Shown: positions 1 through 64,000 of the stretch, piece after piece | Numbering within the stretch: position 1 is the stretch's first letter | How the letters are laid out: each line of letters opens with the position of its first letter | Origin: Acidimicrobiales bacterium | Lineage (GTDB): Bacteria > Patescibacteriota > Minisyncoccia > Phycocordibacterales > UBA918 | NCBI GenBank assembly: GCA_047638595.1 | Contig: JBLIMJ010000001.1 | Coordinates: 7,768-71,767 of the forward strand | Reading direction: 5' to 3' | DNA: 64,000 bases | Program-made: the position numbers and the translations under genes | The notes under the pieces: generated by a model | Databases searched by the model: none | What the model saw: the letters and a program-made list of their open reading frames with translations, nothing else | What the model was told of the DNA's origin: nothing

Positions 1-1112
1 ATCCTGCACATCTTCAGCGAGATGTAGAACGTGCATTAAAGGCAAGGCAATTGTCAGGGTGTACTCTTGTAAAGAAGCTGTATTCAAACTGGGTACACTA
101 TTGAAGAATCGAATTTTTTTATCTGGGAACAATAGATACATGCGATTACCGATAAAGGAAATACGTATGTTTTTCTTTTTATCTTTCCACCAATCATACA
201 GATCACTCATGAAGTCTGTCGATAAAACATATCGAGCCTCAGCCTCATCAGTCGTTGCTACATGCAAGAGATTTTCAAAGTCATTCCACTCAAGAATGGT
301 CTCAACAGCACCAGTATCACGCAACCCGCTGAAGAAGGTACGATGTCCAAACCCTTTTTTGTCTCCCTCTGTTGAAATAAAGGTTTTTCCTTTTAAGGTT
401 TTAGTTAGATCTAATGAGCAAAAATATCCTTTGAATATTTTTTTAACTGATTTATGTTTCCCGCTTCCAGTCACATGTTTTAGTTCAAGTTCTGCAACAA
501 ACAACGCTTTTCCATCAATAGTCAGATTCATCATGTCATCACTCATCACCCTGTTGTGTGGTTCAGTTACTAGTTCTGAATGATTAAGGAGGTCCGAAAC
601 TTGATTATCTTCAGTAGACTTCGTTACCTTTTGAACACCTGTAAATGAGTTGATATCTTTTACCCAGAATGCCCCACCTTTCTCTGAGGAATCTTCAAAT
701 GTTTTCGTAGCCTGAGTGCCATCCAGACCAAATGTTGAAAATACTTTGGAGAAAATTAAAGCATTAAGCTGAGTATTAAATCTCTTAACCACCCCTTCCC
801 CGTCTCTCAATAGATAAATACCTCGCCCAATAAGACCTAACGAAACTGGAAGTATCACAATACCCAAAAATATAGCCAAACCTTCACCAAAAACGGATGA
901 CCATACAACATCAGTAGTCTCTAGAAGAGTCACTATAAGGGCACCCCCTATAAATACCATACCCATTCCAGCACCTTGTCGTTTTTTGATTCGTTTATAT
1001 TTCTGCTCAAGGTGCCCCACCTCCTTATACACCTCGTTAGTAAAATCGCCCCAATTTTCACCTATAGTCGATTGGACAGATTCTTCAGTTGGAAATTTTT
1101 CTTTGAAATCCA
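1..1112 (-). CDS. Membrane protein, partial (runs off left edge); two N-terminal TM helices plus a C-terminal globular domain, possibly DUF3137-like
   Basis: Reverse-complement reading from the ATG at 1110-1112 gives MDFKEKFPTEES... with hydrophobic segments GMGMVFIGGALIVTLL and GLAIFLGIVILPVSLGLIG, then an uninterrupted frame to position 1. Not in the ORF track because its stop lies outside the window. The listed plus-strand ORF 59..583 is antisense to it. Confidence 0.35.
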
Positions 1113-1119
1113 TAGTCTA

Positions 1120-2019
1120 TTACATATCCATCCCTCGGAGTTTTGCAATGCGGTCCTCAGCTGGCGGATGAGTCTGGAATAATCCGCCTATTCTCTGCAT
1201 CATACTTCGCTTTTTTGCACCCTGGAATGGGTCGGAGATGAAGAGGTGTGCGGTGGCGTTTGAGGCGTGTTGCATTGGTTGCGCATGAGACGAAATTTTC
1301 TCAAGTGCGGACGCAAGGCCTTCAGGGTACCGCGTAAGTAATGCGCCCGTAGCATCAGCTACAAATTCACGTTTTCGGGAAATAGTCATTTTAATCAGCT
1401 GTGCAGCAATTGGTGCGAGAATAATACCCACGATAGCGATAATGAGAAATGCTGGGTGTCGATCTTTATTATTACCTCCTCCGAAAAACATCGAACGCAT
1501 CATAATATCAGCAATAATTGCAATGAAGCCTGCAAGCACTACAGCCACAGTCATAATCAGCATATCTCTGTTGCCAATATGAGCCATCTCATGCGCGACT
1601 ACTCCTTCAAGCTCACTTCGATCGAGTATCTGCATAAGGCCAGTAGTTACCGCTACCACCGCATTCTCTGGGTTACGTCCTGTTGCAAACGCATTTGGTG
1701 AAGGGTCTTGTACGATATAGACCTTTGGCATTGGTAGACCTGCGGTAATCGCAAGGTTTTCTACAATGTTGTACAGCTCTCGATTATCTTCAAGTGTTGC
1801 AGGCCTTGCGTGAGTCATCTTCAAAACTATTTTATCTGAGAACCAGTAGCTCCCCACGTTCATCACGAGTGCAAAAATCACTGCGATATACAGAAGTGCA
1901 GGTGTCTGCATATACCAAGCAACCCCATATCCCACAGCCATTACCAACACTAAAAACATCGCCATTAAAAACCACGTCTTTCTAATATTCTGTCCTTGAT
2001 GTGTATAGAGTGTTGCCAT
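1120..2019 (-). CDS. htpX: M48 zinc metalloprotease HtpX
   Basis: HEMAHIGNRD (HExxH) motif, four TM segments, and length and layout typical of HtpX. Confidence 0.85.
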   Translation of the reverse strand: MATLYTHQGQNIRKTWFLMAMFLVLVMAVGYGVAWYMQTPALLYIAVIFALVMNVGSYWFSDKIVLKMTHARPATLEDNRELYNIVENLAITAGLPMPKVYIVQDPSPNAFATGRNPENAVVAVTTGLMQILDRSELEGVVAHEMAHIGNRDMLIMTVAVVLAGFIAIIADIMMRSMFFGGGNNKDRHPAFLIIAIVGIILAPIAAQLIKMTISRKREFVADATGALLTRYPEGLASALEKISSHAQPMQHASNATAHLFISDPFQGAKKRSMMQRIGGLFQTHPPAEDRIAKLRGMDM

Positions 2020-2037
2020 AAGTTAGCTCTTAGTCTA

Positions 2038-2249
2038 TTAGTCCTTAGCTTTTAGTAAATTTGGTATAAACTTATCGAGCATCATCCGTATCTCAATAAG
2101 ATCAGGATCTAGTTTATCAAATTCCATTTCTGAAATAAAACCTAGTCGTTTAGATATAATGAGTTGGGTTTCAAGTTCTGAACTTGAACCGAAAGAAATT
2201 TTAAGAAAACGTATAAACTCACCAGCAGATTTGCGTTCATGCCCTAAGG
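2038..2249 (-). pseudogene. Truncated remnant of a four-helix-bundle (23S rRNA intervening-sequence type) protein gene
   Basis: Minus-strand frame reads PLGHERKSAGEFIRFLKISFGSSSELETQLIISKRLGFISEMEFDKL... This matches the C-terminal half of that family (GS.SELETQL motif). An in-frame stop sits 4 codons upstream and there is no ATG. Confidence 0.4.
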
Positions 2250-2261
2250 GCTAAATGCTAA

Positions 2262-2636
2262 CTATTCTTTAACTCCTTGAGGAGTTTCGTTACTTACATA
2301 CTCTTTGTCATCTGACCAGTGAAGGAAGTGTTTACTGTTATAGAAACCTTTTTTCTGCACGTTTTCCTCGATGGCGATTTGTACATCAGCTTCGGAAAAT
2401 CCCATAGTTGCCGTCAGAGCATCCAGCACCACCATAAGGTCAGCATACTCATCTAAGAAGTCAGTGCGCGTACGCACATGAGACAAAGCAGTTGCTTCTT
2501 CACGAATTTTTTTCAGAAGTTCTTGCTGAAACTCATTTTCATCAGTAATCTCACGAACCTCACACTGTTCGTCTTTGAGCTCAATAGTCTCTTTAATCTT
2601 GTCTCGTACGAGTTTGTTGTAAAATACTTTACTCAT
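2262..2636 (-). CDS. MazG-like all-alpha nucleoside triphosphate pyrophosphohydrolase
   Basis: 124 aa with an acidic EExxE-type motif (REEATALSH...DEYADLMVVLDAL), typical of small MazG/house-cleaning NTP-PPases. Confidence 0.45.
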   Translation of the reverse strand: MSKVFYNKLVRDKIKETIELKDEQCEVREITDENEFQQELLKKIREEATALSHVRTRTDFLDEYADLMVVLDALTATMGFSEADVQIAIEENVQKKGFYNSKHFLHWSDDKEYVSNETPQGVKE

Positions 2637-2705
2637 ATCAATATTTACTACATTATCTTGTTCAAAAAATGATGAAATACAGTAAAGCAGTTCACTATTT
2701 TCAGA

Positions 2706-3290
2706 CTAAAAATCGACTTTGACGACTTCTCGTTCTTCAGAACCTTCTTCTAGCTCAAAGTATTCACGTTCTTTAAAGCCAAACATATTTCCAATCATGT
2801 TTGATGGGAAAGACTGAAGTTTGATAGCTAAATCACGCACATTTGCGTTATAGAAGCGTCGTGCTGCTTGGATCTTGTTTTCAGTGTCTGAAAGTTCCGT
2901 TTGTAGCTGTCCAAAGTTTTGGTTTGCCTTTAAGTCTGGATATGCTTCAGCAATCATCATCAACTTCCCTAGTGACGCTGAAAGAGCACCCTCAGCACCT
3001 GCCATAGCGGTAATCTGCTCTGGGGTGATGTTTGAAGGATCTACGTGTACCTGTGTCGCTGCTGCACGTGCGTTCACTACTGCGTCAAAGGTCTCTCGTT
3101 CGTGTGATGCATATCCTTTTACGGTCTCAATAAGGTTTGGGATAAGGTCGTACCGACGTTTCAGTTGTACATCAATATCTGCCCATGCCTCAATCGCTCG
3201 TTGTGTCAGTTTTACAAATGCATTGTATATAGCAATTGCATACACAATGGTCACTACAATTATCCCTACTATAATCCATGTTGTGGTCAT
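2706..3290 (-). CDS. lemA: LemA family membrane protein
   Basis: N-terminal TM helix plus conserved LemA core (WADIDVQLKRRYDLIPNL...AEAYPDLKAN...RRFYNANVRD). Confidence 0.85.
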   Translation of the reverse strand: MTTTWIIVGIIVVTIVYAIAIYNAFVKLTQRAIEAWADIDVQLKRRYDLIPNLIETVKGYASHERETFDAVVNARAAATQVHVDPSNITPEQITAMAGAEGALSASLGKLMMIAEAYPDLKANQNFGQLQTELSDTENKIQAARRFYNANVRDLAIKLQSFPSNMIGNMFGFKEREYFELEEGSEEREVVKVDF

Positions 3291-3354
3291 ATATCAAAAA
3301 AGTTTATGTCTGTAATATGCTATTTATTCTATCATGCAATGAGTTTGGTACAAT

Positions 3355-3395
3355 CAAAAAAAAGGCCCAACAATTACATGGGCCTTTCTTAGCTC
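3355..3395 (-). terminator. Rho-independent terminator candidate
   Basis: aaaaaaaaggccca-N10-tgggccttt: a GC stem with an adjacent A/T run, immediately downstream of the minus-strand gene ending at 3411. Confidence 0.4.
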
Positions 3396-3410
3396 ATCAC
3401 CAACTGATGA

Positions 3411-3905
3411 CTAAGCTGCTTGTGCGAATAGTGCTTCAGCTCGATGAAAATATAGATTCCTTGATAGACACACAATAACTCCCATTTGGAGTTCGGTAAT
3501 TAAATTAAACCGACGTGCTAGCGCAATACAAAGAGCTTCGTCCCAAAGTGGTGGATATCCTGAGAAAGCGAGGAAATCACCAGTTGAAAGCCTTATTCCT
3601 CCAGGGTAAACGGGAGGGATGGCTTCGGGGTTCGCTATGGGAAAACTCGAAGTTTTTTCATCAGTCTCAAACATAGCGCTACACTTATTGAATGCGTTAT
3701 CCATGAAACGTTTCTCATCTACACCAGGATTGCCGATGACCGCAATTTGATGCCATGAGCCATCGTGGCCAAAGAAACACAATGCGCCACCGGAACGTTC
3801 AGTTTCTGCATCAAAAAGACTTGAGACCCCCTGGGTAACCACAACCATTTCACGTGTCAACCCAAGAGCTGATTTCAGTGAACCGCTAAATAAAGTACTT
3901 GTCAT
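3411..3905 (-). CDS. Hypothetical protein (164 aa)
   Basis: Clean ORF with no family recognised by eye. Confidence 0.3.
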   Translation of the reverse strand: MTSTLFSGSLKSALGLTREMVVVTQGVSSLFDAETERSGGALCFFGHDGSWHQIAVIGNPGVDEKRFMDNAFNKCSAMFETDEKTSSFPIANPEAIPPVYPGGIRLSTGDFLAFSGYPPLWDEALCIALARRFNLITELQMGVIVCLSRNLYFHRAEALFAQAA

Positions 3906-3974
3906 TGTATCTCCTCCTTGTAAGACAATGAATTTAAATAACTATGACATATATTTTGTTTTGATGTAAGTGAC

Positions 3975-4012
3975 AAAAATTAATTACGTAATTAATTACG
4001 TAATTAATTGTG
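3975..4012. promoter_or_regulatory. Overlapping tandem copies of the palindrome TAATTACGTAATTA in a promoter region
   Basis: aattaattacgtaattaattacgtaattaattg. A related copy aaattacgtaattact lies at 43986-44001, also upstream of a minus-strand gene. Confidence 0.4.
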
Positions 4013-4271
4013 GTATTAATTTTACAAGTGAAACTCCCCTGACAGTGTCAGGGGGGGGGTCTTCTGCTAACACTTCGTGCGACCTTCGGTCTGCCACTTC
4101 CATCACCAGACAGAGCCTGGTGTTTTCTTGTGACAGAATAAATAAAGGTCCGGTAATTCACCAATGTACACTCCAATTACATTACTTGAATTTGTGACTT
4201 CTACTATACTTGGAACACTAGTTCTCGATTTTCTAATAAGTTCAAGGGAGCCATCCGTATAAGTAAGCCAC

Positions 4272-4305
4272 ATAAACAAAAACCTAGCGATATATCGCTA
4301 GGTTT
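4272..4305. terminator. Perfect palindrome, bidirectional terminator candidate
   Basis: aaaaacctagcgata|tatcgctaggttttt, with T/A runs on both sides; downstream of groEL. Confidence 0.4.
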
Positions 4306-4435
4306 TTGTTTCCGTAATTTTCTTAAATTGCGTTAGATACGAGGTGAGTGAAAAAAATAATTTGGGGTGTACCTAATGGTACGTTGAAAATCATTATTTG
4401 AAACTCAACGAAGTAGCTGACGTGATTTGGGGAAA

Positions 4436-6124
<1,689 letters not shown>

Positions 6125-6128
6125 TTAA

Positions 6129-6440
6129 TTATCCGATTACTGCGAGAATACTTGACTCTCCAACGATAAAGTATTCCTTATCTTCAACTTTCACTTCATC
6201 GAACCCATATTTTGAATACACCACACGATCACCTGCTTTTACGTCCATAGGTATTCGTTTTTCACCATCTTCATCCCATTTTCCCGCGCCAACCACCACG
6301 ACCACACCTTCTCCTGCTTGTTCTTTCTTCGCTGACTCTGGAAGGATAATACCGGAAACCGAAACGTTTCCTGACTCTTGATCTGTCAACGCCCGAACGA
6401 CAACACGGTCAGCCAACGGTGTAATGTTTACTTCTGCCAT
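6129..6440 (-). CDS. groES: Co-chaperonin GroES (Cpn10)
   Basis: 103 aa, placed immediately upstream of groEL; typical GroES sequence (PLADRVVV...GIILPESAKKEQ...AGDRVVYSKYG). Confidence 0.95.
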   Translation of the reverse strand: MAEVNITPLADRVVVRALTDQESGNVSVSGIILPESAKKEQAGEGVVVVVGAGKWDEDGEKRIPMDVKAGDRVVYSKYGFDEVKVEDKEYFIVGESSILAVIG

Positions 6441-6507
6441 ACTGTTAACAATTATTTAATATATTTTCGCTAGTGCTTATCTATAATCATCCATAGACTA
6501 TAAAAAG

Positions 6508-6532
6508 TTACGCTTTTTATAGTAAGCGAGCC
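6508..6532. promoter_or_regulatory. 10-bp perfect inverted repeat upstream of groES
   Basis: ctataaaaag-ttacg-ctttttatag. No canonical CIRCE (TTAGCACTC-N9-GAGTGCTAA) was found in this upstream region. Confidence 0.3.
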
Positions 6533-7028
6533 TAATTATACGTCAGGAAAAATCTATTGCAATTGTTTTAAAATTACGTCATGACAAATAAGTAACACTC
6601 CGGCAATTCTACTTACTTTCAGGGAGGAAGTTATGAGTACGCTAAAATCGAACAACGCATAAAACGCTTTACCACTATCGGTTTGGTATTATTTTTTCAG
6701 GATTTTTGTCCATGCTGACATTTTTTGATGTTTCCCCTGGTCCCCACTTTGGATTTTCATACCCAGGTATTTTACACGAGATCTATGGGTGGATTATCTT
6801 TGTAGGCATGGTCTTCATAGTTCTAGGAACTGCCTGTTATGTTCTGGTCCAATTCTGACACGGGGATTTGACCATACTGAAAAGACAAAAGGAAAGACCC
6901 CCATCTGGGTAAAGTAAGAGTTCTATAAGTGCAGACACGCTGCCCTTACCGCTGCAGGAATCTACGGTTTTTCTTTTACCCGTTTATATCTTGCTATCGG
7001 CAACTCTTTCTGATATTATCTTGCCACA

Positions 7029-7270
7029 TGGAATTCATACAAAACGTAGTGCTTCCGATACTACCATTTGTACAAATCATACTCTCAATCCTACTGATAG
7101 CTGGAATAATGCTTCAATCACGTGGATCGAGTCTCGGTGGTGCATTCGGAGGCGACAACTTTAGTGCAACCTTTCACAAGCGACGAGGGAGCGAACAATT
7201 TCTGTTTCGTGCGTCTATTGTTCTTGCGATACTTTTCGTAGCAAGTACACTTCTTACAGTCATTTTCTAA
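7029..7270 (+). CDS. secG: Preprotein translocase subunit SecG
   Basis: MEFIQNVVLPILPFVQIILSILLIAGIMLQSRGSSLGGAFGG... is the typical SecG two-TM pattern with a Gly-rich loop. The ORF-track start at 6929 is probably too far upstream, so the internal ATG at 7029 is taken. Confidence 0.65.
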
Positions 7271-7340
7271 CACGCTTAATGCGTTGTTATTTCTGAACAG
7301 CTAATCAGTAATTTACAGTGCCTGAACATCTGTATTCTTT

Positions 7341-9086
7341 ATGAACTTACAAAATAAAACGGGCTCACGCTCACTCCTTACTCGTTATTTCTCGTTTCTA
7401 CAACGGCGAAGTTACGGTGACCGATTTTTATTCCACATTGCCCTTATTGCGGTGTTTGTTTCACTTTTTTACGTACTAGGTATCGTCAATACACAATATG
7501 TAACTTCGGTACCAAGCAACGGAGGAACTCTTGTTGAAGGTATTGTTGGTACTCCGCGTTTTGTAAATCCAGTATTGTCAATCACTCGTGCTGATCATGA
7601 TATGGTTGCACTTATATATAGTGGGTTGATGAAACTTAATGAAGAAGGTACCCTGGTCCCTGATCTTGCACAATCAATAGAAATTTCTGAAAATGGAAGA
7701 ACATACCACGTCACACTCAAACAAGATATTCGATTTCACAATAATGATATTCTCACTACTCGCGACTTTGCATATACCATTGCACTCATTCAAAATCCGG
7801 ACCTCAAAAGTCCATTGCGTGGAAACTGGGATGGTGTACTTATTGAAGAGTTAGGAGAATACGAATTCAATATTATTCTTGAGGAAGTGTATGCTCCTTT
7901 TATGGAAAACCTTACTGTAGGTATTTTACCTCGTTCATTATGGGATGAACTTCCAACTGAACAACTTCCCTTCAGTCAAAACAACACAGAGCCAATTGGT
8001 GCGGGTCCCTATAAAGTAAGTGACGTGCTACGCAACAAATCAGGGTTGATAAATGCATACGAGCTAACCGTATCACCCTATACAAATGAAAATCCAAACA
8101 TAGACACACTTGTGTTCAACTTTTATCAAAATGAAGAAGAATTATTGGAAGCTCTTGAAAACAAAGAAATTGCAAGCACGCCAAGCCTTTCACCAGAATC
8201 ACTCTCATTGATTGATACTGATACCTATACAATAGTTGAAAAACCACTTCCTCGAACATTTTCAATCTTTTTCAATCAAAATAAATCAAGCGCACTACGT
8301 GATAAATCAGTAAGAGAAGCCCTTAATGTAGCCATTGATCGGTCTGAACTTATCGACACCATACTCTTCGGACACGGTATCCCCATCTCAACCCCTGTGC
8401 CGCCAGGCTTTATTACGATAGAATCTGAGGACGCATCACCGATACTTAGTACTGATAACCAAACACGAACAGAACAAGCAAAAATAATCCTAGAAGGTGG
8501 CGGATGGACACAGACAGATAAGGGTACCTGGGAAAAGGAAATTGATGAGCAACCTACTACTTTGTCAGTTGTTCTCACCACAGCAAACACTCCCCTTTTT
8601 GACCAAACTGCAACATTTATTGTAAAACAGTGGGAGGCACTGGGGGTGCAGGTCAGTACAGATCAATTTGAACAAACTGATCTTGTTCAAGCAATTATTC
8701 GACCACGGAGTTTTGAAGCACTCTTATTTGGAAATGATATTGGTCGGTCAGTTGACCTCTATCCATTTTGGCATTCTTCACAAAAAGACGATCCTGGGCT
8801 CAATATTGCACAGTATGCAAATATTGATACCGATGCCCTGCTTGAGAAAATTCGCACACAAACAGATCAAACAGTTCGTGCTGAAGCAATCACTGAGTTT
8901 ACAAACATCATTACTGAAGAAATACCTGCAATCTTTCTCTATACCCCAACCTTCAGTTACGTCATCGATGCTGATGTCTCAATAAATGCCTTATACAAGC
9001 TGAGTAAACCGTACGAACGCTTTGAGAATATCGCTTCATGGCATATGACCGCAAATAACCTCTGGCCTGTATTTAACAACAATTAA
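7341..9086 (+). CDS. Extracellular solute-binding protein, family 5 (peptide/nickel-type ABC substrate-binding protein), N-terminally membrane-anchored
   Basis: 581 aa with an N-terminal TM, and size and motifs consistent with SBP_bac_5. No cognate permease or ATPase genes are adjacent. Confidence 0.55.
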   Translation: MNLQNKTGSRSLLTRYFSFLQRRSYGDRFLFHIALIAVFVSLFYVLGIVNTQYVTSVPSNGGTLVEGIVGTPRFVNPVLSITRADHDMVALIYSGLMKLNEEGTLVPDLAQSIEISENGRTYHVTLKQDIRFHNNDILTTRDFAYTIALIQNPDLKSPLRGNWDGVLIEELGEYEFNIILEEVYAPFMENLTVGILPRSLWDELPTEQLPFSQNNTEPIGAGPYKVSDVLRNKSGLINAYELTVSPYTNENPNIDTLVFNFYQNEEELLEALENKEIASTPSLSPESLSLIDTDTYTIVEKPLPRTFSIFFNQNKSSALRDKSVREALNVAIDRSELIDTILFGHGIPISTPVPPGFITIESEDASPILSTDNQTRTEQAKIILEGGGWTQTDKGTWEKEIDEQPTTLSVVLTTANTPLFDQTATFIVKQWEALGVQVSTDQFEQTDLVQAIIRPRSFEALLFGNDIGRSVDLYPFWHSSQKDDPGLNIAQYANIDTDALLEKIRTQTDQTVRAEAITEFTNIITEEIPAIFLYTPTFSYVIDADVSINALYKLSKPYERFENIASWHMTANNLWPVFNNN

Positions 9087-9113
9087 CAACCTTCACTACT
9101 ACCTAATGAGTAT

Positions 9114-11159
9114 TTGAGAGTATCAATGTCTTACATAGATTTTCTCAACTATTCATTACGAAGTATAATTAGAAATAATATTATGAACAACCAAAACGAA
9201 AATAAAGAAGTTATTCAGAAGCCTGCTCATGCGAGTACGGGTACAAGTACTAACCGAAACCAGAACAACCGAAACCGTCGCCCTGGGCAAGGTCGTCCAG
9301 CAGGTGCTGGCACACATACCCAGAAACGATCACAAAATGGTCAAAGTGGTAACGGTGGACCAAAGAAACGAGGACGTGGCGGAAAACGTAACAACCAGCG
9401 TCGTCGGAGCATGACCAATCCAGCACTAACACACCGAATGGCTGAAAAGGATCACAAAGCACCAATCATTCCTGAAGTGCTTGATGACGACACAGTGCGT
9501 ATCATTCCTATGTCAGGAGTAGAGCAAATCGGTCGCAATATGACCATAGTGGAAACAAAGGACGACATCATCATCTTTGATATCGGCTTCCAATTTGTAT
9601 CTCCAGAAGCAAATGCACCAGGGATTAACTACATCCTGCCAAATACACAATACCTTGAAGAACGAAAACATAAAATCCGTGCATTGGTGGTCACACACGG
9701 TCACCTTGATCACATTGGTGGTATTCCATTTGTGATGGAACGAATTGGCAATCCACCAATCTACACACAGTACCTCACCTCTTTGATGATACTTAAACGA
9801 CAAGAGGAGTTCCCACATCTAGATCCGGTAATCATGAATGTTATCAAAGAGGGTGATTCATTTACTGTAGGGAAAACAAAAATTGAAACATTTCCTGTTA
9901 CACACTCTATTCCTGACGCAATGGGTGTATCAGTAAAAACTAAGCATGGTGACGTGGTTATCACTGGTGACATCAAACTGACACATGAAGATGGTGAAGT
10001 TATTCCTGAAGAACGAAAAGATTGGGAGGGAGTCGGGAAAAACAAAAACCTTATTCTTGTGTGTGACTCTACAAACGCAGACCGAAGTGGTTGGTCAGCA
10101 CCAGAGGGAGCTGTGTTTACAAACCTTGAAGAAATTATTCAAAACGCAACAGGACGTCTCATTATTGGTACGTTTGCTTCGCAGTTTGATCGACTTATCA
10201 GTATCATTGGCGCTTGTGAAAAATCTGGTAAGAAAGTGGTAATGGAAGGACGATCTATTAAAACCAACATCGATATTGCATTAACTGCTAAGTTATTTGA
10301 GGTAAAGTCAGACACATTCATAAATGCTGGCGACATGGGTGACTACCCTACCGACCGCATTGTTATTCTCTCTACCGGAGCACAAGGTGAAGAATTTGCA
10401 GCGCTTATGCGTATGGCGACCGATAAACACAAATTCATCAACCTCACTGACCGAGATACTATTGTTCTCTCTTCTTCAGTTATTCCAGGTAACGAAATTG
10501 CAGTACAGAAACTTAAAGATAATATTTATCGAAAAAATGTCCGAGTAATTAACTATCGCTCTGCTGCAGTACACTCTTCAGGACATGGAAATGCAGGTGA
10601 ACTTATCTGGGTACAACAAACAGTGAAGCCTAAGTTCCTCCTGCCTGTACATGGACACCACTATCACCTCAAGAGTCATATGTATGCTTCTGTTGAAAAT
10701 GGTTTTCCAAAGGAAAACATTACCGTTCCTGACAATGGATCAATTATTGACATCGTCAATGGAGAACAAATGATTGTACAAAAAGTAAAAGCTCCTAGTG
10801 ACATTATCATGGTGGATGGATTCACCGTAGGTGCTCGACAAGAAGTAGTACTACGTGACCGTCAGTCACTCTCTGAAGACGGTATGTTTGTGATTATTGC
10901 AACAGTAAACACCAAGACTGGTAAGTTACGAAAGTCACCAGACATTATCTCTCGTGGGTTTGTCTACCTCCGTGAAAACCAACAGCTTCTTTCAGAAGCA
11001 CGTGTTCTCATCAAGCGAACGGTAGAGAAAAATACTGAGGGTATGCACCCAATTGATTTAGACATGGTGAAGGATGAACTTGCTGATACCATCAGCGGAT
11101 TCCTTATGCAAAAAACATCCAAAAGCCCAATGGTCATCCCCGTACTCATCGGCATTTAA
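9114..11159 (+). CDS. rnj: Ribonuclease J (metallo-beta-lactamase/beta-CASP) with a long basic low-complexity N-terminal extension
   Basis: HGHLDHIGG motif, beta-CASP region and C-terminal domain. The N-terminal roughly 130 aa are N/R/G/Q-rich (NRNQNNRNRRPGQGRPAGAG...KKRGRGGKRNNQRRRS). Confidence 0.85.
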   Translation: MRVSMSYIDFLNYSLRSIIRNNIMNNQNENKEVIQKPAHASTGTSTNRNQNNRNRRPGQGRPAGAGTHTQKRSQNGQSGNGGPKKRGRGGKRNNQRRRSMTNPALTHRMAEKDHKAPIIPEVLDDDTVRIIPMSGVEQIGRNMTIVETKDDIIIFDIGFQFVSPEANAPGINYILPNTQYLEERKHKIRALVVTHGHLDHIGGIPFVMERIGNPPIYTQYLTSLMILKRQEEFPHLDPVIMNVIKEGDSFTVGKTKIETFPVTHSIPDAMGVSVKTKHGDVVITGDIKLTHEDGEVIPEERKDWEGVGKNKNLILVCDSTNADRSGWSAPEGAVFTNLEEIIQNATGRLIIGTFASQFDRLISIIGACEKSGKKVVMEGRSIKTNIDIALTAKLFEVKSDTFINAGDMGDYPTDRIVILSTGAQGEEFAALMRMATDKHKFINLTDRDTIVLSSSVIPGNEIAVQKLKDNIYRKNVRVINYRSAAVHSSGHGNAGELIWVQQTVKPKFLLPVHGHHYHLKSHMYASVENGFPKENITVPDNGSIIDIVNGEQMIVQKVKAPSDIIMVDGFTVGARQEVVLRDRQSLSEDGMFVIIATVNTKTGKLRKSPDIISRGFVYLRENQQLLSEARVLIKRTVEKNTEGMHPIDLDMVKDELADTISGFLMQKTSKSPMVIPVLIGI

Positions 11160-11164
11160 CCTAA

Positions 11165-11238
11165 CTTAAGACATCCGATGTCTTAAGTATCAGACATAAA
11201 TAAACGGTAGACTCTTCGAGTCTACCGTTTATTTATGT
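11165..11238 (+). terminator. Two adjacent perfect hairpins (10-bp and 21-bp stems) downstream of rnj
   Basis: cttaagacat-ccg-atgtcttaag, then acataaataaacggtagactc-ttc-gagtctaccgtttatttatgt. The first shares its GACATCCGATGTC apex with the REP-like hairpin at 27979-28039. Confidence 0.5.
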
Positions 11239-11259
11239 TCCGCTCTGCGTACTGTCCCC

Positions 11260-12510
11260 GTGGGACTTTATAATTCTGGAGTTAGGTTGTTACAATATGG
11301 ATACTATATGGGTATTCACCGACGACACGCACTGCACCGTGTGCGACATGGAGGTATTAGCTTCTGGCTGATTTATGTACTCTCTATTATCTTCACGTTC
11401 CACAGTCTTTTGATTGCCTACAGTAGTTCAACGTATATGGAACAGTTTGCTTCACCTGCAATGATTGGGGCTCTGTACACCATAGGTTCTTCAATAGCAG
11501 TCCTTGCCTTTCTGTTTATATCTAGAATACTGCGCAAGATTGGAAATGTCCGTCTGACGATATACCTCGCGGTCGCAGAAATAGGAGCACTGGTTGCACT
11601 CGGCCTGAGCCCCTCGGGAGCAACTGCAATTATTGCATTTGTCATATTCCTAATACTTAATCCACTTCTGTACCTGAGTATTGATATATTTTCTGAAAGC
11701 TTGATTGGGAGCGATGAAAAGGACACGGGAAGCAAACGAGGACTTACGCTCACACTCATGAGTCTCGCAGCAGTTTTTGGTCCTATCGCACTGAGTTTGA
11801 TTGTCGGTGATGACGATAGCAACCTCTACAAGACGTACCTTGTTTCTGCAGGAATATTCAGTCTCTTTGTGTTGCTAGTTCTTTCGCGCTTTCGAACCTT
11901 TCATGATCCAAAATACAAAGAGGTCAAGGTACTGAGCGCAATACAATCATTTTGGGATAAAAAAGATATTCGCAACGTGTTTCTTTCTCACTTTACTCTA
12001 CAAATATTTTTTGCGTGGATGACAATCTACTTCCCTCTTTACTTGGCTACAGAACTTGGATTCACTTGGGACATAATCGGTTCAATATTTGCCGTAGGTC
12101 TACTTGCCTATGTCCTCATTGAGTATCCAGTGGGCGTTATTGCTGATAGATATATAGGGGAAAAAGAGATGATGGCGGTAGGATTCCTGATACTTGCAGT
12201 CACTTCATCGTGGATATCCTTTATGGCTGAAGCTCCAGTAGTTGCATGGATGATTCTGGTATTTATAAGCCGAGTAGGATGTTCGTTGGTTGAGGCGACT
12301 ACTGAAAGCTATTTCTTTAAACATACCAAAGGTACTGACGCGAACATTATGAGCTTCTTCCGTCTTACACGTCCACTTGCGATGATTGCGGGTGCACTCC
12401 TTGGAAGTGCGACGCTTCTCTACCTCCCTTTTGAACTTATCTTTATTGTATTAGGACTCGTTATGGTACCAGGAATTTTCTTTACCATTGCCTTAAATGA
12501 TACAAAATAG
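11260..12510 (+). CDS. MFS-type transporter
   Basis: 416 aa with about 12 predicted TM helices in a 6+6 arrangement. Confidence 0.55.
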   Translation: MGLYNSGVRLLQYGYYMGIHRRHALHRVRHGGISFWLIYVLSIIFTFHSLLIAYSSSTYMEQFASPAMIGALYTIGSSIAVLAFLFISRILRKIGNVRLTIYLAVAEIGALVALGLSPSGATAIIAFVIFLILNPLLYLSIDIFSESLIGSDEKDTGSKRGLTLTLMSLAAVFGPIALSLIVGDDDSNLYKTYLVSAGIFSLFVLLVLSRFRTFHDPKYKEVKVLSAIQSFWDKKDIRNVFLSHFTLQIFFAWMTIYFPLYLATELGFTWDIIGSIFAVGLLAYVLIEYPVGVIADRYIGEKEMMAVGFLILAVTSSWISFMAEAPVVAWMILVFISRVGCSLVEATTESYFFKHTKGTDANIMSFFRLTRPLAMIAGALLGSATLLYLPFELIFIVLGLVMVPGIFFTIALNDTK

Positions 12511-12567
12511 TCACCATTAATTATTTTAGTTGAATAATTCTAATTTAGAGGTATAGTAATCTGCAAC

Positions 12568-12936
12568 ATGCCACTTCGCACAAATCAAATGAAAACAAAG
12601 TACACGGAAAACCAAGTTTTGTATGAGAATTTTCACGATACCAAAAATTTTGAAGAAGACAAAGAAAGAATCATTCATTCATACGAACACTGGGACATCA
12701 TTACCAATCTATTTCCCTATGACAAAATAGCTGAAGTGCATGACATGCTTGTACCTAAAAGAGTTTTTGGCAAAATGTCCGAGTGTAACAAAGAAGAATG
12801 GGCTGAGTATAAAATAATCATCAGTCAGTTTGAAGCTGATGCATACTATGATGCTATTTTAGAAAATTTCTCAAAAAATAAATCAGTTTCGCGCCATCTC
12901 CATATACACCTTATTATATTGAAAACACTTTCATAA
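12568..12936 (+). CDS. HIT-like (histidine triad) protein, paralog 1
   Basis: C-terminal HLHIHLII (H-phi-H-phi-H-phi-phi) motif, and WDIITNLFPYD...DMLVPK upstream of it. Confidence 0.45.
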   Translation: MPLRTNQMKTKYTENQVLYENFHDTKNFEEDKERIIHSYEHWDIITNLFPYDKIAEVHDMLVPKRVFGKMSECNKEEWAEYKIIISQFEADAYYDAILENFSKNKSVSRHLHIHLIILKTLS

Positions 12937-13314
12937 ATGAAAACTCCACGTCATACGAAAACTGAACAAGAATATCAAGAATTTAAAAAGAATCTTAATG
13001 GTGACCCTGCGCTTTTAGAATCTTTCAATTTTGACAATGAAGTAGTACTTCGTGAGTTTGAATACTGGGTTATTATCAAAAATAGATTTCCCTACGATCG
13101 TATGGCTCGCACTAATGACATGCTCGTCTCTAAGCAGCCTCTCTTAAACCGTTATGATGCTACTGGTGATGAACAAGCGGAATATGAGACGATTATAAAA
13201 CTCTTAGCAGAAGAAAATTTCTATGACGCACACATGGAAAATTTCCCCAAAACACGCTCCGTAAAAAAATATGTGCATGTGCACCTCATCCAATGGCACA
13301 ACACAGCTTTATAA
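12937..13314 (+). CDS. HIT-like (histidine triad) protein, paralog 2
   Basis: HVHVHLIQ motif and YWVIIKNRFPYD...DMLVSK. Its start codon directly abuts the stop of paralog 1 (taaATG), indicating tandem duplication. Confidence 0.45.
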   Translation: MKTPRHTKTEQEYQEFKKNLNGDPALLESFNFDNEVVLREFEYWVIIKNRFPYDRMARTNDMLVSKQPLLNRYDATGDEQAEYETIIKLLAEENFYDAHMENFPKTRSVKKYVHVHLIQWHNTAL

Positions 13315-13481
13315 ACATATTTTTGGCACAGTATTTAGTTGCCAATGTCTAATATCTCACTTCTTACAGAAGTTGTTCAGGTTGGCACTATTTCTCATCC
13401 TTCAAATAGCAGGCAACCTCTTGCAAAGCGCCCCAAGCTTTCTCACTGCACTCAAAACTAAACCATGAGGACATAACAAAA

Positions 13482-14303
13482 TTATGTGGGTAGGTGGTAG
13501 CTTCGTTTTGTTTTTACAACCATACCCTCTTGTAGTAACTTCTCTAATTGTATATCAACGCGTATGTCTTCAAATTGATTCAGGCTCTTTAATAATAAAG
13601 CTCTATTGTAAGGACACCCGCCTTTGGCGAGCGTCTTTACAATAGCACCTCGTATTTGTCTATCACTGCCCTGGAACTTTGATTGTTTAGTGTAGTGTTT
13701 ACTCTGGCTATTTGGATTACCATTTGTCTTTTTAAGGTGCGCTCCATAGTCCATCAGCGCCCAGTACCACTCTCGGGGATTCTGGGAATCTAAAGTGGGT
13801 TCGATATATCGTACTAACTGAGCATCAGTTACGTCAGTTTTATCGTTAAAGAAATGATGTATGAAGACGCTACGAATATTTGTTTCGATAATTGGTACAG
13901 GTGTATTGTATGCAAAGGCCATAACCGCACCTGCTGTATACGGACCGACTCCAGATAACTTTTGTAATTCAATAAATGTATCAGGAAATTTTCCATTACC
14001 GCTCGCCACTACCGCTTTAGCGCAATTGTGTAACATTTTTGCACGCCTGTTGTATCCGAGTCCCTGCCACTGTGTCAAAACATCTCCAAGGCTAGAATCT
14101 GCTAACTTCTGCGCTGTCGGAAATTCTTTTAGAAATGCGCTGTACTTTGGCAGTACCCTTTCAACCTGCGTTTGCTGAAGCATTATTTCAGAAATAAGTA
14201 TCTTATACGGATTCTTTGTTTTACGCCATGGAAGGCTTCGTCTTCCATGGCTCTCATAAAAATCCCATACTGTTTTCACAAACTCCCTCTCTTCCTTATT
14301 CAT
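13482..14303 (-). CDS. HhH-GPD DNA glycosylase, MutY (A/G-specific adenine glycosylase)-like catalytic domain
   Basis: LPWRKTKNPYKILISEIMLQQTQV...GLGYNRRAKML...LSGVGPYTAGAVMAFAYN. No C-terminal Cys4 Fe-S motif is seen. Confidence 0.6.
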   Translation of the reverse strand: MNKEEREFVKTVWDFYESHGRRSLPWRKTKNPYKILISEIMLQQTQVERVLPKYSAFLKEFPTAQKLADSSLGDVLTQWQGLGYNRRAKMLHNCAKAVVASGNGKFPDTFIELQKLSGVGPYTAGAVMAFAYNTPVPIIETNIRSVFIHHFFNDKTDVTDAQLVRYIEPTLDSQNPREWYWALMDYGAHLKKTNGNPNSQSKHYTKQSKFQGSDRQIRGAIVKTLAKGGCPYNRALLLKSLNQFEDIRVDIQLEKLLQEGMVVKTKRSYHLPT

Positions 14304-14391
14304 GCTGCTATTAAAACATACATTACCTTTAGAAACATACTAGTCAAAAACAAAAGCCTGGAAATTCCAGGCTTTGCATCAGAAGTTATCT

Positions 14392-14528
14392 TTGTTGTTC
14401 AATTTGAACTTTTGAAACTATTGCTGCTGCTTCGACAGCTTCGAATGCAGCTGTCGCTGCGCGTTCAAATGCTCCAAATGAAGATGACATCATTTGAGTA
14501 ATTGCGTATAAAACAATCACTGTACCTA
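14392..14528 (-). CDS. Possible small membrane protein (about 45 aa)
   Basis: Minus-strand reading gives MFRAIGTVIVLYAITQMMSSSFGAFERAATAAFEAVEAAAIVSKVQIEQQR. Unlisted short ORF; weak support. Confidence 0.2.
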
Positions 14529-14673
14529 TTGCTCTAAACATAATTAAATAAATTATATTCCCACGAAACCCTCAATTCGATATTGAGAGCAAAACTAAAT
14601 GTTTTTGGGAGTAATAGGTTTTGAAAGACTAATCTACTTAAATAGTACTACTAAATTCTAATTTGTCTAGTCT

Positions 14674-15429
14674 TTAATAATAATTCAGTAAACTACCAAT
14701 TCCTATAAATTCCAAGAACTGATATCCATACAACACCGTCAGGCCAAAGTTGTTAAACAAAAGTAAAAAACCAATACCTATCAATAACAGACCTCCTACA
14801 ATACTGACCAAGCGCGATACCTTTGAGTATTTTTCTATTAGATTTCCCGCACGTGCATACACCACAGCGGTGGCAATAAACGGCACCGCCAATCCAGCTG
14901 AAAATAAAGCGAGTAAAAACGCTCCACTGAGTACCGTAGCCTTAGTAGTTGCAATCAAGAGCACTGAAGCCAAAACTGGCCCTACACAAGGGGTCCACCC
15001 CAGTGCAAAGATACCTCCTATAAGGAAAGCACTACTTGATTCACCTGGTGTCACAAACTTTGGAAGTGTAAATTTATGCTCACGCATGAGTGGTGCAATA
15101 TGGATAATATCAAGCATCATCAGTCCAAACATAATAATGAACACACCCCCAACTTGTGAAAGCACTATACGATATTGACCAACAAAAGATCCAAAAAAGC
15201 CAGCGAGGATTCCAAACAATATAAAAACTGCTGAAAAACCAAGTGTGAAAGCAATTGCATTTTTTCGAATTTTTTTCCTCGCTTCTTTACTCCTCTTCGC
15301 ATCCTTTTCTTTCACTCCACTAATGAATGCCAAGTATGCAGGAACGAGTGGTAAGGTACAAGGAGCGAGGAACATGAGTAGACCTGCAACAAAAGCTGAC
15401 ACCGCAAATGCAAAATTAAGATCAAGCAT
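14674..15429 (-). CDS. ccdA: Cytochrome c-type biogenesis / thiol-disulfide electron transfer protein CcdA (DsbD TM domain)
   Basis: Six TM helices with conserved Cys in LAPCTLPLVPAYL and GWTPCVGPVL. Confidence 0.8.
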   Translation of the reverse strand: MLDLNFAFAVSAFVAGLLMFLAPCTLPLVPAYLAFISGVKEKDAKRSKEARKKIRKNAIAFTLGFSAVFILFGILAGFFGSFVGQYRIVLSQVGGVFIIMFGLMMLDIIHIAPLMREHKFTLPKFVTPGESSSAFLIGGIFALGWTPCVGPVLASVLLIATTKATVLSGAFLLALFSAGLAVPFIATAVVYARAGNLIEKYSKVSRLVSIVGGLLLIGIGFLLLFNNFGLTVLYGYQFLEFIGIGSLLNYY

Positions 15430-15431
15430 AT

Positions 15432-16004
15432 TTATTTATCAAGAGCAGTTATCGCTTGATTTGTGAGAGTCCTCATCTCTTCAATATCCATAAACCCACG
15501 TTTATGGATAACTATATTTCCTTCTCTATCATAGAACACCGTTTCAGGCATCGAGAATCCTCCTATTGAAGTATAGTAGGCATCAGAGAGATCTATCGCA
15601 AAATCAATGTAGGTAAACTCCCCAAGGGAGGAAAGGAAATGTTTTGCGCGTTCCCTTGGCTCTTTTCTGTTAATTGCTATAACTGCCACATTTTGCTCGC
15701 TGAATTCCTGCGCAAGCTGTTCAAAATCAGCAAGCTCATTAGTACAAAATGGGCACCAGCTCGCCCATGCATTGACTACACGCACCTGACCTCTATAATC
15801 GTCAAAGGAAAAAGGATTCCCTTCAAGATCAGTATAGGGGGCTTCCTCAGAAACAGTGAGTGTTCGTGACGCCTCAGAGTCCTTTTCCGCAACACGTGCT
15901 GTGTGCTGTATGGAATAGGTATACAAGCCAGCAAGGAAAAATATTGCTATGACAACCGCGAAGGTAATAATGGTACCTTTGTTCATAAGACTAGTTACTT
16001 CCAA
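15432..16004 (-). CDS. Membrane-anchored thioredoxin-like thiol:disulfide oxidoreductase (TlpA/ResA family)
   Basis: N-terminal TM plus a WASWCPFC (WCxxC) active site. Confidence 0.75.
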   Translation of the reverse strand: MEVTSLMNKGTIITFAVVIAIFFLAGLYTYSIQHTARVAEKDSEASRTLTVSEEAPYTDLEGNPFSFDDYRGQVRVVNAWASWCPFCTNELADFEQLAQEFSEQNVAVIAINRKEPRERAKHFLSSLGEFTYIDFAIDLSDAYYTSIGGFSMPETVFYDREGNIVIHKRGFMDIEEMRTLTNQAITALDK

Positions 16005-16686
16005 TTATTTGAGCCCAATTAGCATAAGGTAACGCACCAGAAGCTACTTTAGTAGTACCGTCTGCAAACTCAACGACATTAAATGGTGTTCCACTTCCCC
16101 CGAGAGAAATTGCCACAGCTAAATCCTTATCAACACGCTGAGCTACTTCATCTGAAACAAGGCAACTTTGGTATGCTTCTGTATCAATACCTAACTGTGA
16201 AGCCTCAGCCTCAAGAAAATCTGGTGTGAGAGAGCGTTGGTTTGCAAAAATAACATCCAAATAACTCCAAAAGGCGTCATTTCCAGCTAAGTCACCTACA
16301 CACTCTGATGCTATAGCGGCTGGCCGAGCACCTGCATGACTTGTCAGTGGTAAGTGTCGATATTCCCAGTTAACTGAACCTTCGGATTCATCCACCACTT
16401 GTTTGAGAGTTGGGTGTAATCGTGCACAAAACGAGCACTCCAAGTCAGAAAATTCAACTATAGTGGTTTCAGCTTCAAGGTTGCCATAGATACGACGCAA
16501 TGGACTTTCTTCTCGTTTAGGACTGCCCGCTCCAGTAACAGCAACTTGTTCGCCACCAGCTCCTACATACAATGTTGGTGATGTTGGTGAAGTTGGTGTG
16601 TTGGAAAAATAGATTGCTGCTGCTATAAGTGCAAAGCCTAAAAGAATTGAAGCTGCTAATGATGTGGTTTGATTTGTATTATTCAT
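15991..16686 (-). CDS. DsbA-like thioredoxin-fold protein
   Basis: N-terminal TM, a PTSPTSPT linker and a CSFC active site (DLECSFCARLHP). Confidence 0.65.
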   Translation of the reverse strand: MNNTNQTTSLAASILLGFALIAAAIYFSNTPTSPTSPTLYVGAGGEQVAVTGAGSPKREESPLRRIYGNLEAETTIVEFSDLECSFCARLHPTLKQVVDESEGSVNWEYRHLPLTSHAGARPAAIASECVGDLAGNDAFWSYLDVIFANQRSLTPDFLEAEASQLGIDTEAYQSCLVSDEVAQRVDKDLAVAISLGGSGTPFNVVEFADGTTKVASGALPYANWAQIIGSN

Positions 16687-16706
16687 AGTATTTATTTTTT
16701 AGTAAT

Positions 16707-17747
16707 TTATCGATTCCAAAGTAATGTCTCAGGGTGTGCCGCAACCCAAGAGAACCAAAATCCTTCTACGTCATTTATTATTACTCCAGCAACAGTAGTA
16801 AACGCTACTTCCCCATCGTTGTTTGTAATAATAATTTCATCATTGTTAATCATATCGCGAATTGTTCCTTCATGGAGAAGGTGACGTGGATATGCCTTAA
16901 AGGCACCGTCAACTTCTATGCCATATACATAGGTATCAGGAGTAAGTGGGGACGTCTCTGCATCGAAGTCAGGAGCAAAGCGTTGCGCAACTTCATAATA
17001 CGCACCACTGTAAGGGTCTCTTTGACTACCAGTATCAAGGACGGAACCCTTGGGGTGTCGTTCTGCCCAAGTACTAAACTGCATGATGTCCGAAGCAATT
17101 ATAGTTAATTGTGCACCTGTATCATCACCCACCACTGCCTCACCAAGCACTTGAGACCATAGATTCCTATCAGCAATATTGTCTGAGCGGTTGTACATAA
17201 GTAGATTCGACTGCCAAAGCATGCCCGATACTCCAAACTCATATACTAATCCATTTATTGTTCTATCAAACACAATACCAGTACCACACAATGGACAATA
17301 GGTTATCAACAAGGCGTCTCCTGCAACTACATCATTAACAATCTCTTTGGTCACCAACATACTAAACGGATAAAACCTATGCTCTCCTTTGTAGGACAGT
17401 GCTATACCAATCTGTTTATTATCAATTTTTGTAAGTGCTATATCTAATGAGATAAATTGAGGTGAATCAACTGATGGAATACAATCTTGTCGTGAGCACC
17501 CCTGACGAATCTCTGCCAGAGGAATTGAGTGTTTTACCTTCTGATTTGGAACAATGTCTTCAATGGGGAGTGTAGCAGATGGAGTTATAGATAAAACCCT
17601 GTCTGACGTAACCGACATCCGTTGTGACATTTTTTGTGGTTCAGGCGAATCATTTTGCTCAGTATTAAAATATTTTACACTAAACTGAATAGTAACAATT
17701 ACAATTACAAGAACAAATGCTATCTGTGCGTATTTTGGTACTTCCAT
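16707..17747 (-). CDS. DUF3179-like membrane-anchored protein
   Basis: Motifs recalled for DUF3179 are present (IPSVDSPQF, YCPLCGTG, NLWSQ...GEAVVGD). It sits last in the disulfide-oxidoreductase gene block. Confidence 0.5.
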   Translation of the reverse strand: MEVPKYAQIAFVLVIVIVTIQFSVKYFNTEQNDSPEPQKMSQRMSVTSDRVLSITPSATLPIEDIVPNQKVKHSIPLAEIRQGCSRQDCIPSVDSPQFISLDIALTKIDNKQIGIALSYKGEHRFYPFSMLVTKEIVNDVVAGDALLITYCPLCGTGIVFDRTINGLVYEFGVSGMLWQSNLLMYNRSDNIADRNLWSQVLGEAVVGDDTGAQLTIIASDIMQFSTWAERHPKGSVLDTGSQRDPYSGAYYEVAQRFAPDFDAETSPLTPDTYVYGIEVDGAFKAYPRHLLHEGTIRDMINNDEIIITNNDGEVAFTTVAGVIINDVEGFWFSWVAAHPETLLWNR

Positions 17748-17929
17748 ATTTAAAATGTATAGTTAGTCTACACCATATAGATACGTTTTGAATCAAAGTT
17801 TATTTCAAAAAACAGCTGCATACTCAAAGTGTAGTACATTTTGGTGTGTTTAGCTGTTTTGTCCCAAAATGGGCAAAGGAGGAGGTATAGGCTAAGAAAA
17901 ATAGTGTGATACCCTCCTATTCCTTTGTC

Positions 17930-18098
17930 TAGAAGGTGTCAAAAATTACTTCTTCCTGGATTTCAGCTTTTTTAAGTAGAGCAAAAGTAAACATACCTCC
18001 AACGATGAGGACAAATAATACACTGGCAATAATTATTGCCTTCCTATCCACCTTATGTGGGGACACCTGTTTCTGACCATTATTTTCAAATTGATCCA
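17930..18098 (-). CDS. Possible small membrane protein (56 aa)
   Basis: Minus-strand reading gives MDQFENNGQKQVSPHKVDRKAIIIASVLFVLIVGGMFTFALLKKAEIQEEVIFDTF. Unlisted short ORF. Confidence 0.2.
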
Positions 18099-18165
18099 TA
18101 GTTACTATAAGTTATAGAATAAATATTCTACACTAATAATGTATTGAGTATACATCAAAATATCA

Positions 18166-19794
18166 CTACTGACTTTCAGTATGATCGTTACCGATAAATA
18201 CAGAAATATTTGCTAGACTCGTTGTAAGGTCATCAGGACGAGCAGACAACAACGCTCCATCAAGCAACTTACTCAATACACGGGCATCTTCTTGTATAGC
18301 AATGTCATACACTATTACAGTGTGTTTCTTAGACTCTTCAAAGTCAGACTTCAGCGCCTCTATTGCATACCCTTGAGACTCAAGTTCTGTTTGCATAGCT
18401 GCGGCAACGCCCGGGGTATCACTTGAATTGATGAGTATCAATTCAAAATCTTGGGAAACCACCTCAGCAGCAGGAATAGACACTTCTTCTACTTGCGGTG
18501 TACTTGCACTATTTTTTTCATAAATAATCTCTTCCGATGATAGAGTTACCGACGTGTCGGGATTTTCAATAGTAACCTCATAATCGCGCTGTAAAGTAGT
18601 TACCTCAATAAGGAAATACCATACTGCTAAAGAGGCTACTATTAGTAAGAGCGCACTTACAAAGAATTTTTTATAGGTGAGTACAAAACTGAAAAGCGTC
18701 TTTACGGTATCGAGAAAAGCATGCGTTTTTGAAAGGCGTGATTGCAAATCTTTTACCCCACCCAGTAGCGGGGCTCGTACCGACGGACGACTCTCAATAA
18801 CCACATCTCCTTGCATGGCAAAGCGTTGTGACCGAGGCACGTACTCTTGCACTCCAGACATAGAAAGCATTTTTCGTACATATGTGCGGATACTCCAAGT
18901 GAGGAGGAAAATAATTGCCGCTAAACTACCAAGGACCATCAACACCGCTTTGACTGGTATGACCCAAAAATAGGTTGGCTGTGTCACAAAATTACGAACA
19001 TCTTGTCCATATGCCAGCGTCAGCACTGCTGTATAGCGACCGATGTCAGTAAATGACTGCTCTCCTTTCCAGGTAAAATTGAACTGACGAATACTCTCGG
19101 GTAATACATTGCCAAAATGAGTTTGGTGGTTAATCGGTACAATACCACGCTCCTTCCCCCACATGTTGGTAATAACAATTTCTCCTTGTGGCTGTAGATG
19201 TACATTCCCTTTATTTTCAAACCGTACTTCAAAATCAACTTCAGGGACATCAAAAAATGTTTTCTCTGTCCTAAAGGTGCGAACATTTCCTTTTTCTATA
19301 ATATCTCCCGCAACACGAACAAAAAACAATGAGGTGACAATCTGAGCAGTCTTTACTTGAAATGGATTGTCAGAATTAAGTGGACGGGTCCCAATCATAA
19401 TCGCAGCATAATGTCCTCCAGGAGATGCATCTTCAGGTACATTAATCGTTAACGGTACCGCAACACTACTTTCGCGAGGTATAACGTAAGGTTCTTCAGA
19501 AACAGTGATCCATTCGGCAAGTGTCTTTCCTTCTGTAAAGTCTTCAAAGACAGGTAAGAACTTTCCTTGTCCAGTTTCTCCTTGTGGGGCAAAATTTACA
19601 ACATTAGCATAGACAGTAATATCTTGCGGATTGTTGTTTATTACCTTTACTGAACTATTCCATGCCTGCAACGGAACCGCTGACATCTCAAAAAGTGTTG
19701 GGGACACACTTAATGACAATCCGGCAGCAAACAAACTCTGTGGCAGTAACAGAGTTCCAAGTATCAATACTGTAAATATTTTATGCTTCATCAT
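18166..19794 (-). CDS. Cell-surface protein, DUF916/DUF3324-like two-domain ectodomain with 2 TM segments and a C-terminal LytR_C-like domain
   Basis: Signal peptide. The N-terminal half is paralogous to the products of 19781..20803 and 53866..54813 (LSVSP..., KVINNNPQDITVYANVVNF, WITVSEEP...PGGHYAAIMIG, FENKGNVHLQPQGEI). The C-terminal about 90 aa (ELILINSSDTPGVAAAMQTELESQGYAIEALKSD...VIVYD...ARVLSKLL) resemble LytR_C. Confidence 0.5.
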   Translation of the reverse strand: MMKHKIFTVLILGTLLLPQSLFAAGLSLSVSPTLFEMSAVPLQAWNSSVKVINNNPQDITVYANVVNFAPQGETGQGKFLPVFEDFTEGKTLAEWITVSEEPYVIPRESSVAVPLTINVPEDASPGGHYAAIMIGTRPLNSDNPFQVKTAQIVTSLFFVRVAGDIIEKGNVRTFRTEKTFFDVPEVDFEVRFENKGNVHLQPQGEIVITNMWGKERGIVPINHQTHFGNVLPESIRQFNFTWKGEQSFTDIGRYTAVLTLAYGQDVRNFVTQPTYFWVIPVKAVLMVLGSLAAIIFLLTWSIRTYVRKMLSMSGVQEYVPRSQRFAMQGDVVIESRPSVRAPLLGGVKDLQSRLSKTHAFLDTVKTLFSFVLTYKKFFVSALLLIVASLAVWYFLIEVTTLQRDYEVTIENPDTSVTLSSEEIIYEKNSASTPQVEEVSIPAAEVVSQDFELILINSSDTPGVAAAMQTELESQGYAIEALKSDFEESKKHTVIVYDIAIQEDARVLSKLLDGALLSARPDDLTTSLANISVFIGNDHTESQ

Positions 19795-20803
19795 TTTTAC
19801 TCAAATCTAAATCATGGTCCTGATTATCAGACGTCCCCTCTCGTACATACATTGCGACATTTTCAGAGCCATCTCCCACATCTCCCCCACCGTCATATCG
19901 TCGATGCGCATACAAAGCAATAAGAATCGTCAGTACGAGAATTATAAAGAAAATTATAATAAGCTGTTTCAAAGGCATAATGTAGAAAAAGGCTGTGTCG
20001 TGTACAGAAGCAGTTAAATGTTCTCCATACTCAACCGAGAGAAATGCTTTATATTTACCCAATGTCAAAGCATCAGGTACATCCATAGAAAATGATGCTT
20101 CACCATCTGCAGGTACCTTACTTTGCTGAACATTTACTGGAAGCGAGTCAACCTCAACACCCTTATTATTATAGAAGATAACCTCGCCTGAGGGGATGAT
20201 GTCGACTCCACCTGGATTAGTAAGTGTGAACAACATGGTTTCTCCATCAGTTGCAGTTACAAATCTATCTACATCAAACTTTTCTAGTCGAAGAAATTGA
20301 TCTTGTGTTTGATCTACTGAGATATGAACAATAGTCCCCGGGGCCAAACCCTGAGCAACTTTTGATGCTGCATTGGGTCTATTTGAACCTTCTGCAAAAC
20401 CTATAAAAACGTTGTAGTCACCCGGTTCAGTCAATGGATTCATACGAATAGTGAACGGTACCTCACGCACTTCACCTGGTTTCAATTCCATGCGCTGACG
20501 TGATATCTCTATCCACGTAGTTGCTGTAGTGCCCTTGTCAGCAACCACTTTTTGTTCAAAACTCTCAACCACACCTCCTTCCATCGCTACATTATTTACC
20601 GACGCATACACACGCACCATTCGTTCCGAGGTGTTGGTGAGCGTTATATATTCCGTAATTATATCTCTCTTCTCAAGATTGAAGTTCAACACCAAAGGGG
20701 TCACAAGGTGATTAGCAGCAAAAACACTTGTGGTTGTCCCTACAAAACAGACAACAGCGATTACGGCGACGGAAAATAAATGTAAATTTGAAATTTTTAT
20801 CAT
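19781..20803 (-). CDS. Cell-surface protein, DUF916/DUF3324-like, C-terminal TM anchor
   Basis: Signal peptide, two beta-rich domains (TLTNTSERMVRVYASVNNV, WIEISRQRMELKPGEVREVPFTI...PGDYNVFIGF, TNPGGVDIIPSGEVIF), then C-terminal TM FIILVLTILIALYAHRRY. Overlaps both neighbours by a few bp, so it is operonic. Confidence 0.5.
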   Translation of the reverse strand: MIKISNLHLFSVAVIAVVCFVGTTTSVFAANHLVTPLVLNFNLEKRDIITEYITLTNTSERMVRVYASVNNVAMEGGVVESFEQKVVADKGTTATTWIEISRQRMELKPGEVREVPFTIRMNPLTEPGDYNVFIGFAEGSNRPNAASKVAQGLAPGTIVHISVDQTQDQFLRLEKFDVDRFVTATDGETMLFTLTNPGGVDIIPSGEVIFYNNKGVEVDSLPVNVQQSKVPADGEASFSMDVPDALTLGKYKAFLSVEYGEHLTASVHDTAFFYIMPLKQLIIIFFIILVLTILIALYAHRRYDGGGDVGDGSENVAMYVREGTSDNQDHDLDLSKNDEA

Positions 20804-20804
20804 A

Positions 20805-23800
20805 CTAGAATACTGGTACTGCTATATAAGTAATAGTGTTGTAATAATCTCCCGATGGCTGTTCATCACCAATTTGGATTTTATATACAATATCATGAGA
20901 TTCGTTCGCGGGGGTAGATCTATACATCACTTCTTGTGGTACGGTTGAAAAAGCTGCGTATGTATCATCAGCGCCAAACCTCACATCTCCTCCCTGAAGG
21001 AGGTCATCACCAACATGATATCCGAAACAGCCTATGGCTGAAGATGGACACCCACCAGAATTCCAACCAGTTGGAGCAGCATTTGTTCCAACAACAGTCG
21101 GGACAGTTGAACCGGATGAATTTGTTAAATCTTGGTCAGTGTACATAAGAATCTGGTATCCTTCAGTAGCATTTGTGTCCACAGTCAACCTCTGTGCTGC
21201 TTCTATCTCAATATCGAAAGGTATCGACCCAAAAAGAATCGACGTTGCTGTCGTTGTTGCATCAGTAGTAATTCCTTCGGTCACTTCACCAGAATCTAAC
21301 CCTGCAAGGGTGAATACGAGACTTGATCCTTCAATTTGAACACTGGGATAGGTTGAGCTTGCTGATGCTGAAACGTCATTTGTTACGTTATAGAGTCTGA
21401 AGTAATACACCGCGTTCACACGTGGATTTTTGGGTTTTAGTGTAAATTCATACTCCATGCTCGATAATAGTGGTTGTGTATGTGTAGAAATGGTCGTTGG
21501 AATTTCATTATGTAAACCACAGCCATTACCGACACCTGCGGTACACGCATCAGCATCACTTAAAACAGCAAAATCAATAACGGCATTGTCATCACCTGCA
21601 CCATCCACATAACACCATGTAGAAGTGGCTGAACACAAGTGCGAAGCAACGACATCATACACTCCAGTACTGAAATCTACATACTCAGAGTATTGCAACT
21701 TGAATTTAACATTTATCCCAGGAGCTCTCTCAACCTCAATTGCAGTCGCGCGTAATTTTATTTCATTTTCTGGTGCAAGATTTACAGGAGTTTCTTCCTC
21801 AGCGCCTAGTGGAGTCAGAGGGGTGGCGTTTGTGGCATCATCGTACCACCGCCACTTTCCAATAACCGGCGTAAACCTTGCAGTTTGTAACGTTGGATAA
21901 TTATTGTAACCATCAAGCAGAGTCCCATCACTTTCAACCATTCGAAAACAATAATCAGAAAATTGTGTCGCCCCATTCTGTTCCACATGCCAATCATATT
22001 CAACGTCTTCTCCAACATCTATTGCATACGGATTAATCGCTGAGTTATTTTGCTCTTGGTATGTACCGGCCACATCAGAAACAGATATGTTTAAGGTCCC
22101 TGCCGCAGGAGTACTGGTAGCAACCTCCGTACCATCAACTACCGCACCATCGTATCCACGCCAGACAGTTCCACTACCAGGTGCTCCTATGTCAGTCCAA
22201 GATGAAATAGCCCCACAGGTGAGCACTCGCAAACCATATTGTAGTTTAAATACGGTTGTACTTTCCGGAAGTGTTGCATTGTTAATGCCTAATGTCATGC
22301 GTACACGAACTCGCTCACCTTCCCCCAGAGGGTCGTCAGTTTCGGTAATTGAGGTATTTTCACCCAAGTCTGAGGCTCCGACAGGCCAAGGATCGGTTGG
22401 ATCAATTGCATCATTATCTACGTAAAATCTATAGTAATTTTGCCGTATAGATGTTTCCGCTGTTGGCCACTCTACTACCTCTACTCTAAATTCCATGTCG
22501 TTATTTGTGTCACTTCGAAAAACTTCATAGCTAGTTGAGGACGCTATTGAAAAACCGGTATGTAACCGTGGATACGTAGTATCTGTACCTGCTGTTGTGT
22601 TGTTTCCAAAAATACTTGCGGTGGAGGTTTTTACTGTGCCTCCAATTGAAACACTGTAAATAGCAGGTTCAGGATCAGCATCAATGAATTCACCATCAGA
22701 TTGATAGGATGTCATCTCGCCAACACCTGTTTGTGTGTTTTCTATAACCCATGCGACCGACACGTGACTGGACGGTGTTTGTGCTGTATCTCGTAGTTCA
22801 AAAGTAACAGCTCCAATACTTGATATAAATACCAAATGACCTCCATCAGAAATAGTATTCAACCCTTCTCCAACCCGTTTTTGAGTATGCGTAAATGCTT
22901 TAGATATTGAATTAATTGCACTCATAGATTCAGTTTCTGCTGCACCAGAACTTGTATAAGTATGCTCTATTCTTTGTGTGCTCCAGTTTAAACCAGTGAA
23001 CTCAACAACAGCATATCCCAGATCAGCGCTTGAATCAGCGTCATCACGCTCAAATGTAGGCTGATTAGCAACGTCATCCCACTCGGCTGTAAAGAGACCA
23101 TCGTTATAATTCGTTGTATTTGGATCTTGATTTTGCTGTCCGGTAATAAAGACCACTACGTCAGAGTCGTCAGACACGTCAGTAACAACAGACCCTGAAT
23201 CAGTAAATTCTGTTGAGACAAGTGACACCTCACCAACTCCTCTTACTATCATTTCGTTATCAGTCCCAGGTAAACCAATGAACTCAACTATTTCCCAACT
23301 CACTTGTGTATTTGAAGTAGCAGAAGAAGGACGTGAGATAATGAAAGATGACGTGATATCACTTTGGTCAGAAATATAGGCAGTTACATCGTCTGCATTT
23401 TGGCCATTAGTACCCACATTGTTTCCTGCACCGGTTAAGTGTGCATTTGTAATACGGACAAAAGCGCTTGATGTAGCAGAAGGAGCTTCATAATCAACTC
23501 CTGCAGTAAGTGTTGTACTGGTCCCAGAGACTGTTTCTGTTCCTCTTTGAATATAAAAATCTTTTCGTTCTATAGTAGTAAGCTCTGCATAATTGTCGTA
23601 TACAGGCAGTGGGTCTCCTGACGAAGTAACCCTAAAGCAGTAATCTGTATCGTAATCTGCTTCAACATTTGTTTGGATTGAATACTCTAATTCAGTATAT
23701 TGGTTATTAAAAAGTATGATCGCTCCAGACGTGGCAGTTAACTCTCTTAATGCGCCCGTTCCAAGTAATGTGAAATTTTCCTCTGTCATTGCCCCATTTG

Positions 23801-25049
23801 CTGCGTTGTCTATATCTGTAGTATTACCATCGGATATATGTGAGCTTGTTGACATATCAAATGCACCGCCAGTTTCTCCAACGTTTATCCATGGACTTAC
23901 AAGATCACAGCTAACTGATTTAGCTCCGTATTCAAGAATATATTCAGTTGATGTTGAAGTCATACCACCTTTATTGGAAACCTGTAGACGCAAACGGTTG
24001 CTTGACTCAAGCTTAACATCTATAACAGCTGTATCTTCAGATCCGCCTGTTGCAGACGTTGCCCCTGTATCAGTTTCATCTCCATCATCATTTCTCCAGT
24101 GATAATGTGTTTGTGCGAGTTGTTCTGGGTCATTAGAAAAATCACTGGTATCGGTTGATACAGTCCCGTCACTAAATGCTCTACCGACATACGTTGACCC
24201 AGCCCCTACAGATATAGCACCAGTAGACACTACAACTCCAACAAAACGAGTACCTGCTCCTTGAGAAGGGGCACCATTTATTGCCCAAAAAATGTTTTTA
24301 GCGAGTGGGCCATTCGCTCCATTCTCAACACCATCTTCATTCTGAAGAACCATCTTAGCCTGAGCCGCTTGAGTCTTAGCTCCATTTATCTGAAAGATCC
24401 AGATATCAGTAGAACTACCTCGTAATATTAGGCCTGTAGCCATTGAAGTTGCACCAGTATAATTATATATACCACGACCTTTAACACCAGCAGCGCTGAT
24501 ATTGATAGCTGCCGCAGTTTCATCATATGGATGAGTGGTTTGATTGAGGGCATCTAAATAGGCCGCACCGGAGTCAATATTGGCAGCACTTAATTTAGCA
24601 TTATCAGCCGTGACAGTACCGGGCGTGGTAATACAGCCAACTGGAGTAGCAGGTGCAGTAATAGTATACATTCTTCCCGTTGTCATATTGGGACAGGTTA
24701 CAAGAGTGAGCCCTGCTGCGCCAGTTGGACTCACACCAATATTTCCTCCGAATGTAGAGAGGTTATCACCGGTAATCGCCGTCTTACCAATTGCAATAAA
24801 ATCAGCCGCTGATCCAATATCTATAGGAGCTGGGTTGTCCCATGGACCATAGGCAGACACATTTTGTGGAAAAAGGGAAAAAGCAAAAAAGAAAATAGCG
24901 AGTGTCACTGTCAGCAAGAAAATTTGTACAGGGGTACGGTAAAATGCGCTTGTGGATTTTACCTTCCCACTCTCTCTTTCCCCCGCTGGATTTTGATTAA
25001 AATTTGCTTGATGCATAATCTTGTTAGTATTATAGCGCTTTTTCCGCAA
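20805..25049 (-). CDS. Giant (1414 aa) membrane-anchored surface protein, N-terminal ice-binding-like (DUF3494-like) domain plus repeated beta-sandwich-like modules
   Basis: Cytoplasmic basic N-tail and TM helix; then IDIGSAADFIAIGKTAITGDNLSTFGGNIGVSPTGAAGLT (DUF3494-like); then T/S/G/D-rich modules starting HYHWRNDDGDE / YYRFYVDNDA / WRWYDDATN and ending YCFRV / YCFRM. C-terminus ...DYYNTITYIAVPVF. Confidence 0.7.
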   Translation of the reverse strand: MRKKRYNTNKIMHQANFNQNPAGERESGKVKSTSAFYRTPVQIFLLTVTLAIFFFAFSLFPQNVSAYGPWDNPAPIDIGSAADFIAIGKTAITGDNLSTFGGNIGVSPTGAAGLTLVTCPNMTTGRMYTITAPATPVGCITTPGTVTADNAKLSAANIDSGAAYLDALNQTTHPYDETAAAINISAAGVKGRGIYNYTGATSMATGLILRGSSTDIWIFQINGAKTQAAQAKMVLQNEDGVENGANGPLAKNIFWAINGAPSQGAGTRFVGVVVSTGAISVGAGSTYVGRAFSDGTVSTDTSDFSNDPEQLAQTHYHWRNDDGDETDTGATSATGGSEDTAVIDVKLESSNRLRLQVSNKGGMTSTSTEYILEYGAKSVSCDLVSPWINVGETGGAFDMSTSSHISDGNTTDIDNAANGAMTEENFTLLGTGALRELTATSGAIILFNNQYTELEYSIQTNVEADYDTDYCFRVTSSGDPLPVYDNYAELTTIERKDFYIQRGTETVSGTSTTLTAGVDYEAPSATSSAFVRITNAHLTGAGNNVGTNGQNADDVTAYISDQSDITSSFIISRPSSATSNTQVSWEIVEFIGLPGTDNEMIVRGVGEVSLVSTEFTDSGSVVTDVSDDSDVVVFITGQQNQDPNTTNYNDGLFTAEWDDVANQPTFERDDADSSADLGYAVVEFTGLNWSTQRIEHTYTSSGAAETESMSAINSISKAFTHTQKRVGEGLNTISDGGHLVFISSIGAVTFELRDTAQTPSSHVSVAWVIENTQTGVGEMTSYQSDGEFIDADPEPAIYSVSIGGTVKTSTASIFGNNTTAGTDTTYPRLHTGFSIASSTSYEVFRSDTNNDMEFRVEVVEWPTAETSIRQNYYRFYVDNDAIDPTDPWPVGASDLGENTSITETDDPLGEGERVRVRMTLGINNATLPESTTVFKLQYGLRVLTCGAISSWTDIGAPGSGTVWRGYDGAVVDGTEVATSTPAAGTLNISVSDVAGTYQEQNNSAINPYAIDVGEDVEYDWHVEQNGATQFSDYCFRMVESDGTLLDGYNNYPTLQTARFTPVIGKWRWYDDATNATPLTPLGAEEETPVNLAPENEIKLRATAIEVERAPGINVKFKLQYSEYVDFSTGVYDVVASHLCSATSTWCYVDGAGDDNAVIDFAVLSDADACTAGVGNGCGLHNEIPTTISTHTQPLLSSMEYEFTLKPKNPRVNAVYYFRLYNVTNDVSASASSTYPSVQIEGSSLVFTLAGLDSGEVTEGITTDATTTATSILFGSIPFDIEIEAAQRLTVDTNATEGYQILMYTDQDLTNSSGSTVPTVVGTNAAPTGWNSGGCPSSAIGCFGYHVGDDLLQGGDVRFGADDTYAAFSTVPQEVMYRSTPANESHDIVYKIQIGDEQPSGDYYNTITYIAVPVF

Positions 25050-25326
25050 ATAATATTTAAAGTACCCTTATCAAGACTAAGTCTCATTTGATAGTCCAGA
25101 CGGTCAGTAGAAGCTACTACATCATCATGAACCGTAACAACTCCTAAACCGTCAATAGTGGTTTCATTAATTACAGCACCTAAGTGAGGTGAATGGTAAC
25201 AGTGGGTAAGAATGGAAGATTTATGATTGACTGTAGGTCTGAAAATACTAAAACGACTGTTTTTGTATAAGTAAAAAGCATCGGTTTTTAAACCTCCATG
25301 TGTTCATGTCGGTCAGCATATACATT

Positions 25327-27393
25327 TTAACCCACTTCATTTGTAGTTGTTCCCATAAAAGGTGGTATAACTACGTCATTTATGTGTGATACATCTTCCT
25401 CTGGTTTTACTAATACTTCGGCAGTGAGTGCTGCTTCCACAGCATCCAGTGTCGACGTGGCTGCCATATCAAGTGGAGCAATGACCAAATCACCCGAAAG
25501 TAGATCGGAAGTCGTAGCTGTAGTTGGATTTGTCGACGTTCCAGCACTAGATGGAACTGTCTGGACATCTTCAGTCTCACCATCACGCGTGGATGGTTTA
25601 GCTTGAATAAGTGCCCGTGTCTCACCTGTCTGGTCAGGCTCAGGAACCTTTTCTGGCATTTCTGCAGGAAGACTTCCCAGAGCAAAAGACGATCCGGAAC
25701 CAAAATCATATCCAAGAGTGCGCACGTCCCCCACCTTATCAGTACTATCATATACAAGAACAAAACGAGGATTTGCCACACCTGAGCCATCGCTGTCAGC
25801 AATGTAGCTCACTTTCTGTGTTTTCTGGTCAAAAAGTGACACTTTCCAACCTTCAGCAAACTGCGTTTGCCACATGATGTATCCATCTCGCATCTGTGGT
25901 GTGATGTCATTCATATCATTATCAGTCAGTTGCATCACTTCTCCATTGTCCGAAAGCATTATCTCCCAATTGTCACCAATCCATGCCTGCCACATAACAA
26001 TATCTCCATACGCAACAGGTTCTGTGTTGTTGTATGTAGCATCAGTCAAATACTCAACTGAACCATCATCCACTGTGTATTGTGCAATCTGGAAACGGTC
26101 ATTTAGCATACTATGCCACACAATAGTATCTGAGATACCATCGTACTGTGGTGCGGCATCATCAACAGTATTATGTGTAATCTGAGTTGTTTTACCTCCA
26201 ATAGTGACAAATATCTCAGTATCACCGTCACTGTCAGGTGCCGAAAATACCCTGTCTTCTATATACTCTGGTGCGGTCTCAGCCTCTGAACAATAGAACG
26301 ACCCATCACCGACAGCAACACACTCCTTGTCTGAAAACTGATGTCTGTTATCGTTGCTGATTACTGTAGCTACCTCACTTACGACAGGAACTACCTTTGT
26401 GGTTGTTGATGCAACAGTTTCTTGTACTGTGGTAGCCTCAGCTGTATCCACCTCCGCAATTTCTTCGGTTGTAGATGAATCTTCTGATGATTCTCCGTCC
26501 GTCTCTGTTTCTTCTGTTTCTGTAGCGTATTCTGTCTCGCTAGTTTCTTCTGATGTAGACTCAGCAGCAGTTTCATTAGCACTTCCAGATGTGTTAGTGT
26601 CTTCAGAATTTTCCTCAGCCTGATCATTGTCAGCAACTGTTCCTTGCGTTGTAGAAGTGCCTGCAACTTCACCTACAGACCCTTCAACAGTATTACTCGA
26701 ACCTGAAAGGAGTACACTTAACTCCTCCAAATCTGTATCGTCAGCAATTTCAAGTTCAGGAGAACCGGATTCTTCAACATCATCCTCTACGGGGTCCTCA
26801 GGCCCTTCTTCAGAGTCTTCCTCTGAAGAACCTGATCCGCCTGAAATAGATTCATCTAAGGTTTCTGGCCATTCATCACCTTGTACTAAAATAGCATCTT
26901 CACCAACTGACTCTTCCATATCTTCATTTGCTTCTTCATTACTGTCTGAAAAAATGTCTACAGGCTCTTCAATATTACTTTCTGAAGGTTCATCTAAAAT
27001 TAGGTCAACCTCCTCCATTTCACCTTCTGATTCTTGTTGAGTTTCAACAACAGATTCTTTCACATCTTCAGCAACCTCTTCTCCTGGCTCTTCTTCTAGA
27101 TCTGGTGCTAACTCCGGTTCTGGTTCTGGCTCTTCTTCTAGCTCTGGTGCTAACTCCGGTTCTGGTTCTGGTGCTAACTCCGGTTCTGGTTCTGGTTCTG
27201 GTTCTAAAGCAACTTCTTCAACAGTGTCAGCCTCTATAGCAACATCCTCTGCTGCAAGCGCAGGAACTACAGGATGAAGTACAAAAAATATGAAGAGGAA
27301 CGCAACTACATACCGTACAGCAACTACATCAAATATCACGTTATATAACGTAGATTTCTGGACTCTATTTTGCTGTACGCCTGAACAACTCAT
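25327..27393 (-). CDS. Membrane-anchored secreted protein with an extreme acidic PEPEPE-type linker and a C-terminal W-rich repeat (propeller-like) region
   Basis: N-terminal TM, then PEPEPEPELAPEPEPELAPELEEEPEPEPELAPD..., a long D/E/S/T-rich region, then a repeated W..W.GD.WEI / YIMWQTQFAEGWKV motif. Confidence 0.5.
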   Translation of the reverse strand: MSCSGVQQNRVQKSTLYNVIFDVVAVRYVVAFLFIFFVLHPVVPALAAEDVAIEADTVEEVALEPEPEPEPELAPEPEPELAPELEEEPEPEPELAPDLEEEPGEEVAEDVKESVVETQQESEGEMEEVDLILDEPSESNIEEPVDIFSDSNEEANEDMEESVGEDAILVQGDEWPETLDESISGGSGSSEEDSEEGPEDPVEDDVEESGSPELEIADDTDLEELSVLLSGSSNTVEGSVGEVAGTSTTQGTVADNDQAEENSEDTNTSGSANETAAESTSEETSETEYATETEETETDGESSEDSSTTEEIAEVDTAEATTVQETVASTTTKVVPVVSEVATVISNDNRHQFSDKECVAVGDGSFYCSEAETAPEYIEDRVFSAPDSDGDTEIFVTIGGKTTQITHNTVDDAAPQYDGISDTIVWHSMLNDRFQIAQYTVDDGSVEYLTDATYNNTEPVAYGDIVMWQAWIGDNWEIMLSDNGEVMQLTDNDMNDITPQMRDGYIMWQTQFAEGWKVSLFDQKTQKVSYIADSDGSGVANPRFVLVYDSTDKVGDVRTLGYDFGSGSSFALGSLPAEMPEKVPEPDQTGETRALIQAKPSTRDGETEDVQTVPSSAGTSTNPTTATTSDLLSGDLVIAPLDMAATSTLDAVEAALTAEVLVKPEEDVSHINDVVIPPFMGTTTNEVG
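27090..27230. repeat. Tandem DNA repeat (about 42-nt unit with shorter sub-units) inside the CDS
   Basis: ggctcttcttctagctctggtgctaactccggttctggttct is repeated, followed by ggtgctaactccggttctggttct units; it encodes the PEPEPELAPE repeats. Confidence 0.7.
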
Positions 27394-27400
27394 GTGTAGT

Positions 27401-27808
27401 TTATATAGAAGACATTGTGATTACTTCTTCAGCTAGCTGAACATCAGCCGATTCGGACATGTACAAACTACTGATTCCAGCATCTATTGAGACATACAAA
27501 ACATACTGCATAAACAATAGAGCGACTGCACATAAGGCGATTAGTCCGTACAGAACGTACGAAGACATTTGCTGTAACACAGCAAAATCAGCAGGTGTAT
27601 CATTATCAACTGTTCTTCCTTTATCTTTCATGTATGCAGCAACCTCATCTTCAGTGGTTACCCACGCTACATTGTTATAGACTTGTTCTCCTTTAATTTT
27701 TCCTCCACGAATAAGCTGACCAACATAGTCAGGCGTATAATTCGCAATTTTGGCTGCTTCTTTAAGGGTAATATACCCTTTTTCTTCGGCTCTACGTTGA
27801 TCGAGCAT
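27401..27808 (-). CDS. Membrane-tethered helix-turn-helix protein (excisionase/MerR-like HTH plus a single TM)
   Basis: GYITLKEAAKIANYTPDYVGQLIRGGKIKGEQV, then the TM SSYVLYGLIALCAVALLFMQYVLYV. Lies 8 bp upstream of the 25327..27393 gene on the same strand. Confidence 0.4.
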   Translation of the reverse strand: MLDQRRAEEKGYITLKEAAKIANYTPDYVGQLIRGGKIKGEQVYNNVAWVTTEDEVAAYMKDKGRTVDNDTPADFAVLQQMSSYVLYGLIALCAVALLFMQYVLYVSIDAGISSLYMSESADVQLAEEVITMSSI

Positions 27809-27978
27809 ATCTATAAATAGTGTTAATTTACAACATATCTCGACTCCCGAGGTTCAGCCCTCGATAGCCGAGAACGTCCCCATCACACTCCTATATTGTA
27901 CCTCTCACAGAAAAATGGTTTTAGGAGTTATACACAGGCTCATTGATCTATAAAACTAAATATTCGGAAGTAAAAACT

Positions 27979-28039
27979 AACCTACAGTTTCACACTACAG
28001 GGGACATCCGATGTCTCCTGTAGTGTGAAACTGTAGGTT
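27979..28039. repeat. REP-like giant hairpin (29-bp stem, 3-nt loop), related to the hairpins flanking the Y1 transposase
   Basis: aacctacagtttcacactacaggggacat-ccg-atgtctcctgtagtgtgaaactgtaggtt, with one G-T wobble. Shares the core tacagggga...tcccctgta with 51962-51989 and 52664-52691. Lies just downstream of the T4P operon. Confidence 0.6.
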
Positions 28040-28173
28040 CACGATACATTCTCGTATTACCCCTTGATACAGCCTGGAGCGTATTAATGTCCTCCTCTAT
28101 GCTTTGTATGATGCAGTTATATATACAAAAACAAGGACCAGGAGTCCTTGTTTTTGTATGTCATTTGTTAGCA

Positions 28174-28632
28174 TTACTTTGTCACACTAATCAATTCACC
28201 GTTGTAAGTAGTTTGAGCACATACTGATACCCTTCCTGATGAACTCTGCATAACTGCATACCCTGTATAGGTGGCACTTGAGGCTGTTGGGTCAAGTGGT
28301 AAATCATTAAGGTACACTCTGCCAGAGACAAGTGGGTCTAATGAGGTTCCGGCACAAATTGTATCTACAAGACAAATATCTTCCCCATCATCTAGACAGG
28401 TAGTACCTACTGCAATACCACTCGGCAAAGCTCCACTATTATCGAGCGAATACTGAATGATGCCGTCAAGGATTGCACGTACATCACTCTGTCGCTGCAC
28501 ATTCTGTGCTTCCCCAAATTGTTTTGCAGGGTTGATAGCTACAATCACAATTGCAGCAAGTATTGCCATAATGGCAATTACTAATAGGATTTCAATGAGC
28601 GTAAATCCTGACTCTTTTTTACAAATATTCAT
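28174..28632 (-). CDS. Type IV pilin / pseudopilin (prepilin-type N-terminus)
   Basis: MNICKKESG|FTLIEILLVIAIMAILAAIVIVAINP (prepilin peptidase site with Glu at +5), and a Cys-containing C-terminal domain. Confidence 0.75.
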   Translation of the reverse strand: MNICKKESGFTLIEILLVIAIMAILAAIVIVAINPAKQFGEAQNVQRQSDVRAILDGIIQYSLDNSGALPSGIAVGTTCLDDGEDICLVDTICAGTSLDPLVSGRVYLNDLPLDPTASSATYTGYAVMQSSSGRVSVCAQTTYNGELISVTK

Positions 28633-28711
28633 TGTGCATGTTGTTTAATATACTTCAGTATACCAATACTTAAAAGTAATCTATTGTTCTTATACACACC
28701 ATGTATGTGCA

Positions 28712-29158
28712 TTATTGTGTAATAATTATTATTTTATTCTCTGAGCTTGATGCGTTTATCAGAAGCCGGCCATTGGCGGTGAGGTTTACAAAATAACCAG
28801 TTCCATTTGAAGTACATGTACTTGCACACAATGGATCAACTGGTGCACTTACAAGATACGCTTCCCCATCAGTCAACACAGACAAATCAATCACACTTGT
28901 GCAATTCAGGGCGTCGGTTGCACAAATTTCAGTTTCCACAGTTGTGATGGAGGATGGAAATGAACCTTCATTATCTGCTGCGTACTGGTAGATTGCTGAC
29001 ACAATACTAAACACATCAGACTCACGTTGCGCATCACGACTATCTGCAAGTTGTTTTGGTGGATTGATAGCAAAAATAACAATCGACGTAAGAATCGCCA
29101 TTAGAGAAATTACTAATAGGATTTCAATGAGTGTAAATCCTTTTTCCTTTTTCATGTA
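28712..29158 (-). CDS. Type IV pilin / pseudopilin, paralog of 28174..28632
   Basis: MKKEKG|FTLIEILLVISLMAILTSIVIFAINP. Start taken at the internal ATG (29158), not the ORF-track start (29281). The C-terminal domain is paralogous (QRESDV...QYAADN). Confidence 0.75.
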   Translation of the reverse strand, partial: YMKKEKGFTLIEILLVISLMAILTSIVIFAINPPKQLADSRDAQRESDVFSIVSAIYQYAADNEGSFPSSITTVETEICATDALNCTSVIDLSVLTDGEAYLVSAPVDPLCASTCTSNGTGYFVNLTANGRLLINASSSENKIIIITQ

Positions 29159-29180
29159 TGTATGCAGAGTTCTGTGCATA

Positions 29181-30389
29181 CTAGATAAGATATAAAGATA
29201 ATACATACCCCAAAACAACAAGGGTGACGACCAGAAAAGCAACAGTACCAAGCAGGGCAGTTTGGTCATGTTTAGAAGCATAGGTTTTTTTCAAAAAAGC
29301 TAAAGCGCCCTGTATGGTCTTCTTTAGATCAAATGTCATAAATGTGGGAGCTAGGGTGAGTCGTCCCTTATTTTCAGCAGCTTCATCTGCTGGAAGTAAA
29401 TTAATATGTGGCATGGTGCGATCCACTCCATACAAAGCCAAGCCTATAGTGTTCGCAAAAGATACTGGGGAGGTAACGTCTACAAAAATATCAGTATTAC
29501 GTATACGGCTATATGGATTAGCTATCGAAACTTCGACTTCAAGAGTGGCACCTATGCGAGCAACAAAGTCTTTTGTGTCTTGTAGCTGCCCAGTTATTAG
29601 AACCTTAGTGATTGTTTCCCCTGTATGTTCCAGAAAATCTTCCATAACATGTGAAATATCAGCAACAATGGAATTAATCGCCTCTTCTTTCCCCAAGGAA
29701 TCAGTACCACCAGCAGACTTCGAGGTCTTTTCATGTTCAATATCATGCTTTGAAACAAAATTTTGTAGCGCAACATATGGCGCCGCATTTTCATCAAAGG
29801 CACCTATGGTCGTGCGTCGATGACCAACATCAATAATTATATAATTATCAGATCCAAAGGATTCTGGCAACACTGCACGAGCCACTGAGAAAAAATTACT
29901 TCCTATAAAATCAATTTTTAATGCAACTTTATCAAGACAAGTAAGGTATTGGTCAACCACAGCCCTTTGTGCACCCACAAACGTCCCATATTGTGCATCA
30001 CGTATCTTTGATACGGTGAACGATGTATACAGCTCTGACAACTCAAACGGGATAACCTTAGCGGCTTCTTGAGTTATATATTGCCCATACTCCTTCTCTG
30101 ATACTTCTGATGGGATACGCACAGTATGTGACCATACTTTATCCTCAGGCAATGAGACAATAGCATGTGGTTTAATAAAATAACCCTGTACAGAAACAGG
30201 CTTTATATGGTCTAAGATATATGTACATTTTTCCACAAATAGCTCATGGTCAGTAATCAAGCCATCTGTCACTATTCCTGCAGGTAGAGAAAAATCCCCG
30301 TACGTGACGGCAGCTTTATTTTCATCTATCTGTACCACCTTGATAGCAACATCACTAATATCAAGACCAATTACATTCTTATATATCAT
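29181..30389 (-). CDS. pilM: Type IV pilus assembly protein PilM (actin-like ATPase fold) with a C-terminal TM segment
   Basis: N-terminal IGLDISDVAIKVVQI, and a C-terminal hydrophobic helix LLGTVAFLVVTLVVLGYVLSLYLI suggesting a PilM-PilN-like fusion. Confidence 0.7.
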   Translation of the reverse strand: MIYKNVIGLDISDVAIKVVQIDENKAAVTYGDFSLPAGIVTDGLITDHELFVEKCTYILDHIKPVSVQGYFIKPHAIVSLPEDKVWSHTVRIPSEVSEKEYGQYITQEAAKVIPFELSELYTSFTVSKIRDAQYGTFVGAQRAVVDQYLTCLDKVALKIDFIGSNFFSVARAVLPESFGSDNYIIIDVGHRRTTIGAFDENAAPYVALQNFVSKHDIEHEKTSKSAGGTDSLGKEEAINSIVADISHVMEDFLEHTGETITKVLITGQLQDTKDFVARIGATLEVEVSIANPYSRIRNTDIFVDVTSPVSFANTIGLALYGVDRTMPHINLLPADEAAENKGRLTLAPTFMTFDLKKTIQGALAFLKKTYASKHDQTALLGTVAFLVVTLVVLGYVLSLYLI

Positions 30390-30397
30390 ACGTTATA

Positions 30398-30793
30398 TTA
30401 AAAAGTTACTACTGACTGATAACTGCTCACTACTACCTCAGGATATATCTCCGCTACCTCTACTATAACGCGATAGACATAACTGTTAACATCACCTTGT
30501 GTGCGTATCGTACGGGTACCATCCACCTCTTCTGCAATTAAAAATATGTCACACTGACCTGAGTCAAATGTAAGTGTTTCATCTCCTAAATAATGAAGCT
30601 CCGTAGAGAGCTGAGCTAATGCATGTGCAGCGCATGCATGAGCAAGCGATACTGCCCGTTCATGGTCCTGTGATGCAATACCTCTCACCGATGCGCCAAG
30701 AGAACGTGAGGTAGCACCCACTGCAAGCGACAAAAACAAGGTACTTAATACCAATACTGAAGTAATTGCTATAAATCCTTGTTGTTTTTTCAT
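30398..30793 (-). CDS. Minor pilin-like protein (PilX-like non-canonical leader)
   Basis: MKKQQGFIAITSVLVLSTLFLSLAV, a prepilin-like N-terminus lacking the conserved Glu. Confidence 0.35.
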   Translation of the reverse strand: MKKQQGFIAITSVLVLSTLFLSLAVGATSRSLGASVRGIASQDHERAVSLAHACAAHALAQLSTELHYLGDETLTFDSGQCDIFLIAEEVDGTRTIRTQGDVNSYVYRVIVEVAEIYPEVVVSSYQSVVTF

Positions 30794-31311
30794 GGTGTAT
30801 ATTGAAGTGTGAGTGTGGTAGCAGTTTCCAAGTGTGCCTGTTCAGAAGCAAGCAGACTTTCTGTTACGATTGAAACACCAAGCTGTACCTGCACTGAGTG
30901 ATATCCATCCAGAGGTGATTTATTTGAATACGTTACCGTACTCTGCATATCATTACTATGGAGCGGTATCGGTGCTGCTGTCCCCTCTTGCAGGTAAAGT
31001 ACCCCATCAACCAATGATACCACTGAAGGGTCCAGCAACGGGTCATACATCGAAAAAGTCACACTACTGGATGTTGCAGTACTAGCAGGATTAGTCACCG
31101 CATAGGCGCCGGAAGAAATACGCTGTAGTGTCGCCAGTACAAATGAACTAACATACCCAACTTCCTGAAGATTCTCTGTCTTTTGTGAGGCGCGGAGCAT
31201 GTCAATACTGACACCACTGATAACAAACACTATTACTGAAGAGATAGCCATATAGAGCAAGAGCTCAATGAGTGTAAATCCTTTTTGTTTGTTGAGGGTA
31301 TGTGTATACAT
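30790..31311 (-). CDS. Minor pilin / pseudopilin
   Basis: KQKG|FTLIELLLYMAISSVIVFVISG. Confidence 0.6.
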   Translation of the reverse strand: MYTHTLNKQKGFTLIELLLYMAISSVIVFVISGVSIDMLRASQKTENLQEVGYVSSFVLATLQRISSGAYAVTNPASTATSSSVTFSMYDPLLDPSVVSLVDGVLYLQEGTAAPIPLHSNDMQSTVTYSNKSPLDGYHSVQVQLGVSIVTESLLASEQAHLETATTLTLQYTP

Positions 31312-31314
31312 ATA

Positions 31315-32127
31315 TTATGATTGGACCCGCGTGTAACGCTTACTGCCGTCACTTAGATATGTCGTGATAAGGACGTCCGTAGCACGCATGTCTGAAGTAA
31401 AGAGTAACGGGCCAAACGTCACTGGCACACCGTCACTACCTATAAGTATATCAATCGTATCTACCAACTCTCCAGAAACCGCCGCCTCACTGGTAGTTGC
31501 CGAATATACAACCAAACCATCAATAGATACTCCTGAGAGCTTGGCACCCCCATCCCACTCTGCGCTGAGTTGCGTTATGGTGAGATTGGCAGATGATTGT
31601 GTGTTAGCGACAGTTATACCCTCAATAGATGTACCCCCCGAAGCATATAGCACTGCACTGGTGTCAAAATACAGGTATGCTGCATCATCAGCCGTCTGCT
31701 CCCAATTTGATACATAGGTTGTATATGAAACGGTACCTGTACGTGCAGCGGTAATATCCCAAGTGACGGTACTTACCACAAGATATGTCTGCTCATCAAC
31801 GGTGGTGATTACTACCGTACGAGTATATTTCCCGGAGGTATCTACGCTTCCAGAAAACCCCCATACACCATCTGTTACTGCCAGACCATGCGTCCCAACA
31901 GATAAAGAATCAAACGAATTTTGAGAGATGGATGTAACTGCGGCAAGACCCTCTTGTGCAAGTTCCTGTGCTTGTACTTGTTCAGTAGACTGACGTACTG
32001 ATACTTGTGTTTGAAAAATTAAGTACGCTACCGTACTTATGGAGACCACTGCCAAACTCATTGCAAATAGAGCCTCAATCAAAGACTGGCCTTGTATACG
32101 ATGTAGTTTGGATTGGTAATATATCAT
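31315..32127 (-). CDS. Minor pilin (PilW-like)
   Basis: GQSLIEALFAMSLAVVSISTVAYLIF N-terminus; 270 aa. Confidence 0.55.
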   Translation of the reverse strand: MIYYQSKLHRIQGQSLIEALFAMSLAVVSISTVAYLIFQTQVSVRQSTEQVQAQELAQEGLAAVTSISQNSFDSLSVGTHGLAVTDGVWGFSGSVDTSGKYTRTVVITTVDEQTYLVVSTVTWDITAARTGTVSYTTYVSNWEQTADDAAYLYFDTSAVLYASGGTSIEGITVANTQSSANLTITQLSAEWDGGAKLSGVSIDGLVVYSATTSEAAVSGELVDTIDILIGSDGVPVTFGPLLFTSDMRATDVLITTYLSDGSKRYTRVQS

Positions 32128-32131
32128 GACA

Positions 32132-32554
32132 TTATTTTACAAAACCTGAATCATAGACCAGTAACGTCTGGGTTGCATGTGCATATGTAAAGGTAAGTGT
32201 CCCAGTTGCAGAAGGATAGCCTGTATGCTGTGCAAAGACTATTTCATCAACACCACTGTATTGAAGTGTGCTCGGTAGGGCGAATGAGGCGTCCTGTGCA
32301 CCGTCGCGCGTGCTGTATGAGTCGCCTTGAAATAATACATACTGACCAGACAGCATCTTTACGCCGTGGGAGCTATCGTTTTTTTGTGTCACTGCATACA
32401 TCTGGGCATTACGTATTGAAGTCTCTACCCCACCTTCAATTTCAGACAGCACTTGTGCATTGTAGAATGACAACGATACAGGAAAAGCAAAAACGGTAAC
32501 AATACCAAATAACGCCACCACCAATATAAATTCAATAAGAGAAAATCCTGTCAT
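32132..32554 (-). CDS. Minor pilin / pseudopilin (FimT/GspH-like)
   Basis: MTG|FSLIEFILVVALFGIVTVFAFP. Confidence 0.6.
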   Translation of the reverse strand: MTGFSLIEFILVVALFGIVTVFAFPVSLSFYNAQVLSEIEGGVETSIRNAQMYAVTQKNDSSHGVKMLSGQYVLFQGDSYSTRDGAQDASFALPSTLQYSGVDEIVFAQHTGYPSATGTLTFTYAHATQTLLVYDSGFVK

Positions 32555-32569
32555 GTACGAAGAGACTCG

Positions 32570-33622
32570 TTAATTAATACTTCCGGTTAACTTATAAATT
32601 GGTAAAATAATCGCCAATGCAACCATCCCTACAACCATCGCTGTAAAAATCAAAAGTATAGGCTCAATGATTGTTGGAAGCTGCTTTGCTTTTGCCTTCA
32701 CTTCTTTTGTATAAAATTCTGTTAAATACCCAAAAGAATCTGACAAAGTACCACTTTGTTCCCCTACGGACACAATGCCAATACACATAGCTGGGTACAA
32801 TCGAGGATACTGTTTCATAGCCTGAGAAAGTGTCTTTCCAGAAACCGCACTTTGCTCCATGGTTGTTACTGATTCTTTAAAGCGTTGATTAGGCACTGCT
32901 TTACGTACTACTTCGATAGACTGTGTAATAGGTAATCCGCTATGTAACAATGTTGCGAAAAGCTGGGTCATTAGTGCGAGTTGGTACTGTAAAAGAATGG
33001 GGCCAATAAATGGAGTGTAGATTTGCAGGGTGTCTAAAAAATAACGTACTTTGGGGAAGCGTTTGATTATTGCTAAAAACACCACGGTCATCACAACACC
33101 AAGAATACACCATAGCCATTGCGCCTGAAGAAATGTGGAAACAGACAGTAGTATTTTTGTAATCAAAGGGAGCTCAACATCCAACCGTCCAAACAGTGAC
33201 ATGAGTCGGGGCAATATCAACACTGCTAATGCACCACCAAGCAGTACCGTTGCACCAAAAACGAGCTTCGGATACAGTGTTGCTCCATCAACCTCACGTT
33301 TGAGATCGGCAGCCCGTTCAAACCAATCAGCCAGAAAAGTAAGATTTTCTCTAAGAGTTCCACTTTCCTCTCCTGCAGCAACAAGACTCACAAAAATATC
33401 GCCAAACACTTTTCTTTCATTTGAAAATGAAACTGAGAGAAGTGTTCCGTTGCGAACACTCTCTGATACGTTCATGATCGATTTCTTAAAATAAGGTGAC
33501 GCTGCAAGCTCAGCAAGCGTTTCAAGTGCTTGGTCGATAGTAATACCACTCTTAAGCATCACAGAGAGATTGTTCGCAAACTGTGCCTGATCTTGTACTG
33601 ATACTTTGTTGAAGATACCCAT
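32570..33622 (-). CDS. pilC: Type IV pilus platform protein PilC (GspF family)
   Basis: 350 aa with three TM segments and duplicated GspF-type cytoplasmic domains. Confidence 0.85.
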   Translation of the reverse strand: MGIFNKVSVQDQAQFANNLSVMLKSGITIDQALETLAELAASPYFKKSIMNVSESVRNGTLLSVSFSNERKVFGDIFVSLVAAGEESGTLRENLTFLADWFERAADLKREVDGATLYPKLVFGATVLLGGALAVLILPRLMSLFGRLDVELPLITKILLSVSTFLQAQWLWCILGVVMTVVFLAIIKRFPKVRYFLDTLQIYTPFIGPILLQYQLALMTQLFATLLHSGLPITQSIEVVRKAVPNQRFKESVTTMEQSAVSGKTLSQAMKQYPRLYPAMCIGIVSVGEQSGTLSDSFGYLTEFYTKEVKAKAKQLPTIIEPILLIFTAMVVGMVALAIILPIYKLTGSIN

Positions 33623-33626
33623 ACTA

Positions 33627-35306
33627 TTATGAATATGTTGATTTAATTACTTCTTCGACAGTTGTCTGACCGGATAGTGCCTTAAAAATTCCATCATAAA
33701 GCAAAGGTTTCATACCCCTCTCTACAGCAGCCTGATGAATCTCATCTGACGTTGCGTCATTTGAAACCAACACTTTAATCGGATTATCTATGACCAGAAC
33801 TTCAAAAATAGCCGATCGTCCCTGGAACCCTGATTTATGACATATTTTACACCCAACGCCGCGGTAAAAACGTATTTTGGCAATATTTTTCTTGCCACTA
33901 ATCTCCAGAATGTAGGCATACGCTACCTTTTCGCTTTTTACAACTTCTTGCTCTTCTTTTGACAAGAAATAACTCTCTTTACAGTGTAGACAAACAGTTC
34001 TCACTAAACGCAAGGAAACGATAATACGCACAGAAGTCGCCACCAAGAATGACTTCACTCCCATCTCCGCAAGGCGAGGGAATGTTGTTGCCGCGTCATT
34101 AGTATGCAACGTTGAAAGCAGCAGGTGTCCAGTCATCGCAGCATTCACTGAAATATCAGCCGTTTCTTCATCACGAATCTCCCCCACCATTATAATATCG
34201 GGATCTTGACGTACAATCGATCGCAAACCTGTAGAAAACAGAAGATCCTTACTCTTATTTACCTGTGTCTGTTGCACACTTTCAATATCATACTCAACTG
34301 GATCTTCAATGGTCATAATGTTTACCTCAGGTGTATTCAAATGTTCCAATATTGAATATAAAACCGTTGTCTTACCCGAACCAGTGGGGCCAACTGTAAG
34401 TATCATGCCATGAGGTTGCTGCATTGCATGAAGTATTTTTTCATAGTTATCGCTTGAAAAACCAAGTGATTCCAAGCTGTACTGACGCGCACTTGAGGAC
34501 AGGAGTCGCATTACGATGTTTTCTCCACTTGTAACAGGAATAATTGATACACGAATATCAAAGGTACCTTCTGACTGAGTGTAAGAAAAACGTCCATCTT
34601 GAGGCTTGCTTCGCTCATCTGTCTGGAGTTGAGAAAGAATTTTTACACGAAACGAGATTTGTTCATGAACTGATCGTGGGTATGTGATGACCTCATGCAA
34701 CATCCCATCAACACGAAATCTTATACGCACCTTAGACTCCAGTGGTTCAAAATGAATGTCTGATGCTTTACTTTCATGACCATATTCAAGAAACAGATCC
34801 ACCAACTGTACCACCACACCTTCTGTGTTACCCTCAATACACTGTGCAACCAGGACTCCAATGCGTTTTTTATAATCACCTTTATATAAACCAATCGCTT
34901 GGGTAAGCGCGCCCTGTGCAACATAGGCAAATTGTACTTTTTTACCAATCTTTTTTTCAAGTAATTTCTGGAACTCAAAATTGTCAGGAAACAGTGTCGC
35001 AACCATAAGTACATCTTCAGTTTCACCATATACAACTGCTTTTTGTTCTTGAGCGACAATCTCAGGAATAATCTCCAGAAATCGATCTTCTATAGTCACT
35101 TTTTTAAGATCAAAAAACGTATACTCACAAGAATCAGCAATAGTTTTTGCAAGATTGTAATCACTAATAAGACCCAGCGTCACCAATTGAAATTCAACAG
35201 TGGTTTTACTCTTTAATGCCACCTCAGCTGTATATAAAAAATCCTGTTCAGAAACGTGCCCTGGTGACACGAGGACTTCCTTCAGCTGATCAGCAGTAAT
35301 AGACAT
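33627..35306 (-). CDS. pilB: Type IV pilus assembly ATPase PilB (GspE family)
   Basis: Walker A LTVGPTGSGKTT, Asp and His boxes, and a C-terminal tetracysteine CLHC...CKIC. Confidence 0.9.
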   Translation of the reverse strand: MSITADQLKEVLVSPGHVSEQDFLYTAEVALKSKTTVEFQLVTLGLISDYNLAKTIADSCEYTFFDLKKVTIEDRFLEIIPEIVAQEQKAVVYGETEDVLMVATLFPDNFEFQKLLEKKIGKKVQFAYVAQGALTQAIGLYKGDYKKRIGVLVAQCIEGNTEGVVVQLVDLFLEYGHESKASDIHFEPLESKVRIRFRVDGMLHEVITYPRSVHEQISFRVKILSQLQTDERSKPQDGRFSYTQSEGTFDIRVSIIPVTSGENIVMRLLSSSARQYSLESLGFSSDNYEKILHAMQQPHGMILTVGPTGSGKTTVLYSILEHLNTPEVNIMTIEDPVEYDIESVQQTQVNKSKDLLFSTGLRSIVRQDPDIIMVGEIRDEETADISVNAAMTGHLLLSTLHTNDAATTFPRLAEMGVKSFLVATSVRIIVSLRLVRTVCLHCKESYFLSKEEQEVVKSEKVAYAYILEISGKKNIAKIRFYRGVGCKICHKSGFQGRSAIFEVLVIDNPIKVLVSNDATSDEIHQAAVERGMKPLLYDGIFKALSGQTTVEEVIKSTYS

Positions 35307-35326
35307 AATATATAGTCACCATACCA

Positions 35327-35710
35327 TTAACTTGGTAAGTAACTCTGCACTTTTTCAGCCAGTTCTTTTAGTGAGATATTTGACTTAATTAAGAAACCCG
35401 CTGCACCCAACTTCATGGCTTCATCAATGTCGGACTGCTGACCTAAATTTGAGGTAACTAGTATTGGGATCTTTTTTACATCCTCATTTTTATCTTTTTG
35501 GATCTCAGCCAAAACCTCAAAACCAGATTTTACAGGCATCATCAAGTCTAGGAGCACCAAGTCAGGTGCGTCAGAGCGAATGCACACAAGTGCTTTTTCC
35601 CCATCTTGAGCATGTATTACTGTATATCCATCAAGTTCAAGCTTACGAATATACGAGCGTGCGACAAACTTCTCGTCATCACAAAGCAAAATAGTGTGTG
35701 TATTTTTCAT
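35327..35710 (-). CDS. Single-domain CheY-like response regulator (PilH-like), first gene of the T4P operon
   Basis: 127 aa receiver with conserved Asp residues (LLCDDE..., LVLLDLMMPVKSG). Confidence 0.8.
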   Translation of the reverse strand: MKNTHTILLCDDEKFVARSYIRKLELDGYTVIHAQDGEKALVCIRSDAPDLVLLDLMMPVKSGFEVLAEIQKDKNEDVKKIPILVTSNLGQQSDIDEAMKLGAAGFLIKSNISLKELAEKVQSYLPS

Positions 35711-36037
35711 AAAATAGTAAATGATTATGTGTAAATATAGATTTATACCTTTTTCTCCTGAAGCGCTTTTTCTTTAAGTTGTGGTAATTCTTTAGGTACG
35801 GTCTCGTATTTCTATATAACAGAAACACAAATTTTTATCATAGTGGATAAACACGCAAAAAACATTATAAAATTAATTTCTACCCGTAGAGATTAACTGG
35901 ATTTCAATTTTAAAATAGGTAGTTAAAACTCATACCATTAACAATACGTGTCATTCATATAGTGTAACCTTTATAAATATCACAAAAAATAGCTAATTTA
36001 ATGCTAAAATTAAGTTCAAATATAAATAAAATCAAGA

Positions 36038-36706
36038 ATGCGTGTATTAGTTGTTGAGGATGAAGAAAAAATCAGAATATTTCTTAAGAAAAGCCTTGAA
36101 GCTGAATGTTTTGCTGTGGATGCTGTAAGTGATGGGAATGAGGGTCTAGAACTCGCTTTACTCAATGAGTACGATATCATCCTTCTTGATAATGTCTTAC
36201 CCAACAAAACAGGCCTTGAAATCTGTAGTGATATCCGACATGCTGGGAAAATGGTACCAATAATCATGCTCTCAGTCCGTTCAGAAACTGACATTAAGGT
36301 GAGGGCACTCAACGCCGGTGCGGATGACTATCTTACAAAGCCATTTTCATTTGAAGAGCTAGTGGCTCGTGTCCACGCACTCCTGCGACGACCCGCTATT
36401 CTTGAAGAAGAAATCCTTACCATTAGTGACGTAACACTTGACACAAAACAACACGTCGTTACACGAAGAAAAGAAGAGATAAAGCTCACACGAAAAGAGT
36501 TTATGCTACTTGAGTATCTTATGAAAAATGAAGGAATAGTTCTTTCGCGAGGAATGCTTATGGAGCATGTATGGGACATGAATGCTGACCCATTTTCAAA
36601 TACCATCGAGTCACACATTTTAAGTTTACGAAGAAAACTTGGACACACTAAAAGAAACGACCTCATCCAGACTGTTCCTGGCAGAGGATATAAAATCATG
36701 CCCTAA
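36038..36706 (+). CDS. OmpR-family two-component response regulator
   Basis: Receiver domain (VLVVEDE, DIILLDNVLP) plus a winged-helix effector domain (LTRKEFMLLEYLMKNEGIVLSR...GYKI). Confidence 0.85.
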   Translation: MRVLVVEDEEKIRIFLKKSLEAECFAVDAVSDGNEGLELALLNEYDIILLDNVLPNKTGLEICSDIRHAGKMVPIIMLSVRSETDIKVRALNAGADDYLTKPFSFEELVARVHALLRRPAILEEEILTISDVTLDTKQHVVTRRKEEIKLTRKEFMLLEYLMKNEGIVLSRGMLMEHVWDMNADPFSNTIESHILSLRRKLGHTKRNDLIQTVPGRGYKIMP

Positions 36707-36840
36707 ACAACTTATAAAAATTACAGTTTTTATTGACTTTTACTAAGTTGATTTTCTATTTTTAAGTAAGTATCTCTTCATACTGTTTTTTTTATAGTTA
36801 AAAGGTACAGATCTTTACAATTGAAAAAAGGAAGAATGAA

Positions 36841-37593
36841 ATGGAAGAAAATAACACTATATACGCAGCATGGGATAAATATGCAAAAGTGTATGATACT
36901 CTATGCACATTAACTCCATATATGGAGCTTGTGACACAGGTTACAAATACTGTTTCCTGTAGTAGAGATTCCCACATACTCGATGTTGGTTGTGGTACAG
37001 GAAATTTGTTAGCTTCGTTACAAACTCGTCACCCACGAGTAAAATTAACTGGTGTTGACGGATCATGCACAATGCTCGCAGAGGTATCTAGAAAGTATCC
37101 GGAATCTCAATTCATATTACGTAGGGCAAACTTCAATGAAAAATTACCTTTTGCTGCTGATGTTTTTACACATCTTGTAAGTGTAAATGTACTGTATGCA
37201 GTTGAAGACCCTATATACACACTCAGTGAAATGTATCGTGTATTAAAAAAGGGTGGATCACTCACACTGGTCACACCTAAAATAGGGTATGAGAATGGAC
37301 TTATTCTAAAAGAGCATGCCAAAAGTAATAAAACCGACCAGTATTGGAAGGGTGCACATATTTCGGAAGAGCGCGAACTTGCGCTCATCAAAGAAGCGGT
37401 GCACGACCAAAAGTTACAAAATGCACTAATGGAAATTGCCTCACATAACAGACAAATAGCATCCACTAGTACATTCCATTTTTTTAATCAATCCGGCTTG
37501 ATACATCTTGTTAAAAGCATAGGCTTTTCTCTAATCTCAACAGTTTCTTGTTATGCAAAGCAAGGACTGTTACTTCAAGCTCGAAAGGAGTAA
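36841..37593 (+). CDS. Class I SAM-dependent methyltransferase
   Basis: ILDVGCGTGNL (motif I) and VLKKGGSLTLV. Confidence 0.7.
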   Translation: MEENNTIYAAWDKYAKVYDTLCTLTPYMELVTQVTNTVSCSRDSHILDVGCGTGNLLASLQTRHPRVKLTGVDGSCTMLAEVSRKYPESQFILRRANFNEKLPFAADVFTHLVSVNVLYAVEDPIYTLSEMYRVLKKGGSLTLVTPKIGYENGLILKEHAKSNKTDQYWKGAHISEERELALIKEAVHDQKLQNALMEIASHNRQIASTSTFHFFNQSGLIHLVKSIGFSLISTVSCYAKQGLLLQARKE

Positions 37594-37597
37594 CATA

Positions 37598-38203
37598 ATG
37601 AAAAAAATTGAACTCTTTGGGTCCGATAGCGCTGGATACCCAGCAGTATCCACTTTTGCACAAGAGATTTACTGGAGTAAGCTGTCTTTTTCACTCAACC
37701 ACTTCCCTGAACTTTTTTTTGCGATTACGGAAGATGATCATATTTTAGGTTGTATGGGACTTAATACAAATGTGCGATCTCCCCTTTTTCTCAACAACTT
37801 TTATTTCAAGCAATACACAGCGAATCAGGGTAAAAATATTAAAATTTCTGAGCAAAGTGTGCTTGCTTTAAACAGGTACAGCTTAGGGCTTCCTATATTG
37901 ATTTCTGTGACAGCGGCTTACGCACACAGTATAGATATTCAAAGAATTGTGTACGCAGGGATCGACGTTTCCTGTAAAGCAATCGAGAGCCTTGGATATC
38001 AGGTAACAAAATGTGGACAAGTGGACCTTGGAACACTTCCACACCAGGAACAAAAGAATTATATTCCTTGGAGAGAAACTTATAATCCTGAAATATACAT
38101 CCTTGATACTCAACCATCAAACACTATCTGCTCACTACTGATGGAACGTTTGCAGACAAAAATTAAAATGTCAGCTAATCTTAGACGACTAATACAGCTA
38201 TAG
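37598..38203 (+). CDS. Hypothetical protein (about 200 aa)
   Basis: Start taken at the ATG preceded by aaaggag; no family recognised by eye. Confidence 0.3.
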   Translation: MKKIELFGSDSAGYPAVSTFAQEIYWSKLSFSLNHFPELFFAITEDDHILGCMGLNTNVRSPLFLNNFYFKQYTANQGKNIKISEQSVLALNRYSLGLPILISVTAAYAHSIDIQRIVYAGIDVSCKAIESLGYQVTKCGQVDLGTLPHQEQKNYIPWRETYNPEIYILDTQPSNTICSLLMERLQTKIKMSANLRRLIQL

Positions 38204-38204
38204 A

Positions 38205-38230
38205 CATAACCCCCGCCTAAACTAGGCGGG
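38205..38230 (+). terminator. Rho-independent terminator
   Basis: cccccgcct-aaact-aggcgggg followed by a T-rich tract. Confidence 0.5.
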
Positions 38231-38324
38231 GCTTATTATTTTTAATGACTCACTGACATAAATATATTTTGCAAGCTACTAAATACTTTATTTTTAGGCA
38301 ATTTATGTATACACTGCAGAGGCC

Positions 38325-40304
38325 ATGGGGATATTGAGTATAGTTATCAAAATAACCTTAGTAATAACAATCTTGTTAGATGGATTACTGTGTATTGTTG
38401 TTTTTAATGCACATAAATTTAAACTACTAAATACTCTTTTATTGATACATCTTTTAGGTATTTCTGTTTGGGCGTTTAGTGTTTTGTATCTACTTATTCA
38501 CAACAGTGTATTTGCTGCCCAGAGCACATACGCAGCGGCACTTATTCTTTCAATTGCAAAATTTTATTTTGTTCTCTCATTTCCTGAAAATACACCACCA
38601 AAAAATATATTGTGGTACGTGCCCTTAGTGCCGGCGATCTACGTTTTATACGCATCCTTTATTAGTAATACATATTTCTTATCTTTTACTGTTGTTAATG
38701 GTTATTATATTTCTGTTGAGAACGGACCTCTTGCCTCTGTATATGCACTTTGTGTAACTTTTTTCCTTATTACACCAATTATACTCCTACACAGAAAACA
38801 TACACGGATTAAGTACGGGACACTCATTAGTAAACAAATCAAATATTTACTATACGGTACATCCTTCTTTTTCATTCTTGGTCTTGTAACCAACTCTCTC
38901 CTCCCTGTTTTCTTTGGTATCTACTTTTTTAATGGAATAGGCCCTTCTTTCGCACTCGTACTTGCAGGTTTCATTGTATTTATAATTTCAAAACATCATT
39001 TTCTCGACCTTCGTCTTGTTATTCAGAGAGGGTTAATCTATATAATGTTGTTAATAGTAATTATTGGATTTTACCTATCTATTCTCACGATATTCGGAAT
39101 GATTGCCCACCAAGTAGCCCCCATAGTGAGTGCTGCCATCACAACAATCATTGGAATTTTCAGCGTTCCATATATCGACGCATTCCTCAGAAAGAAAACA
39201 GACCCCTTTTTCTTTAAGAATATATATCGATATCGTGAGGCAATGCAAGAATTAAGTGAAATACTTAATCTAAACATCTCATTTGATACTATTACTACGG
39301 AATTTTCACTTAAACTCCAAGAAATATTGAAATCATCTGCAGTAACCCTCCAGCTTGATAATAAAAACCAATCATTCCTGCTTAACACAGAAAACACCCT
39401 GTCTATACCTATAACGTCCAATATTGGGAAAATAGGAGTACTTTTTTTAGGGGAAAAAAGATCTGGTGATCCTTATACAAAAACAGATAAACAACTTTTA
39501 GAGACTCTCTCTCATCAAATAGCAACAGCGTTGACACGTGCAAAACTCCATAAGCAAGTCAAGGACTATTCTCATAGACTTGAAAAGAAGGTGAGAGAGA
39601 GAACTTTGCAGTTAGAAGATGCTCAAGAACGTCAGCGACAGATGATACATAATATTTCACACAGTTTACAAACACCATTAACAATTATGAAGAGTGAGTT
39701 AGGCTACATAAAATCAAAAACAACTGAATTTGAGCAATTTGAAGCTATTGAAACAGTCATCGATGATGTGTCTACTTTTATATATGATTTACTCAAACTC
39801 GCAGAGTTCGAATCAGTAACGGAGCAACCAGACATGAAAAAACTAAATATAAGTCTACTTTTAAACGAAATTGTAGAATATATAACCATCATTGCTACAG
39901 AGAAGAACATCATTCTTTCACATTCAATACTTCCTGATATATATGTCTATGGTTCATCACGGAAACTTAAAGAACTTTTTTTGAGCATCATCAGCAACTC
40001 CATGAAATATATGAATGAAACTGGTCAACATAAAATATCTATCGGTGCAACATCAATCAATACAAATGTCATTATTTCTATTTCCGACACAGGTATAGGT
40101 ATCGACAAAAATGAACTCCAACAGATATTCAGGAGACTTTACAGATCCCCAAATGTTAAAAATCTCAGAGGTTCAGGCCTAGGACTCTCGATTGCAAAAA
40201 CAATTGCACAGGCTCACAAAGGAGACATAGCTGTAGAAAGCATCCTCTTTAAAGGAAGTACTTTTACCGTTACCTTACCTAAGGCAGATAGCGAAACACC
40301 CTAA
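38325..40304 (+). CDS. Sensor histidine kinase with a polytopic (about 7-8 TM) N-terminal sensor domain
   Basis: HisKA box HNISHSLQTPLT and HATPase_c box GSGLGLSIAKTIA. Confidence 0.8.
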   Translation: MGILSIVIKITLVITILLDGLLCIVVFNAHKFKLLNTLLLIHLLGISVWAFSVLYLLIHNSVFAAQSTYAAALILSIAKFYFVLSFPENTPPKNILWYVPLVPAIYVLYASFISNTYFLSFTVVNGYYISVENGPLASVYALCVTFFLITPIILLHRKHTRIKYGTLISKQIKYLLYGTSFFFILGLVTNSLLPVFFGIYFFNGIGPSFALVLAGFIVFIISKHHFLDLRLVIQRGLIYIMLLIVIIGFYLSILTIFGMIAHQVAPIVSAAITTIIGIFSVPYIDAFLRKKTDPFFFKNIYRYREAMQELSEILNLNISFDTITTEFSLKLQEILKSSAVTLQLDNKNQSFLLNTENTLSIPITSNIGKIGVLFLGEKRSGDPYTKTDKQLLETLSHQIATALTRAKLHKQVKDYSHRLEKKVRERTLQLEDAQERQRQMIHNISHSLQTPLTIMKSELGYIKSKTTEFEQFEAIETVIDDVSTFIYDLLKLAEFESVTEQPDMKKLNISLLLNEIVEYITIIATEKNIILSHSILPDIYVYGSSRKLKELFLSIISNSMKYMNETGQHKISIGATSINTNVIISISDTGIGIDKNELQQIFRRLYRSPNVKNLRGSGLGLSIAKTIAQAHKGDIAVESILFKGSTFTVTLPKADSETP

Positions 40305-40313
40305 TAAAATATA

Positions 40314-42605
40314 CTAACTCTCGCGATCAGGTAAATCAGACACTTTCTGACGAGGGAGTCGTACAATAAATGTAGTACCCTCATCCTCTACTGACTCAAA
40401 TGAGATGGAGCCACCAAATGATTCCACAATTGATTTTACAATGTACAGACCCAAACCGGAACCGCTACCTGGAACCATTGCGGTATTTGATGCCCGGTAA
40501 AATCGTCCAAACAACTTAGCTTGTTCGGCTTGAGGAATACCAATACCATCATCAGCGAGTTTCATAATTAATGAGGAATCATCGACTGCATACGAAACAG
40601 AAAGTGACCCCGGGTGACTACTATATTTAATAGCATTATCCATCAGATTTTGGAGCACTTGGCGCACACGTAACTTATCAACATATACAGTGACATTCTC
40701 CTCTAATCTATTATGTGAGATAGTAAACTGCTGTCGTTGTGCATATTCAGAAAGATCTGAAATAATCGAGTCGACAACAGGAGCAATAGCCACATCAGAT
40801 AAATTCAAATCAAGGATCTTCCCCTCTATCTTGGTAATATCGAGCATGTCGTTTACCATCATTATTAAACGCACTGTAGAAACTTCCACGTCATCAAGAA
40901 GCTCTTTCTGTTTCTTATTAAGCGCACCATAACTTTCATCCACAAGCATTTCAACGTTACCTCGCATAGAAGTAAGTGGAGTACGTAACTGATGAGAAGC
41001 TATCGCAACAAGTTCACTCTTAGAGCGTTCCAGGAGTTTTTCGTCAGTAATGTCATGTATGAAAATTACCGTACCATTGATATTGGACTGATTATGATAG
41101 TCAACCTCAATATTCCTTATCATGAACGTATACACTCTTCCATGCAGGTCTACTTCATTAATTTCGTCAGATATTCTGTCGAGGGCACAGCGCATGATAG
41201 TTTTTTTAATCTCTGGATCAGAAAACTTTTCAAACAAAGTCGGCATGATTATGAGTGGTTCAAACGAATCAATAGCTAGTAATCTTAATAACGCACCATT
41301 TACAAACTGAACTTGCCCATGTGTATCAATAAGAATTGCTGATGCGACCATACGCTCAGTAACAACACCGAGCTTCCATTTTTCCTGTGTTAACTCATAG
41401 GTACGTTCAGTGACTGTTTTTTCAATAATTTTTTTCTCACTGTCTAAATCCTCAAGGATATTGAGCGTTGCACTTCTACTATTCTCCAGTTCAGCATTGC
41501 GCTTCTTTGACATCTGCACAGAAATTTCAAGTTCTTTCGTTCTTTCCTCCACTTTCTTTTCTAGATTTTTCAGTGAATCCTTCAGTTTTGATGTCATCAC
41601 AGTGAAGGAGTTGGCCAAGTTGCCAATCTCATTCTTTAAATTATGATAGAGCGTAGTATCAAGTTCCCCATCACTAATCCTGAGCACACCTTGAGTGAGC
41701 TCAGTAAGTGGACTTAAAACTTTCTTGTGTAATAAAAATAATGCAATAATTAAATACAACACAAAAGAAAATATCAATATTCCTGATACTGTTAAGGAAA
41801 TTTGTAAATTTTTATATACGCTTTTTTGTGAAATTTCTACTACTACTCCCCATGAAGACAAAGGTATTTCTCTCCATGTACTAATTACGTTTTCATTATC
41901 TATACCTTGATATCTTGACAATTGTTGTTCTTTTTCAACAAAATTTTGAACTCCTTGAAAAGAATTTATTAACTCTTGTGAAGGAGGTTCCAATAAATTT
42001 TGTGATACAAGCAACTGCCCGTTTTTATCCACGACATACGCTTGTCCGTCTGGCACCCCTGCAATAATGCCCCAGAGGGAGCTCAGATCAATAGTTGCCA
42101 CCATAAGTCCTATTACTTGATCCCGTGCATCATAAATCGGTAAAGACCAAAAAAGAAACGGAACCCCAAAAGAGGACTGGTACGGACTAGAGATAAATTC
42201 AGAGCCACTGATTGACTGAATAAAGAAATTCTCTGAACTTACATTTTTAAGTTTTTTCTCAGTTTCAAAAGTGGAACCTTGAATATTTTTTATGAACTCA
42301 CCTGATTTATCATACGCATATAATTCCAAAATTGATGAATTGTTGTTTATAATTTCATTAAGAAAAGGATTATTTTTATCCGATGTAGCGATGTGTTTAC
42401 TTGCTAAAAGCAAATCACTTTGTATAGTGCCAAGTAGTCCAGAAACTTGAGTCTCAATTTTTATTGCTAGCTGATATGGGATTTGTTCGGCAGTTGATTT
42501 ATTGTTTTGATATTGAAACAATACAGAAAAATAGAGAACAACCCCCATAAAGAGCAACATAACAACTAGTGGGATGCCAAGCTGGAAAATAATCTTGTTT
42601 CTCAT
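40314..42605 (-). CDS. Sensor histidine kinase with extracytoplasmic Cache-like domain, HAMP and PAS
   Basis: Two TM segments flank a roughly 250-aa extracellular domain; HisKA ASHQLRTPLTSMRG; HATPase GSGLGLYIVKSIVE. Confidence 0.8.
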   Translation of the reverse strand: MRNKIIFQLGIPLVVMLLFMGVVLYFSVLFQYQNNKSTAEQIPYQLAIKIETQVSGLLGTIQSDLLLASKHIATSDKNNPFLNEIINNNSSILELYAYDKSGEFIKNIQGSTFETEKKLKNVSSENFFIQSISGSEFISSPYQSSFGVPFLFWSLPIYDARDQVIGLMVATIDLSSLWGIIAGVPDGQAYVVDKNGQLLVSQNLLEPPSQELINSFQGVQNFVEKEQQLSRYQGIDNENVISTWREIPLSSWGVVVEISQKSVYKNLQISLTVSGILIFSFVLYLIIALFLLHKKVLSPLTELTQGVLRISDGELDTTLYHNLKNEIGNLANSFTVMTSKLKDSLKNLEKKVEERTKELEISVQMSKKRNAELENSRSATLNILEDLDSEKKIIEKTVTERTYELTQEKWKLGVVTERMVASAILIDTHGQVQFVNGALLRLLAIDSFEPLIIMPTLFEKFSDPEIKKTIMRCALDRISDEINEVDLHGRVYTFMIRNIEVDYHNQSNINGTVIFIHDITDEKLLERSKSELVAIASHQLRTPLTSMRGNVEMLVDESYGALNKKQKELLDDVEVSTVRLIMMVNDMLDITKIEGKILDLNLSDVAIAPVVDSIISDLSEYAQRQQFTISHNRLEENVTVYVDKLRVRQVLQNLMDNAIKYSSHPGSLSVSYAVDDSSLIMKLADDGIGIPQAEQAKLFGRFYRASNTAMVPGSGSGLGLYIVKSIVESFGGSISFESVEDEGTTFIVRLPRQKVSDLPDRES

Positions 42606-42637
42606 GCTTTGTTGCGATACATATTAATAAGTATTTA

Positions 42638-43858
42638 TTACTGAACCCCTGCTGGTGCAGTAAGTATGTTAACAAATTCGAAAACTCCATCTTTTATAAT
42701 AGCTCCACTCATTAATATATTGTTGGTATCACCAAAATCATCAAAAGACCATGTATCGAGTAAGGCACCGAAATCATTAGTTTGTCTGACTGCTTCCATG
42801 ACAGCAACTCTATCCCTCTCCCCCTCTACGCTTTTCAGAGCTTCTATAACAACATGTGCAGTCTCATACCCTAAAACAGCAAACGGACCCGGCTCCGTTT
42901 GATATCTGGCCATGTAGGCATCATTAAATCTGAGGGATTCTTTTGTTCCGATATCTACAGCACTTACTCCAATTGTCGTAGCATATACACCTTCCGCTAG
43001 ATCTCGCCCTACTAAGTCAATAAAATCTTGACCTGCAATGCCATCAGGACCCATAATTTTTGAAGTAATTCCAATGGCACGCATTTCTTGTATAAACAAT
43101 GCAATTGCACTGAGTGTGGTTCCACCATAATAGACAAGGTCAGGTTCATTCTCTTGTATCGTCTGCAAAATATTCTGATAAGAGCTCGCTTTTTTATCGA
43201 TGGTGATGTCACCCAACACTTCCAAACCAATGCTGAGAGCTTTTTTCTTAAACAAACTGGAGATACCGGCACCATATGCACCACCATCATTAATTATATA
43301 TATTGATTTAAAACCGAGCTCATCCGCCCAGATAGCTCCAGCTGGACCCTGCTGATCATCAGTGGTGCATACTCTAAAATAGTTTCTTGTACCCGTTGGA
43401 TAAAATATTCCGGGTTCACCTGGTGTAAATCCAGATTTCGTAAGGCCAGGCCATGTGTTCCCCGGGCTAATTTGAACGAGATTGCCTTTGTTTAGAATAG
43501 GTATACTGATTTTTGCTGCACCACTATTGTACGTACCTATGTATGCCATTACATCGGGATCAGCTACTGCAATCTCGGCATTTTCACGCTCAATATCTTC
43601 ACCCCAGACACCATTCTCATCACCACCATCGAGAAAAAGTAATTCAATGTCAAAGTCACCCACCTTATAATCAAGTTCCGTAAATGCTAGTTCCACTGCA
43701 TTGGCAATTGACTCACCTGCAGTACCGCTTTCAGGAACACTGACAGCTATTTTAACAACCGAAGATGTCTCGAAAATTTTTATTGCAAAGAACACCATAG
43801 CAAGTACGGAAAAGAGACCTAGTAGGATAAATAGATACACACTTTTACGAATAGTCAT
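42638..43858 (-). CDS. Periplasmic binding protein (Leu/Ile/Val-binding, Peripla_BP_6-like), membrane-anchored
   Basis: N-terminal TM; type I PBP fold features (GTYNSGAAKISIPILNKGNLVQISPGNTWPGLT). Confidence 0.55.
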   Translation of the reverse strand: MTIRKSVYLFILLGLFSVLAMVFFAIKIFETSSVVKIAVSVPESGTAGESIANAVELAFTELDYKVGDFDIELLFLDGGDENGVWGEDIERENAEIAVADPDVMAYIGTYNSGAAKISIPILNKGNLVQISPGNTWPGLTKSGFTPGEPGIFYPTGTRNYFRVCTTDDQQGPAGAIWADELGFKSIYIINDGGAYGAGISSLFKKKALSIGLEVLGDITIDKKASSYQNILQTIQENEPDLVYYGGTTLSAIALFIQEMRAIGITSKIMGPDGIAGQDFIDLVGRDLAEGVYATTIGVSAVDIGTKESLRFNDAYMARYQTEPGPFAVLGYETAHVVIEALKSVEGERDRVAVMEAVRQTNDFGALLDTWSFDDFGDTNNILMSGAIIKDGVFEFVNILTAPAGVQ

Positions 43859-44117
43859 ACTTTAATTTGTTACAAAATAATTAGGTACCAATATAAATGT
43901 GAATAATCTGAAATGGACACTTTACTTGACACCATGGGATAGTAGCTATTTTAATAATAACATTAAAAAATTAGTTATATTACTAAAATTACGTAATTAC
44001 TGTATATAATTAAATATCACACACACAACAAAATTTCAGTTTTACTTGTAAAAGAATATCGAGGCCCCTGACTAATTTATTTCACATGTCTACTCAATGA
44101 CTATACGTATTTATATA

Positions 44118-45659
44118 TTATGATGTATAGTCGCCAAACTTTGCCTTAAGCTCTTCGATTTCTTTCTTAAGGGCTATCATTTTAAGCTCTCGATTCACAG
44201 TGACACTTTGGAACTTTTCAAGCTCCAAGAGCTTGGACTCTAGATCAAGCTGTGCATCTTGTAATGCTTTTGTTCTCTCCTGCACATTCTCTTCAAGATG
44301 TTCCTGCGATTCTGTGAGTGTTCGCATCGTCATATTATACACTTCGATCAAACGAGCTATTTCACCCCTTCCCTTTACCTTTACCTTAATCGTTTTAGTG
44401 AAATCACCAACCGCAGTCATGTTTGCTGCATTTGTTAATACAGTAATTGGATGAGTGACTGAAATCAACAAAAATAATATGATACAACTGAAAATAAATC
44501 CGAAGATAAGAGTGGCGAGTATTACGAATCTATCAAACGCATCGTCTGAATCTTCCCGCACCTCAAGAACCTCATGTTCCATGGTGAGTACCCATGGTAG
44601 ATAAATATCACTATCTTTTTGTTTAGAGTAGGCATATCCTGTAGAATGCGCAAGAAGCACTTCGTTGCCTGTGGCAAGAGTAACAAAATGATAGTCACCA
44701 ATATCATTCTCAATCCCATGATTATGCTCGTTACGGGCCAACAAATCATTAGGATTATTTTGACTGTTGGAATATATAAGTGTGTTATCTGTCTCAGCAA
44801 GGGTAAAGTACATTGACCTATGAGACTCATGCCCATGTGATACATGAATAGCAGACTCCTCTTCATCTCCATTATTCAGTGTGGTGAATATTTTTATTGT
44901 GTCAATAATTTCTGCAATATTTAGCACAGCTATTATAACTCCAGCCATCTCACCAGATTCATCAGCAATTGAAACTGCAATATCCATTGAGAACACTTCA
45001 GCGCTCTCATCATACACAACTGGTCCAACATAGATTCCCTCTGCAACTGCATGCTGCCACCAAGCCTCATCTGCTTGGTAATAATCAGTTGTTCTCCCTG
45101 TTTGGGCAATATTGGCACCATATACATTGGTTACAAATATTTCAGAGTAGACAGGGTATTCATACTCCTCAACAAAAAAACCTGATAATTCACGTAGCTC
45201 ATGTGACAATTCATTTTGCAACAAGCTATTCATAAGCTCTGTTGTTGTTCCCGCGGAAGTTGCAATCCATTGAGCATCCCGTTCCTGTATTGTACGAGCA
45301 ACATCATCTATCTTTGCAAAATTTTCATTGGAGTGCCTCAATACTGACTGAAGGGTGGTGTCACGAGTATATGCATGTATATACTCAACCCTTTTATTTA
45401 TATCACTCTGAATTTTATCCATCGCTTGTTGCACCACAACTACGGCATTCTCACCCATATCTTTACGAAATACATCCTCTGCATATTCAATAAAAAAGTA
45501 ATTCATTAATAAAAAACTTGCTGTACCTACAGTAAGAAGAAAGAGAGTAATTCTAATTACTATCCGTTGAAAAAAGGGCACTTTATATAGGTTTTTTATA
45601 TTTTCTGAAGCTTCTTTTTTTACTTTTTTTTCTGTATTCATAAAAAGAACATTGGTCAA
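44118..45659 (-). CDS. Membrane sensor protein with extracytoplasmic Cache-like domain, HAMP and coiled coil, with no recognisable output domain
   Basis: Two TM segments, a HAMP-like segment, then a heptad-repeat tail (ERTKALQDAQLDLESKLLELEKFQ...). Confidence 0.5.
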   Translation of the reverse strand: MTNVLFMNTEKKVKKEASENIKNLYKVPFFQRIVIRITLFLLTVGTASFLLMNYFFIEYAEDVFRKDMGENAVVVVQQAMDKIQSDINKRVEYIHAYTRDTTLQSVLRHSNENFAKIDDVARTIQERDAQWIATSAGTTTELMNSLLQNELSHELRELSGFFVEEYEYPVYSEIFVTNVYGANIAQTGRTTDYYQADEAWWQHAVAEGIYVGPVVYDESAEVFSMDIAVSIADESGEMAGVIIAVLNIAEIIDTIKIFTTLNNGDEEESAIHVSHGHESHRSMYFTLAETDNTLIYSNSQNNPNDLLARNEHNHGIENDIGDYHFVTLATGNEVLLAHSTGYAYSKQKDSDIYLPWVLTMEHEVLEVREDSDDAFDRFVILATLIFGFIFSCIILFLLISVTHPITVLTNAANMTAVGDFTKTIKVKVKGRGEIARLIEVYNMTMRTLTESQEHLEENVQERTKALQDAQLDLESKLLELEKFQSVTVNRELKMIALKKEIEELKAKFGDYTS

Positions 45660-46032
45660 AAATACTTCTACTACACAACTCTAGCCGTCAACTGTATCTA
45701 AATAATAACATCCTTTACGTTGTCTATTTTGGAATATACACTTAACAAAAAAAAGGGAGTGTACTATACTCGTTTCCTTACTTAGTCTAGGGATTTTGCC
45801 CAGGAAAGCACAAAGTCCAGAACTGTCCAATTTTTAATGACTGGAAGGGATCACTTCGTCGTATGAAAAACATAGTCGTTATCACTCCTTGTTTTACACA
45901 ATAAAAATGGAAATACTCTTGGGGTAAAATTCGAAATAGGATCTTCGACACTTTTCTCATTTGGTCCAGCGATTTGCCCAAGGGCAGAACAAATCGGGAC
46001 ATAAATTCGACATAGTCGTTACACTCCTTGTC

Positions 46033-46800
46033 TCATTTAAAGAAGGAATCAGAGAGAATAACAGCGAAATCTCTAAAGGTCATACGTCCATCCCCCGTAA
46101 AGTCATACACTTCTGTTTTCGAAGTCCATGCTGCCATAAAGCGGCTCAAGTCAGCTAAAGACACTTTTCCATCACCATTAATATCAGTCACAATCCTGAC
46201 AGTTACTGAGCCTTCTACAGAAGAACCATTTGATGGGTCATATTTTCCATCTTCATTAGCAACGTACAGCTGAGTACTTTCTTCTCCGCTATCAGTAACA
46301 GCCACTTCTAAACCAGAACCATCTCCAGCAATTAACCTACTGTCAGCGATTTCAAATGTTGCAAGTCCTGAGGTATTTGCTTTTGCCCTAACTGTTGCTA
46401 TCAAATGATCACCGAGGAACCCCTTGCGAAACGTCCCCCCACGAAGTACAACAGTATTGTCCTGCACATAGGGCTGTTCAGTCCACAAAGTAATCACAGA
46501 CTGACCAGTATCAATACCAAGGACTTCTACCTGCACATCTGGAAAAGCTAAAGCGATATCTATCGCATTTACAGGAACATGCGCAGAGACAAATACATTA
46601 ATTTTAAAAATTTCACCTTCGCGGACAGAACTCGCTGATGATTCAATTCGAATGTTCGTCTGTGACGTTGAATCAATTACACTCGCACCAAGAAAAGCAG
46701 CCACAACAAAAAGCAGCGGGAAAGCAAAACGCACCGTACGACTTTTATTGGGCCGGTATGGTGCGAAAATATTATTTAGTATTTTTTTTATAAGGTTCAT
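46033..46800 (-). CDS. Secreted cohesin-domain protein with a C-terminal type-I dockerin
   Basis: Cohesin-like beta-sandwich (GEIFKINVFVSAHVPVNAIDIALAFPDVQVEVLGIDTG...GLATFEIADSRLIAGDGSGLEV) plus a dockerin duplication DINGDGKVSLADLSRFMAAW / DFTGDGRMTFRDFAVILSD. Confidence 0.6.
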   Translation of the reverse strand: MNLIKKILNNIFAPYRPNKSRTVRFAFPLLFVVAAFLGASVIDSTSQTNIRIESSASSVREGEIFKINVFVSAHVPVNAIDIALAFPDVQVEVLGIDTGQSVITLWTEQPYVQDNTVVLRGGTFRKGFLGDHLIATVRAKANTSGLATFEIADSRLIAGDGSGLEVAVTDSGEESTQLYVANEDGKYDPSNGSSVEGSVTVRIVTDINGDGKVSLADLSRFMAAWTSKTEVYDFTGDGRMTFRDFAVILSDSFFK

Positions 46801-47462
46801 AATCCAATTATATCTTCACGTATAGCATCAATTTTAACACCAATATACGAAAGGGTATCATTTACCTCTTGTGCTTTAGTCACCTCGCTAAGCATTTGCG
46901 CTGACTGTACAGAAACCCCGTCGAGCAAGGCCTGGATAATATCCTTCTGAATCACTACTAACTCAGAAGAAAGACTGCTTCTTTGAAGCTCAAATGAAGC
47001 TAGTTCTGACCATTTTGCTACTGGATAGAATATTTGTTCTGATCTTGAATCCACAATATCTAAAAGAGTGACGTAGTCTTGATACACTTCAAACTCCCGA
47101 TTAAGACGTGCGACCATTAATGCTTTTCGTTCTGCATAGAAATCACCACAAGCGCCAAAGAGTTGATCTACTTCAACTAACTCTGCTTTATTAAGTGTTC
47201 CTAGGTTTCCAAGCAATTCATCAAACTTTTGTCGATCTTGTGTATCACAATCCTTCACAATCTCCGCAACAACAGCATCTGCTCCATTACGATCAGTCAC
47301 TTCAGCAATAGAAATGAGGGTGGTCTCTTGTTCTGAGACGAGCAACTTCATGGTAGAGACATACTCAGCTTGTTGTGTGTGTATATAAAGAGAAACTCCA
47401 TAAAACACAGATCCTAAAATTATAAGGCTACCAAAGATGTACTTCTTTTCAATATTTTTCAT
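46797..47462 (-). CDS. Membrane-anchored alpha-helical/coiled-coil protein (hypothetical)
   Basis: N-terminal TM; overlaps both neighbours by 4 bp, so it is operonic. Confidence 0.35.
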   Translation of the reverse strand: MKNIEKKYIFGSLIILGSVFYGVSLYIHTQQAEYVSTMKLLVSEQETTLISIAEVTDRNGADAVVAEIVKDCDTQDRQKFDELLGNLGTLNKAELVEVDQLFGACGDFYAERKALMVARLNREFEVYQDYVTLLDIVDSRSEQIFYPVAKWSELASFELQRSSLSSELVVIQKDIIQALLDGVSVQSAQMLSEVTKAQEVNDTLSYIGVKIDAIREDIIGL

Positions 47463-47465
47463 AGA

Positions 47466-49199
47466 CTATTCAACAATTTTTTCTACATCAGTAATCTCCT
47501 TTTCAACCTTCTTTTGAGCACTCTGAAGTGCCTCCTCTACCGCCTCAATAAGCACAGCCTCTGCCTTAGTTAACTTTTTTGTTTTTCGTGAAGAAGATAA
47601 CAAATCTGAATGGGTCCGAACGACTTTCCTTAAAGCCTCAAACTCAGCACCCAACATGACTAACGCTTCATCAGTTTCTCTAGTAACACCAGTTCGCAAC
47701 CGTCGTAGTCGGACAAACAAGAACCAAAGGCCTAGTATAGACAGTATAGTCAACGCAAGCAATGGAATCAGCACAGAGAGGATACTTACCACAACTGAGC
47801 CTATTCGAATATAACCTGGCTGTTGTACAGCAATACGGACTACATCACTCATCTCACTCTGTGCTCCGCGTTCATCAACAGCCACAGCAGAAAGCTCATA
47901 GACACCTAAAGAAAGCCTCCCTTCAGGGATAAAGATGAACTCTCCTGTTTCAGAACTTAGGATCGATATCTCCTGTGTATCACTTCCTATTTTAGTAAAC
48001 AACACTTTCACTTCAGCATTTGGTCGAGTAATACCTTTTATAACAGGAATAACGTCCTTTGAAACCTCAGACGGGTACTCAGTAAACTGAGGCTTATCAA
48101 ATGCAAGAACACCAAACGATATAGAGTCAATCAAGCTGTTTCCAGCACTATCAAAAGCTTCAATAATTACACTATGATGACCAGGCTCAAGTGATGGCAA
48201 GACCAGCTGACCCTTCTCATCTTCATCGATAAATTCAAAAGGTTCTCCACCGTCAATCTGTATCAAAAATCTTACTACAGCAGAGGTGTCATCCTCGGTC
48301 TTCAATACTAAAGTTTGTATAGGACTTGTTAAATCCACCCCTTCAGACAGTGTTACCTTAAAAGATGTCGGGGGTTTTGAATCAATCGCAATTCTATAGT
48401 GTGCTACACGCCCCCAACCATCGCCATTTCTAAACTGCATATGGAAATACTGCACACCTTCATCTAGGTCTGACAGTGAAATGCTCGAAATAGGTGTATC
48501 GTAGACTTTTGTTGGGATAGAACCACTATTCTCGTCTAAACGTGTCCTTACGGCAGTGACCCCTGCCGGCAGCGCCCACGATAACTCAGCAGACTTCTCT
48601 GTATACCAACCCTCCGGTTCAGGATGTGTTTTCGAGTTAATTACTGGAGCTGCAGGTGTATTTGCGGGTGCGATGTATTCTATTGTTTCTGGCTCAGGAC
48701 TCACTTCTGCAGAGACTATAGTAAACGAGCCCCCATTCATTGAAGTAAGAACATTGGTTCCACGTCCGTCTGCTGCGAGCACTGCCCCGCTGGTAAAAGA
48801 AACTCTAGGGTTCCCAGCGCCCTTAGTTCGGAAGGTTACAGAGATTACCGATCCTCCGCTCCCTGTGTAGCCGGTTGGACTACCTCCACTAAAGGAAATG
48901 GTTCCCGCACTATTTGAGAAAGAAGGTTCGGCTGTCCAAAGATTAAAAATTGAACCTTTAGTGACTCGCACAACACTCAACTCTCCAGGCTTGAAAGAAA
49001 GTTTTCCTTCCGCAGCGTTTATATTTTTACCCGAAGTATTTACCACCACGCGAGCAGTGAAAGTCTGACCAGCTGTGTACACACCTGTGCCTGGTGAAAC
49101 AGAAAGTGTAGCTGCATATGATGATGATGCTACACCACAAATAACTGCAAGTAAGAGCATTTTTATTGCAATAACAAAGTTGTGGTGTGTCAGATGCAT
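47466..49199 (-). CDS. Cohesin-domain surface protein with Ig-like middle region, C-terminal TM and cytoplasmic coiled-coil tail
   Basis: Signal peptide. Cohesin-like segment LSVSPGTGVYTAGQTFTARVVVNTSGKNINAAEGKLSFKPGELSVVRVTKGSIFNLW...GSVISVTFRTKGAGNPRVSF. TM IGSVVVSILSVLIPLLALTILSILGLWFLFV, then a basic/coiled-coil tail. Confidence 0.55.
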   Translation of the reverse strand: MHLTHHNFVIAIKMLLLAVICGVASSSYAATLSVSPGTGVYTAGQTFTARVVVNTSGKNINAAEGKLSFKPGELSVVRVTKGSIFNLWTAEPSFSNSAGTISFSGGSPTGYTGSGGSVISVTFRTKGAGNPRVSFTSGAVLAADGRGTNVLTSMNGGSFTIVSAEVSPEPETIEYIAPANTPAAPVINSKTHPEPEGWYTEKSAELSWALPAGVTAVRTRLDENSGSIPTKVYDTPISSISLSDLDEGVQYFHMQFRNGDGWGRVAHYRIAIDSKPPTSFKVTLSEGVDLTSPIQTLVLKTEDDTSAVVRFLIQIDGGEPFEFIDEDEKGQLVLPSLEPGHHSVIIEAFDSAGNSLIDSISFGVLAFDKPQFTEYPSEVSKDVIPVIKGITRPNAEVKVLFTKIGSDTQEISILSSETGEFIFIPEGRLSLGVYELSAVAVDERGAQSEMSDVVRIAVQQPGYIRIGSVVVSILSVLIPLLALTILSILGLWFLFVRLRRLRTGVTRETDEALVMLGAEFEALRKVVRTHSDLLSSSRKTKKLTKAEAVLIEAVEEALQSAQKKVEKEITDVEKIVE

Positions 49200-49205
49200 A
49201 CGTTT

Positions 49206-50267
49206 TTAATTATCTTCATCTTCTAATTCATCTTCGCTATCAACATCTTCACCAGTTTCAGCAGCACTCTTTCGTCTGAAGAAGAACAATACAGTAAATA
49301 CAAAACCTGAAAGGACAAAGATCCCGATACCTGTCGCAATCAACGCAATCATCACTTTCACCTCTGCAGTCATTGTTCGTTGTGCTTCGTCTGGCACGTA
49401 TATCGCAACATATTCATTCCCAGCCTTGTCTATAGCACGCACTCGAATAGTACTATTAAGTGTCTGATCTTTTAGTACATAAGGACTTTTTACTTCCTTC
49501 CATGGAGCGTCTTCACGTCCCCAATTAAATAAACTAGCTTCAGTCATAGACTCCTCAATTACTTCATAGTGATCAATACCTGACTGCTTGTCAGTAGTAT
49601 TAAAAACAATAAAATAATCATTACTAAATGCATTTTTTGTTCTTTCCAGAGTAATACTGAACTCTTCTGGGTCTATCTCGTCAGCGTTTACAATATCACC
49701 CCATTCATTATTAATGCTTGAGCCAGGTGTTTTTGAAAGCTCGATACTAGTACCTAATAATGTTAATGGTGCCAATGTTCCAAAACCGTCATTGAGTAAT
49801 ACTTGTGTCTGTTGACCAAAAGCAATTTGTCCCTGGTTTGTATCTCCGGATGCTCCAATAACAAAACCGGGAGACTGAAAAAGTAAATCAACAACAACAT
49901 TTGTTAAACGAGGATCACCTGCAATACGGCCACAATAGCCATTAGGTATACCTCCTGCAAAAGTAATAGTTTTATTAGAACGATCAATAATTGGTTCCTC
50001 AACCCACATACTCAGAATAGAAGCACCACGTGAGATGTCGACAGGTTGGATATTATCCGAGTATTTAATAACACCATCAACAACATTTACACATTCATCC
50101 TCATCAGTGTCCAACCGAACAGAGACTTTAAGAGTATCGCCTCGAGATAGTTCAGCGTGGTTGGGATCCATATACAATGTTGCCGCTTGAGTCTGAGTTG
50201 CCCCCAACAAAAAGACTGCAAAGAGACCAACGATAAGTTTCCTATTCATATAGTGTAAGTATAGCAA
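49206..50267 (-). CDS. Cohesin-domain surface protein with C-terminal TM and acidic cytoplasmic tail
   Basis: Signal peptide; GDTLKVSVRLDTDEDECVNVVDGVIKYSDNIQPVDISRGASILSMWVEEP...ITFAGGIPNGY; TM MIALIATGIGIFVLSGFVFTVLFFF; tail EDVDSEDELEDEDN. Confidence 0.5.
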   Translation of the reverse strand: MLYLHYMNRKLIVGLFAVFLLGATQTQAATLYMDPNHAELSRGDTLKVSVRLDTDEDECVNVVDGVIKYSDNIQPVDISRGASILSMWVEEPIIDRSNKTITFAGGIPNGYCGRIAGDPRLTNVVVDLLFQSPGFVIGASGDTNQGQIAFGQQTQVLLNDGFGTLAPLTLLGTSIELSKTPGSSINNEWGDIVNADEIDPEEFSITLERTKNAFSNDYFIVFNTTDKQSGIDHYEVIEESMTEASLFNWGREDAPWKEVKSPYVLKDQTLNSTIRVRAIDKAGNEYVAIYVPDEAQRTMTAEVKVMIALIATGIGIFVLSGFVFTVLFFFRRKSAAETGEDVDSEDELEDEDN

Positions 50268-50431
50268 TCGTACGGCAATCTAACATGTGTTTTATGCACA
50301 AAACATAAACAAAGACCATTGATATTAAAATAATTTTAGCCATGTTCGTCCGGTAATTTCTTTTAGGGAAAGAAAGAAATTGGGACCTGAATTCACAAAT
50401 ACCCTTCGGCTATTTGTTCACTCAAAGAGAA

Positions 50432-50468
50432 AAACCCGTCTCGTGGTGGGAGATAGGGTTTTTCTATA
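50432..50468 (-). terminator. Terminator-like hairpin downstream of the 50575..51663 gene
   Basis: aaaaacccgtctc-gtggtgg-gagatagggttttt (imperfect stem with flanking T/A runs). Confidence 0.35.
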
Positions 50469-50574
50469 TGCTCTATTCTATTGCAATTCAGAATTGGGCG
50501 AACTACTACGCGACGTAGTTTTGTTTGTTTTTGAATTGATACGCGACTCAATTCATTTTTGTTTTAAGTTGAAC

Positions 50575-51663
50575 TTAAAACGTTGGTGTTGCTATGTACG
50601 TTAGGACTGCAGAGTAGTCGTCTCCAGCTTCCTGAAGCGCAGAGATTTCTGTCTTGAATCCAATAGTAGTAGTACCAACACCTACACCTGTTCCACTTGC
50701 TGGACCATCATTTCCCATAACAGCTCGGGGAGTTGTTGTTGCGCCAATGAATTGACCTGCAACAAACTGAGTTCCTCGCGAAGTGATAGTAGTATCATCA
50801 GATGAGATACCCCACCATCCGTATGTGCTATCAACACCTAATGTAGGTGATGTGGGTGATACCCAGTTTCCTGGAACATCAGCGTCATTGATTCCATCAA
50901 TGTCAGCACCTGTTGATGATTCTAGTGCACCGTCCACTTGGACAGTAACTACATATCCATTAGATGCGTTTGTTGAAACAGACAGCTCATGAGCTGAAGA
51001 CGTTGCAACTAATGCATCTAACTTACCAAAGGTAACTGAAGTTGAAGCAGCAGCACCAGTTGTAGTTGCTCCTCCTGAACTTAGTTCAGTGTTAGCAGCT
51101 GTACCAGATACCGTAAAGGTAAAGATGGTATCAACTGTAGCTGTAACTGTAACTGCAGTAAGAATTACAATTCGTGTTGATCCTGTGTCAGTCATGGATC
51201 CTCCGAGAAGAATCTCGTATGAACCTTCAGAACCAGGACTTGTGACGAAGTTTGTAACACCTACGACAACATCGACAACGCTTGCAGCTGCAATGCTACC
51301 AGTAGCAACAGTCAAGGTAACAATTTGACCTGCACCAGCTGCTGATACGTTAGCACTAATGTCTGACGAATCATCATCAATAGTTACATCACCATCAACG
51401 ATTGAACCAATTCCTGTAAACCCTGAAGGGAAAGTGAAAGTGATTGTCTCCCCGTTCGCCACTCCAGTTGGAGTGACGAAAGAAAAAGTATGTGTTGGTG
51501 CAGCACTAGGCGATGAATCAGTAATTGTGTCGCTAAACGAACTCACGTTCGCAGCGTCCACAAAGCGAAGTGACGGCAAGCCAAGCGACCATAAAAGAAT
51601 CGCGAAACCTGCAATCATTGCAATAGTTTTGAGCATTCCGACAGATTTTTCTGTTCGAAACAT
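50575..51663 (-). CDS. Secreted T/S/G-rich surface protein with a WxL-like C-terminal domain
   Basis: Signal peptide, then low-complexity T/S/G/V-rich beta-type sequence. The C-terminal block (...GWWGISSDD...DDYSAVLTYIATPTF) is shared with the C-terminus of the 1414-aa protein (...DYYNTITYIAVPVF). Confidence 0.45.
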   Translation of the reverse strand: MFRTEKSVGMLKTIAMIAGFAILLWSLGLPSLRFVDAANVSSFSDTITDSSPSAAPTHTFSFVTPTGVANGETITFTFPSGFTGIGSIVDGDVTIDDDSSDISANVSAAGAGQIVTLTVATGSIAAASVVDVVVGVTNFVTSPGSEGSYEILLGGSMTDTGSTRIVILTAVTVTATVDTIFTFTVSGTAANTELSSGGATTTGAAASTSVTFGKLDALVATSSAHELSVSTNASNGYVVTVQVDGALESSTGADIDGINDADVPGNWVSPTSPTLGVDSTYGWWGISSDDTTITSRGTQFVAGQFIGATTTPRAVMGNDGPASGTGVGVGTTTIGFKTEISALQEAGDDYSAVLTYIATPTF

Positions 51664-51957
51664 ATGCTCTACGTTGAATTAGCTTACAGACCCTTACTCA
51701 TAATAAAGCGTTGTACAGCTTTATTGAGAAGTTAGTTTTGGTCGTGGTACAACAAAAACTGCTACAACGTAAAAGTCTCCACCCCTTTACGTATGTAAAA
51801 ACTATAAGCATACTTGTTCTATAACACCCGGCTGAGGTGCCCGTCGCATACGCGACTACTAGACGCAGTGGTTATAAATCCCCACCTCTACAACAAGTAC
51901 TTACATATTGTATCCCACCCACCAAAACCTCACCTTCTACTTCTCCCCACTCTCCCC

Positions 51958-52696
51958 CTATTACAGGGGACACCGAGTGTCCCCTGTAGTAAAATCTATA
52001 TATTGCTATGGAATTCTATCATGTAATAAATAGAGGAGTTGATAAACGTACTACCTTTCAAGAGGAGGGTGACTACTTACGTTTTATACAAAACCTTCAC
52101 ATATACAACAGCACAGAATCGGCGCCACATAATGTCTGGTCAACATCTGCCCGCATGAAAATAATGCCTGTAAAAAAATTAGTGACTATTCATGCGTACT
52201 GCCTCATGCCTAACCATTATCACCTTTTACTCTCACCTCTTGTCGATGACGGAATCACTAAGTTCATGCATAAGGTCGGCATGGGATACTCAAAATATTT
52301 TAATGAGAAAAATGAGCGTACTGGTGTCTTATGGCAAGGTAAATATAAAAGCATAAATATTACAACTGACGCACAGTTAAACTACATCCCTTACTATATA
52401 AATCTTAACGCTCTAGATCTTTCACACCCACAATGGAGACGCGGTGCTGTTACAAACACACAAAATGCATTAACTCGGCTACAGCAATACAAGTGGAGTA
52501 GTCATTCTCTATTTTTATACCCTGAAAAAATAGACACATCAATCCTTAGTGGAAGTTTTTTTACTAAAGAGCTAAGTCAGGCAAAATATATACAGGAAAT
52601 AGTAAATATTATTTCCGACAAAACCCTGGCTCAATATAGCGAAAGTATTGAACTAAAATAAATTACAGGGGACACCGAGTGTCCCCTGTAATTTAT
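51958..52696 (+). mobile_element. IS200-like minimal insertion element / RAYT-type unit: Y1 transposase gene bounded by identical perfect hairpins
   Basis: The left hairpin tacaggggacac-cgag-gtgtcccctgta (51962-51989) and an identical right hairpin (52664-52691) flank a single HUH transposase ORF. The unit is about 0.74 kb, typical of IS200. Confidence 0.6.
52008..52661 (+). CDS. tnpA: Y1 HUH transposase (IS200/IS605 TnpA / REP-associated tyrosine transposase family)
   Basis: HUH motif in HAYCLMPNHYHLLL, and a catalytic-Tyr region GMGYSKYFNEKNERTGVLWQGKYKS. Confidence 0.8.
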   Translation: MEFYHVINRGVDKRTTFQEEGDYLRFIQNLHIYNSTESAPHNVWSTSARMKIMPVKKLVTIHAYCLMPNHYHLLLSPLVDDGITKFMHKVGMGYSKYFNEKNERTGVLWQGKYKSINITTDAQLNYIPYYINLNALDLSHPQWRRGAVTNTQNALTRLQQYKWSSHSLFLYPEKIDTSILSGSFFTKELSQAKYIQEIVNIISDKTLAQYSESIELK

Positions 52697-52706
52697 TTTT
52701 CGGTTG

Positions 52707-53909
52707 TTAACCTGTCCAGTTGAAGAGCAGTATGGAAAAATCCTCTAGGCCGACTCTGTCGTTGCCGTTTATATCAGCTGGGGGGTTTGAGTTGCCGCCT
52801 GTTGTTCCCCACCAGAATATTAAAATGGAGAAGTCAATCAAATTAATAAGACCATCACGGTTTAGGTCTGAAGGTGTTGTTGGTGACCCATCCACTCCTA
52901 AAAATAACTGTAACGTAGAACTAAAACTACTTTCTGTAGTAAGAGAACCTGAACCAAGAATAAAACGGGCACGAGCTGTATATTCAGCTGCAGAGAGTCC
53001 ACTTGTATCAAAATCAATGTTCCAATAACCACCACTATCAGAAATGGTTGTGAGAACTTGGTCACTATCGCCAATGTGGACTTCAAGTGAAGTGTTCTGA
53101 ACAGCCTGTCCTGCAAAAGTGATAGTATCCCCAGGATTGATTGTAGAATCAGATACTACAATTGTTGGTGGAACAAGAATCCCTGCAACCTTTGTGATTG
53201 CTCCTTGCGTCACATCAAATGTAGTACCAAATGTAATCGATCGAATGTTATCGTCATCTTCAACCCAAAAACCCATTGAAATAGTCCCGGGTGAAGTATT
53301 AGAGGTAAACTCAAAATTACCAGCACTGTCAGCCTTCACGGTACCCACAGATTTAGCATCAAGAATAATGTTGACTTTCGCTCGCGGGATAGTTTTACCA
53401 GTTACATTTACCTGAGTATCACCAAAATCCTCATCACTTCCGCCAGACGGCTGAGTACCGCCACCTGAAGAACCGCCACTTCCAGAACCAGCTGGCTCAA
53501 TGGTACAGTCTGCATTACAGAAGTCACCTGAAATATTATTCCCATCATCACACTCCTCAGCATAGATAGTCTGCAAAATACTGTCCCCGCAATACGGTCC
53601 AAAATCACAATCCACATCGCACTGTCTACCTAAGATAGAAGTGCTGTATGCACCTGTTTCACCCAACACATCACAAGTCTCATCAACATCAACAATTTCA
53701 TTTCCACAGATACTTGTCGTTAAACTAGTTGTTGCAATATAACCCCCAGATATTACTTGCGCAGTAGCTACCTGACTTAGCAAGAAAAAACACCCTACTA
53801 CAGCAAGTGCAGCAGGTAGGGCGTTTAACTCATGCAAAAAAGTAACAAATTGTCTCATGGTAAAACTACGCCCGTGTCCGCCTACGACGTTCCCTGTACG
53901 TATGCGCAA
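52707..53909 (-). CDS. Secreted protein with Myxococcus-type cysteine-rich repeats, Ig-like domains and a C-terminal type-I dockerin
   Basis: Signal peptide; CGNEIVDVDETCD...YCGDSILQTIYAEECDDGNNISGDFCNADC (CxxCGDG...ECDDGN pattern); C-terminal DLNRDGLINLIDFSILIFWW / DINGNDRVGLEDFSILLFNW. Confidence 0.55.
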   Translation of the reverse strand: MRIRTGNVVGGHGRSFTMRQFVTFLHELNALPAALAVVGCFFLLSQVATAQVISGGYIATTSLTTSICGNEIVDVDETCDVLGETGAYSTSILGRQCDVDCDFGPYCGDSILQTIYAEECDDGNNISGDFCNADCTIEPAGSGSGGSSGGGTQPSGGSDEDFGDTQVNVTGKTIPRAKVNIILDAKSVGTVKADSAGNFEFTSNTSPGTISMGFWVEDDDNIRSITFGTTFDVTQGAITKVAGILVPPTIVVSDSTINPGDTITFAGQAVQNTSLEVHIGDSDQVLTTISDSGGYWNIDFDTSGLSAAEYTARARFILGSGSLTTESSFSSTLQLFLGVDGSPTTPSDLNRDGLINLIDFSILIFWWGTTGGNSNPPADINGNDRVGLEDFSILLFNWTG

Positions 53910-54813
53910 GGAGTAACATCAGAACAAGTAAAGATAAGATTGGAAGCAATACAGACAGCTTGTGTGCTGATGAGAGACCAGTAAATCCAAATCCAGCAGT
54001 TTGCAATGTCCCGTACGGCAGAATATTGAGATTAAGTTCACCTTGATACTTCACATCTTCATCATTCATGATTTCATAACGTGCAAGGTACGAACCTGTA
54101 GGTAGACGAGTCGGAACCTCAGCTACAATTTCTTCAGTTCCAAATGGTTCAATTTTTGTCAATTTACCCTTATTTGTTGTCTCTTCAAGTAATACAGTCC
54201 CTGAAGTATCATAAATTTTAAATACAATTTCTGAAGGAGATACATCAACGTTACCTGTATTTTCAAGGAGCATCGCAAAATTTATTTTTCCTGGAAAGTA
54301 AAGCCATCCGACTTTTGTACCTTCATTTAGATCATTGACCCCTACTTTACGAAGTCTAAAATCTTTTATAACTTTATCAATAACATGTAATTCAATATCA
54401 ATTTGAGCGCCGAGAGATATATTAACCGCACCTGTAGCAACAGCATCGTCAGTTGCCCCAGTTTTAATTCTTATAGCTCCTGTATACGTTTTAAAATCAG
54501 CATCATCGGGTACGGTAACACGGACAGTCATAGGAACCTTTTGTTCACCACGAGGGAGCGTAAAAGTTTCCCCTTGAATAATCTCAATCCAGTCAGATAT
54601 AGCTGGTGCGTCAACAGTAATAGATGCTTTTAGAGGTGTAGTGGGGTCTCCTCGAACAAGAAGGATTTGTTGTTCATAGGTCGAATTTCGAGTAAGACTC
54701 GTATTTCGAACAAATGGTGGAGTGACCCCAAAACCAGCCAGCACAGAATCAGCACCAAAGAGTACAAATATCACAATTGCTAATAGTACAGTTTTTGTAA
54801 AGAGGGTAGTCAT
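53866..54813 (-). CDS. Cell-surface protein, DUF916/DUF3324-like, C-terminal TM anchor (third paralog)
   Basis: GFGVTPPFVRN..., WIEIIQGETFTLPRGEQKVPMTVRVTVPDDADFKTYTGAIRIK, LENTGNVDVSPSEIVF, then TM plus RERRRRTRA tail. Overlaps the downstream gene by 44 bp. Confidence 0.5.
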   Translation of the reverse strand: MTTLFTKTVLLAIVIFVLFGADSVLAGFGVTPPFVRNTSLTRNSTYEQQILLVRGDPTTPLKASITVDAPAISDWIEIIQGETFTLPRGEQKVPMTVRVTVPDDADFKTYTGAIRIKTGATDDAVATGAVNISLGAQIDIELHVIDKVIKDFRLRKVGVNDLNEGTKVGWLYFPGKINFAMLLENTGNVDVSPSEIVFKIYDTSGTVLLEETTNKGKLTKIEPFGTEEIVAEVPTRLPTGSYLARYEIMNDEDVKYQGELNLNILPYGTLQTAGFGFTGLSSAHKLSVLLPILSLLVLMLLLAHTYRERRRRTRA

Positions 54814-54908
54814 TGGAAATCGACGTTATATTTCAACTTAATTATCCCAAGTTGGTTCAGATAAAGCAAGAACCACTGTTGGGATAACAGTGGTTCTGCA
54901 TAGTTTTA

Positions 54909-56789
54909 CTACCAATCAGCAGGTTCGGCTGTCTTTGCAGTGAATGTATTCTCCCCAGTGTATGCTCCGGCTAATGTAATTGCCACAGGCACTTCAATTC
55001 CCCAGAATGTTACACCTAGTGACTGTGTAGCAGTGGACGTTGATTTTTTAATATCAATCTCTAGTTCTACTGGTGTAGAAGAAGAAAGTATGAATCCGCT
55101 ACTAGTTGCTGATCCGTACGTTACTGATGAAGTTGCAAACACCTGATAATTGGCTTGAATTGTTGAAGATGATGAGTTTGGACACGTAATTGCCGAGGTG
55201 TATGTTCCACACATAGCTTGACCTGAGAGCATTTGATCCATACCTACATTTCCAACTGCCCGCACAGTAGTAGTCGCAACTAAAGGATCTGTCCTATCTC
55301 CTGGTTCAAGAGAACCAAATGGAATTGCTGCTGTATCAAGTACAAGCGCAAGGAAACTAACTACATCTTGGGCAATTGAACTTGTTGCAAGTGTTCCAGT
55401 TGCAAAGTTGTCGTCAACTGGTGCCACAGCTGCAGACCAGTCACTGGCAAAGTGCACGGTGTTTGTTGCTCCACCATCAGTAGGGTCAGCAATGTACCAA
55501 AGCGGGAATGTGCAATCAAACCGCATAGTTAAGTCAGTTGCTCCTAAACAACTTGTTGTAGATGCTGTACATGCGACATTCCAAGTAGTCGTTGGTACCG
55601 TACTTGTATAACAATCATTTGCATCATATTCTCCAGACGCATCACAATTATCCCACCCACCAGGAAGATTGGACCTAAATACTGATATTTCATATCCTAC
55701 TAATTCGTCGCCAGCACTTGCATTTAAACAACTATTGTTGTCCGAGGCATTGAAATAGAGTTCCATACCTGTTGTTTCTCCAGCTTCCACAGTCAGCGTC
55801 ATGTCAGCACCATTATTAAGGGTTATGTCACTGTCTGAAACAAAGGGTGTTGCATTTGCTACAGTTAAAACTGAGTCAGCTCCCTGTTGGCCTCCCAAGG
55901 CGACATGACCATGGTTATCCACGATGTAACCATATGAACCGTAGTTCTGGTCTCGCGTCGGAATTACAATAGTATATGCACCACTTTGTTGTGTCGCGGT
56001 AAAGGTGGACGTTGCAAGCGTTGTTGCGTTACAACTTGTACTTGTTGCTGAAAAGCTTGCAGTTGAACATACATGTAACTGTATGGTGTCAGCTGCATCC
56101 ACAACATCACTATCTGATGAGGTAGCATAGAATGTGACCGAATTACCAGGTAATCCAGGTGAATCATCTGAAAATGCTACTAGAACTGGGCGGTGATTCA
56201 CGTTGAATGGTGAGGCTGTTGTAGCTGTTCCTTGTTTATAGGTCGTGCTACAACGTGGACTTACCGGGTCGTCGTCACAAATCCACGCGTACCAGTCATT
56301 TGACTCTGCAAGACCCTCACTTGTTGTGGTAGTAGCAGTTACCGCAGACCCACTTGGTGTACTCGTTGAAACCGCCCACTGGGTCGTTGATGTTGGACTA
56401 CAATCAGGTGGTGCAGTTCCAAGTGACTCAGGACCTGCTGCGGCATTTGGTGTTGGCAGATTTGCTGTATTACAAATCAGCAAGAAGTATGGTGCACCAT
56501 TGGAGTCAGCACCAGTTGCTGTCCATGAAACAGTATCACCTGAATTAGTTGGTGTTGTTGTGGAGGATTCAAATAACTCTTGCGCATCTATAGTCCACTG
56601 AGGAGGAGTGTTTAACACTGTGATTGATGTAGTAGCGACACCTTGTGCTTCTACCTGTTGTAATTCTTGTGCACCCAAATTGAGAAGAAAAACAAAAGCA
56701 AAAACCACCACTCCTATAAATGAAGTCAAAACCGTTATCTTACCTGCAGTGTGTAAGTACTTTGGAAACTCTTGCATGTTGTACGACAT
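54909..56789 (-). CDS. Large (626 aa) T/S/A-rich membrane-anchored surface protein
   Basis: N-terminal signal-anchor ITVLTSFIGVVVFAFVFLLNLGA, then a long T/S/A/G/D-rich beta-type sequence with scattered Cys pairs. Confidence 0.55.
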   Translation of the reverse strand: MSYNMQEFPKYLHTAGKITVLTSFIGVVVFAFVFLLNLGAQELQQVEAQGVATTSITVLNTPPQWTIDAQELFESSTTTPTNSGDTVSWTATGADSNGAPYFLLICNTANLPTPNAAAGPESLGTAPPDCSPTSTTQWAVSTSTPSGSAVTATTTTSEGLAESNDWYAWICDDDPVSPRCSTTYKQGTATTASPFNVNHRPVLVAFSDDSPGLPGNSVTFYATSSDSDVVDAADTIQLHVCSTASFSATSTSCNATTLATSTFTATQQSGAYTIVIPTRDQNYGSYGYIVDNHGHVALGGQQGADSVLTVANATPFVSDSDITLNNGADMTLTVEAGETTGMELYFNASDNNSCLNASAGDELVGYEISVFRSNLPGGWDNCDASGEYDANDCYTSTVPTTTWNVACTASTTSCLGATDLTMRFDCTFPLWYIADPTDGGATNTVHFASDWSAAVAPVDDNFATGTLATSSIAQDVVSFLALVLDTAAIPFGSLEPGDRTDPLVATTTVRAVGNVGMDQMLSGQAMCGTYTSAITCPNSSSSTIQANYQVFATSSVTYGSATSSGFILSSSTPVELEIDIKKSTSTATQSLGVTFWGIEVPVAITLAGAYTGENTFTAKTAEPADW

Positions 56790-56872
56790 ATAATAATGAT
56801 ATTTACTATATAGTATATTAAATTTTTAAATAAAACGTGGGTTATACACAGTTTTATGCAAAGGATTGGACA

Positions 56873-58087
56873 CTATTCGTAACGAATTGCATCCAAGGGA
56901 TTGAGTGTTGCTGCACGTTTTGCTGGAAAAATACCAGTAAGATACCCTACCCCAGCAGAGAAAACGGCGATAAATGTAAGGAAATCAAGAGGAAAAGCAA
57001 ACAGATTTACGGACTGACCACCATATTGACTTGCTGCAAAATTGAGCATTAAGTTTACGATAGTACCCAAAGCTACCCCCATAATGATACCTGTAACACC
57101 CCCCAAAAATCCTACAACTATCGACTCGGAAACAAAGAGCCACTTAATATCACTCGGTGAAGCTCCAATAGTTCGCATGATTCCAATCTCTTTTGTTCGC
57201 TCAAGAAGTGTCACTGTCATGGTATTAAACATACCAATGGCTGATACAAGAAGCGCAATACCTCCAAAGGTTGCAAGTACGGCCTGTACACCCTGAAAGA
57301 TTTTAGTAGCTTGCTCAACAGTTTTTGACAACGCTGTCACACGATACCCAGCTTCGATGAGCTCACCCTCAACTATCGGGAGAAATTCATTAGTATCTAC
57401 ACGAACCTGGATACGTTCATACTCTTCAATACCAACGTGACTCCGCAACTCAGGCAGCATCATTAATGCATTAAGTACCCCCTCTTCCTTTGTAATACCT
57501 TTTACGGTGTACTCCTTATCTATATAAATCTCATTAACCTCATCTGTACCATCTTCAGCAGGTACTAAAAGACGGAATTTTACCTTTTCTCCAATAAATT
57601 TATCTATTTCCTCATCCTCGACACCAAAAAGTTTTAATACAGCAGGGGAAAGCATAATTTCGTTAGTGTTATCAATGTCTTCATCATCAAATACCTCCCC
57701 ATAAGATGCAATAATACCTGCATAACGAACATATGGGGGCTCTGCACCCTGAATAAACAAGTTCCCAGTAAGACCTTTGTAGGTAACCAACGCTGGAAAC
57801 CGAGCAAGAGGAGCTGCATCAAGCACGTGTTCATTTTCTTCAAACTCTACAACTGTTTGTGCTGTCAACTGCAAATTCTGTGCACCTGTAGCTGACACAC
57901 CAAGAGACAGGAGCGTTTCCCCAAACACGATTTGCTCTAGAATAATCTGCTGTAGGCCAAAACCAAGACCTACAAGAACAACCACAGCACCGGTTCCCAC
58001 TCCCATGCCTAAAATAGTCAACCAAGTACGCATGGGGTTGGTTTTAAAAGCTCGTGTTGAAAGCTGTGCTAAATCTTGAACGCGCAT
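56873..58087 (-). CDS. ABC transporter permease, FtsX/MacB family
   Basis: 404 aa with TM1, a large extracytoplasmic domain and three C-terminal TM helices, which is the FtsX-type topology. Confidence 0.8.
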   Translation of the reverse strand: MRVQDLAQLSTRAFKTNPMRTWLTILGMGVGTGAVVVLVGLGFGLQQIILEQIVFGETLLSLGVSATGAQNLQLTAQTVVEFEENEHVLDAAPLARFPALVTYKGLTGNLFIQGAEPPYVRYAGIIASYGEVFDDEDIDNTNEIMLSPAVLKLFGVEDEEIDKFIGEKVKFRLLVPAEDGTDEVNEIYIDKEYTVKGITKEEGVLNALMMLPELRSHVGIEEYERIQVRVDTNEFLPIVEGELIEAGYRVTALSKTVEQATKIFQGVQAVLATFGGIALLVSAIGMFNTMTVTLLERTKEIGIMRTIGASPSDIKWLFVSESIVVGFLGGVTGIIMGVALGTIVNLMLNFAASQYGGQSVNLFAFPLDFLTFIAVFSAGVGYLTGIFPAKRAATLNPLDAIRYE

Positions 58088-58115
58088 AATGTTTTTCTAA
58101 GTATACGACACTGTG

Positions 58116-59438
58116 TTACGTTTTATAACTTACGTCCACACCTTGAGCAATAAGTTTTTCAAAATATCGTGTAATATCGTCTGCCTCTTTAAGGGTCAAA
58201 GCCAAACCACCAGTACTGACTCCTTTCTGAATACATTCATGGAATATATCTTCCCCAGATACACCAACGACACGGTCAGCAATAACCTCAATAAGGTTAT
58301 CTTCTTTCTTCTTGGTCAGTTTCATTCGGTGCGCCTTTAGGAGATGCTCATGTAGCCGCTCTGCCAACTTGTGCTGATCAAAAAAAGAGTGGGTTTTATC
58401 CTGTTGATTACGGAAGCGACGAATATCATCTGCTTGATTTAAAATGAGGGCTGAAGTTTTTGACATACGTCTTGCTTCACGCTCTGGAATACCAACTCCT
58501 CCACGTTCATACGGAAGAACGAGCGTTTTAATAAAAGTATCTTTAGAAATCTTTCCTGATATAAAGAAATTAACAACTCTCTCCATACGTTCCAACTGGT
58601 CGTATGTATAATCCTGAGTAAGGAAATTAACGAGACTTTTTACGCGAAGTGTTTCAATTGAGTCGTAAGGAAATAGTCGAGCAAGTTGTTCAAGCTCGGT
58701 TACAATCGTCTCCCCTTCTCTCACCGGCTTTATCTGTTTCCTCTGAGGATTCACAACTTCACGTACAATTACACCATCTTTAAGATAATACACTCGATGG
58801 GCGTAGCTTAAGTGGGCAGCATTGTGCGACACCATAATAACCGTACGTCTATCAAACGTATTAATCTCGTCAATCTTATCCATAACCTGTTGGGTAGATA
58901 CAGAGTCGAGGTTCCCTGTCGGCTCATCAGCAAGAAGAATTCTCGGATCATTAATCATTGAGCGAGATACAGACACTCGCTGCTGCTGACCTCCTGAGAG
59001 CATGGGAGTAATCTTGTGTGATACATGCCCCACACCAAACCTATCCAACAATGACTGAGCCCTTCTATTACGTGTGGCCTTGTCCTTGTTTGCAAAAATC
59101 ATTGGTAGTGCAACATTGTCGAGCACGGTGAGTGATGGAATGAGGTTAAACTGCTGGAAAATAATTCCCATAACATACCGCTGGAAATACACACGCTCAT
59201 CTATGGAAATTGCATAAATATCTTCACCTCCAATAAGCATCGTTCCATTACCTGGTGGCAATGAACCCTGAATAGAATACATGAGTGTCGACTTACCAGA
59301 GCCCGAAGCACCAAAAAGAATGATGTACTCACCTTCATAGATGTCAGTGCTCGCACCAGAAAGAGCCTTGAATTCATTACTCTTTCCTTTGTTGTATATA
59401 ATGTCAAGATCTCGACAGATAATCAGTGGTTTTGCCAT
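58116..59438 (-). CDS. ABC transporter ATP-binding protein (MacB/LolD-like) with an unusual roughly 200-aa C-terminal extension
   Basis: Walker A GASGSGKST, signature LSGGQQQRVSVSRSM, Walker B ILLADEPTG. The preferred start is the ATG giving MAKPLIICRDL, whereas the ORF track begins at an upstream TTG (59483). The C-terminal half has no recognisable family. Confidence 0.8.
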   Translation of the reverse strand: MAKPLIICRDLDIIYNKGKSNEFKALSGASTDIYEGEYIILFGASGSGKSTLMYSIQGSLPPGNGTMLIGGEDIYAISIDERVYFQRYVMGIIFQQFNLIPSLTVLDNVALPMIFANKDKATRNRRAQSLLDRFGVGHVSHKITPMLSGGQQQRVSVSRSMINDPRILLADEPTGNLDSVSTQQVMDKIDEINTFDRRTVIMVSHNAAHLSYAHRVYYLKDGVIVREVVNPQRKQIKPVREGETIVTELEQLARLFPYDSIETLRVKSLVNFLTQDYTYDQLERMERVVNFFISGKISKDTFIKTLVLPYERGGVGIPEREARRMSKTSALILNQADDIRRFRNQQDKTHSFFDQHKLAERLHEHLLKAHRMKLTKKKEDNLIEVIADRVVGVSGEDIFHECIQKGVSTGGLALTLKEADDITRYFEKLIAQGVDVSYKT

Positions 59439-59864
59439 GAAGAAATTAAATGAAGAAGGGAGTGTAACGACTATGACGCCCAATTTTTAATGGCTGAAAG
59501 GAATATAAAATTGGAGGTACACTTGGGATGAATTTAGTTCCAAATTTGAACCTGCTATAGGTAAATTCCTGGAATTTCTAATCATAACCACACTCAGAAA
59601 TTTTCTTAAAAATCTCTATAATAATATCATCCCACCACTAAAAACATGTTTGCTGTATCCCCACATATTATCTTAAATCGTTTCTGTCTAGGAACAGTAG
59701 GTGCTCAATAGACTGTTTTCATACAAACATACGATTTCAGTACAGATATTTCTGTACTGTTGGTAAAGAAAATTCTGGTCGTAAGTGACAGTATCGGAGT
59801 GCGCCTCTCCTATCCATGCTTCGGCTAAAGTCTCACATCGGGATTCCCGACTCCTGTCGGGATC

Positions 59865-59887
59865 AGATAAAAAGTCCTCAGGGACTT
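59865..59887 (-). terminator. Rho-independent terminator
   Basis: aaaaagtcc-tcag-ggacttttt, immediately after the stop of the 59889..61352 gene. Confidence 0.5.
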
Positions 59888-59888
59888 T

Positions 59889-61352
59889 TTATCCAGTGAT
59901 ATTCTTGACCCATCCAAACGTACTTTCGAAGTTTTCTAGAATTAGATCGATAATACTTTTTTCCTGAATCGGAGTGAAGAGTACGAAGTTCTCTGACTGG
60001 ACAGTGTTTTGAGCCTCATCCCAACAGTTTAACCAGAATTGGTACACAGTTGCAGGTGCAAAGTCGACAATCACCTCTACGTGTCGCTCAGCGTAACTAA
60101 TTTCATCAGCCTCGATAACAGTGGGCTCGACTCCTGCGGCGACACCTTCAGTGTAGGCCATCGTGCAATATGCAGGTTCATCTGTTTTCCATTCAACAAT
60201 ACTCTGAATACGGGCAGTATCTCCTGGAAACAGTGTTGATTCGTTGTTTACGTTTGAAATAAGCGGGGGTGCTGTATCACGTACAGTGATAAAGGTCATC
60301 GGCTGACTCTTTACACGATCGCCACCGCTATTTTCAGCGATAACAAACGCTACATACCTAGTTCCTAAAGTTAGATCGGCAATACGCATTTGATGTGTTG
60401 TCGCAAGTGTCGGCCTTCCTTTTGAATTTTGTACACCAGTAGTAAGATCTTGATATTCAATCAAAGCCTTTGCAGGTACCGTTGTTTCCCATGCAAGTGT
60501 TGCTGCATTTTCTTCCACTTTTACAATACGCAAGTTGCGAATATTTGGTAAGGAAGCTTTGGTTTTAAACGTATAATCAAGAGACTCACCTGTGACATTT
60601 AGTGAATCAGTAGATTGTACTTTGAAATGATATTCAGTGAATGCCTCTAGCCCAATAAGCTGTACTTCATGGTTTTTTGCATTTCCATCGGTACTAGATT
60701 GGGAGAATGAGTATGACCCAGGAACATATTCAGCGGCGGAGGAAAAAAGAACTGTTGAGTTAGATTCACGGTCGGTGGTCCACTTAACCAAAGCGCTAAT
60801 GGTTTCAGGGATAACTATAGGTGGACCTACAATAGCGAGAGCATCTGTGATACCTTGAATTGCTTCAATAGTTACATCAAGAATTTCTTGAAGTTGTTCA
60901 ACTTGTGTAATTTGTTTAATATCTTCAATAATTTCCTGTGTGGTACTTTCACTTGATCCAACCCCTGTTCCATCCTGATCTTGTATAATATCACCTGTCT
61001 GTACTTTGTAATCTGCAGAGATACCCTGATTCCCTTCCTCATCTGCAGAAACTACACGGAAGTGATACACGCGATTTGCCTCGAGATCATCAAGTGTAAT
61101 AGAGTGAGTCTGCCTGTCAGATACCGGAAGACGAACGATACCGTAGTCCTCTAAGAGACCGTAGTTCACCAACGAGTCAGCATCTTCATCAGTTTCCCAA
61201 GTAATAGTAATGGACGTCTCAGAGTTATTTACAACCTGCACGTTTGAAAGTTCAGGCGGCACAATATCATCTACTGCTGCATATGCAACAGTAGTGACAG
61301 AAAGAACACTCATCAAAATACCTAAAAGCTTGGCCTTCATTAGGTTAATCAT
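59889..61352 (-). CDS. Secreted protein with tandem fibronectin type III-like domains
   Basis: Signal peptide, then repeated FN3-like units (ITITWETDEDADSLVNYG...YHFRVVSADEEGNQG; ATLAWETTVPAKALIEYQ...YVAFVIAENSGGD). Confidence 0.6.
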   Translation of the reverse strand: MINLMKAKLLGILMSVLSVTTVAYAAVDDIVPPELSNVQVVNNSETSITITWETDEDADSLVNYGLLEDYGIVRLPVSDRQTHSITLDDLEANRVYHFRVVSADEEGNQGISADYKVQTGDIIQDQDGTGVGSSESTTQEIIEDIKQITQVEQLQEILDVTIEAIQGITDALAIVGPPIVIPETISALVKWTTDRESNSTVLFSSAAEYVPGSYSFSQSSTDGNAKNHEVQLIGLEAFTEYHFKVQSTDSLNVTGESLDYTFKTKASLPNIRNLRIVKVEENAATLAWETTVPAKALIEYQDLTTGVQNSKGRPTLATTHQMRIADLTLGTRYVAFVIAENSGGDRVKSQPMTFITVRDTAPPLISNVNNESTLFPGDTARIQSIVEWKTDEPAYCTMAYTEGVAAGVEPTVIEADEISYAERHVEVIVDFAPATVYQFWLNCWDEAQNTVQSENFVLFTPIQEKSIIDLILENFESTFGWVKNITG

Positions 61353-61397
61353 AGCACTAGTGGTTTATGAAACAGTGAAAGAAGTCCCCAAATATTT

Positions 61398-64000
61398 CTA
61401 AAAAGGACTAATCGGTGTGAATGTAACTCCACCAGTATGTGTTGCACTTGATACACCAAATGGAATTGAGATTCCCCAGAACACATCATCAATAATTGCA
61501 GAGATTGTTGTTGTTGGCTTCGCAAGATCTACCCGGTAACTCGTTGCAGTGGTTGCAAGGGACGTACAACTTACACACAATGGGTAATTGAAGGTACTTG
61601 TAGCAAAGATCTGTTCAGATGCTGGAATACTTGAGTCGTATCCATCAGTCAACGCGGTACCCTCAATATCGATATCAATCTCAACATTACCGAGATTCTC
61701 TAACGTTGACGAAGCATTTATTGCCCCTGTGTCAGAACTTGGTGATAACGAAACATAATTAATTGCATTATTTACATCCAGTGCTCGAAGCGTCTGCACC
61801 TCCACACTCGGGCTGGTACCAAAGCCGTATCCACCCAACACATCTTCTACTTCAAAGAATGCCCACCATTGATTTGCTCCATCAGTATCGGTTGCATCAG
61901 CGTGGTAAAAGAAGTCTGCATAACACATGAGTGTGCAACTATTTCCTGCACAATTACTAAATGAACACTGTGACGACGTAGTCTCTACGTAACAATCGTT
62001 ATTATCAGGCGTACACAACGCCCCCGCTGAGGTGGTATACATAGTTGATGATGCAACTGTCAATTCATTGTACCCGTTGAGGTCTGTTACGGTACTACTT
62101 GCATACACACGTGTGGTTGTTCCTGGAACCAGTGAAATATCAGCCCCATCGTTAAAGGTTACTGCACCAAATGTCGGATCAAACCTCAGTGTCATTTTTG
62201 CAACACTCAAGTAGGTGTCTAATTCAGCACCCCCATCAGTAACCCGTAAACAGATATTTTCATCAAACGCACTTAATGTTGGGGTAATAACATATTCGAG
62301 TTCTGTGTACTCGTCTTGCTCCAAGGTAACCGTACCAGCAGGGTTAGAGGGATCTTCAGTGAGTTTACCACTAGTAAATGTACCATTAGCAATGGAAAGG
62401 AGGTCAGTAGTGCTCTCACCATCGATTACATTACCTGAACTTTGCATACACACCGGTGAGACTCCACAACTTACCTGCGGTGGCACTGCTGCATAGCCAG
62501 CACCATCAACTGCTTCACAACTTGGCGCTACGCCTTGTTCTGCGAATTCAAGAAGGTAAGATGATCCGGCTATCTGTGGTCCAGAATTTTCAACCAACAA
62601 CCGTAAACGTGCAGTGTCTCCAGGACTAAGGTCTGATGTGAACGTATCAATATCAGCGCGCCATGAGGCACCCCCACCAACCTGCTCTGCTCCGAAGTAC
62701 ACAGTCGGCTCAGTATCCACTCTCACTCGTGAGGTGATACCGTCCCAGCCTCCATTGTTAAACCAGTAGGTAAATCCAATACCCCCCTGAGTGTAACTGT
62801 TGTCGTTTGCAGTTGTCGAAGCAACTTCACTTCCATCCTTACTGAGCGTCACAGTGATATTATCGTTGGTCTGCCAGTCAATCTCAACTTCATACCATCC
62901 AGATGTGTATGCAACACTTGTTGACGCGAGTATGGTTCCACTACTGTCTACATCAACTACATTCTTAGCTAATGATATACGGTCAGTACCAGGCACTTGC
63001 TCGGTACACACTGCATAATTATCGTTACCACTTCCTGGATCCTGCACCGCGAACAAAGTACACACTTCATCACCACCACCTGAGGTATCGATATACTGCA
63101 TATAGCGAATAATTTCCCCCTGACTGGTTGTTGCACTTGTATGGTTGTAAATACCATCAATCGCCTGCAATCCTTCGCTACCGGTGTTATCCAACCCGTA
63201 TGACCCACCAAACGCGAATGTTGCGTCTACCGCAAACTTACCCGTGTCTCCAGAGTATTCTGCGATATCTCCATCTTCAAAGTCATCTCCCATAATAAAT
63301 GTCGTATCAATTGAACTAGATGATAGCGCTACTGCGTTCTCATAGTACATAAAGACTGTTGCAATATCATTTGCAGGCAATGTTGGTACCTGCACCCATA
63401 CTGTCGCCGCTACACTAGCGGTGAGAGTCTCTACCCAGAATGGAATCTCCGTCATTCCTGAGTTATCGGTGAAACGAAGATCATCAAATCCAGCCTGCAT
63501 GTCAGCGTCATAAGTTACTTCAATTTTTACTGATGTTGAGCTATATGTGGCTGAATCTTGATTTTGTATACGAACCCTCTTTCTTTTGTCCCAGTTAGTA
63601 TTGAACCATTCTGAGTCTGGTACACCCAGCCCGCCATCGTCATTTCTCCAACGGTAATGTGTCTGTTCTATAAGAAAGCAGAGACTATCGTCCCATCGGA
63701 GGAATCCACAGGCATCCATACCGTCGTCATCAAATGCCTCACCATATATATTTCCGTCAGAGCCGGTGAATTCCCACGTATTATTCGTGGTACCCAATAA
63801 AAGCGCAGCGTTAAACCCAGTAATCGCACCCAGAGTTGAGAAAGCGACATTAGTAAACACCTTAGGTGAATTCGCATTAAGTGCCTCTGCAGACACCGTG
63901 ATCGATGAGCCACTGTCTACAGTGAGTATATACGACCCATTAGATAAATCTGAAATTGTTGGAGTATTACTAATATTAAGACCATAAATATCGGTATTGG
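61398..64000 (-). CDS. Very large surface protein, partial (N-terminus beyond the right edge)
   Basis: The frame stays open upstream of the track start (a GTG at 63896) through position 64000 (...TDIYGLNISNTPTISDLSNGSYILTVDSGSSITVSAEALN...). It contains QTHYRWRNDDGG...ENICLRVTDGG modules like the 1414-aa protein. C-terminus ...THTGGVTFTPISPF. Confidence 0.55.
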   Translation of the reverse strand, partial: NTDIYGLNISNTPTISDLSNGSYILTVDSGSSITVSAEALNANSPKVFTNVAFSTLGAITGFNAALLLGTTNNTWEFTGSDGNIYGEAFDDDGMDACGFLRWDDSLCFLIEQTHYRWRNDDGGLGVPDSEWFNTNWDKRKRVRIQNQDSATYSSTSVKIEVTYDADMQAGFDDLRFTDNSGMTEIPFWVETLTASVAATVWVQVPTLPANDIATVFMYYENAVALSSSSIDTTFIMGDDFEDGDIAEYSGDTGKFAVDATFAFGGSYGLDNTGSEGLQAIDGIYNHTSATTSQGEIIRYMQYIDTSGGGDEVCTLFAVQDPGSGNDNYAVCTEQVPGTDRISLAKNVVDVDSSGTILASTSVAYTSGWYEVEIDWQTNDNITVTLSKDGSEVASTTANDNSYTQGGIGFTYWFNNGGWDGITSRVRVDTEPTVYFGAEQVGGGASWRADIDTFTSDLSPGDTARLRLLVENSGPQIAGSSYLLEFAEQGVAPSCEAVDGAGYAAVPPQVSCGVSPVCMQSSGNVIDGESTTDLLSIANGTFTSGKLTEDPSNPAGTVTLEQDEYTELEYVITPTLSAFDENICLRVTDGGAELDTYLSVAKMTLRFDPTFGAVTFNDGADISLVPGTTTRVYASSTVTDLNGYNELTVASSTMYTTSAGALCTPDNNDCYVETTSSQCSFSNCAGNSCTLMCYADFFYHADATDTDGANQWWAFFEVEDVLGGYGFGTSPSVEVQTLRALDVNNAINYVSLSPSSDTGAINASSTLENLGNVEIDIDIEGTALTDGYDSSIPASEQIFATSTFNYPLCVSCTSLATTATSYRVDLAKPTTTISAIIDDVFWGISIPFGVSSATHTGGVTFTPISPF

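What the first reader, a model, noticed from the sequence alone, without database searches (positions are those of the whole stretch)
18166..25049. Three-gene surface operon: giant DUF3494-like adhesin plus two DUF916/DUF3324-like membrane-anchored paralogs, a candidate WxL-type system outside Firmicutes
What the sequence shows: genes 25049->20805, 20803->19781 and 19794->18166 overlap by 1-14 bp, so they form one transcription unit. The first encodes a 1414-aa signal-anchored T/S/G-rich protein. The next two share a two-domain ectodomain with clear mutual conservation: (V/L)(T/S)P..F, hydrophobic-N-(T/N)S...V.VYA.V.N, WI.(I/V)S...(L/I).PGE...VP.TI...(P/A).PG.Y...I.(F/G), and (F/L)EN.GNV...P.GEI. 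Each ends in a TM helix plus a short basic tail. Established knowledge: in Firmicutes, secreted WxL proteins are encoded together with exactly this kind of partner, namely DUF916 and DUF3324 proteins that are extracellular, two-domain and C-terminally TM-anchored, in Enterococcus and Lactobacillus csc-type clusters. Inference: the C-terminus of the giant protein (...DYYNTITYIAVPVF) resembles the second WxL motif region (Y...LTW.L...P), so the large protein may be the WxL-like cargo. A third copy of the partner protein and more giant proteins occur at 53866-56789. If correct, this is an undescribed WxL-like surface-anchoring system in a Patescibacteria-like genome, in multiple copies.
Basis: partly seen in the sequence, partly recalled or inferred. 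Interest (0 to 1): 0.75.

Follow-up and report, generated by a model that had tools for sequence, protein, structure and literature searches.

The report
Giant adhesin with WxLIP-like membrane tethers
A three-gene unit conserved across one branch of the ultra-small "candidate phyla radiation" bacteria encodes a giant surface protein and two membrane-anchored partners that are distant relatives of a surface-protein holder from gut Firmicutes, but the giant's tail is a new pilin-like domain rather than the Firmicute "WxL" domain.

Summary
In detail: three co-directional, tightly packed genes encode a 1414-aa secreted protein with a DUF3494 head and two paralogous two-domain membrane proteins.

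The partners are real but remote homologs of WxLIP (DUF916). 30 of 41 family members hit PF06030, profile-profile comparison with genuine WxLIP gives 94-96% probability, and the best PDB fold match is E. faecium WxLIP1. Their second domain is not detectably DUF3324.

The giant's C-terminal domain is not a WxL domain by any test here. It has no Pfam hit, hhalign gives <3%, and the solved WxL chain is absent from the fold-search lists. It is an unnamed family (1,942 clusters) that almost always sits at the extreme C-terminus. Its fold most resembles strand-complemented fibre subunits (TLP-1b, TasA, chaperone-usher pilins).

Giant, partner and partner-paralog are adjacent in all 48 informative loci of 51 Patescibacteria species genomes. 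The DUF3494 head occurs in only one other.

My best reading is that the partners tether the giant to the cell membrane through its C-terminal domain, as WxLIP holds WxL. That binding is inferred, not shown. I rate it a new variant of a known kind.

The parts
20805..25049 (-). Giant secreted surface protein (1414 aa, TTG start): N-terminal signal or anchor, DUF3494 head, three ~190-aa repeat modules, conserved C-terminal anchor domain
   Evidence: ORF. PF11999 E = 3.5e-25. Hydrophobic segment at aa 38-64 and repeat motifs. A syntenic counterpart is present in 48/48 informative loci.
24147..24791 (-). DUF3494 / Ice_binding-like domain (aa 87-301) of the giant; a lineage-specific head
   Evidence: PF11999 scores 89.3 bits against a cut-off of 28.7. 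A single-sequence search found it in only 1 of 48 syntenic giants, L064.
20808..21428 (-). C-terminal anchor domain of the giant (aa 1208-1414), ending ...GDYYNTITYIAVPVF-COOH; an unnamed family with a pilin/TasA-like beta-sandwich fold
19781..20803 (-). Partner 1 (340 aa): signal peptide, DUF916/WxLIP-PGBD-like domain, second Ig-like domain, TM helix, conserved acidic cytoplasmic tail
18166..19794 (-). Partner 2 (542 aa): paralog of partner 1 with the same two-domain ectodomain and TM helix, followed by a cytoplasmic loop, a second TM helix and an extracellular LytR_C domain
   Evidence: BLASTP E = 2e-14 to partner 1. PF06030 E = 0.0027 and PF13399 E = 2.8e-8. TM segments at 274-304 and 367-402. 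A downstream paralog is present in 51/51 loci.
18184..18432 (-). LytR_C domain of partner 2 (aa 455-537)
   Evidence: PF13399 scores 35 bits against a cut-off of 22.2. A similar tail is present in 29 of 51 orthologous loci.
25327..27393 (-). Conserved upstream acidic secreted protein (688 aa) that precedes the giant in other genomes too
   Evidence: Syntenic 560-592-aa counterparts with a matching C-terminus. No Pfam hit.
50575..51663 (-). Small client (362 aa) carrying the same C-terminal anchor domain, ending ...LTYIATPTF
   Evidence: BLASTP E = 6e-10 to the giant's C-terminus. Profile E = 3.4e-47. Conserved ~381-aa counterparts in L065 and L066.
53866..54813 (-). Third partner-family paralog (315 aa), highly conserved, with a short basic tail
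   Evidence: hhalign to the partner family gives 94.9%, E = 4.6e-8, but only 1.5% directly to WxLIP. 1,213 homologs.
54909..56789 (-). 626-aa secreted protein immediately upstream of the third paralog; a different C-terminal domain shared with the DUF2341 giant
   Evidence: hhalign of the C-terminus against the 61398-63896 C-terminus gives 95.8%, E = 7e-9, with no relation to the A2 domain or to WxL. Synteny in L065 and L066.

Best explanation
This is a conserved cell-surface display module of Paceibacteria-type CPR bacteria.

A giant secreted protein has an exchangeable outer part, here a DUF3494 beta-helix head plus repeat modules. It ends in a conserved ~200-aa beta-sandwich domain. The two genes that follow it encode paralogous proteins that are anchored in the cell's own membrane by a C-terminal TM helix. 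Each exposes a two-domain Ig-like ectodomain whose first domain is a remote homolog of the DUF916/PGBD domain of Firmicute WxL-interacting proteins (WxLIP).

Proposed mechanism, inferred and not shown: the partners bind the giant's C-terminal domain and hold it on the cell. The likely contact is a beta-strand or hairpin from the DUF916-like domain that completes the client's beta-sandwich, as modelled for WxLIP-WxL and as seen in donor-strand-complemented pilins. The second partner adds a LytR_C domain that may contact the cell wall. A small protein with the same C-terminal domain, encoded in the same conserved supercluster, would be a second client.

The system therefore works like WxL/WxLIP. 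Only the partner is a family member; the client domain is a different, undescribed family.
For: Shown:
- Operon structure.
- Same architecture as WxLIP: signal peptide, two beta-sandwich domains and a TM helix.
- Synteny: the gene just upstream ends in the A2 domain in 48/48 informative loci, and the gene just downstream is a partner paralog in 51/51 loci, across 51 species genomes.
- The head varies while the C-terminal domain is constant: the DUF3494 head is seen in only 1 of 48 giants.
- The client domain sits at the extreme C-terminus in 143/148 representative proteins of 106-5,226 aa (many of the shortest are probably fragments) and ends in F or Y in 134/142.
- Small and large clients both lie in one conserved supercluster.

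Supporting inference:
- The published WxLIP-WxL model is itself a strand insertion.
- The least confident part of partner domain 1 (aa 71-90, pLDDT 68-75) contains invariant residues G77 and F82, and it aligns to the conserved hairpin-region motif of WxLIP.
Against: - No direct evidence of a partner-client contact. No complex prediction was possible, and co-inheritance alone would also produce this synteny.
- The client domain is not detectably WxL.
- The solved WxL chain does not appear among its structural neighbours.
- The partner's second domain is not DUF3324, and the conserved WxLIP motif NQIDKxxxYFDLK falls in an 11-residue deletion in the CPR family.
- Stoichiometry is reversed relative to Firmicutes, with two partners next to one client.
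Confidence: 0.5

Rival explanations
1. It is a true but extremely diverged WxL system. The C-terminal domain descends from the WxL domain with Trp replaced by Tyr, and it binds peptidoglycan as WxL does.
For: - The partner is a DUF916 homolog.
- The client domain is always C-terminal, as WxL is.
- Small and large clients coexist.
- Motif order is co-linear: FG, then a strand-turn G(W/Y)x-hydrophobic, then GxYxxx-hydrophobic-T(W/Y) at the end.
Against: - No PF13731 hit at E <= 10.
- hhalign gives 0.8-2.9% with 28- and 142-sequence profiles, while the WxL small-versus-large control gives 98.1%.
- A WxL HMM finds nothing in the window.
- No Trp-x-Leu motif is present.
Confidence: 0.2
2. It is a donor-strand-exchange fibre. 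The small A2-domain protein polymerises into a pilus-like filament with the giant as a tip or terminal subunit. The membrane-anchored PapD-like partners act as chaperones or base anchors.
For: - The best fold matches of the client domain are fibre subunits assembled by donor-strand exchange: TLP-1b, TasA, CsuA/B, CupB6, PapG pilin domain, CfaB and archaeal bundling pilins.
- A small, abundant-looking subunit with the same domain lies in the supercluster.
Against: - No usher-like gene was seen.
- The domain is at the C-terminus of multi-domain proteins of up to 5,226 aa rather than forming a stand-alone pilin.
- AF2 places the N-terminal strand in cis with high confidence.
Confidence: 0.15
3. 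The genes are co-located envelope proteins without a specific physical link. The partners are independent Ig-like membrane proteins, and adjacency reflects co-regulation only.
For: There is no interaction evidence. All the genes belong to a ~35-kb conserved block of surface-protein genes in which order is generally preserved, so adjacency by itself is weak evidence.
Against: - Spacing is tight: a 1-nt spacer and a 14-nt overlap.
- The triplet is invariant over species whose partners are only 28-65% identical.
- The partner family's only characterised relatives are dedicated holders of C-terminal domains of neighbouring surface proteins.
Confidence: 0.15

Closest known systems
WxL / WxLIP (DUF916-DUF3324) surface-protein clusters of Lactobacillales and Bacillales (csc clusters of L. 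plantarum, E. faecium loci A-C, E. faecalis elr)
   Same: - A membrane-anchored partner with a signal peptide, two beta-sandwich domains and a TM helix, whose first domain is homologous to DUF916/PGBD.
- It is encoded next to large secreted proteins whose conserved domain is always at the extreme C-terminus.
- Both small and large clients exist.
- The client has a variable adhesive N-terminal part.
   Different: - The client domain is not a WxL domain by sequence or by fold search.
- There are no Trp-x-Leu motifs.
- The second partner domain is not detectably DUF3324.
- The NQIDKxxxYFDLK motif is deleted.
- Two partner paralogs sit next to one client, rather than one WxLIP with two or more WxL proteins.
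- The partner tail is long, acidic and conserved, and one paralog adds a second TM helix and a LytR_C domain.
- No LPxTG protein or sortase lies in the unit.
- The host phylum is Patescibacteria.
Donor-strand-complemented fibre subunits (chaperone-usher pilins, B. subtilis TasA/TapA, TLP-1 pond fibrils, archaeal bundling pili)
   Same: The client C-terminal domain has its best PDB fold matches among these subunits. The partner fold is in the PapD-like/ASH class to which fimbrial chaperones belong. A strand-completion contact is the mechanism proposed here.
   Different: - There is no sequence similarity and no usher.
- The domain is a C-terminal module of giant multi-domain proteins.
- The partner is membrane-anchored rather than soluble.
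- Polymerisation has not been shown.
DUF3494 / ice-binding-like adhesins
   Same: The giant's head is a bona fide PF11999 domain.
   Different: It scores far below the NCBIfam ice-binding equivalog cut-off (84 bits against 400). The head is not conserved among orthologous giants, so it is a swappable passenger and not the defining part of the system.

Membership tests
WxL gene cluster (definition of Hassan & Williamson, PMC10599100 / PMC9772566) | At least one WxLIP whose first domain is DUF916 / PGBD (PF06030) | tested here: met
WxL gene cluster | Second WxLIP domain is DUF3324 / HBD (PF11797) | tested here: not met
   0/41 members hit PF11797 at E <= 0.01. Domain 2 alone against WxLIP gives 0.5%. 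A beta-sandwich domain does occupy the same position.
WxL gene cluster | C-terminal transmembrane helix after the two ectodomains | tested here: met
   AF2 helix at 278-304 and hydrophobic segments at 269-303 (partner 1) and 274-304 (partner 2).
WxL gene cluster | Conserved PGBD motif NQIDKxxxYFDLK near the N-terminus | tested here: not met
   In the hhalign alignment the motif falls in an 11-residue gap of the CPR family.
WxL gene cluster | At least two proteins with a WxL domain (PF13731) within four genes of the WxLIP | tested here: not met
   No PF13731 hit for the giant, the 362-aa, the 626-aa or the 832-aa proteins. A WxL HMM built from 13 genuine domains finds nothing in the window ORFs. 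hhalign gives 0.8-2.9% against a 98.1% positive control.
WxL gene cluster | Two Trp-x-Leu motifs on the client domain | tested here: not met
   The equivalent positions read G-Y-Q-I/V and T-Y-I-A. Trp is absent from both in the family consensus.
WxL gene cluster | Client domain always at the extreme C-terminus, in both small and large proteins | tested here: met
   143/148 representatives have the domain within 5 aa of the C-terminus. 65 are <= 600 aa and 71 are >= 1000 aa.
WxL gene cluster | Fold similarity of the client domain to a solved WxL domain (9i25 chain A) | tested here: not met
WxL gene cluster | Partner strand inserts into the client beta-sandwich | not testable with these tools
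DUF3494 / Ice_binding (PF11999) | Domain hit above Pfam's gathering score | tested here: met
   89.3 bits against 28.7, covering aa 87-301.
Ice-binding protein equivalog (NCBIfam NF045625) | Score above the curated cut-off | tested here: not met
   84.2 bits against 400.
LytR_C (PF13399) | Domain hit above the gathering score in partner 2 | tested here: met
   35 bits against 22.2, covering aa 455-537.
Chaperone-usher / donor-strand-exchange pili | Subunit with a pilin-type Ig fold completed by a donated strand | tested here: inconclusive
Chaperone-usher / donor-strand-exchange pili | Outer-membrane usher | not tested
   No usher family appeared among the window proteins scanned, but not every ORF was scanned.

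The most novel reading that the evidence does not exclude
The conserved C-terminal domain is a new class of strand-complemented anchor. It is used by nearly two thousand protein clusters, many of them giants of up to about 5,000 aa and apparently mostly from CPR bacteria. The DUF916-family partners are its dedicated membrane receptors. This would be a general, previously unrecognised way for ultra-small episymbiotic bacteria to mount giant adhesins, and the deep ancestor or sister of the Firmicute WxL/WxLIP system.
Probability: 0.3. Interest if true: 0.8.

Novelty: new variant of a known kind. Interest (0 to 1): 0.6.

Why it matters
CPR/Patescibacteria live attached to other cells, and how they mount and hold their very large surface proteins is largely unknown. 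This module would give a concrete, testable anchoring mechanism, based on three findings:
- The triplet is invariant in every one of 51 Paceibacteria-type species genomes that the scan recovered (a pattern-based scan, so not a prevalence estimate).
- The client domain family has 1,942 clusters and no name.
- The partner is related to the only known holder of C-terminal surface-protein domains.

It would extend the DUF916/WxLIP principle from gut Firmicutes to a distant phylum. It would also show that the partner can pair with a non-WxL client, which bears on how WxLIP recognises its cargo. The exchangeable heads on a constant anchor suggest a route for host-range variation.

Tried and rejected
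- The afdb50 fold library was unavailable, so the models could not be compared with predicted WxL structures.
- Profile searches of the PDB with the partner and client families found nothing by sequence.
- A WxL probe written from memory found no PDB chain. It was used only for fishing and is not evidence. A similar DUF916 probe did recover the real EfmWxLIP1 sequence, which led to genuine annotated WxL clusters on plasmids.
- The E. faecium-like record L007 is frameshifted and was dropped from the references.
- PMC12537917 mentions DUF916 only in passing.
- No paper describing the 9i1y and 9i25 structures was found.
- I considered that the 626-aa and DUF2341 proteins share the giant's anchor domain. 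I rejected this: they share a different C-terminal domain with each other.
- I considered a direct link between the third paralog and WxLIP. It is not significant at 1.5%; the link is only transitive through the partner family.
- The promoter and terminator scans are at or below chance, so they add little.
Full report
**1. What is there**

On the minus strand, three ORFs lie at 25049-20805 (1414 aa), 20803-19781 (340 aa) and 19794-18166 (542 aa). The first junction reads TAG-T-ATG, a 1-nt spacer. The second overlaps by 14 nt. No promoter-like or terminator-like site lies on the coding strand inside the unit. A terminator-like hairpin follows the last gene, although that scan is no better than chance overall.

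The giant has an N-terminal hydrophobic segment (aa 38-64), is Thr/Ala/Gly/Ser-rich and has 12 Cys. It carries a DUF3494/Ice_binding domain at aa 87-301 (PF11999, E = 3.5e-25).

The two downstream proteins are paralogs, with 24% identity over about 320 aa and E = 2e-14.
- The 340-aa protein has a conserved, acidic 36-aa tail.
- The 542-aa protein goes on to a second TM helix and a LytR_C domain (PF13399, E = 2.8e-8).

**2. The partners are remote WxLIP (DUF916) homologs**

The window proteins hit PF06030 only weakly, at E = 0.003-0.004, below the cut-off. The 340-aa protein belongs to a family of at least 166 proteins. The few that carry an organism name are mostly labelled Patescibacteria, and all 51 genome loci are Patescibacteria apart from a few probably mislabelled records. 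Of 41 aligned members, 30 hit PF06030, best E = 3.8e-7. None hit DUF3324/PF11797.

I recovered genuine WxL clusters from annotated plasmids of Lactococcus, Listeria, Enterococcus, Bacillus, Lactiplantibacillus and Melissococcus. hhalign of the CPR family against six genuine WxLIPs gave:
- 96.5%, E = 1e-9 over 280 columns for the full length.
- 93.6%, E = 2e-7 for ectodomains only.
- 94.3% for domain 1 alone.
- 0.5% for domain 2 alone.

The WxLIP motif NQIDKxxxYFDLK falls in a deletion in the CPR family.

**3. The giant's C-terminal domain is not a WxL domain**

The last ~200 residues are shared with the 362-aa protein at 50575-51663 (E = 6e-10) and with many CPR proteins. There is no Pfam hit even at E <= 10.

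An exhaustive profile search finds 1,942 clusters at E <= 1e-3. In 143 of 148 top representatives the domain is within 5 aa of the C-terminus, in proteins of 106-5,226 aa. The chain ends in F or Y in 134 of 142.

Against 13 genuine WxL domains (alignment A3), hhalign gives 0.8-2.9% with either a 28- or a 142-sequence profile. The small-versus-large WxL control gives 98.1%. They are co-linear but not significant.

- The TasA fibre, E = 3e-4.
- The pilins CsuA/B, CupB6, PapG, CfaB, FimG and PapA.
- Some non-assembling Ig domains at similar scores.

**4. Conservation**

Six further loci found by exact-protein look-up show the same order: giant, partner, paralog. Every giant with DNA available ends in the same domain.

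A scan of one genome per GTDB species returned 51 loci. All are Patescibacteria, apart from a few labels that are probably wrong. In these loci:
- The gene just upstream ends in the domain in 48/48 informative cases (E = 1e-66 to 1e-97).
- The gene just downstream is a partner paralog in 51/51.
- A LytR_C-like tail is present in 29.
- A single-sequence search with the DUF3494 head found it in one other locus only.

The C-terminal domain and the two partners are therefore the constant core, and the head is exchangeable.

**5. Wider context**

The third copy at 53866-54813 is a distant paralog of the partner family (94.9%, E = 5e-8). It has no direct link to WxLIP and is highly conserved, with 1,213 homologs.

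It sits in a conserved gene order:
- DUF2341 giant
- fn3 protein
- MacB-type ABC transporter
- 617-626-aa protein
- third partner copy
- dockerin protein
- small A2-domain protein
- cohesin protein

In other genomes this array runs straight into the acidic protein, giant and partner unit. In this window, about 18 kb of type IV pilus and two-component genes lie in between.

**6. Mechanism**

Shown: the homology of the partner, its architecture, the invariant adjacency and the strict C-terminal position of the client domain.

Inferred: the partners bind that domain and tether the giant to the cell's own membrane, probably by a strand-completion contact. Three things support this inference. The published WxLIP-WxL model is a strand insertion. 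The client fold resembles strand-complemented subunits. The least confident stretch of partner domain 1 (aa 71-90) carries invariant residues and aligns to the conserved hairpin-region motif of WxLIP. No complex prediction could be run.

**7. Novelty**

WxL systems are described almost only in Lactobacillales and Bacillales. No held paper links WxL or DUF916 to Patescibacteria.

The partner is a new, remote branch of a known family. The client domain is an unnamed family. I file the whole as a new variant of a known kind. It works like WxL/WxLIP but fails several membership tests for a WxL cluster.

Noticed in passing
window 46033-64000 together with 18166-27393: These two stretches form one surface-protein supercluster that is conserved in order in other Paceibacteria genomes. 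It runs: DUF2341 giant, fn3 protein, MacB/FtsX ABC transporter, 626-aa protein, third partner paralog, DUF4215/dockerin protein, small A2-domain protein, 353-aa TM protein, cohesin protein, two small genes, acidic protein, giant, two partners. A cohesin protein and a dockerin protein in one CPR cluster suggest a further assembly system.
   Followed up: partly
window 28000-46000: About 18 kb separates the two halves of the supercluster in this genome only. It encodes PilM, PilC (T2SSF) and PilB (T2SSE) homologs, a response regulator, Cache/HAMP histidine kinases and a periplasmic binding protein. GC dips to 0.34-0.38 over 34-46 kb.
   Followed up: partly
window 61398-64000 (-): The '832-aa' DUF2341 protein has an open frame up to the window's end and no signal peptide. 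It is the C-terminal part of a much larger protein (about 5,500 aa in L065 and L066). It shares a ~150-aa module (E = 1e-12; separately, an HY(H/R)WRNDDG motif upstream, E = 9e-6) with the operon's giant, and a distinct C-terminal domain with the 626-aa protein.
   Followed up: partly
window 17929-18099 (-): A 56-aa ORF matches the first 49 residues (55% identity) of a conserved 150-173-aa gene that follows the second partner in other genomes. The gene appears to be truncated here.
   Followed up: yes
window 52008-52661 (+): A 217-aa ORF on the opposite strand, between the dockerin gene and the small A2-domain gene, looks by eye like an IS200/REP-associated tyrosine transposase. L065 has an unrelated 136-aa Trp_repressor-like gene at this position and L066 has none. 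I did not scan it against any library.
   Followed up: no
window 20805-25049 (giant), aa 311-495, 850-1050, 1060-1240: There are three internal copies of a ~190-aa module. They start HYHWRNDDG / NYYRFYVDND / KWRWYDDATN and end Y(C/Y)FR.... The module has no Pfam family.
   Followed up: partly
whole window (source record): The exact proteins are deposited as 'MAG: ... [Acidimicrobiales bacterium]' (locus tags ACI92I_). Near relatives are labelled 'Patiriisocius sp.' and 'Azotimanducaceae'. Most of the other loci with this module (about 45 of 51) carry a Patescibacteria name (four carry only a generic 'bacterium' name), so those labels are probably wrong.
   Followed up: partly
window 19781-19892 (cytoplasmic tail of partner 1): The partner family's cytoplasmic tail is conserved and acidic (HRRYD...HD(I/L)DL, with an invariant Asp). 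Firmicute WxLIP has a short basic tail. This hints at an intracellular binding partner.
   Followed up: no
PDB entries 9i1y and 9i25: Experimental structures of E. faecium WxLIP1, alone and in an entry that also contains a 'WxL domain surface protein', are in the PDB copy (9i1y released January 2026; no date was seen for 9i25). No paper describing them is in the held library.
   Followed up: partly

What the first reader, a model, noticed from the sequence alone, without database searches (positions are those of the whole stretch)
46033..50267. Cohesin/dockerin cell-surface operon: three cohesin-domain proteins (two membrane-anchored) plus dockerin-bearing proteins
Three consecutive minus-strand genes each contain one cohesin-like beta-sandwich. 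The diagnostic pattern, seen in all three, is two hydrophobic-alternating strands around a '...VLGID/VVRVTKG/VDISRG...' segment followed by 'ISF.GG.P.GY' or 'ITFAGGIPNGY'. Two of them (47466..49199 and 49206..50267) end in a TM helix plus a charged cytoplasmic tail. The third (46033..46800) ends in a canonical duplicated dockerin, DINGDGKVSLADL / DFTGDGRMTFRDF. A second dockerin protein lies 2.4 kb away (52707..53909: DLNRDGLINLIDF / DINGNDRVGLEDF) and also carries Myxococcus-type cysteine-rich repeats (CGDG...ECDDGN). Established knowledge: cohesin-dockerin pairs mediate Ca-dependent protein assembly and also occur outside cellulosomes. Inference: membrane-anchored cohesins displaying dockerin-tagged partners would form a surface scaffolding system. 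The scaffoldins are anchored by a C-terminal TM plus coiled-coil tail rather than SLH or sortase, which is unusual.
Basis: partly seen in the sequence, partly recalled or inferred. Interest (0 to 1): 0.65.

Follow-up and report, generated by a model that had tools for sequence, protein, structure and literature searches.

The report
Cohesin-dockerin genes in CPR pilus-like locus
The cohesin and dockerin modules are real, but they are not a stand-alone scaffolding operon: they form the tightly coupled tail end of a roughly 12-gene surface-appendage locus, conserved in hundreds of Parcubacteria-type (CPR) species, that also encodes a distant relative of the newly described Pam pilin and a MacB-type ABC transporter.

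Summary
Protein C (47466..49199) passes the Pfam Cohesin threshold. D (49206..50267) and A (46033..46800) share the same module by profile-profile comparison (99.4% and 98.7%), and an AlphaFold model of D matches solved cohesins. A carries a dockerin above threshold. F (52707..53909) carries one 0.6 bit below threshold that is the most conserved extracellular module in the locus. C and D are type-I membrane proteins.

These genes are the last four (D-C-B-A; B was overlooked) of a locus with invariant order: ABC ATPase, MacB/FtsX permease, H, G, F, E, D, C, B, A. The window also has FN3 and DUF2341 genes upstream. C homologs occur in at least 584 species genomes, nearly all named as Patescibacteria; gene order was checked in 84 loci. 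E is a two-domain protein whose C-terminal domain matches NCBIfam's Pam pilin model below cutoff, and its linker looks like a donor strand. No enzymes, carbohydrate-binding modules or multi-cohesin scaffoldins are present, so it is not cellulosome-like.

Best reading: Ca-dependent cohesin-dockerin contacts tether secreted parts (F, A) to membrane stalks (C, D) at the base of a Pam-like fibre. Binding is inferred, not shown. I rate it a new variant of known kinds, interest about 0.6.

The parts
46033..46800 (-). A: 255-aa protein with an N-terminal hydrophobic anchor or signal (aa 25-43), a cohesin-like module (aa ~50-175, nt 46276..46653) and a C-terminal dockerin (aa 203-255, nt 46036..46194)
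   Evidence: Dockerin_1 26.7 bits > cutoff 22.9. 37/41 orthologs hit Dockerin_1 and 13/41 hit Cohesin. hhalign to the C cohesin 98.7%. Hydropathy. Ca loops DINGDGKVSLAD and DFTGDGRMTFRD are conserved.
46797..47462 (-). B: 221-aa orphan protein with an N-terminal TM helix (aa 9-27) and two invariant Cys (C72, C105). It overlaps A by 4 nt.
   Evidence: No Pfam, NCBIfam or PDB match. Present in 76/84 loci between C and A. Least conserved member at 28% identity.
47466..49199 (-). C: 577-aa type-I membrane protein. Signal peptide, membrane-distal cohesin (aa 30-165, nt 48705..49112), FN3/Ig stalk including Big_13, TM helix (aa 470-488, nt 47736..47792), and a conserved 89-aa charged helical cytoplasmic tail (nt 47469..47735).
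   Evidence: Pfam Cohesin 31.8 bits > 24.1 and Big_13 34.8 > 27. More than 1000 homologs at 57-70% identity over the full length. Invariant tail residues R538, K539, K542, L543, A546, E547. Hydropathy.
49206..50267 (-). D: 353-aa (gene aa from M7) type-I membrane protein and shorter paralog of C. Signal peptide, cohesin (aa ~29-180, nt 49728..50183), FN3-like domain (nt ~49398..49658), TM helix (aa 305-323, nt 49299..49355), acidic 30-aa tail.
   Evidence: hhalign to C 99.4-99.7% over up to 317 columns. AF2 pLDDT 81.9. Foldseek top hits are cohesins, with 2w1n (cohesin+FN3) best at E=3e-9.
50425..50462 (-). Bulged hairpin plus T-run downstream of E: a candidate terminator or attenuator separating E from D-C-B-A
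   Evidence: Sequence read. Across related loci, 45/54 have a hairpin (dG<=-9) plus T-run within 300 nt after E, against 7/81 in coding controls.
50575..51663 (-). E: 362-aa secreted two-domain protein and candidate major fibre subunit. It has a nine-strand beta-sandwich NTD, a linker with invariant alternating hydrophobics (aa 168-180, nt 51124..51162), and a CTD (aa ~181-362) distantly related to the Pam pilin C-terminal domain.
   Evidence: NF058581 CPR_Pam_pilin_C 26.3 bits (cutoff 55), E=6.3e-6, covering profile positions 2-148 of 148. 32/41 orthologs hit it. AF2 pLDDT 83.8 with nine NTD strands and the linker as coil. Foldseek hits are MSCRAMM adhesins and the pilins EbpB and CfaE/CfaB. 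Invariant V171, V173, A175, V177, T179. The gene is isolated, with median gaps of 560 nt upstream and 134 nt downstream.
52707..53909 (-). F: secreted protein (gene aa, starting at 53858). Signal peptide, myxo-type Cys-rich repeats (nt 53490..53738), two Ig-like domains, and a C-terminal dockerin (aa 345-400, nt 52710..52877).
   Evidence: TIGR02232 42.1 bits > 20.8. DUF4215 30.6 > 27; Dockerin_1 22.3 vs 22.9. The dockerin is the most conserved part of F (0.80-0.90 per 20-aa block, mean distance 0.15). hhalign A-F 93.8%. Orthologs carry weak Dockerin_1 hits.
53866..54813 (-). G: 315-aa highly conserved protein. Signal peptide, about 258 aa of beta-rich ectodomain, and a C-terminal TM helix (aa 286-304). 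It has the same topology as the membrane-anchored Pam chaperones, but homology is not shown.
   Evidence: 65% mean column identity. Only generic E-set/beta-sandwich Pfam hits in a few orthologs. No PDB hit. Hydropathy.
54909..56789 (-). H: 626-aa Thr/Ser-rich surface protein with an N-terminal hydrophobic helix. It is a paralog of the DUF2341 protein.
   Evidence: hhalign H vs DUF2341 protein 98.5% over 482 columns. No family hits. Present in every locus where the flank reaches it.
56873..59483 (-). MacB-type ABC transporter: permease (56873..58087; MacB_PCD + FtsX) and ATPase (58116..59483; ABC domain plus an extra C-terminal extension of about 200 aa)
   Evidence: Pfam FtsX 67.9, MacB_PCD 56.7, ABC_tran 105.8 bits. 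NCBIfam MacB/LolCDE-like hits below equivalog cutoffs. Adjacent to H in 40-48 loci.
59889..63896 (-). Upstream surface proteins: FN3-repeat protein (59889..61352) and DUF2341 protein (61398..63896)
   Evidence: Pfam fn3 67 bits, Pur_ac_phosph_N 67.9, DUF2341 56.6. FN3 fragments lie upstream of the ATPase in 19 loci at the edge of the fetched flank. An FN3 gene sits at the same place in L002.

Best explanation
Genes D, C, B and A are the translationally coupled 3' end of a conserved surface-appendage locus of about 12 genes in Parcubacteria/Paceibacteria-type CPR bacteria.

Shown:
- C and D are paralogous type-I membrane 'stalk' proteins. Each has a cohesin at the membrane-distal N-terminus, then FN3/Ig domains, one TM helix and a cytoplasmic tail.
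- A carries a cohesin plus a dockerin.
- F carries Cys-rich repeats, Ig domains and a dockerin.
- E, between F and D, is a separately terminated gene for a two-domain secreted protein distantly related to Pam pilins.
- A MacB-type ABC transporter and conserved beta-rich proteins (G, H) lie upstream.

Inferred:
- The dockerins of F and A bind the cohesins of C, D and/or A in a Ca-dependent way. This would build a non-covalent, membrane-anchored base or adaptor complex.
- That complex would organise or tether an extracellular fibre polymerised from E by donor-strand exchange. It would play the anchoring role that the membrane-anchored FnIII protein PamR is proposed to play in Saccharimonadia.
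- G may act as a membrane-anchored chaperone.
- The ABC transporter may supply mechanical work or extraction, possibly via C's conserved cytoplasmic tail.
For: - Module identities.
- Topology.
- Locus conservation and invariant order in 84 loci, with C homologs in at least 584 species genomes.
- Tight coupling of D-C-B-A and G-F, while E is isolated with a hairpin plus T-run in 45/54 loci.
- Exactly two dockerins in the 64 kb window, both in this locus.
- F's dockerin is as conserved as the ABC permease (distance 0.15), which implies a constrained partner.
- E resembles Pam pilins. Its CTD hits NF058581 below cutoff in 32/41 orthologs. It has a nine-strand NTD, and its linker has invariant alternating hydrophobics and is unpaired in the monomer model. 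This matches the published Pam pilin architecture (bioRxiv 10.64898/2026.03.03.709456).
- That paper describes C-terminal TM anchoring of Pam chaperones and of the PamR anchor. This is the same topology as G, C and D.
- Established knowledge: cohesin-dockerin pairs bind tightly and need Ca, including non-cellulosomal archaeal pairs (as summarised in PMC9012536).
Against: - No binding or complex prediction was possible.
- D itself has no Pfam Cohesin hit, and F's dockerin is 0.6 bit below cutoff.
- A's C-terminus scores about as well against generic EF-hand models.
- E is below the curated Pam cutoff (26 vs 55 bits), and no solved Pam structure was available for comparison.
- G shows no detectable PapD-like signal.
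- Nothing physically links E to the cohesin-dockerin proteins except synteny.
- Rate covariation did not single out a cohesin-dockerin pair.
- The published pam operon contains no cohesin, dockerin or ABC genes.
Confidence: 0.45

Rival explanations
1. Stand-alone cohesin-dockerin surface display. Membrane-anchored C and D simply display dockerin-tagged F and A on the cell surface as an adhesive complex. This would be unrelated to E or the ABC transporter, which would merely be neighbours.
For: Cohesin and dockerin modules are confirmed. F has adhesin-like Cys-rich and Ig domains. E is transcriptionally separated from D-C-B-A by a terminator-like hairpin. The published pam operon lacks cohesin and dockerin.
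Against: Gene order ATPase-Perm-H-G-F-E-D-C-B-A is invariant across 84 loci, with E lying between the F dockerin gene and the cohesin genes. No component is hypervariable as adhesins usually are. There is no cargo enzyme.
Confidence: 0.25
2. The 'cohesins' are only structural beta-sandwich spacer domains, and the 'dockerins' are Ca-binding EF-hand-type stabilising modules. On this view there is no specific cohesin-dockerin recognition, and the locus builds an envelope layer or sheath from E and H with help from the ABC transporter.
For: D lacks a direct Cohesin HMM hit. EF-hand models score similarly to Dockerin_1 on A. The best PDB profile hits of A are EF-hand proteins. Cohesin-like folds also occur in proteins with no known dockerin partner, such as TMEM132 (PMC6030884), and the Foldseek hit list included the CLIPPER adhesin domain 9ifr. 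All parts are uniformly conserved.
Against: Both module types co-occur in one locus in every genome examined, and the window has no other dockerin. F's dockerin is the most conserved extracellular module, as expected for an interface. Both dockerins are C-terminal, duplicated loop-helix units with no preceding E-helix. That is the dockerin layout, not a calmodulin-like one.
Confidence: 0.2
3. An FtsEX-like or Lol-like envelope-remodelling or lipoprotein/cell-wall machine, in which the MacB-type transporter regulates extracytoplasmic partners and the cohesin proteins act as adaptors.
For: The MacB_PCD + FtsX permease and ABC ATPase are invariably linked to the locus. C has a conserved cytoplasmic tail.
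Against: No hydrolase, LysM, peptidoglycan-binding or lipoprotein signal was found in any locus protein. The locus is dominated by Ig/FN3/beta-sandwich surface proteins and a pilin-like gene.
Confidence: 0.07

Closest known systems
Non-cellulosomal cohesin-dockerin pairs (e.g. the Archaeoglobus fulgidus cohesin 2xdh; the Clostridium perfringens GH84C cohesin+FN3 module 2w1n)
   Same: They are single cohesin modules outside cellulosomes with a matching fold. The D model matches 2w1n at E=3e-9 and 2xdh at TM 0.75. Dockerin partners are encoded in the same genome.
   Different: Here the cohesins sit on TM-anchored stalk proteins within a conserved multi-gene appendage locus. One protein (A) carries both a cohesin and a dockerin. 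No glycoside hydrolase or toxin cargo is present.
Cellulosome anchoring scaffoldins (C. thermocellum OlpA/OlpC/SdbA, R. flavefaciens ScaE)
   Same: They are cell-anchored proteins with a single cohesin that hold a dockerin-bearing partner. The OlpC cohesin 4dh2 is among the best structural matches (TM 0.75, rmsd 3.2 A).
   Different: Anchoring here is by a C-terminal TM helix rather than SLH domains or sortase. There is no multi-cohesin primary scaffoldin, no CBM and no dockerin-bearing enzymes.
Pam pilus system of CPR bacteria (Ca. Mycosynbacter amalyticus; bioRxiv 10.64898/2026.03.03.709456)
   Same: It is found in CPR bacteria. Its pilin has a nine-strand NTD, a linker donor strand and a CTD. 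Its accessory proteins are anchored by C-terminal TM helices, and it needs no outer-membrane usher. E matches the NCBIfam Pam pilin C-domain model over its full length.
   Different: E scores 26 bits against a 55-bit cutoff. The lineage is Parcubacteria/Paceibacteria-type, not Saccharimonadia or Microgenomatia. The locus adds cohesin and dockerin proteins, a MacB-type ABC transporter and DUF2341/H paralogs, none of which is mentioned for pam operons. Only one clear pilin gene is present.
TMEM132 family (animals; PMC6030884)
   Same: It has the same overall layout as C: signal peptide, cohesin, tandem bacterial-Ig-like domains, a single TM helix and a cytoplasmic tail.
   Different: It is eukaryotic and has no known dockerin partner. 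The resemblance is in architecture only, and homology beyond the shared domain families was not tested.
MacB-type (type VII) ABC transporters: MacB, LolCDE, FtsEX
   Same: The permease has the MacB periplasmic core domain plus the FtsX four-helix domain, and the ATPase is a separate polypeptide.
   Different: Scores are far below every equivalog cutoff. The ATPase has an extra C-terminal extension of about 200 aa. The substrate or partner is unknown.

Membership tests
Cohesin (Pfam PF00963) | HMM score at or above the gathering cutoff (24.1 bits) | tested here: met
   C scores 31.8 bits over aa 42-160, covering profile positions 11-138 of 139. Nearly all of the 120 listed C homologs carry PF00963. 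D scores nothing and A scores nothing in the window proteins; 3/41 and 13/41 of their orthologs hit at E<0.01.
Cohesin (Pfam PF00963) | Cohesin-type beta-sandwich fold in each of the three modules | tested here: met
   D is met directly: AF2 pLDDT 81.9, and about the top 25 Foldseek PDB hits are cohesins at TM 0.70-0.75 normalised to target. C and A are met only by homology to D and C (hhalign 99.4-99.7% and 98.7-99.1%). They were not modelled.
Cohesin (Pfam PF00963) | Specific Ca-dependent binding of a dockerin | not testable with these tools
   No multimer prediction or experiment was available. Rate covariation was not domain-specific.
Dockerin type I (Pfam PF00404) | HMM score at or above the gathering cutoff (22.9 bits) | tested here: met
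   A scores 26.7 bits, and 37/41 orthologs hit. F scores 22.3 bits, 0.6 below cutoff. F orthologs have weak precomputed hits, and hhalign A-F gives 93.8%.
Dockerin type I (Pfam PF00404) | Duplicated 12-residue Ca-binding loop (D-x-[DN]-x-[DN]-G-x5-D), each followed by a helix, at the C-terminus | tested here: met
   A has DINGDGKVSLAD and DFTGDGRMTFRD. F has DLNRDGLINLID and DINGNDRVGLED. All are conserved across orthologs. The 3D loop geometry was not modelled.
Cellulosome | Scaffoldin with multiple cohesins, dockerin-bearing carbohydrate-active enzymes, and a CBM | tested here: not met
   Each protein has one cohesin. The window has only two dockerins. No GH or CBM domain was found in any locus protein.
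Pam pilus system (NCBIfam NF058581; bioRxiv 10.64898/2026.03.03.709456) | Pilin C-terminal domain scoring above the curated cutoff (55 bits) | tested here: not met
   E scores 26.3 bits, E=6.3e-6, over the full profile. 32/41 orthologs hit at E<0.01, with a best of 1e-7. E is a distant relative, not a member by the curated rule.
Pam pilus system (NCBIfam NF058581; bioRxiv 10.64898/2026.03.03.709456) | Two-domain pilin: nine-strand NTD, single linker donor strand, truncated-Ig CTD | tested here: inconclusive
   The AF2 model has nine NTD strands, a coil linker at aa 168-180 with invariant V-x-V-x-A-x-V-x-T, and a beta-rich CTD. Groove and strand complementation could not be examined because model coordinates are not exposed and no Pam structure was in the PDB copy.
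Pam pilus system (NCBIfam NF058581; bioRxiv 10.64898/2026.03.03.709456) | PapD/FimC-like chaperones with a C-terminal TM helix (PamC/PamD) | tested here: inconclusive
   G has the right size and topology: signal peptide, about 258 aa of beta-rich ectodomain and a C-terminal TM helix. It has no PapD-like sequence signal.
MacB-type ABC transporter | MacB_PCD + FtsX permease with a cognate ABC ATPase | tested here: met
   MacB_PCD 56.7, FtsX 67.9 and ABC_tran 105.8 bits, all above Pfam cutoffs.

The most novel reading that the evidence does not exclude
Parcubacteria/Paceibacteria-type CPR bacteria build a distinct, class-wide surface fibre. A Pam-like pilus assembled by donor-strand exchange is anchored and organised by non-covalent, Ca-dependent cohesin-dockerin bonds to TM stalk proteins, rather than by an usher, a sortase or a PamR-type strand insertion. 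The fibre is coupled to a MacB-type ABC motor. This would be the first case of cohesin-dockerin modules serving as integral parts of a pilus machine.
Probability: 0.3. Interest if true: 0.8.

Novelty: new variant of a known kind. Interest (0 to 1): 0.6.

Why it matters
Parcubacteria/Paceibacteria are among the most diverse and abundant CPR lineages, yet almost nothing is known about how they contact hosts. This locus spans about 18 kb in the window, a large investment for genomes that appear to be only about 1 Mb (the complete chromosome among the related loci, CP060229.1, is 0.99 Mb). C homologs occur in at least 584 species genomes, and gene order is invariant in the 84 loci examined. Public records annotate it almost entirely as 'hypothetical protein'.

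Three consequences follow if the model holds:
- It would extend the Pam pilus family, described only in 2026, to another major CPR class.
- It would give cohesin-dockerin pairs a new biological role as structural parts of an appendage machine.
- It offers cheap, decisive experiments, because recombinant cohesin-dockerin binding is simple to test.

Cohesin-dockerin pairs with new specificities are also useful parts for protein engineering.

Tried and rejected
- **Cellulosome reading:** rejected. No GH or CBM domains, single cohesins only.
- **PDB searches by sequence:** uninformative. The C profile reaches cohesins only at E about 0.3. D, E, G and B get no hits. A hits EF-hand proteins first and a dockerin at E=0.011.
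- **Pilin-like C-terminal domain in H and the DUF2341 protein:** the E-CTD vs H alignment is collinear with matching motifs, but pairwise P is 0.027 over 8 comparisons, so it is not significant. The full-length all-vs-all comparison gave nothing for E.
- **Evolutionary-rate covariation to pair dockerins with cohesins:** not domain-specific. The A dockerin tracks the whole of C (0.34-0.49) more than the D cohesin (0.18). The F dockerin is too conserved to be informative.
- **Consensus promoter and terminator scan:** at chance level.
- **Mini-ORFs downstream of A:** not conserved in 76 loci.
- **The adjacent dCache/HAMP protein (44118..45659):** considered as part of the system. A sequence homolog follows A in only 1 locus.
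- **First all-vs-all script:** timed out.
- **Literature:** searches for cohesin/dockerin in CPR, Parcubacteria or Patescibacteria found no description of this locus. Peer et al. 2009 is not held.

Full report
**What is in the sequence.** The interval 46033..50267 holds four minus-strand genes, not three. I call them A (46033..46800), B (46797..47462), C (47466..49199) and D (49206..50267).

C passes the Pfam Cohesin gathering threshold with 31.8 bits against 24.1, covering aa 42-160 and nearly the whole profile. It also has a Big_13 Ig domain. D and A do not hit Cohesin themselves, and only 3/41 D orthologs and 13/41 A orthologs do at E<0.01. The three N-terminal modules are nevertheless clearly homologous. 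BLASTP gives C-D 3e-12, D-A 5e-6 and C-A 5e-4. Family profiles give D vs C 99.4% (E=3e-21) and A vs C 98.7% (E=1.6e-16).

An AlphaFold2 model of D (66-sequence MSA, pLDDT 81.9) has a signal helix, a beta domain at 23-175, a second beta domain at 198-284 and a long TM helix. Its top ~25 Foldseek PDB hits are all cohesins, at TM 0.70-0.75 normalised to the target and rmsd about 3-5 A. The best hit is the cohesin+FN3 double module of C. perfringens GH84C, and the hits include the non-cellulosomal A. fulgidus cohesin. The cohesin observation is therefore confirmed for all three proteins: directly for C by HMM and for D by fold, and by homology for A.

**Dockerins and topology.** A scores 26.7 bits against Dockerin_1 (cutoff 22.9), and 37/41 of its orthologs hit the model. 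F (52707..53909; gene call starts at 53858) scores 22.3 bits, 0.6 below cutoff. F also passes the myxo-type Cys-rich repeat model TIGR02232 and DUF4215.

Both dockerins are C-terminal duplicated Ca-loop-plus-helix units, and the loops are conserved in orthologs. A regex scan of all six frames finds only four such loops in the 64 kb window, two in A and two in F.

Generic EF-hand models score similarly on A, and A's best PDB profile hits are EF-hand proteins, ahead of a dockerin at E=0.011. The dockerin call is therefore good but not beyond doubt.

Hydropathy analysis and the D model give the following topologies:
- C and D have a cleavable signal peptide, an ectodomain, one TM helix (C 470-488, D 305-323) and a cytoplasmic tail.
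- C's tail is 89 aa, charged and helical, with invariant residues.
- D's tail is 30 aa and acidic.
- A and B have N-terminal hydrophobic anchors.

**The wider context changes the picture.** C belongs to a family of about 580-aa proteins with more than 1000 members at 57-70% full-length identity. Where a source names them, the names are mostly Parcubacteria, Nomurabacteria, Pacebacteria or Patescibacteria.

A scan of species-representative genomes found at least 584 genomes with a C homolog. Nearly all of the 80 retrieved are named as Patescibacteria lineages. In 84 loci the order ATPase-Perm-H-G-F-E-D-C-B-A is invariant wherever the fetched flank reaches. In the window, an FN3 protein and a DUF2341 protein lie further upstream.

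Gene spacing across loci is informative:
- D-C, C-B and B-A are separated by medians of -8, 7 and 2 nt. G-F is separated by 2 nt.
- E is isolated, with a median of 560 nt upstream and 134 nt downstream.
- 45/54 loci have a strong hairpin plus T-run after E, against 7/81 in coding controls. The window's copy is at about 50425..50462.

All components are moderately to strongly conserved, at 45-60% mean pairwise identity (B 28%). F's dockerin is as conserved as the ABC permease, both at a distance of 0.15. Nothing is hypervariable. This is the signature of a conserved machine, not an ad hoc display system.

**The pilin link.** E (50575..51663) matches NCBIfam NF058581 'CPR_Pam_pilin_C' over the whole 148-position profile. 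E scores 26.3 bits (E=6.3e-6), below the 55-bit cutoff, and 32/41 orthologs also hit it.

The Pam pilus was described in 2026 from Ca. Mycosynbacter amalyticus. Its features as published are:
- Pilins have a nine-strand beta-sandwich NTD, a single linker strand donated to the next subunit's truncated-Ig CTD, and a signal peptide.
- Chaperones PamC and PamD and the FnIII anchor PamR are held in the membrane by C-terminal TM helices.
- The system was reported mainly in Saccharimonadia and Microgenomatia.

The AF2 model of E (pLDDT 83.8) has an N-terminal signal helix and exactly nine NTD strands. Its linker at aa 168-180 is coil in the monomer but carries invariant alternating V171, V173, A175, V177 and T179. 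A beta-rich CTD follows. Its PDB fold matches are two-domain MSCRAMM adhesins and the pilins EbpB and CfaE/CfaB.

The Pam paper and its held supplement do not mention cohesin, dockerin, ABC transporters or Parcubacteria. E is therefore best described as a distant, sub-threshold relative of Pam pilins in a differently composed locus.

**Other members of the locus.**
- C and D are paralogs over cohesin, FN3-like domain and TM helix (99.7%, 317 columns). C has extra Ig inserts.
- H and the DUF2341 protein are paralogs (98.5%).
- G is the most uniformly conserved ectoprotein (65% mean column identity). It has a signal peptide, about 258 aa of beta-rich ectodomain and a C-terminal TM helix. That is the topology of PamC and PamD, but no PapD-like sequence signal was found.
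- B is an orphan with an N-terminal TM helix and two invariant Cys.
- The transporter is MacB-type (MacB_PCD + FtsX + ABC_tran). Its ATPase has an extra C-terminal extension of about 200 aa.

**Mechanism.** The following are shown: module identities, topologies, locus conservation and operon layout.

The following are inferred:
- (i) The dockerins of F and A bind the cohesins of C, D and/or A with Ca. This rests on established cohesin-dockerin biology, including verified non-cellulosomal archaeal pairs (as summarised in PMC9012536). It is also supported by exclusive co-occurrence of the modules and by the extreme conservation of F's dockerin.
- (ii) E polymerises by donor-strand exchange.
- (iii) The cohesin-dockerin complex forms the membrane-anchored base or adaptor of that fibre.
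- (iv) G acts as a chaperone, and the ABC transporter supplies work.

My confidence falls from about 0.6 for (i) and 0.5 for (ii) to about 0.3 for (iii) and lower for (iv). An exploratory rate-covariation analysis did not identify a specific dockerin-cohesin pair.

**Comparison with known systems and novelty.** By the membership tests, C is a cohesin-family member, and D and A are divergent members shown by fold or homology. A's dockerin is a member, and F's is borderline.

The system is not a cellulosome. It has no multi-cohesin scaffoldin, no enzymes and no CBM. It is not a Pam system by the curated rule. It resembles anchoring scaffoldins such as OlpC in using a single cell-anchored cohesin, but it uses a TM helix instead of SLH domains or sortase. 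It also resembles animal TMEM132 in overall architecture.

GenBank annotates the window's proteins as hypothetical, except F, which is named 'cysteine-rich repeat protein'. I found no paper describing the locus. I rate it a new variant of known kinds.

**Caveats.**
- Two fold libraries were unavailable.
- Taxon labels of many MAGs appear to be generic.
- The source MAG is labelled Acidimicrobiales. That label conflicts with the window's GC of about 40% and with homologs that are almost all named as Patescibacteria.

Noticed in passing
window 45787..46033 (minus strand): Two copies, 140 nt apart, of ACAAGGAGTG(A)TAACGACTATG (a Shine-Dalgarno sequence plus ATG). Each heads a Cys/Pro/Trp-containing mini-ORF: MSNLCPDLFCPWANRWTK and MFFIRRSDPFQSLKIGQFWTLCFPGQNP. 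They are not found downstream of A orthologs in 76 loci, and the window has only these two copies.
   Followed up: partly
window 52008..52661 (+): An IS200-type Y1 transposase or REP-associated tyrosine transposase-like gene lies on the opposite strand in the F-E gap. Its scores are Pfam Y1_Tnp 38 bits and NCBIfam REP_Tyr_transpos 37.9, below the 80-bit cutoff. In L003 a NUDIX gene sits in the same gap, and the F-E gap is the longest and most variable in the locus (median 560 nt).
   Followed up: partly
window 32570..35306 (-): Type IV pilus machinery, with a T2SSE/PilB-like ATPase (404 bits) and a T2SSF platform protein, lies about 11 kb from the locus. L003 has the same genes about 4 kb downstream of A. 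This may be recurrent linkage of two appendage systems.
   Followed up: no
window 20805..25049 (-): A 1414-aa protein with an N-terminal Ice_binding-like domain (PF11999, 89 bits), followed by more than 1100 aa with no family hit.
   Followed up: no
whole window: The exact proteins are deposited as 'Acidimicrobiales bacterium' MAG proteins (MFT7506918-26) on an 87.5 kb contig. However, window GC is about 0.40 and nearly all named homologs are from Patescibacteria. The contig is probably mis-binned or mislabelled.
   Followed up: partly
window 54909..56789 and 61398..63896 (-): H and the DUF2341 protein are paralogs over about 480 columns (hhalign 98.5%). Both end in a C-terminal strand motif resembling E's terminus, but the E-H similarity is not significant (P=0.027).
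   Followed up: partly
window 58116..59483 (-): The ABC ATPase has a C-terminal extension of about 200 aa beyond the ABC domain, and the extension is kept in length in orthologs (about 440 aa). C's cytoplasmic tail has an invariant basic motif, SRKTKKLTKAEA. A tail-to-extension contact is conceivable but untested.
   Followed up: no
window 44118..45659 and 40314..42605 (-), 38325..40304 (+): A dCache+HAMP membrane protein with no kinase domain lies directly downstream of A, and two histidine kinases lie nearby. L003 also has a HAMP protein, a PAS kinase and a response regulator after A, but the HAMP protein is a sequence homolog in only 1 of 84 loci.
   Followed up: partly

What the first reader, a model, noticed from the sequence alone, without database searches (positions are those of the whole stretch)
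50575..51663. Shared C-terminal motif DY...(L/I)TYIA(T/V)P(T/V)F in two otherwise unrelated-size surface proteins, a possible WxL-like anchoring or sorting signal
The 362-aa protein ends ...GDDYSAVLTYIATPTF and the 1414-aa protein (20805..25049) ends ...GDYYNTITYIAVPVF. The roughly 150 residues before these termini are also similar (G.T.G, GW.GI/GYHVGDD blocks). The partial giant protein 61398..>64000 ends ...TFTPISPF. A conserved C-terminal domain ending in an aromatic residue on three secreted proteins points to a common anchoring or sorting module. The pattern resembles the second WxL motif (Y...LTW.L..P), with W->Y and L->A.
Basis: seen in the sequence. Interest (0 to 1): 0.55.

Follow-up and report, generated by a model that had tools for sequence, protein, structure and literature searches.

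The report
Pilin-type C-terminal domain in CPR bacteria
Two secreted proteins of very different size in this candidate-phyla-radiation (Patescibacteria) genome end in the same ~175-residue domain. It is a divergent copy of the C-terminal domain of the recently described CPR "Pam" pilins and probably lets a small pilin and a giant adhesin join one surface fibre. It is not a WxL cell-wall anchor, although its partner proteins are relatives of the WxL-interacting proteins of Gram-positive bacteria.

Summary
The motif is real. The 362-aa and 1414-aa proteins share a ~175-185-residue C-terminal domain: BLASTP E=3e-10 with composition adjustment, shuffle z=18, profile-profile E=3e-28. That protein instead shares a different C-terminal module with a 626-aa neighbour.

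No Pfam WxL match was found, and profile comparison with 47 genuine WxL domains was not significant. Both domains independently match NCBIfam NF058581, "CPR Pam pilus system pilin subunit" (E~1e-6, below the curated cutoff), as do 36 of 37 homologues.

The 362-aa protein has the Pam pilin layout: signal peptide, variable beta-sandwich, conserved hydrophobic linker strand, C-terminal domain. The domain always sits at the extreme C-terminus, ends in F or Y, and occurs on ~370-aa pilins and on 700-3762-aa giants in 2809 representative clusters. In the 80 related genome loci examined, almost all from Patescibacteria, pilin and giant genes lie in one conserved ~25-kb cluster.

That cluster encodes membrane-anchored two-Ig-domain proteins (315, 340 and 542 aa). 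These are homologous to Firmicute WxLIP (DUF916/DUF3324) and fold like PapD/FimC chaperones.

Best reading: a divergent Paceibacteria-type Pam-like pilus built by strand complementation, with the giant protein as its adhesin. The link to WxL clusters is the new part.

The parts
50575..51663 (-). Gene for the 362-aa putative major pilin: signal peptide, N-terminal beta-sandwich, linker strand, C-terminal domain.
   Evidence: ORF. More than 1131 homologues of ~370 aa, all unannotated. AF2 model has pLDDT 85.5 and two beta-sandwich domains. 36 of 37 family members hit NF058581.
51550..51663 (-). Residues 1-38: unusually conserved Sec-type signal peptide with a probable A-x-A cleavage site (..RFVDA|AN).
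   Evidence: Helix 5-26 in the AF2 model. Hydrophobic segment at residues 11-32. Block conservation 0.77-0.91. The cleavage site is inferred.
51163..51549 (-). Residues 39-167: N-terminal beta-sandwich. Its centre (residues 81-130) is the most variable part of the protein.
   Evidence: Strands E43-E167 at pLDDT >90. Conservation 0.39-0.62 for residues 81-130.
51103..51162 (-). Residues 168-187: hydrophobic linker LTAVTVTATVDTIFTFTVSG with alternating conserved residues. This is the candidate donor strand.
   Evidence: Invariant A175, V177, T179, F181, F183, V185 and near-invariant V171, V173. Kyte-Doolittle >=1.8 over residues 165-183. pLDDT dips to 67 at 171-180 despite conservation of 0.81. 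The donor role is inferred by analogy with PamA/PamB.
50578..51102 (-). Residues 188-362: C-terminal domain, a Pam-pilin-C-like beta-sandwich.
   Evidence: NF058581 aligns model positions 2-148 of 148 to residues 206-362, E=6.3e-6. hhalign to the 1414-aa family gives E=3e-28.
50578..50625 (-). Residues 347-362, GDDYSAVLTYIATPTF: the last beta-strand, ending in the free C-terminus.
   Evidence: Strand E349-360. Conservation 0.85-0.96. Family consensus DDY.TTLTYVATPTF.
20805..25049 (-). Gene for the 1414-aa giant secreted protein: signal peptide, ice-binding-like beta-solenoid, repeated beta-sandwich modules, same C-terminal domain. Putative adhesin of the fibre.
   Evidence: ORF. PF11999 at residues 87-301, E=3.5e-25. 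A 1414-like gene lies downstream of the pilin gene in 41 of 42 type-A loci with enough flank.
20808..21332 (-). Residues 1240-1414: C-terminal domain of the giant protein, with two conserved cysteines and ending SGDYYNTITYIAVPVF.
   Evidence: NF058581 aligns model positions 14-148 of 148, E=1.3e-6. hhalign alignment. Family sequences.
53866..54813 (-). Gene for the 315-aa membrane-anchored two-Ig-domain protein: signal peptide, two beta-sandwiches, C-terminal TM helix. Candidate chaperone or anchor, PamC/D-like and WxLIP-like.
   Evidence: AF2 pLDDT 79. Foldseek top hit is 9i25_C WxLIP, E=2e-9, followed by FimC and DraB chaperones. The conserved loop at 124-134 has pLDDT <50. A 315-like gene lies upstream of the pilin gene in 36 of 38 loci.
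19781..20803 (-). Gene for the 340-aa WxLIP homologue (signal peptide, two Ig-like domains, C-terminal TM helix), immediately downstream of the giant protein gene.
   Evidence: hhalign to the 315-aa family: 97.9%, E=5.6e-13. Its family hits PF06030 in 25 of 30 members. hhalign to Firmicute WxLIP: 97.1%, E=4.9e-11 over 250 columns. The family profile's only significant PDB hits are EfmWxLIP1 chains, E=1e-6.
18166..19794 (-). Gene for the 542-aa paralogue: WxLIP-like ectodomain, two TM helices, C-terminal LytR_C domain.
   Evidence: hhalign to the 340-aa family: 100%, E=7e-60. PF13399 LytR_C, E=2.8e-8. TM segments at 276-303 and 376-401.
46033..50267 (-). Four conserved genes downstream of the pilin gene: 353 aa and 577 aa (cohesin-like domain, Ig domain, C-terminal TM), 221 aa, and 255 aa (cohesin-like plus dockerin-like).
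   Evidence: Synteny. Cohesin, Big_13 and dockerin hits. Mutual homology. Their role in the fibre is unknown.
52707..64000 (-). Conserved upstream part of the cluster: 400 aa (Cys-rich repeats, Ig, dockerin), 315 aa, 626 aa, MacB-type ABC permease (404 aa) and ATPase (455 aa), 487 aa (FnIII), and a giant DUF2341 protein (partial).
   Evidence: Same order in dozens of Patescibacteria loci. Pfam hits.
25327..27393 (-). Gene for the 688-aa protein that precedes the giant-protein gene here and in the related loci.
   Evidence: Synteny. Only weak beta-propeller repeat hits. Function unknown.

Best explanation
The shared ~175-185-residue C-terminal module is a divergent version of the C-terminal domain of CPR 'Pam' pilins. 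The related genome records are labelled mostly Paceibacteria/Parcubacteria-type lineages.

In Pam pilins this domain is an incomplete Ig-like beta-sandwich. Its open groove is filled by a beta-strand from another protein: first a membrane-anchored chaperone, then the linker strand of the next subunit (donor-strand exchange).

It would sit at the edge of the groove and end in an obligatorily free aromatic C-terminus.

The 362-aa protein would be the major pilin. It has a signal peptide, a variable exposed N-terminal sandwich, a conserved hydrophobic linker acting as donor strand, and the acceptor C-terminal domain.

The 1414-aa protein carries the same acceptor domain behind an ice-binding-like beta-solenoid and repeated sandwiches. 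It could therefore be plugged into the same fibre as its adhesin. It probably sits at the distal tip, because it lacks the pilin-type V-x-V-x-A-x-V part of the linker.

The 315-, 340- and 542-aa proteins have two Ig-like domains and a C-terminal TM helix. They would hold the open domain by strand complementation at the membrane and hand it over or anchor it.

Shown here: the homology of the two C-terminal domains, their match to the Pam pilin model, the domain layout, the strictly C-terminal position, the conserved gene linkage, and the WxLIP/PapD-like nature of the partner proteins.

Inferred: that a fibre forms, which strand is donated, the tip position of the giant protein, and the chaperone role of the partners.
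For: Match to the Pam pilin domain:
- NF058581 CPR_Pam_pilin_C is hit independently by the 362-aa protein (E=6.3e-6, full model length, residues 206-362) and by the isolated 1414-aa C-terminal domain (E=1.3e-6).
- 36 of 37 family members hit it, best E=4.3e-10.

Layout and conservation agree with the cryo-EM description of PamA/PamB (bioRxiv 10.64898/2026.03.03.709456):
- The AF2 model shows a signal helix, an N-terminal sandwich, a linker and a C-terminal sandwich.
- The linker and C-terminal domain are the most conserved parts and the centre of the N-terminal domain is the least.
- The linker is as hydrophobic as a TM helix, has alternating invariant residues, and is modelled with low confidence in the monomer.

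Position and distribution:
- The domain is always at the extreme C-terminus. It occurs on ~370-aa proteins and on 700-3762-aa giants, in 2809 representative clusters.
- The last residue is F or Y in all 119 examined.
- 80 related genome loci are almost all labelled Patescibacteria.

Gene linkage:
- A giant gene lies downstream of the pilin gene in 41 of 42 loci and a 315-like gene upstream in 36 of 38.
- In 24 other loci a WxLIP-like gene directly follows a paralogous pilin gene.

Partner proteins:
- The AF2 fold of the 315-aa protein hits WxLIP (9i25_C, E=2e-9) and FimC/DraB chaperones.
- The 315-, 340- and 542-aa proteins are homologous to each other.
- The 340-like family is homologous to Firmicute WxLIP over both domains.
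- A WxLIP strand is predicted to complete the WxL sandwich (PMC10599100).
- The most conserved loop of the 315-aa protein (residues 124-134) is its least confidently modelled segment. That is expected for a strand that orders only on binding.
Against: - NF058581 scores are 26-28 bits against a curated cutoff of 55, so NCBI's rules would not name these proteins Pam pilins.
- The 340/542-like family and the other window proteins scanned returned no other Pam-named NCBIfam model. Whether chaperone or PamR models exist in that library is unknown. PamT was hit weakly by one pilin homologue only. The 315-aa family was scanned against NCBIfam only through its window member.
- Foldseek with the whole pilin model returned only generic two-Ig-domain adhesins at TM ~0.25. 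Neither chaperone-usher pilins nor WxL appear in the top 50.
- The Pam structures (PDB 25PZ, 25QA) were not found in the PDB copy searched, so no direct structural comparison was possible.
- The cluster differs from the M. amalyticus pam operon. It contains a MacB-type ABC transporter and cohesin/dockerin proteins, and no obvious PamR.
- No multimer model and no experimental filament exist for this family.
- The giant protein keeps the second half of the linker (LVFTLAG aligns with FTFTVSG), so it might also donate a strand and not be restricted to the tip.
Confidence: 0.65

Rival explanations
1. It is a WxL-type surface-anchoring system without polymerisation. The C-terminal domain would be the CPR counterpart of the WxL domain. 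It would hold a small and a large protein non-covalently at the cell surface, stabilised one-to-one by a strand from a membrane-anchored WxLIP homologue, and no fibre would form.
For: - The cluster layout (small protein, large protein with the same C-terminal domain, WxLIP-like protein with a C-terminal TM helix) mirrors Firmicute WxL clusters as described in PMC10599100.
- The partner proteins are true WxLIP homologues.
- A weak co-linear resemblance places GY on the first W-x-L motif and LTY on the second.
- The 542-aa paralogue carries a LytR_C domain. I know this domain as cell-envelope associated; that was not tested here.
Against: - There is no Pfam WxL hit in the window proteins or in 37 homologues.
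- hhalign probability against 47 WxL domains is about 1%.
- The CTD profile hits nothing in the PDB, including 9i25.
- The significant hits are to the Pam pilin model.
- The 362-aa protein has an extra N-terminal domain and a conserved hydrophobic linker that a pure anchor would not need.
Confidence: 0.2
2. It is a C-terminal secretion or sorting signal, comparable to a T9SS C-terminal domain, PEP-CTERM, LPXTG or an outer-membrane beta-signal. It would be recognised by the conserved MacB-type ABC transporter or by an unknown sorting enzyme, and possibly removed.
For: - The position is strictly C-terminal and ends in an aromatic residue.
- An ABC ATPase and a FtsX/MacB permease are conserved in the same cluster.
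Against: - Both proteins already have N-terminal Sec signal peptides.
- The module is a 175-aa folded sandwich, not a short tail made of a TM helix plus basic residues.
- No sortase or exosortase hit was seen among the cluster proteins scanned.
- CPR bacteria have no outer membrane or BAM machinery (established knowledge, not tested here).
- Homology to a domain seen inside assembled Pam filaments argues that it is retained.
Confidence: 0.05
3. The similarity is an artefact of T/S/G-rich composition, with no real shared domain.
For: Both proteins are rich in T, S, G and A.
Against: - Composition-adjusted BLASTP gives E=3e-10.
- The shuffle test gives z=18.
- hhalign gives E=3e-28.
- Conserved non-low-complexity blocks are present: TNA..GY, W..P, LQ.AGDY, Y[IV]A.P.F.
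Confidence: 0.01

Closest known systems
Pam pilins PamA/PamB of Ca. Mycosynbacter amalyticus (CPR, Saccharimonadia). Sources: NCBIfam NF058581 CPR_Pam_pilin_C and bioRxiv 10.64898/2026.03.03.709456.
   Same: - The C-terminal domain matches the full length of the profile at a significant E-value.
- The layout is the same: signal peptide, N-terminal beta-sandwich, linker strand, C-terminal domain.
- The linker and C-terminal domain are the most conserved parts.
- Membrane-anchored two-Ig-domain partners with a C-terminal TM helix are encoded alongside.
- The family is essentially restricted to CPR bacteria.
   Different: - Scores are about half the curated cutoff.
- The lineage differs. Records are labelled mostly Paceibacteria, Kaiserbacteria or Nomurabacteria, whereas the preprint reports mainly Saccharimonadia and Microgenomatia.
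- The domain is also fused to giant 700-3762-aa proteins, which the preprint does not describe.
- The cluster adds a MacB-type ABC transporter, cohesin/dockerin proteins and DUF2341/FnIII giants, and has no recognisable PamR or PamT.
- Filament formation has not been shown.
WxL domain proteins and WxLIP (DUF916/DUF3324 plus TM helix) of Firmicute csc/WxL clusters. Sources: PF13731, PF06030, PDB 9i25 and 9i1y, PMC10599100.
   Same: - The system has the same three parts: a small protein, a large protein with the same C-terminal domain behind N-terminal binding domains, and a signal-peptide/two-Ig/TM partner.
- The partner is homologous to WxLIP: hhalign 97.1%, E=4.9e-11; 25 of 30 members hit Pfam PF06030; PDB hit E=1e-6; top Foldseek hit.
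- In both systems a partner strand is proposed to complete an incomplete sandwich.
- The terminal motifs look alike: Y..TLTW.L.D.P against DY..TLTYVATPTF.
   Different: - The C-terminal domain itself shows no significant sequence or profile similarity to WxL.
- Tyrosine replaces both tryptophans.
- The CPR domain ends exactly at P-x-F-COOH.
- The small protein carries an extra N-terminal domain and a linker.
- The phylum is different.
- No peptidoglycan-binding evidence exists.
Chaperone-usher pili (Fim/Pap), including the two-domain tip adhesins FimH and PapG.
   Same: - The proposed logic is the same: an incomplete Ig-like pilin domain completed by a donated strand.
- The C-terminal strand is conserved and carries an aromatic residue near the end.
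- The partner has the two-domain PapD-like fold, with FimC and DraB among the Foldseek hits at E~1e-7.
- An adhesin made of a binding region plus a C-terminal pilin domain resembles FimH (my own knowledge).
   Different: - There is no usher and no outer membrane.
- The partner is membrane-anchored rather than soluble.
- The candidate donor strand is an internal linker rather than an N-terminal extension.
- The scans run found no Pfam or NCBIfam match to fimbrial or PapD families.
- Not a member of this family.

Membership tests
CPR Pam pilus pilins (NF058581 CPR_Pam_pilin_C) | Match to the family HMM at or above the curated cutoff (55 bits). | tested here: not met
   Scores are 26.3 bits (E=6.3e-6) and 28.5 bits (E=1.3e-6). 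The best family member reaches E=4.3e-10. The matches are significant and cover the full model, but lie below the cutoff.
CPR Pam pilus pilins (NF058581 CPR_Pam_pilin_C) | Layout of signal peptide, N-terminal beta-sandwich, single linker strand and C-terminal Ig-like domain. | tested here: met
   The AF2 model of the 362-aa protein shows this layout, as described for PamA/PamB. The 1414-aa protein has only the C-terminal domain and part of the linker.
CPR Pam pilus pilins (NF058581 CPR_Pam_pilin_C) | Linker and C-terminal domain are the most conserved regions. | tested here: met
   Conservation profile of 37 homologues.
CPR Pam pilus pilins (NF058581 CPR_Pam_pilin_C) | Operon encodes PapD-like two-domain chaperones with a C-terminal TM helix (PamC/PamD). 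| tested here: met
   The 315-, 340- and 542-aa proteins have the required topology. The fold of the 315-aa protein hits WxLIP, FimC and DraB. Synteny is conserved. No sequence comparison with PamC/PamD themselves was possible.
CPR Pam pilus pilins (NF058581 CPR_Pam_pilin_C) | Presence of PamT (C-terminal domain only, tip) and PamR (two FnIII domains plus TM, anchor). | tested here: inconclusive
   Only one of 37 pilin homologues hits NF058579 PamT, at E=0.0018. No stand-alone C-terminal-domain ORF exists in the window. The 353- and 577-aa proteins (cohesin-like, Ig, TM) could play the anchor role, but this is unproven.
CPR Pam pilus pilins (NF058581 CPR_Pam_pilin_C) | Assembly into filaments by donor-strand exchange. 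| not testable with these tools
No experimental data exist for this family.
CPR Pam pilus pilins (NF058581 CPR_Pam_pilin_C) | Restricted to CPR/Patescibacteria. | tested here: met
   The 80 related genome loci are almost all labelled Patescibacteria lineages, apart from generic or probably mis-binned labels.
WxL domain (Pfam PF13731) | Match to the WxL HMM or profile. | tested here: not met
   No hit for the window proteins at E<=1. No hit for 0 of 37 family members at E<=10. hhalign against 47 WxL domains gives probability 1.4% and 0.6%.
WxL domain (Pfam PF13731) | Two Trp-x-Leu motifs. | tested here: not met
   The corresponding positions read G-Y-V-V (G-Y-Q-I in the giant) and T-Y-I-A. There is no tryptophan at either.
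WxL domain (Pfam PF13731) | C-terminal location on a small and a large protein of one cluster. | tested here: met
WxL domain (Pfam PF13731) | Cluster contains a WxLIP (DUF916-DUF3324-TM) protein. | tested here: met
   25 of 30 family members hit PF06030, best E=6e-8. hhalign gives 97.1% over 250 columns. The PDB EfmWxLIP1 chains are hit at E=1e-6. The top Foldseek hit is 9i25_C. The window's own 340- and 542-aa proteins are individually below the Pfam cutoff.
WxL domain (Pfam PF13731) | Non-covalent binding to peptidoglycan. | not testable with these tools
   Requires biochemistry.
Chaperone-usher pilins | Outer-membrane usher and a soluble periplasmic chaperone. | tested here: not met
   No usher-like hit among the cluster proteins scanned. 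The partner proteins are TM-anchored.
Chaperone-usher pilins | Match to fimbrial or PapD Pfam families. | tested here: not met
   No such hits. Only fold-level similarity of the 315-aa protein to FimC and DraB was found.

The most novel reading that the evidence does not exclude
The CPR Pam-type pili and the WxL surface-protein clusters of Firmicutes may be two branches of one ancient monoderm assembly system based on strand complementation. In this reading WxLIP (DUF916/DUF3324) equals the Pam chaperone, and the WxL domain is the diverged homologue of the pilin C-terminal domain. Its two W-x-L motifs would correspond to G-Y-x-V and L-T-Y-I-A here.

Two predictions follow. WxL proteins would be handled, and perhaps polymerised, by donor-strand exchange. 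The Paceibacteria cluster, with its conserved MacB-type ABC transporter, would represent an energised variant of such a system.
Probability: 0.3. Interest if true: 0.75.

Novelty: new variant of a known kind. Interest (0 to 1): 0.55.

Why it matters
Pam pili were described only in 2026, in one cultured Saccharimonadia parasite, and were reported mainly from Saccharimonadia and Microgenomatia.

This finding indicates that a divergent branch of the same pilin domain is widespread: 2809 representative clusters at 50% identity. In the genome records examined it occurs mostly in Paceibacteria/Parcubacteria-type lineages. There it is unannotated and falls below the NCBIfam cutoff.

The same domain is also the C-terminal handle of giant candidate adhesins. 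These are obvious candidates for the molecules that contact host cells in these largely uncultivated, host-dependent bacteria.

The finding also connects the CPR system to the long-enigmatic WxL/WxLIP clusters of lactobacilli, enterococci and Listeria through demonstrable homology of the partner proteins. That connection yields a testable hypothesis about how both systems assemble.

Tried and rejected
- **Third protein as a carrier.** Rejected by BLASTP, HMM and hhalign. The 832/866-aa protein shares a different module with the 626-aa protein.
- **WxL membership.** Tested with Pfam on the window proteins and on 37 homologues. I also fetched real WxL clusters from metagenomes using the WxLIP motif NQIDKxxxYFDLK and ran hhalign with reversed and column-shuffled controls. 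Only a weak local signal remained.
- **PDB by sequence.** Neither the full pilin profile nor the C-terminal-domain profile gave any meaningful hit.
- **Foldseek with the whole pilin model.** It returned only generic two-Ig-domain adhesins at TM ~0.25, which is uninformative because two domains were searched as one body.
- **Other Pam-named NCBIfam models.** None found for the cluster proteins scanned.
- **Viral-contig scan for WxLIP.** Found nothing.
- **Promoter and terminator scan around the pilin gene.** No more sites than in shuffled sequence.
- **tRNA scan of the window.** Empty.
- **Literature search for a link between WxL and pili or donor-strand exchange.** No such paper is in the library.
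Full report
**Observation**

ORF 50575..51663 (-) encodes a 362-aa protein ending GDDYSAVLTYIATPTF. ORF 20805..25049 (-) encodes a 1414-aa protein ending SGDYYNTITYIAVPVF. The frame at 61398..>64000 (-) is open to the window edge and ends GGVTFTPISPF.

The two first proteins are similar well beyond the terminal motif:
- BLASTP with compositional adjustment gives 30% identity over 158 residues, E=3e-10.
- A Smith-Waterman score of 163 compares with 38.8+-6.8 for 1000 shuffles, z=18.
- Family profiles align at 99.8% probability, E=3e-28. The match runs from residue 177 of the small protein to its last residue.
- HMMs built from either family find the other protein (E=9e-23 and 2e-20) and no other ORF of the window.

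The third protein does not carry this domain. Its C-terminal ~190-230 residues are instead homologous to the C-terminus of the 626-aa protein at 54909..56789 (E=6e-13; E=7.5e-31).

**What the domain is**

Pfam has no model for it, and in particular no WxL hit.

NCBIfam model NF058581, 'CPR_Pam_pilin_C, Pam pilus system pilin subunit', aligns over its full length to residues 206-362 of the small protein (E=6.3e-6). It also aligns independently to the isolated C-terminal domain of the giant protein (E=1.3e-6). 36 of 37 homologues of the small protein hit it, best E=4.3e-10. All scores lie below the curated cutoff of 55 bits.

The model derives from a 2026 preprint (bioRxiv 10.64898/2026.03.03.709456). 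Cryo-EM of filaments of Ca. Mycosynbacter amalyticus showed two pilins, PamA and PamB. [quoted passage not shown] The operon also encodes PapD/FimC-like chaperones that carry a C-terminal transmembrane helix.

**Anatomy of the 362-aa protein**

The AF2 model (pLDDT 85.5) shows:
- a signal helix at residues 5-26;
- a beta-sandwich at residues ~43-167;
- a less confident segment at 171-180;

In 37 homologues the centre of the N-terminal domain is the most variable part. The linker and C-terminal domain are the most conserved, with alternating invariant residues A175, V177, T179, F181, F183 and V185. The segment 165-183 is as hydrophobic as a membrane helix.

A conserved, hydrophobic, alternating strand that a monomer model cannot place confidently is what a donated strand should look like. 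This remains an inference.

**Distribution**

The small protein has more than 1131 close homologues of ~370 aa, all annotated as hypothetical.

A profile search of 1.84 billion representative proteins found 2809 clusters at E<=1e-3 and 1514 at E<=1e-10. Among the 150 best, the match ends at the last residue, or within a few residues of it, in all but two partial matches. The carriers fall into two classes: ~350-400-aa pilin-like proteins and giants of 700-3762 aa. The last residue is F in 45 of 46 giants and 62 of 73 pilins, and Y otherwise.

Eighty related genome loci are almost all from Patescibacteria. Most are labelled Paceibacteria, Kaiserbacteria, Nomurabacteria or Parcubacteria. The preprint reports Pam pilins mainly from Saccharimonadia and Microgenomatia.

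**Gene context**

The pilin gene sits in a strongly conserved cluster with this gene order:
1. DUF2341 giant
2. FnIII protein
3. ABC ATPase
4. FtsX/MacB permease
5. 626-aa protein
6. 315-aa protein
7. 400-aa dockerin protein
8. pilin
9. 353-aa protein
10. 577-aa protein
11. 221-aa protein
12. 255-aa protein
13. 688-aa protein
14. 1414-like giant, in some genomes followed by the 340- and 542-like genes

Linkage counts:
- A 1414-like gene follows the pilin gene in 41 of 42 loci with enough downstream sequence.
- A 315-like gene precedes it in 36 of 38 loci.
- In 24 further loci a paralogous pilin gene is followed directly by a 340/542-like gene.

In this window the cluster is split. The 688, 1414, 340 and 542 genes (18.2-27.4 kb) are separated from the rest (46.0-64.0 kb) by a type IV pilus cluster and two-component system genes.

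**Partner proteins**

The 315-, 340- and 542-aa proteins are homologous to each other (hhalign 97.9% and 100%). Each has a signal peptide, two beta-sandwich domains and a C-terminal TM helix. The 542-aa protein adds a second TM helix and a LytR_C domain.

Evidence on what they are:
- The AF2 model of the 315-aa protein (pLDDT 79) has as its top PDB match 9i25_C, 'WxLIP from Enterococcus faecium locus A bound to long WxL' (E=2e-9). FimC and DraB chaperones and RbmA follow.
- By sequence, 25 of 30 members of the 340/542-like family hit Pfam PF06030 WxLIP_PGBD, best E=6e-8.
- The family profile aligns with Firmicute WxLIP over 250 columns at 97.1%, E=4.9e-11.
- The family profile's only significant PDB hits are the EfmWxLIP1 chains, E=1e-6.

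In Firmicutes, WxLIP is predicted to insert a strand that completes the WxL beta-sandwich (PMC10599100). The most conserved loop of the 315-aa protein (residues 124-134..GAVNISLGAQ..) is its least confident segment in the model. This parallels the disordered hairpin of WxLIP that orders on binding.

**The WxL question**

I retrieved 29 Firmicute WxL loci from metagenomes through the WxLIP motif and collected 47 distinct WxL domains from small and large WxL proteins.

Profile comparison with either C-terminal-domain family is not significant (probability 1.4% and 0.6%). The best local alignment is co-linear and places G-Y on the first G-W-x-L motif. It scores modestly above column-shuffled controls: 18.7 against 10.7+-2.0, with a maximum of 17.1. 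Global alignment shows no signal.

At system level, however, the small-protein, large-protein and WxLIP layout is shared, and the WxLIP component is homologous.

**Mechanism proposed**

The C-terminal domain is a strand-accepting pilin domain. The 362-aa protein polymerises through its linker strand. The giant protein uses the same domain to join the fibre.

Giants conserve only the second half of the linker (l.f...G aligned with FTFTV.G) and lack the pilin-specific V.VtA.V segment. This favours an acceptor-only tip position, as in FimH-type adhesins, but does not prove it.

The WxLIP-like proteins would act as membrane-anchored chaperones or anchors.

I put 0.65 on this overall reading. I put 0.2 on a non-polymerising WxL-like anchoring system, and little on a sorting signal or an artefact.

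**Limits**

- There is no multimer model and no domain-only structural search.
- The Pam structures were not found in the PDB copy searched.
- The whole-pilin Foldseek search was uninformative.
- Scores to the Pam model are sub-threshold.
- The cluster differs from the published pam operon.

**Novelty**

I rate this a new variant of a known kind. The family is unannotated and comes from lineages other than those where Pam pilins were reported. It carries the domain on giant candidate adhesins, and it sits in a different and larger cluster. The homology of its partner proteins to WxLIP is not mentioned in the Pam preprint and was not found in the searchable literature.

Noticed in passing
54909..56789 (-) and 61398..>64000 (-): The 626-aa protein and the partial DUF2341 giant share a second, distinct C-terminal module of ~190-230 aa (hhalign E=7.5e-31). 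It ends in ..FWGI.VP....YTG..TFT.. and is unrelated by profile to the pilin domain. Like the pilin domain, it sits on one mid-sized and one giant protein of the same cluster. Its function is unknown.
   Followed up: partly
56873..59483 (-): A MacB-type ABC transporter is conserved inside the pilin cluster in dozens of genomes. It consists of a 455-aa ATPase with a long C-terminal extension and a 404-aa permease with MacB_PCD and FtsX domains. The published Pam operon is said to have no dedicated envelope machinery. This transporter could be a mechanotransmission or export component.
   Followed up: partly
46033..50267 (-) and 52707..53909 (-): The cluster encodes cohesin-like and dockerin-like modules. 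The 353- and 577-aa proteins have a cohesin-like domain, an Ig domain and a C-terminal TM helix. The 255-aa protein has cohesin-like and dockerin-like domains. The 400-aa protein has Cys-rich DUF4215 repeats, Ig domains and a dockerin. This suggests a membrane-anchored cohesin-dockerin scaffold next to the pilin gene.
   Followed up: partly
52008..52661 (+): An IS200-like Y1 transposase gene (PF01797, E=1.9e-9) lies on the opposite strand, in the gap between the 400-aa gene and the pilin gene. The related loci examined have a ~300-400-bp gene-free gap at this position. Homologues of the transposase occur in 6 related loci.
   Followed up: partly
25327..35710 (-): A type IV pilus gene cluster (PilB/T2SSE, PilC/T2SSF, PilM and prepilins with N_methyl motifs), followed by two-component system genes up to ~45.7 kb, separates the two halves of the pilin cluster. 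These halves are contiguous in most related genomes.
   Followed up: partly
whole window: NCBI labels the source contig 'Acidimicrobiales bacterium' (proteins ACI92I_000058 and _000061). The window has 40.6% GC, which is low for that order as far as I know. Its pilin cluster matches loci labelled almost exclusively Patescibacteria. The bin label is probably wrong.
   Followed up: partly
51550..51663 (-), residues 1-38 of the 362-aa protein: The signal peptide and the first ~20 mature residues (..LLWSLGLPSLRFADA|ANVT.VSDTLSDSAPSA) are unusually conserved for a Sec signal, with block conservation up to 0.91. This hints at a dedicated processing step or at a second functional N-terminal strand.
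   Followed up: no
20805..25049 (-) and 61398..64000 (-): Both giants contain repeated modules that begin with an aromatic-R-aromatic-x-(N/D)-D-D type motif (HYHWRNDDGD, YYRFYVDNDA, KWRWYDDATN, HYRWRNDDGG). They look like a shared repeat family of beta-sandwich spacers. The 1414-aa protein starts with an ice-binding-like beta-solenoid (PF11999).
   Followed up: no
L046, L050, L058, L070, L072 and others (type-B loci): Many genomes carry a second, paralogous pilin gene in a different context. It is followed directly by a ~355-aa WxLIP-like gene, and further downstream by larger 400-like and 577-like genes. Some genomes therefore encode two such systems.
   Followed up: partly
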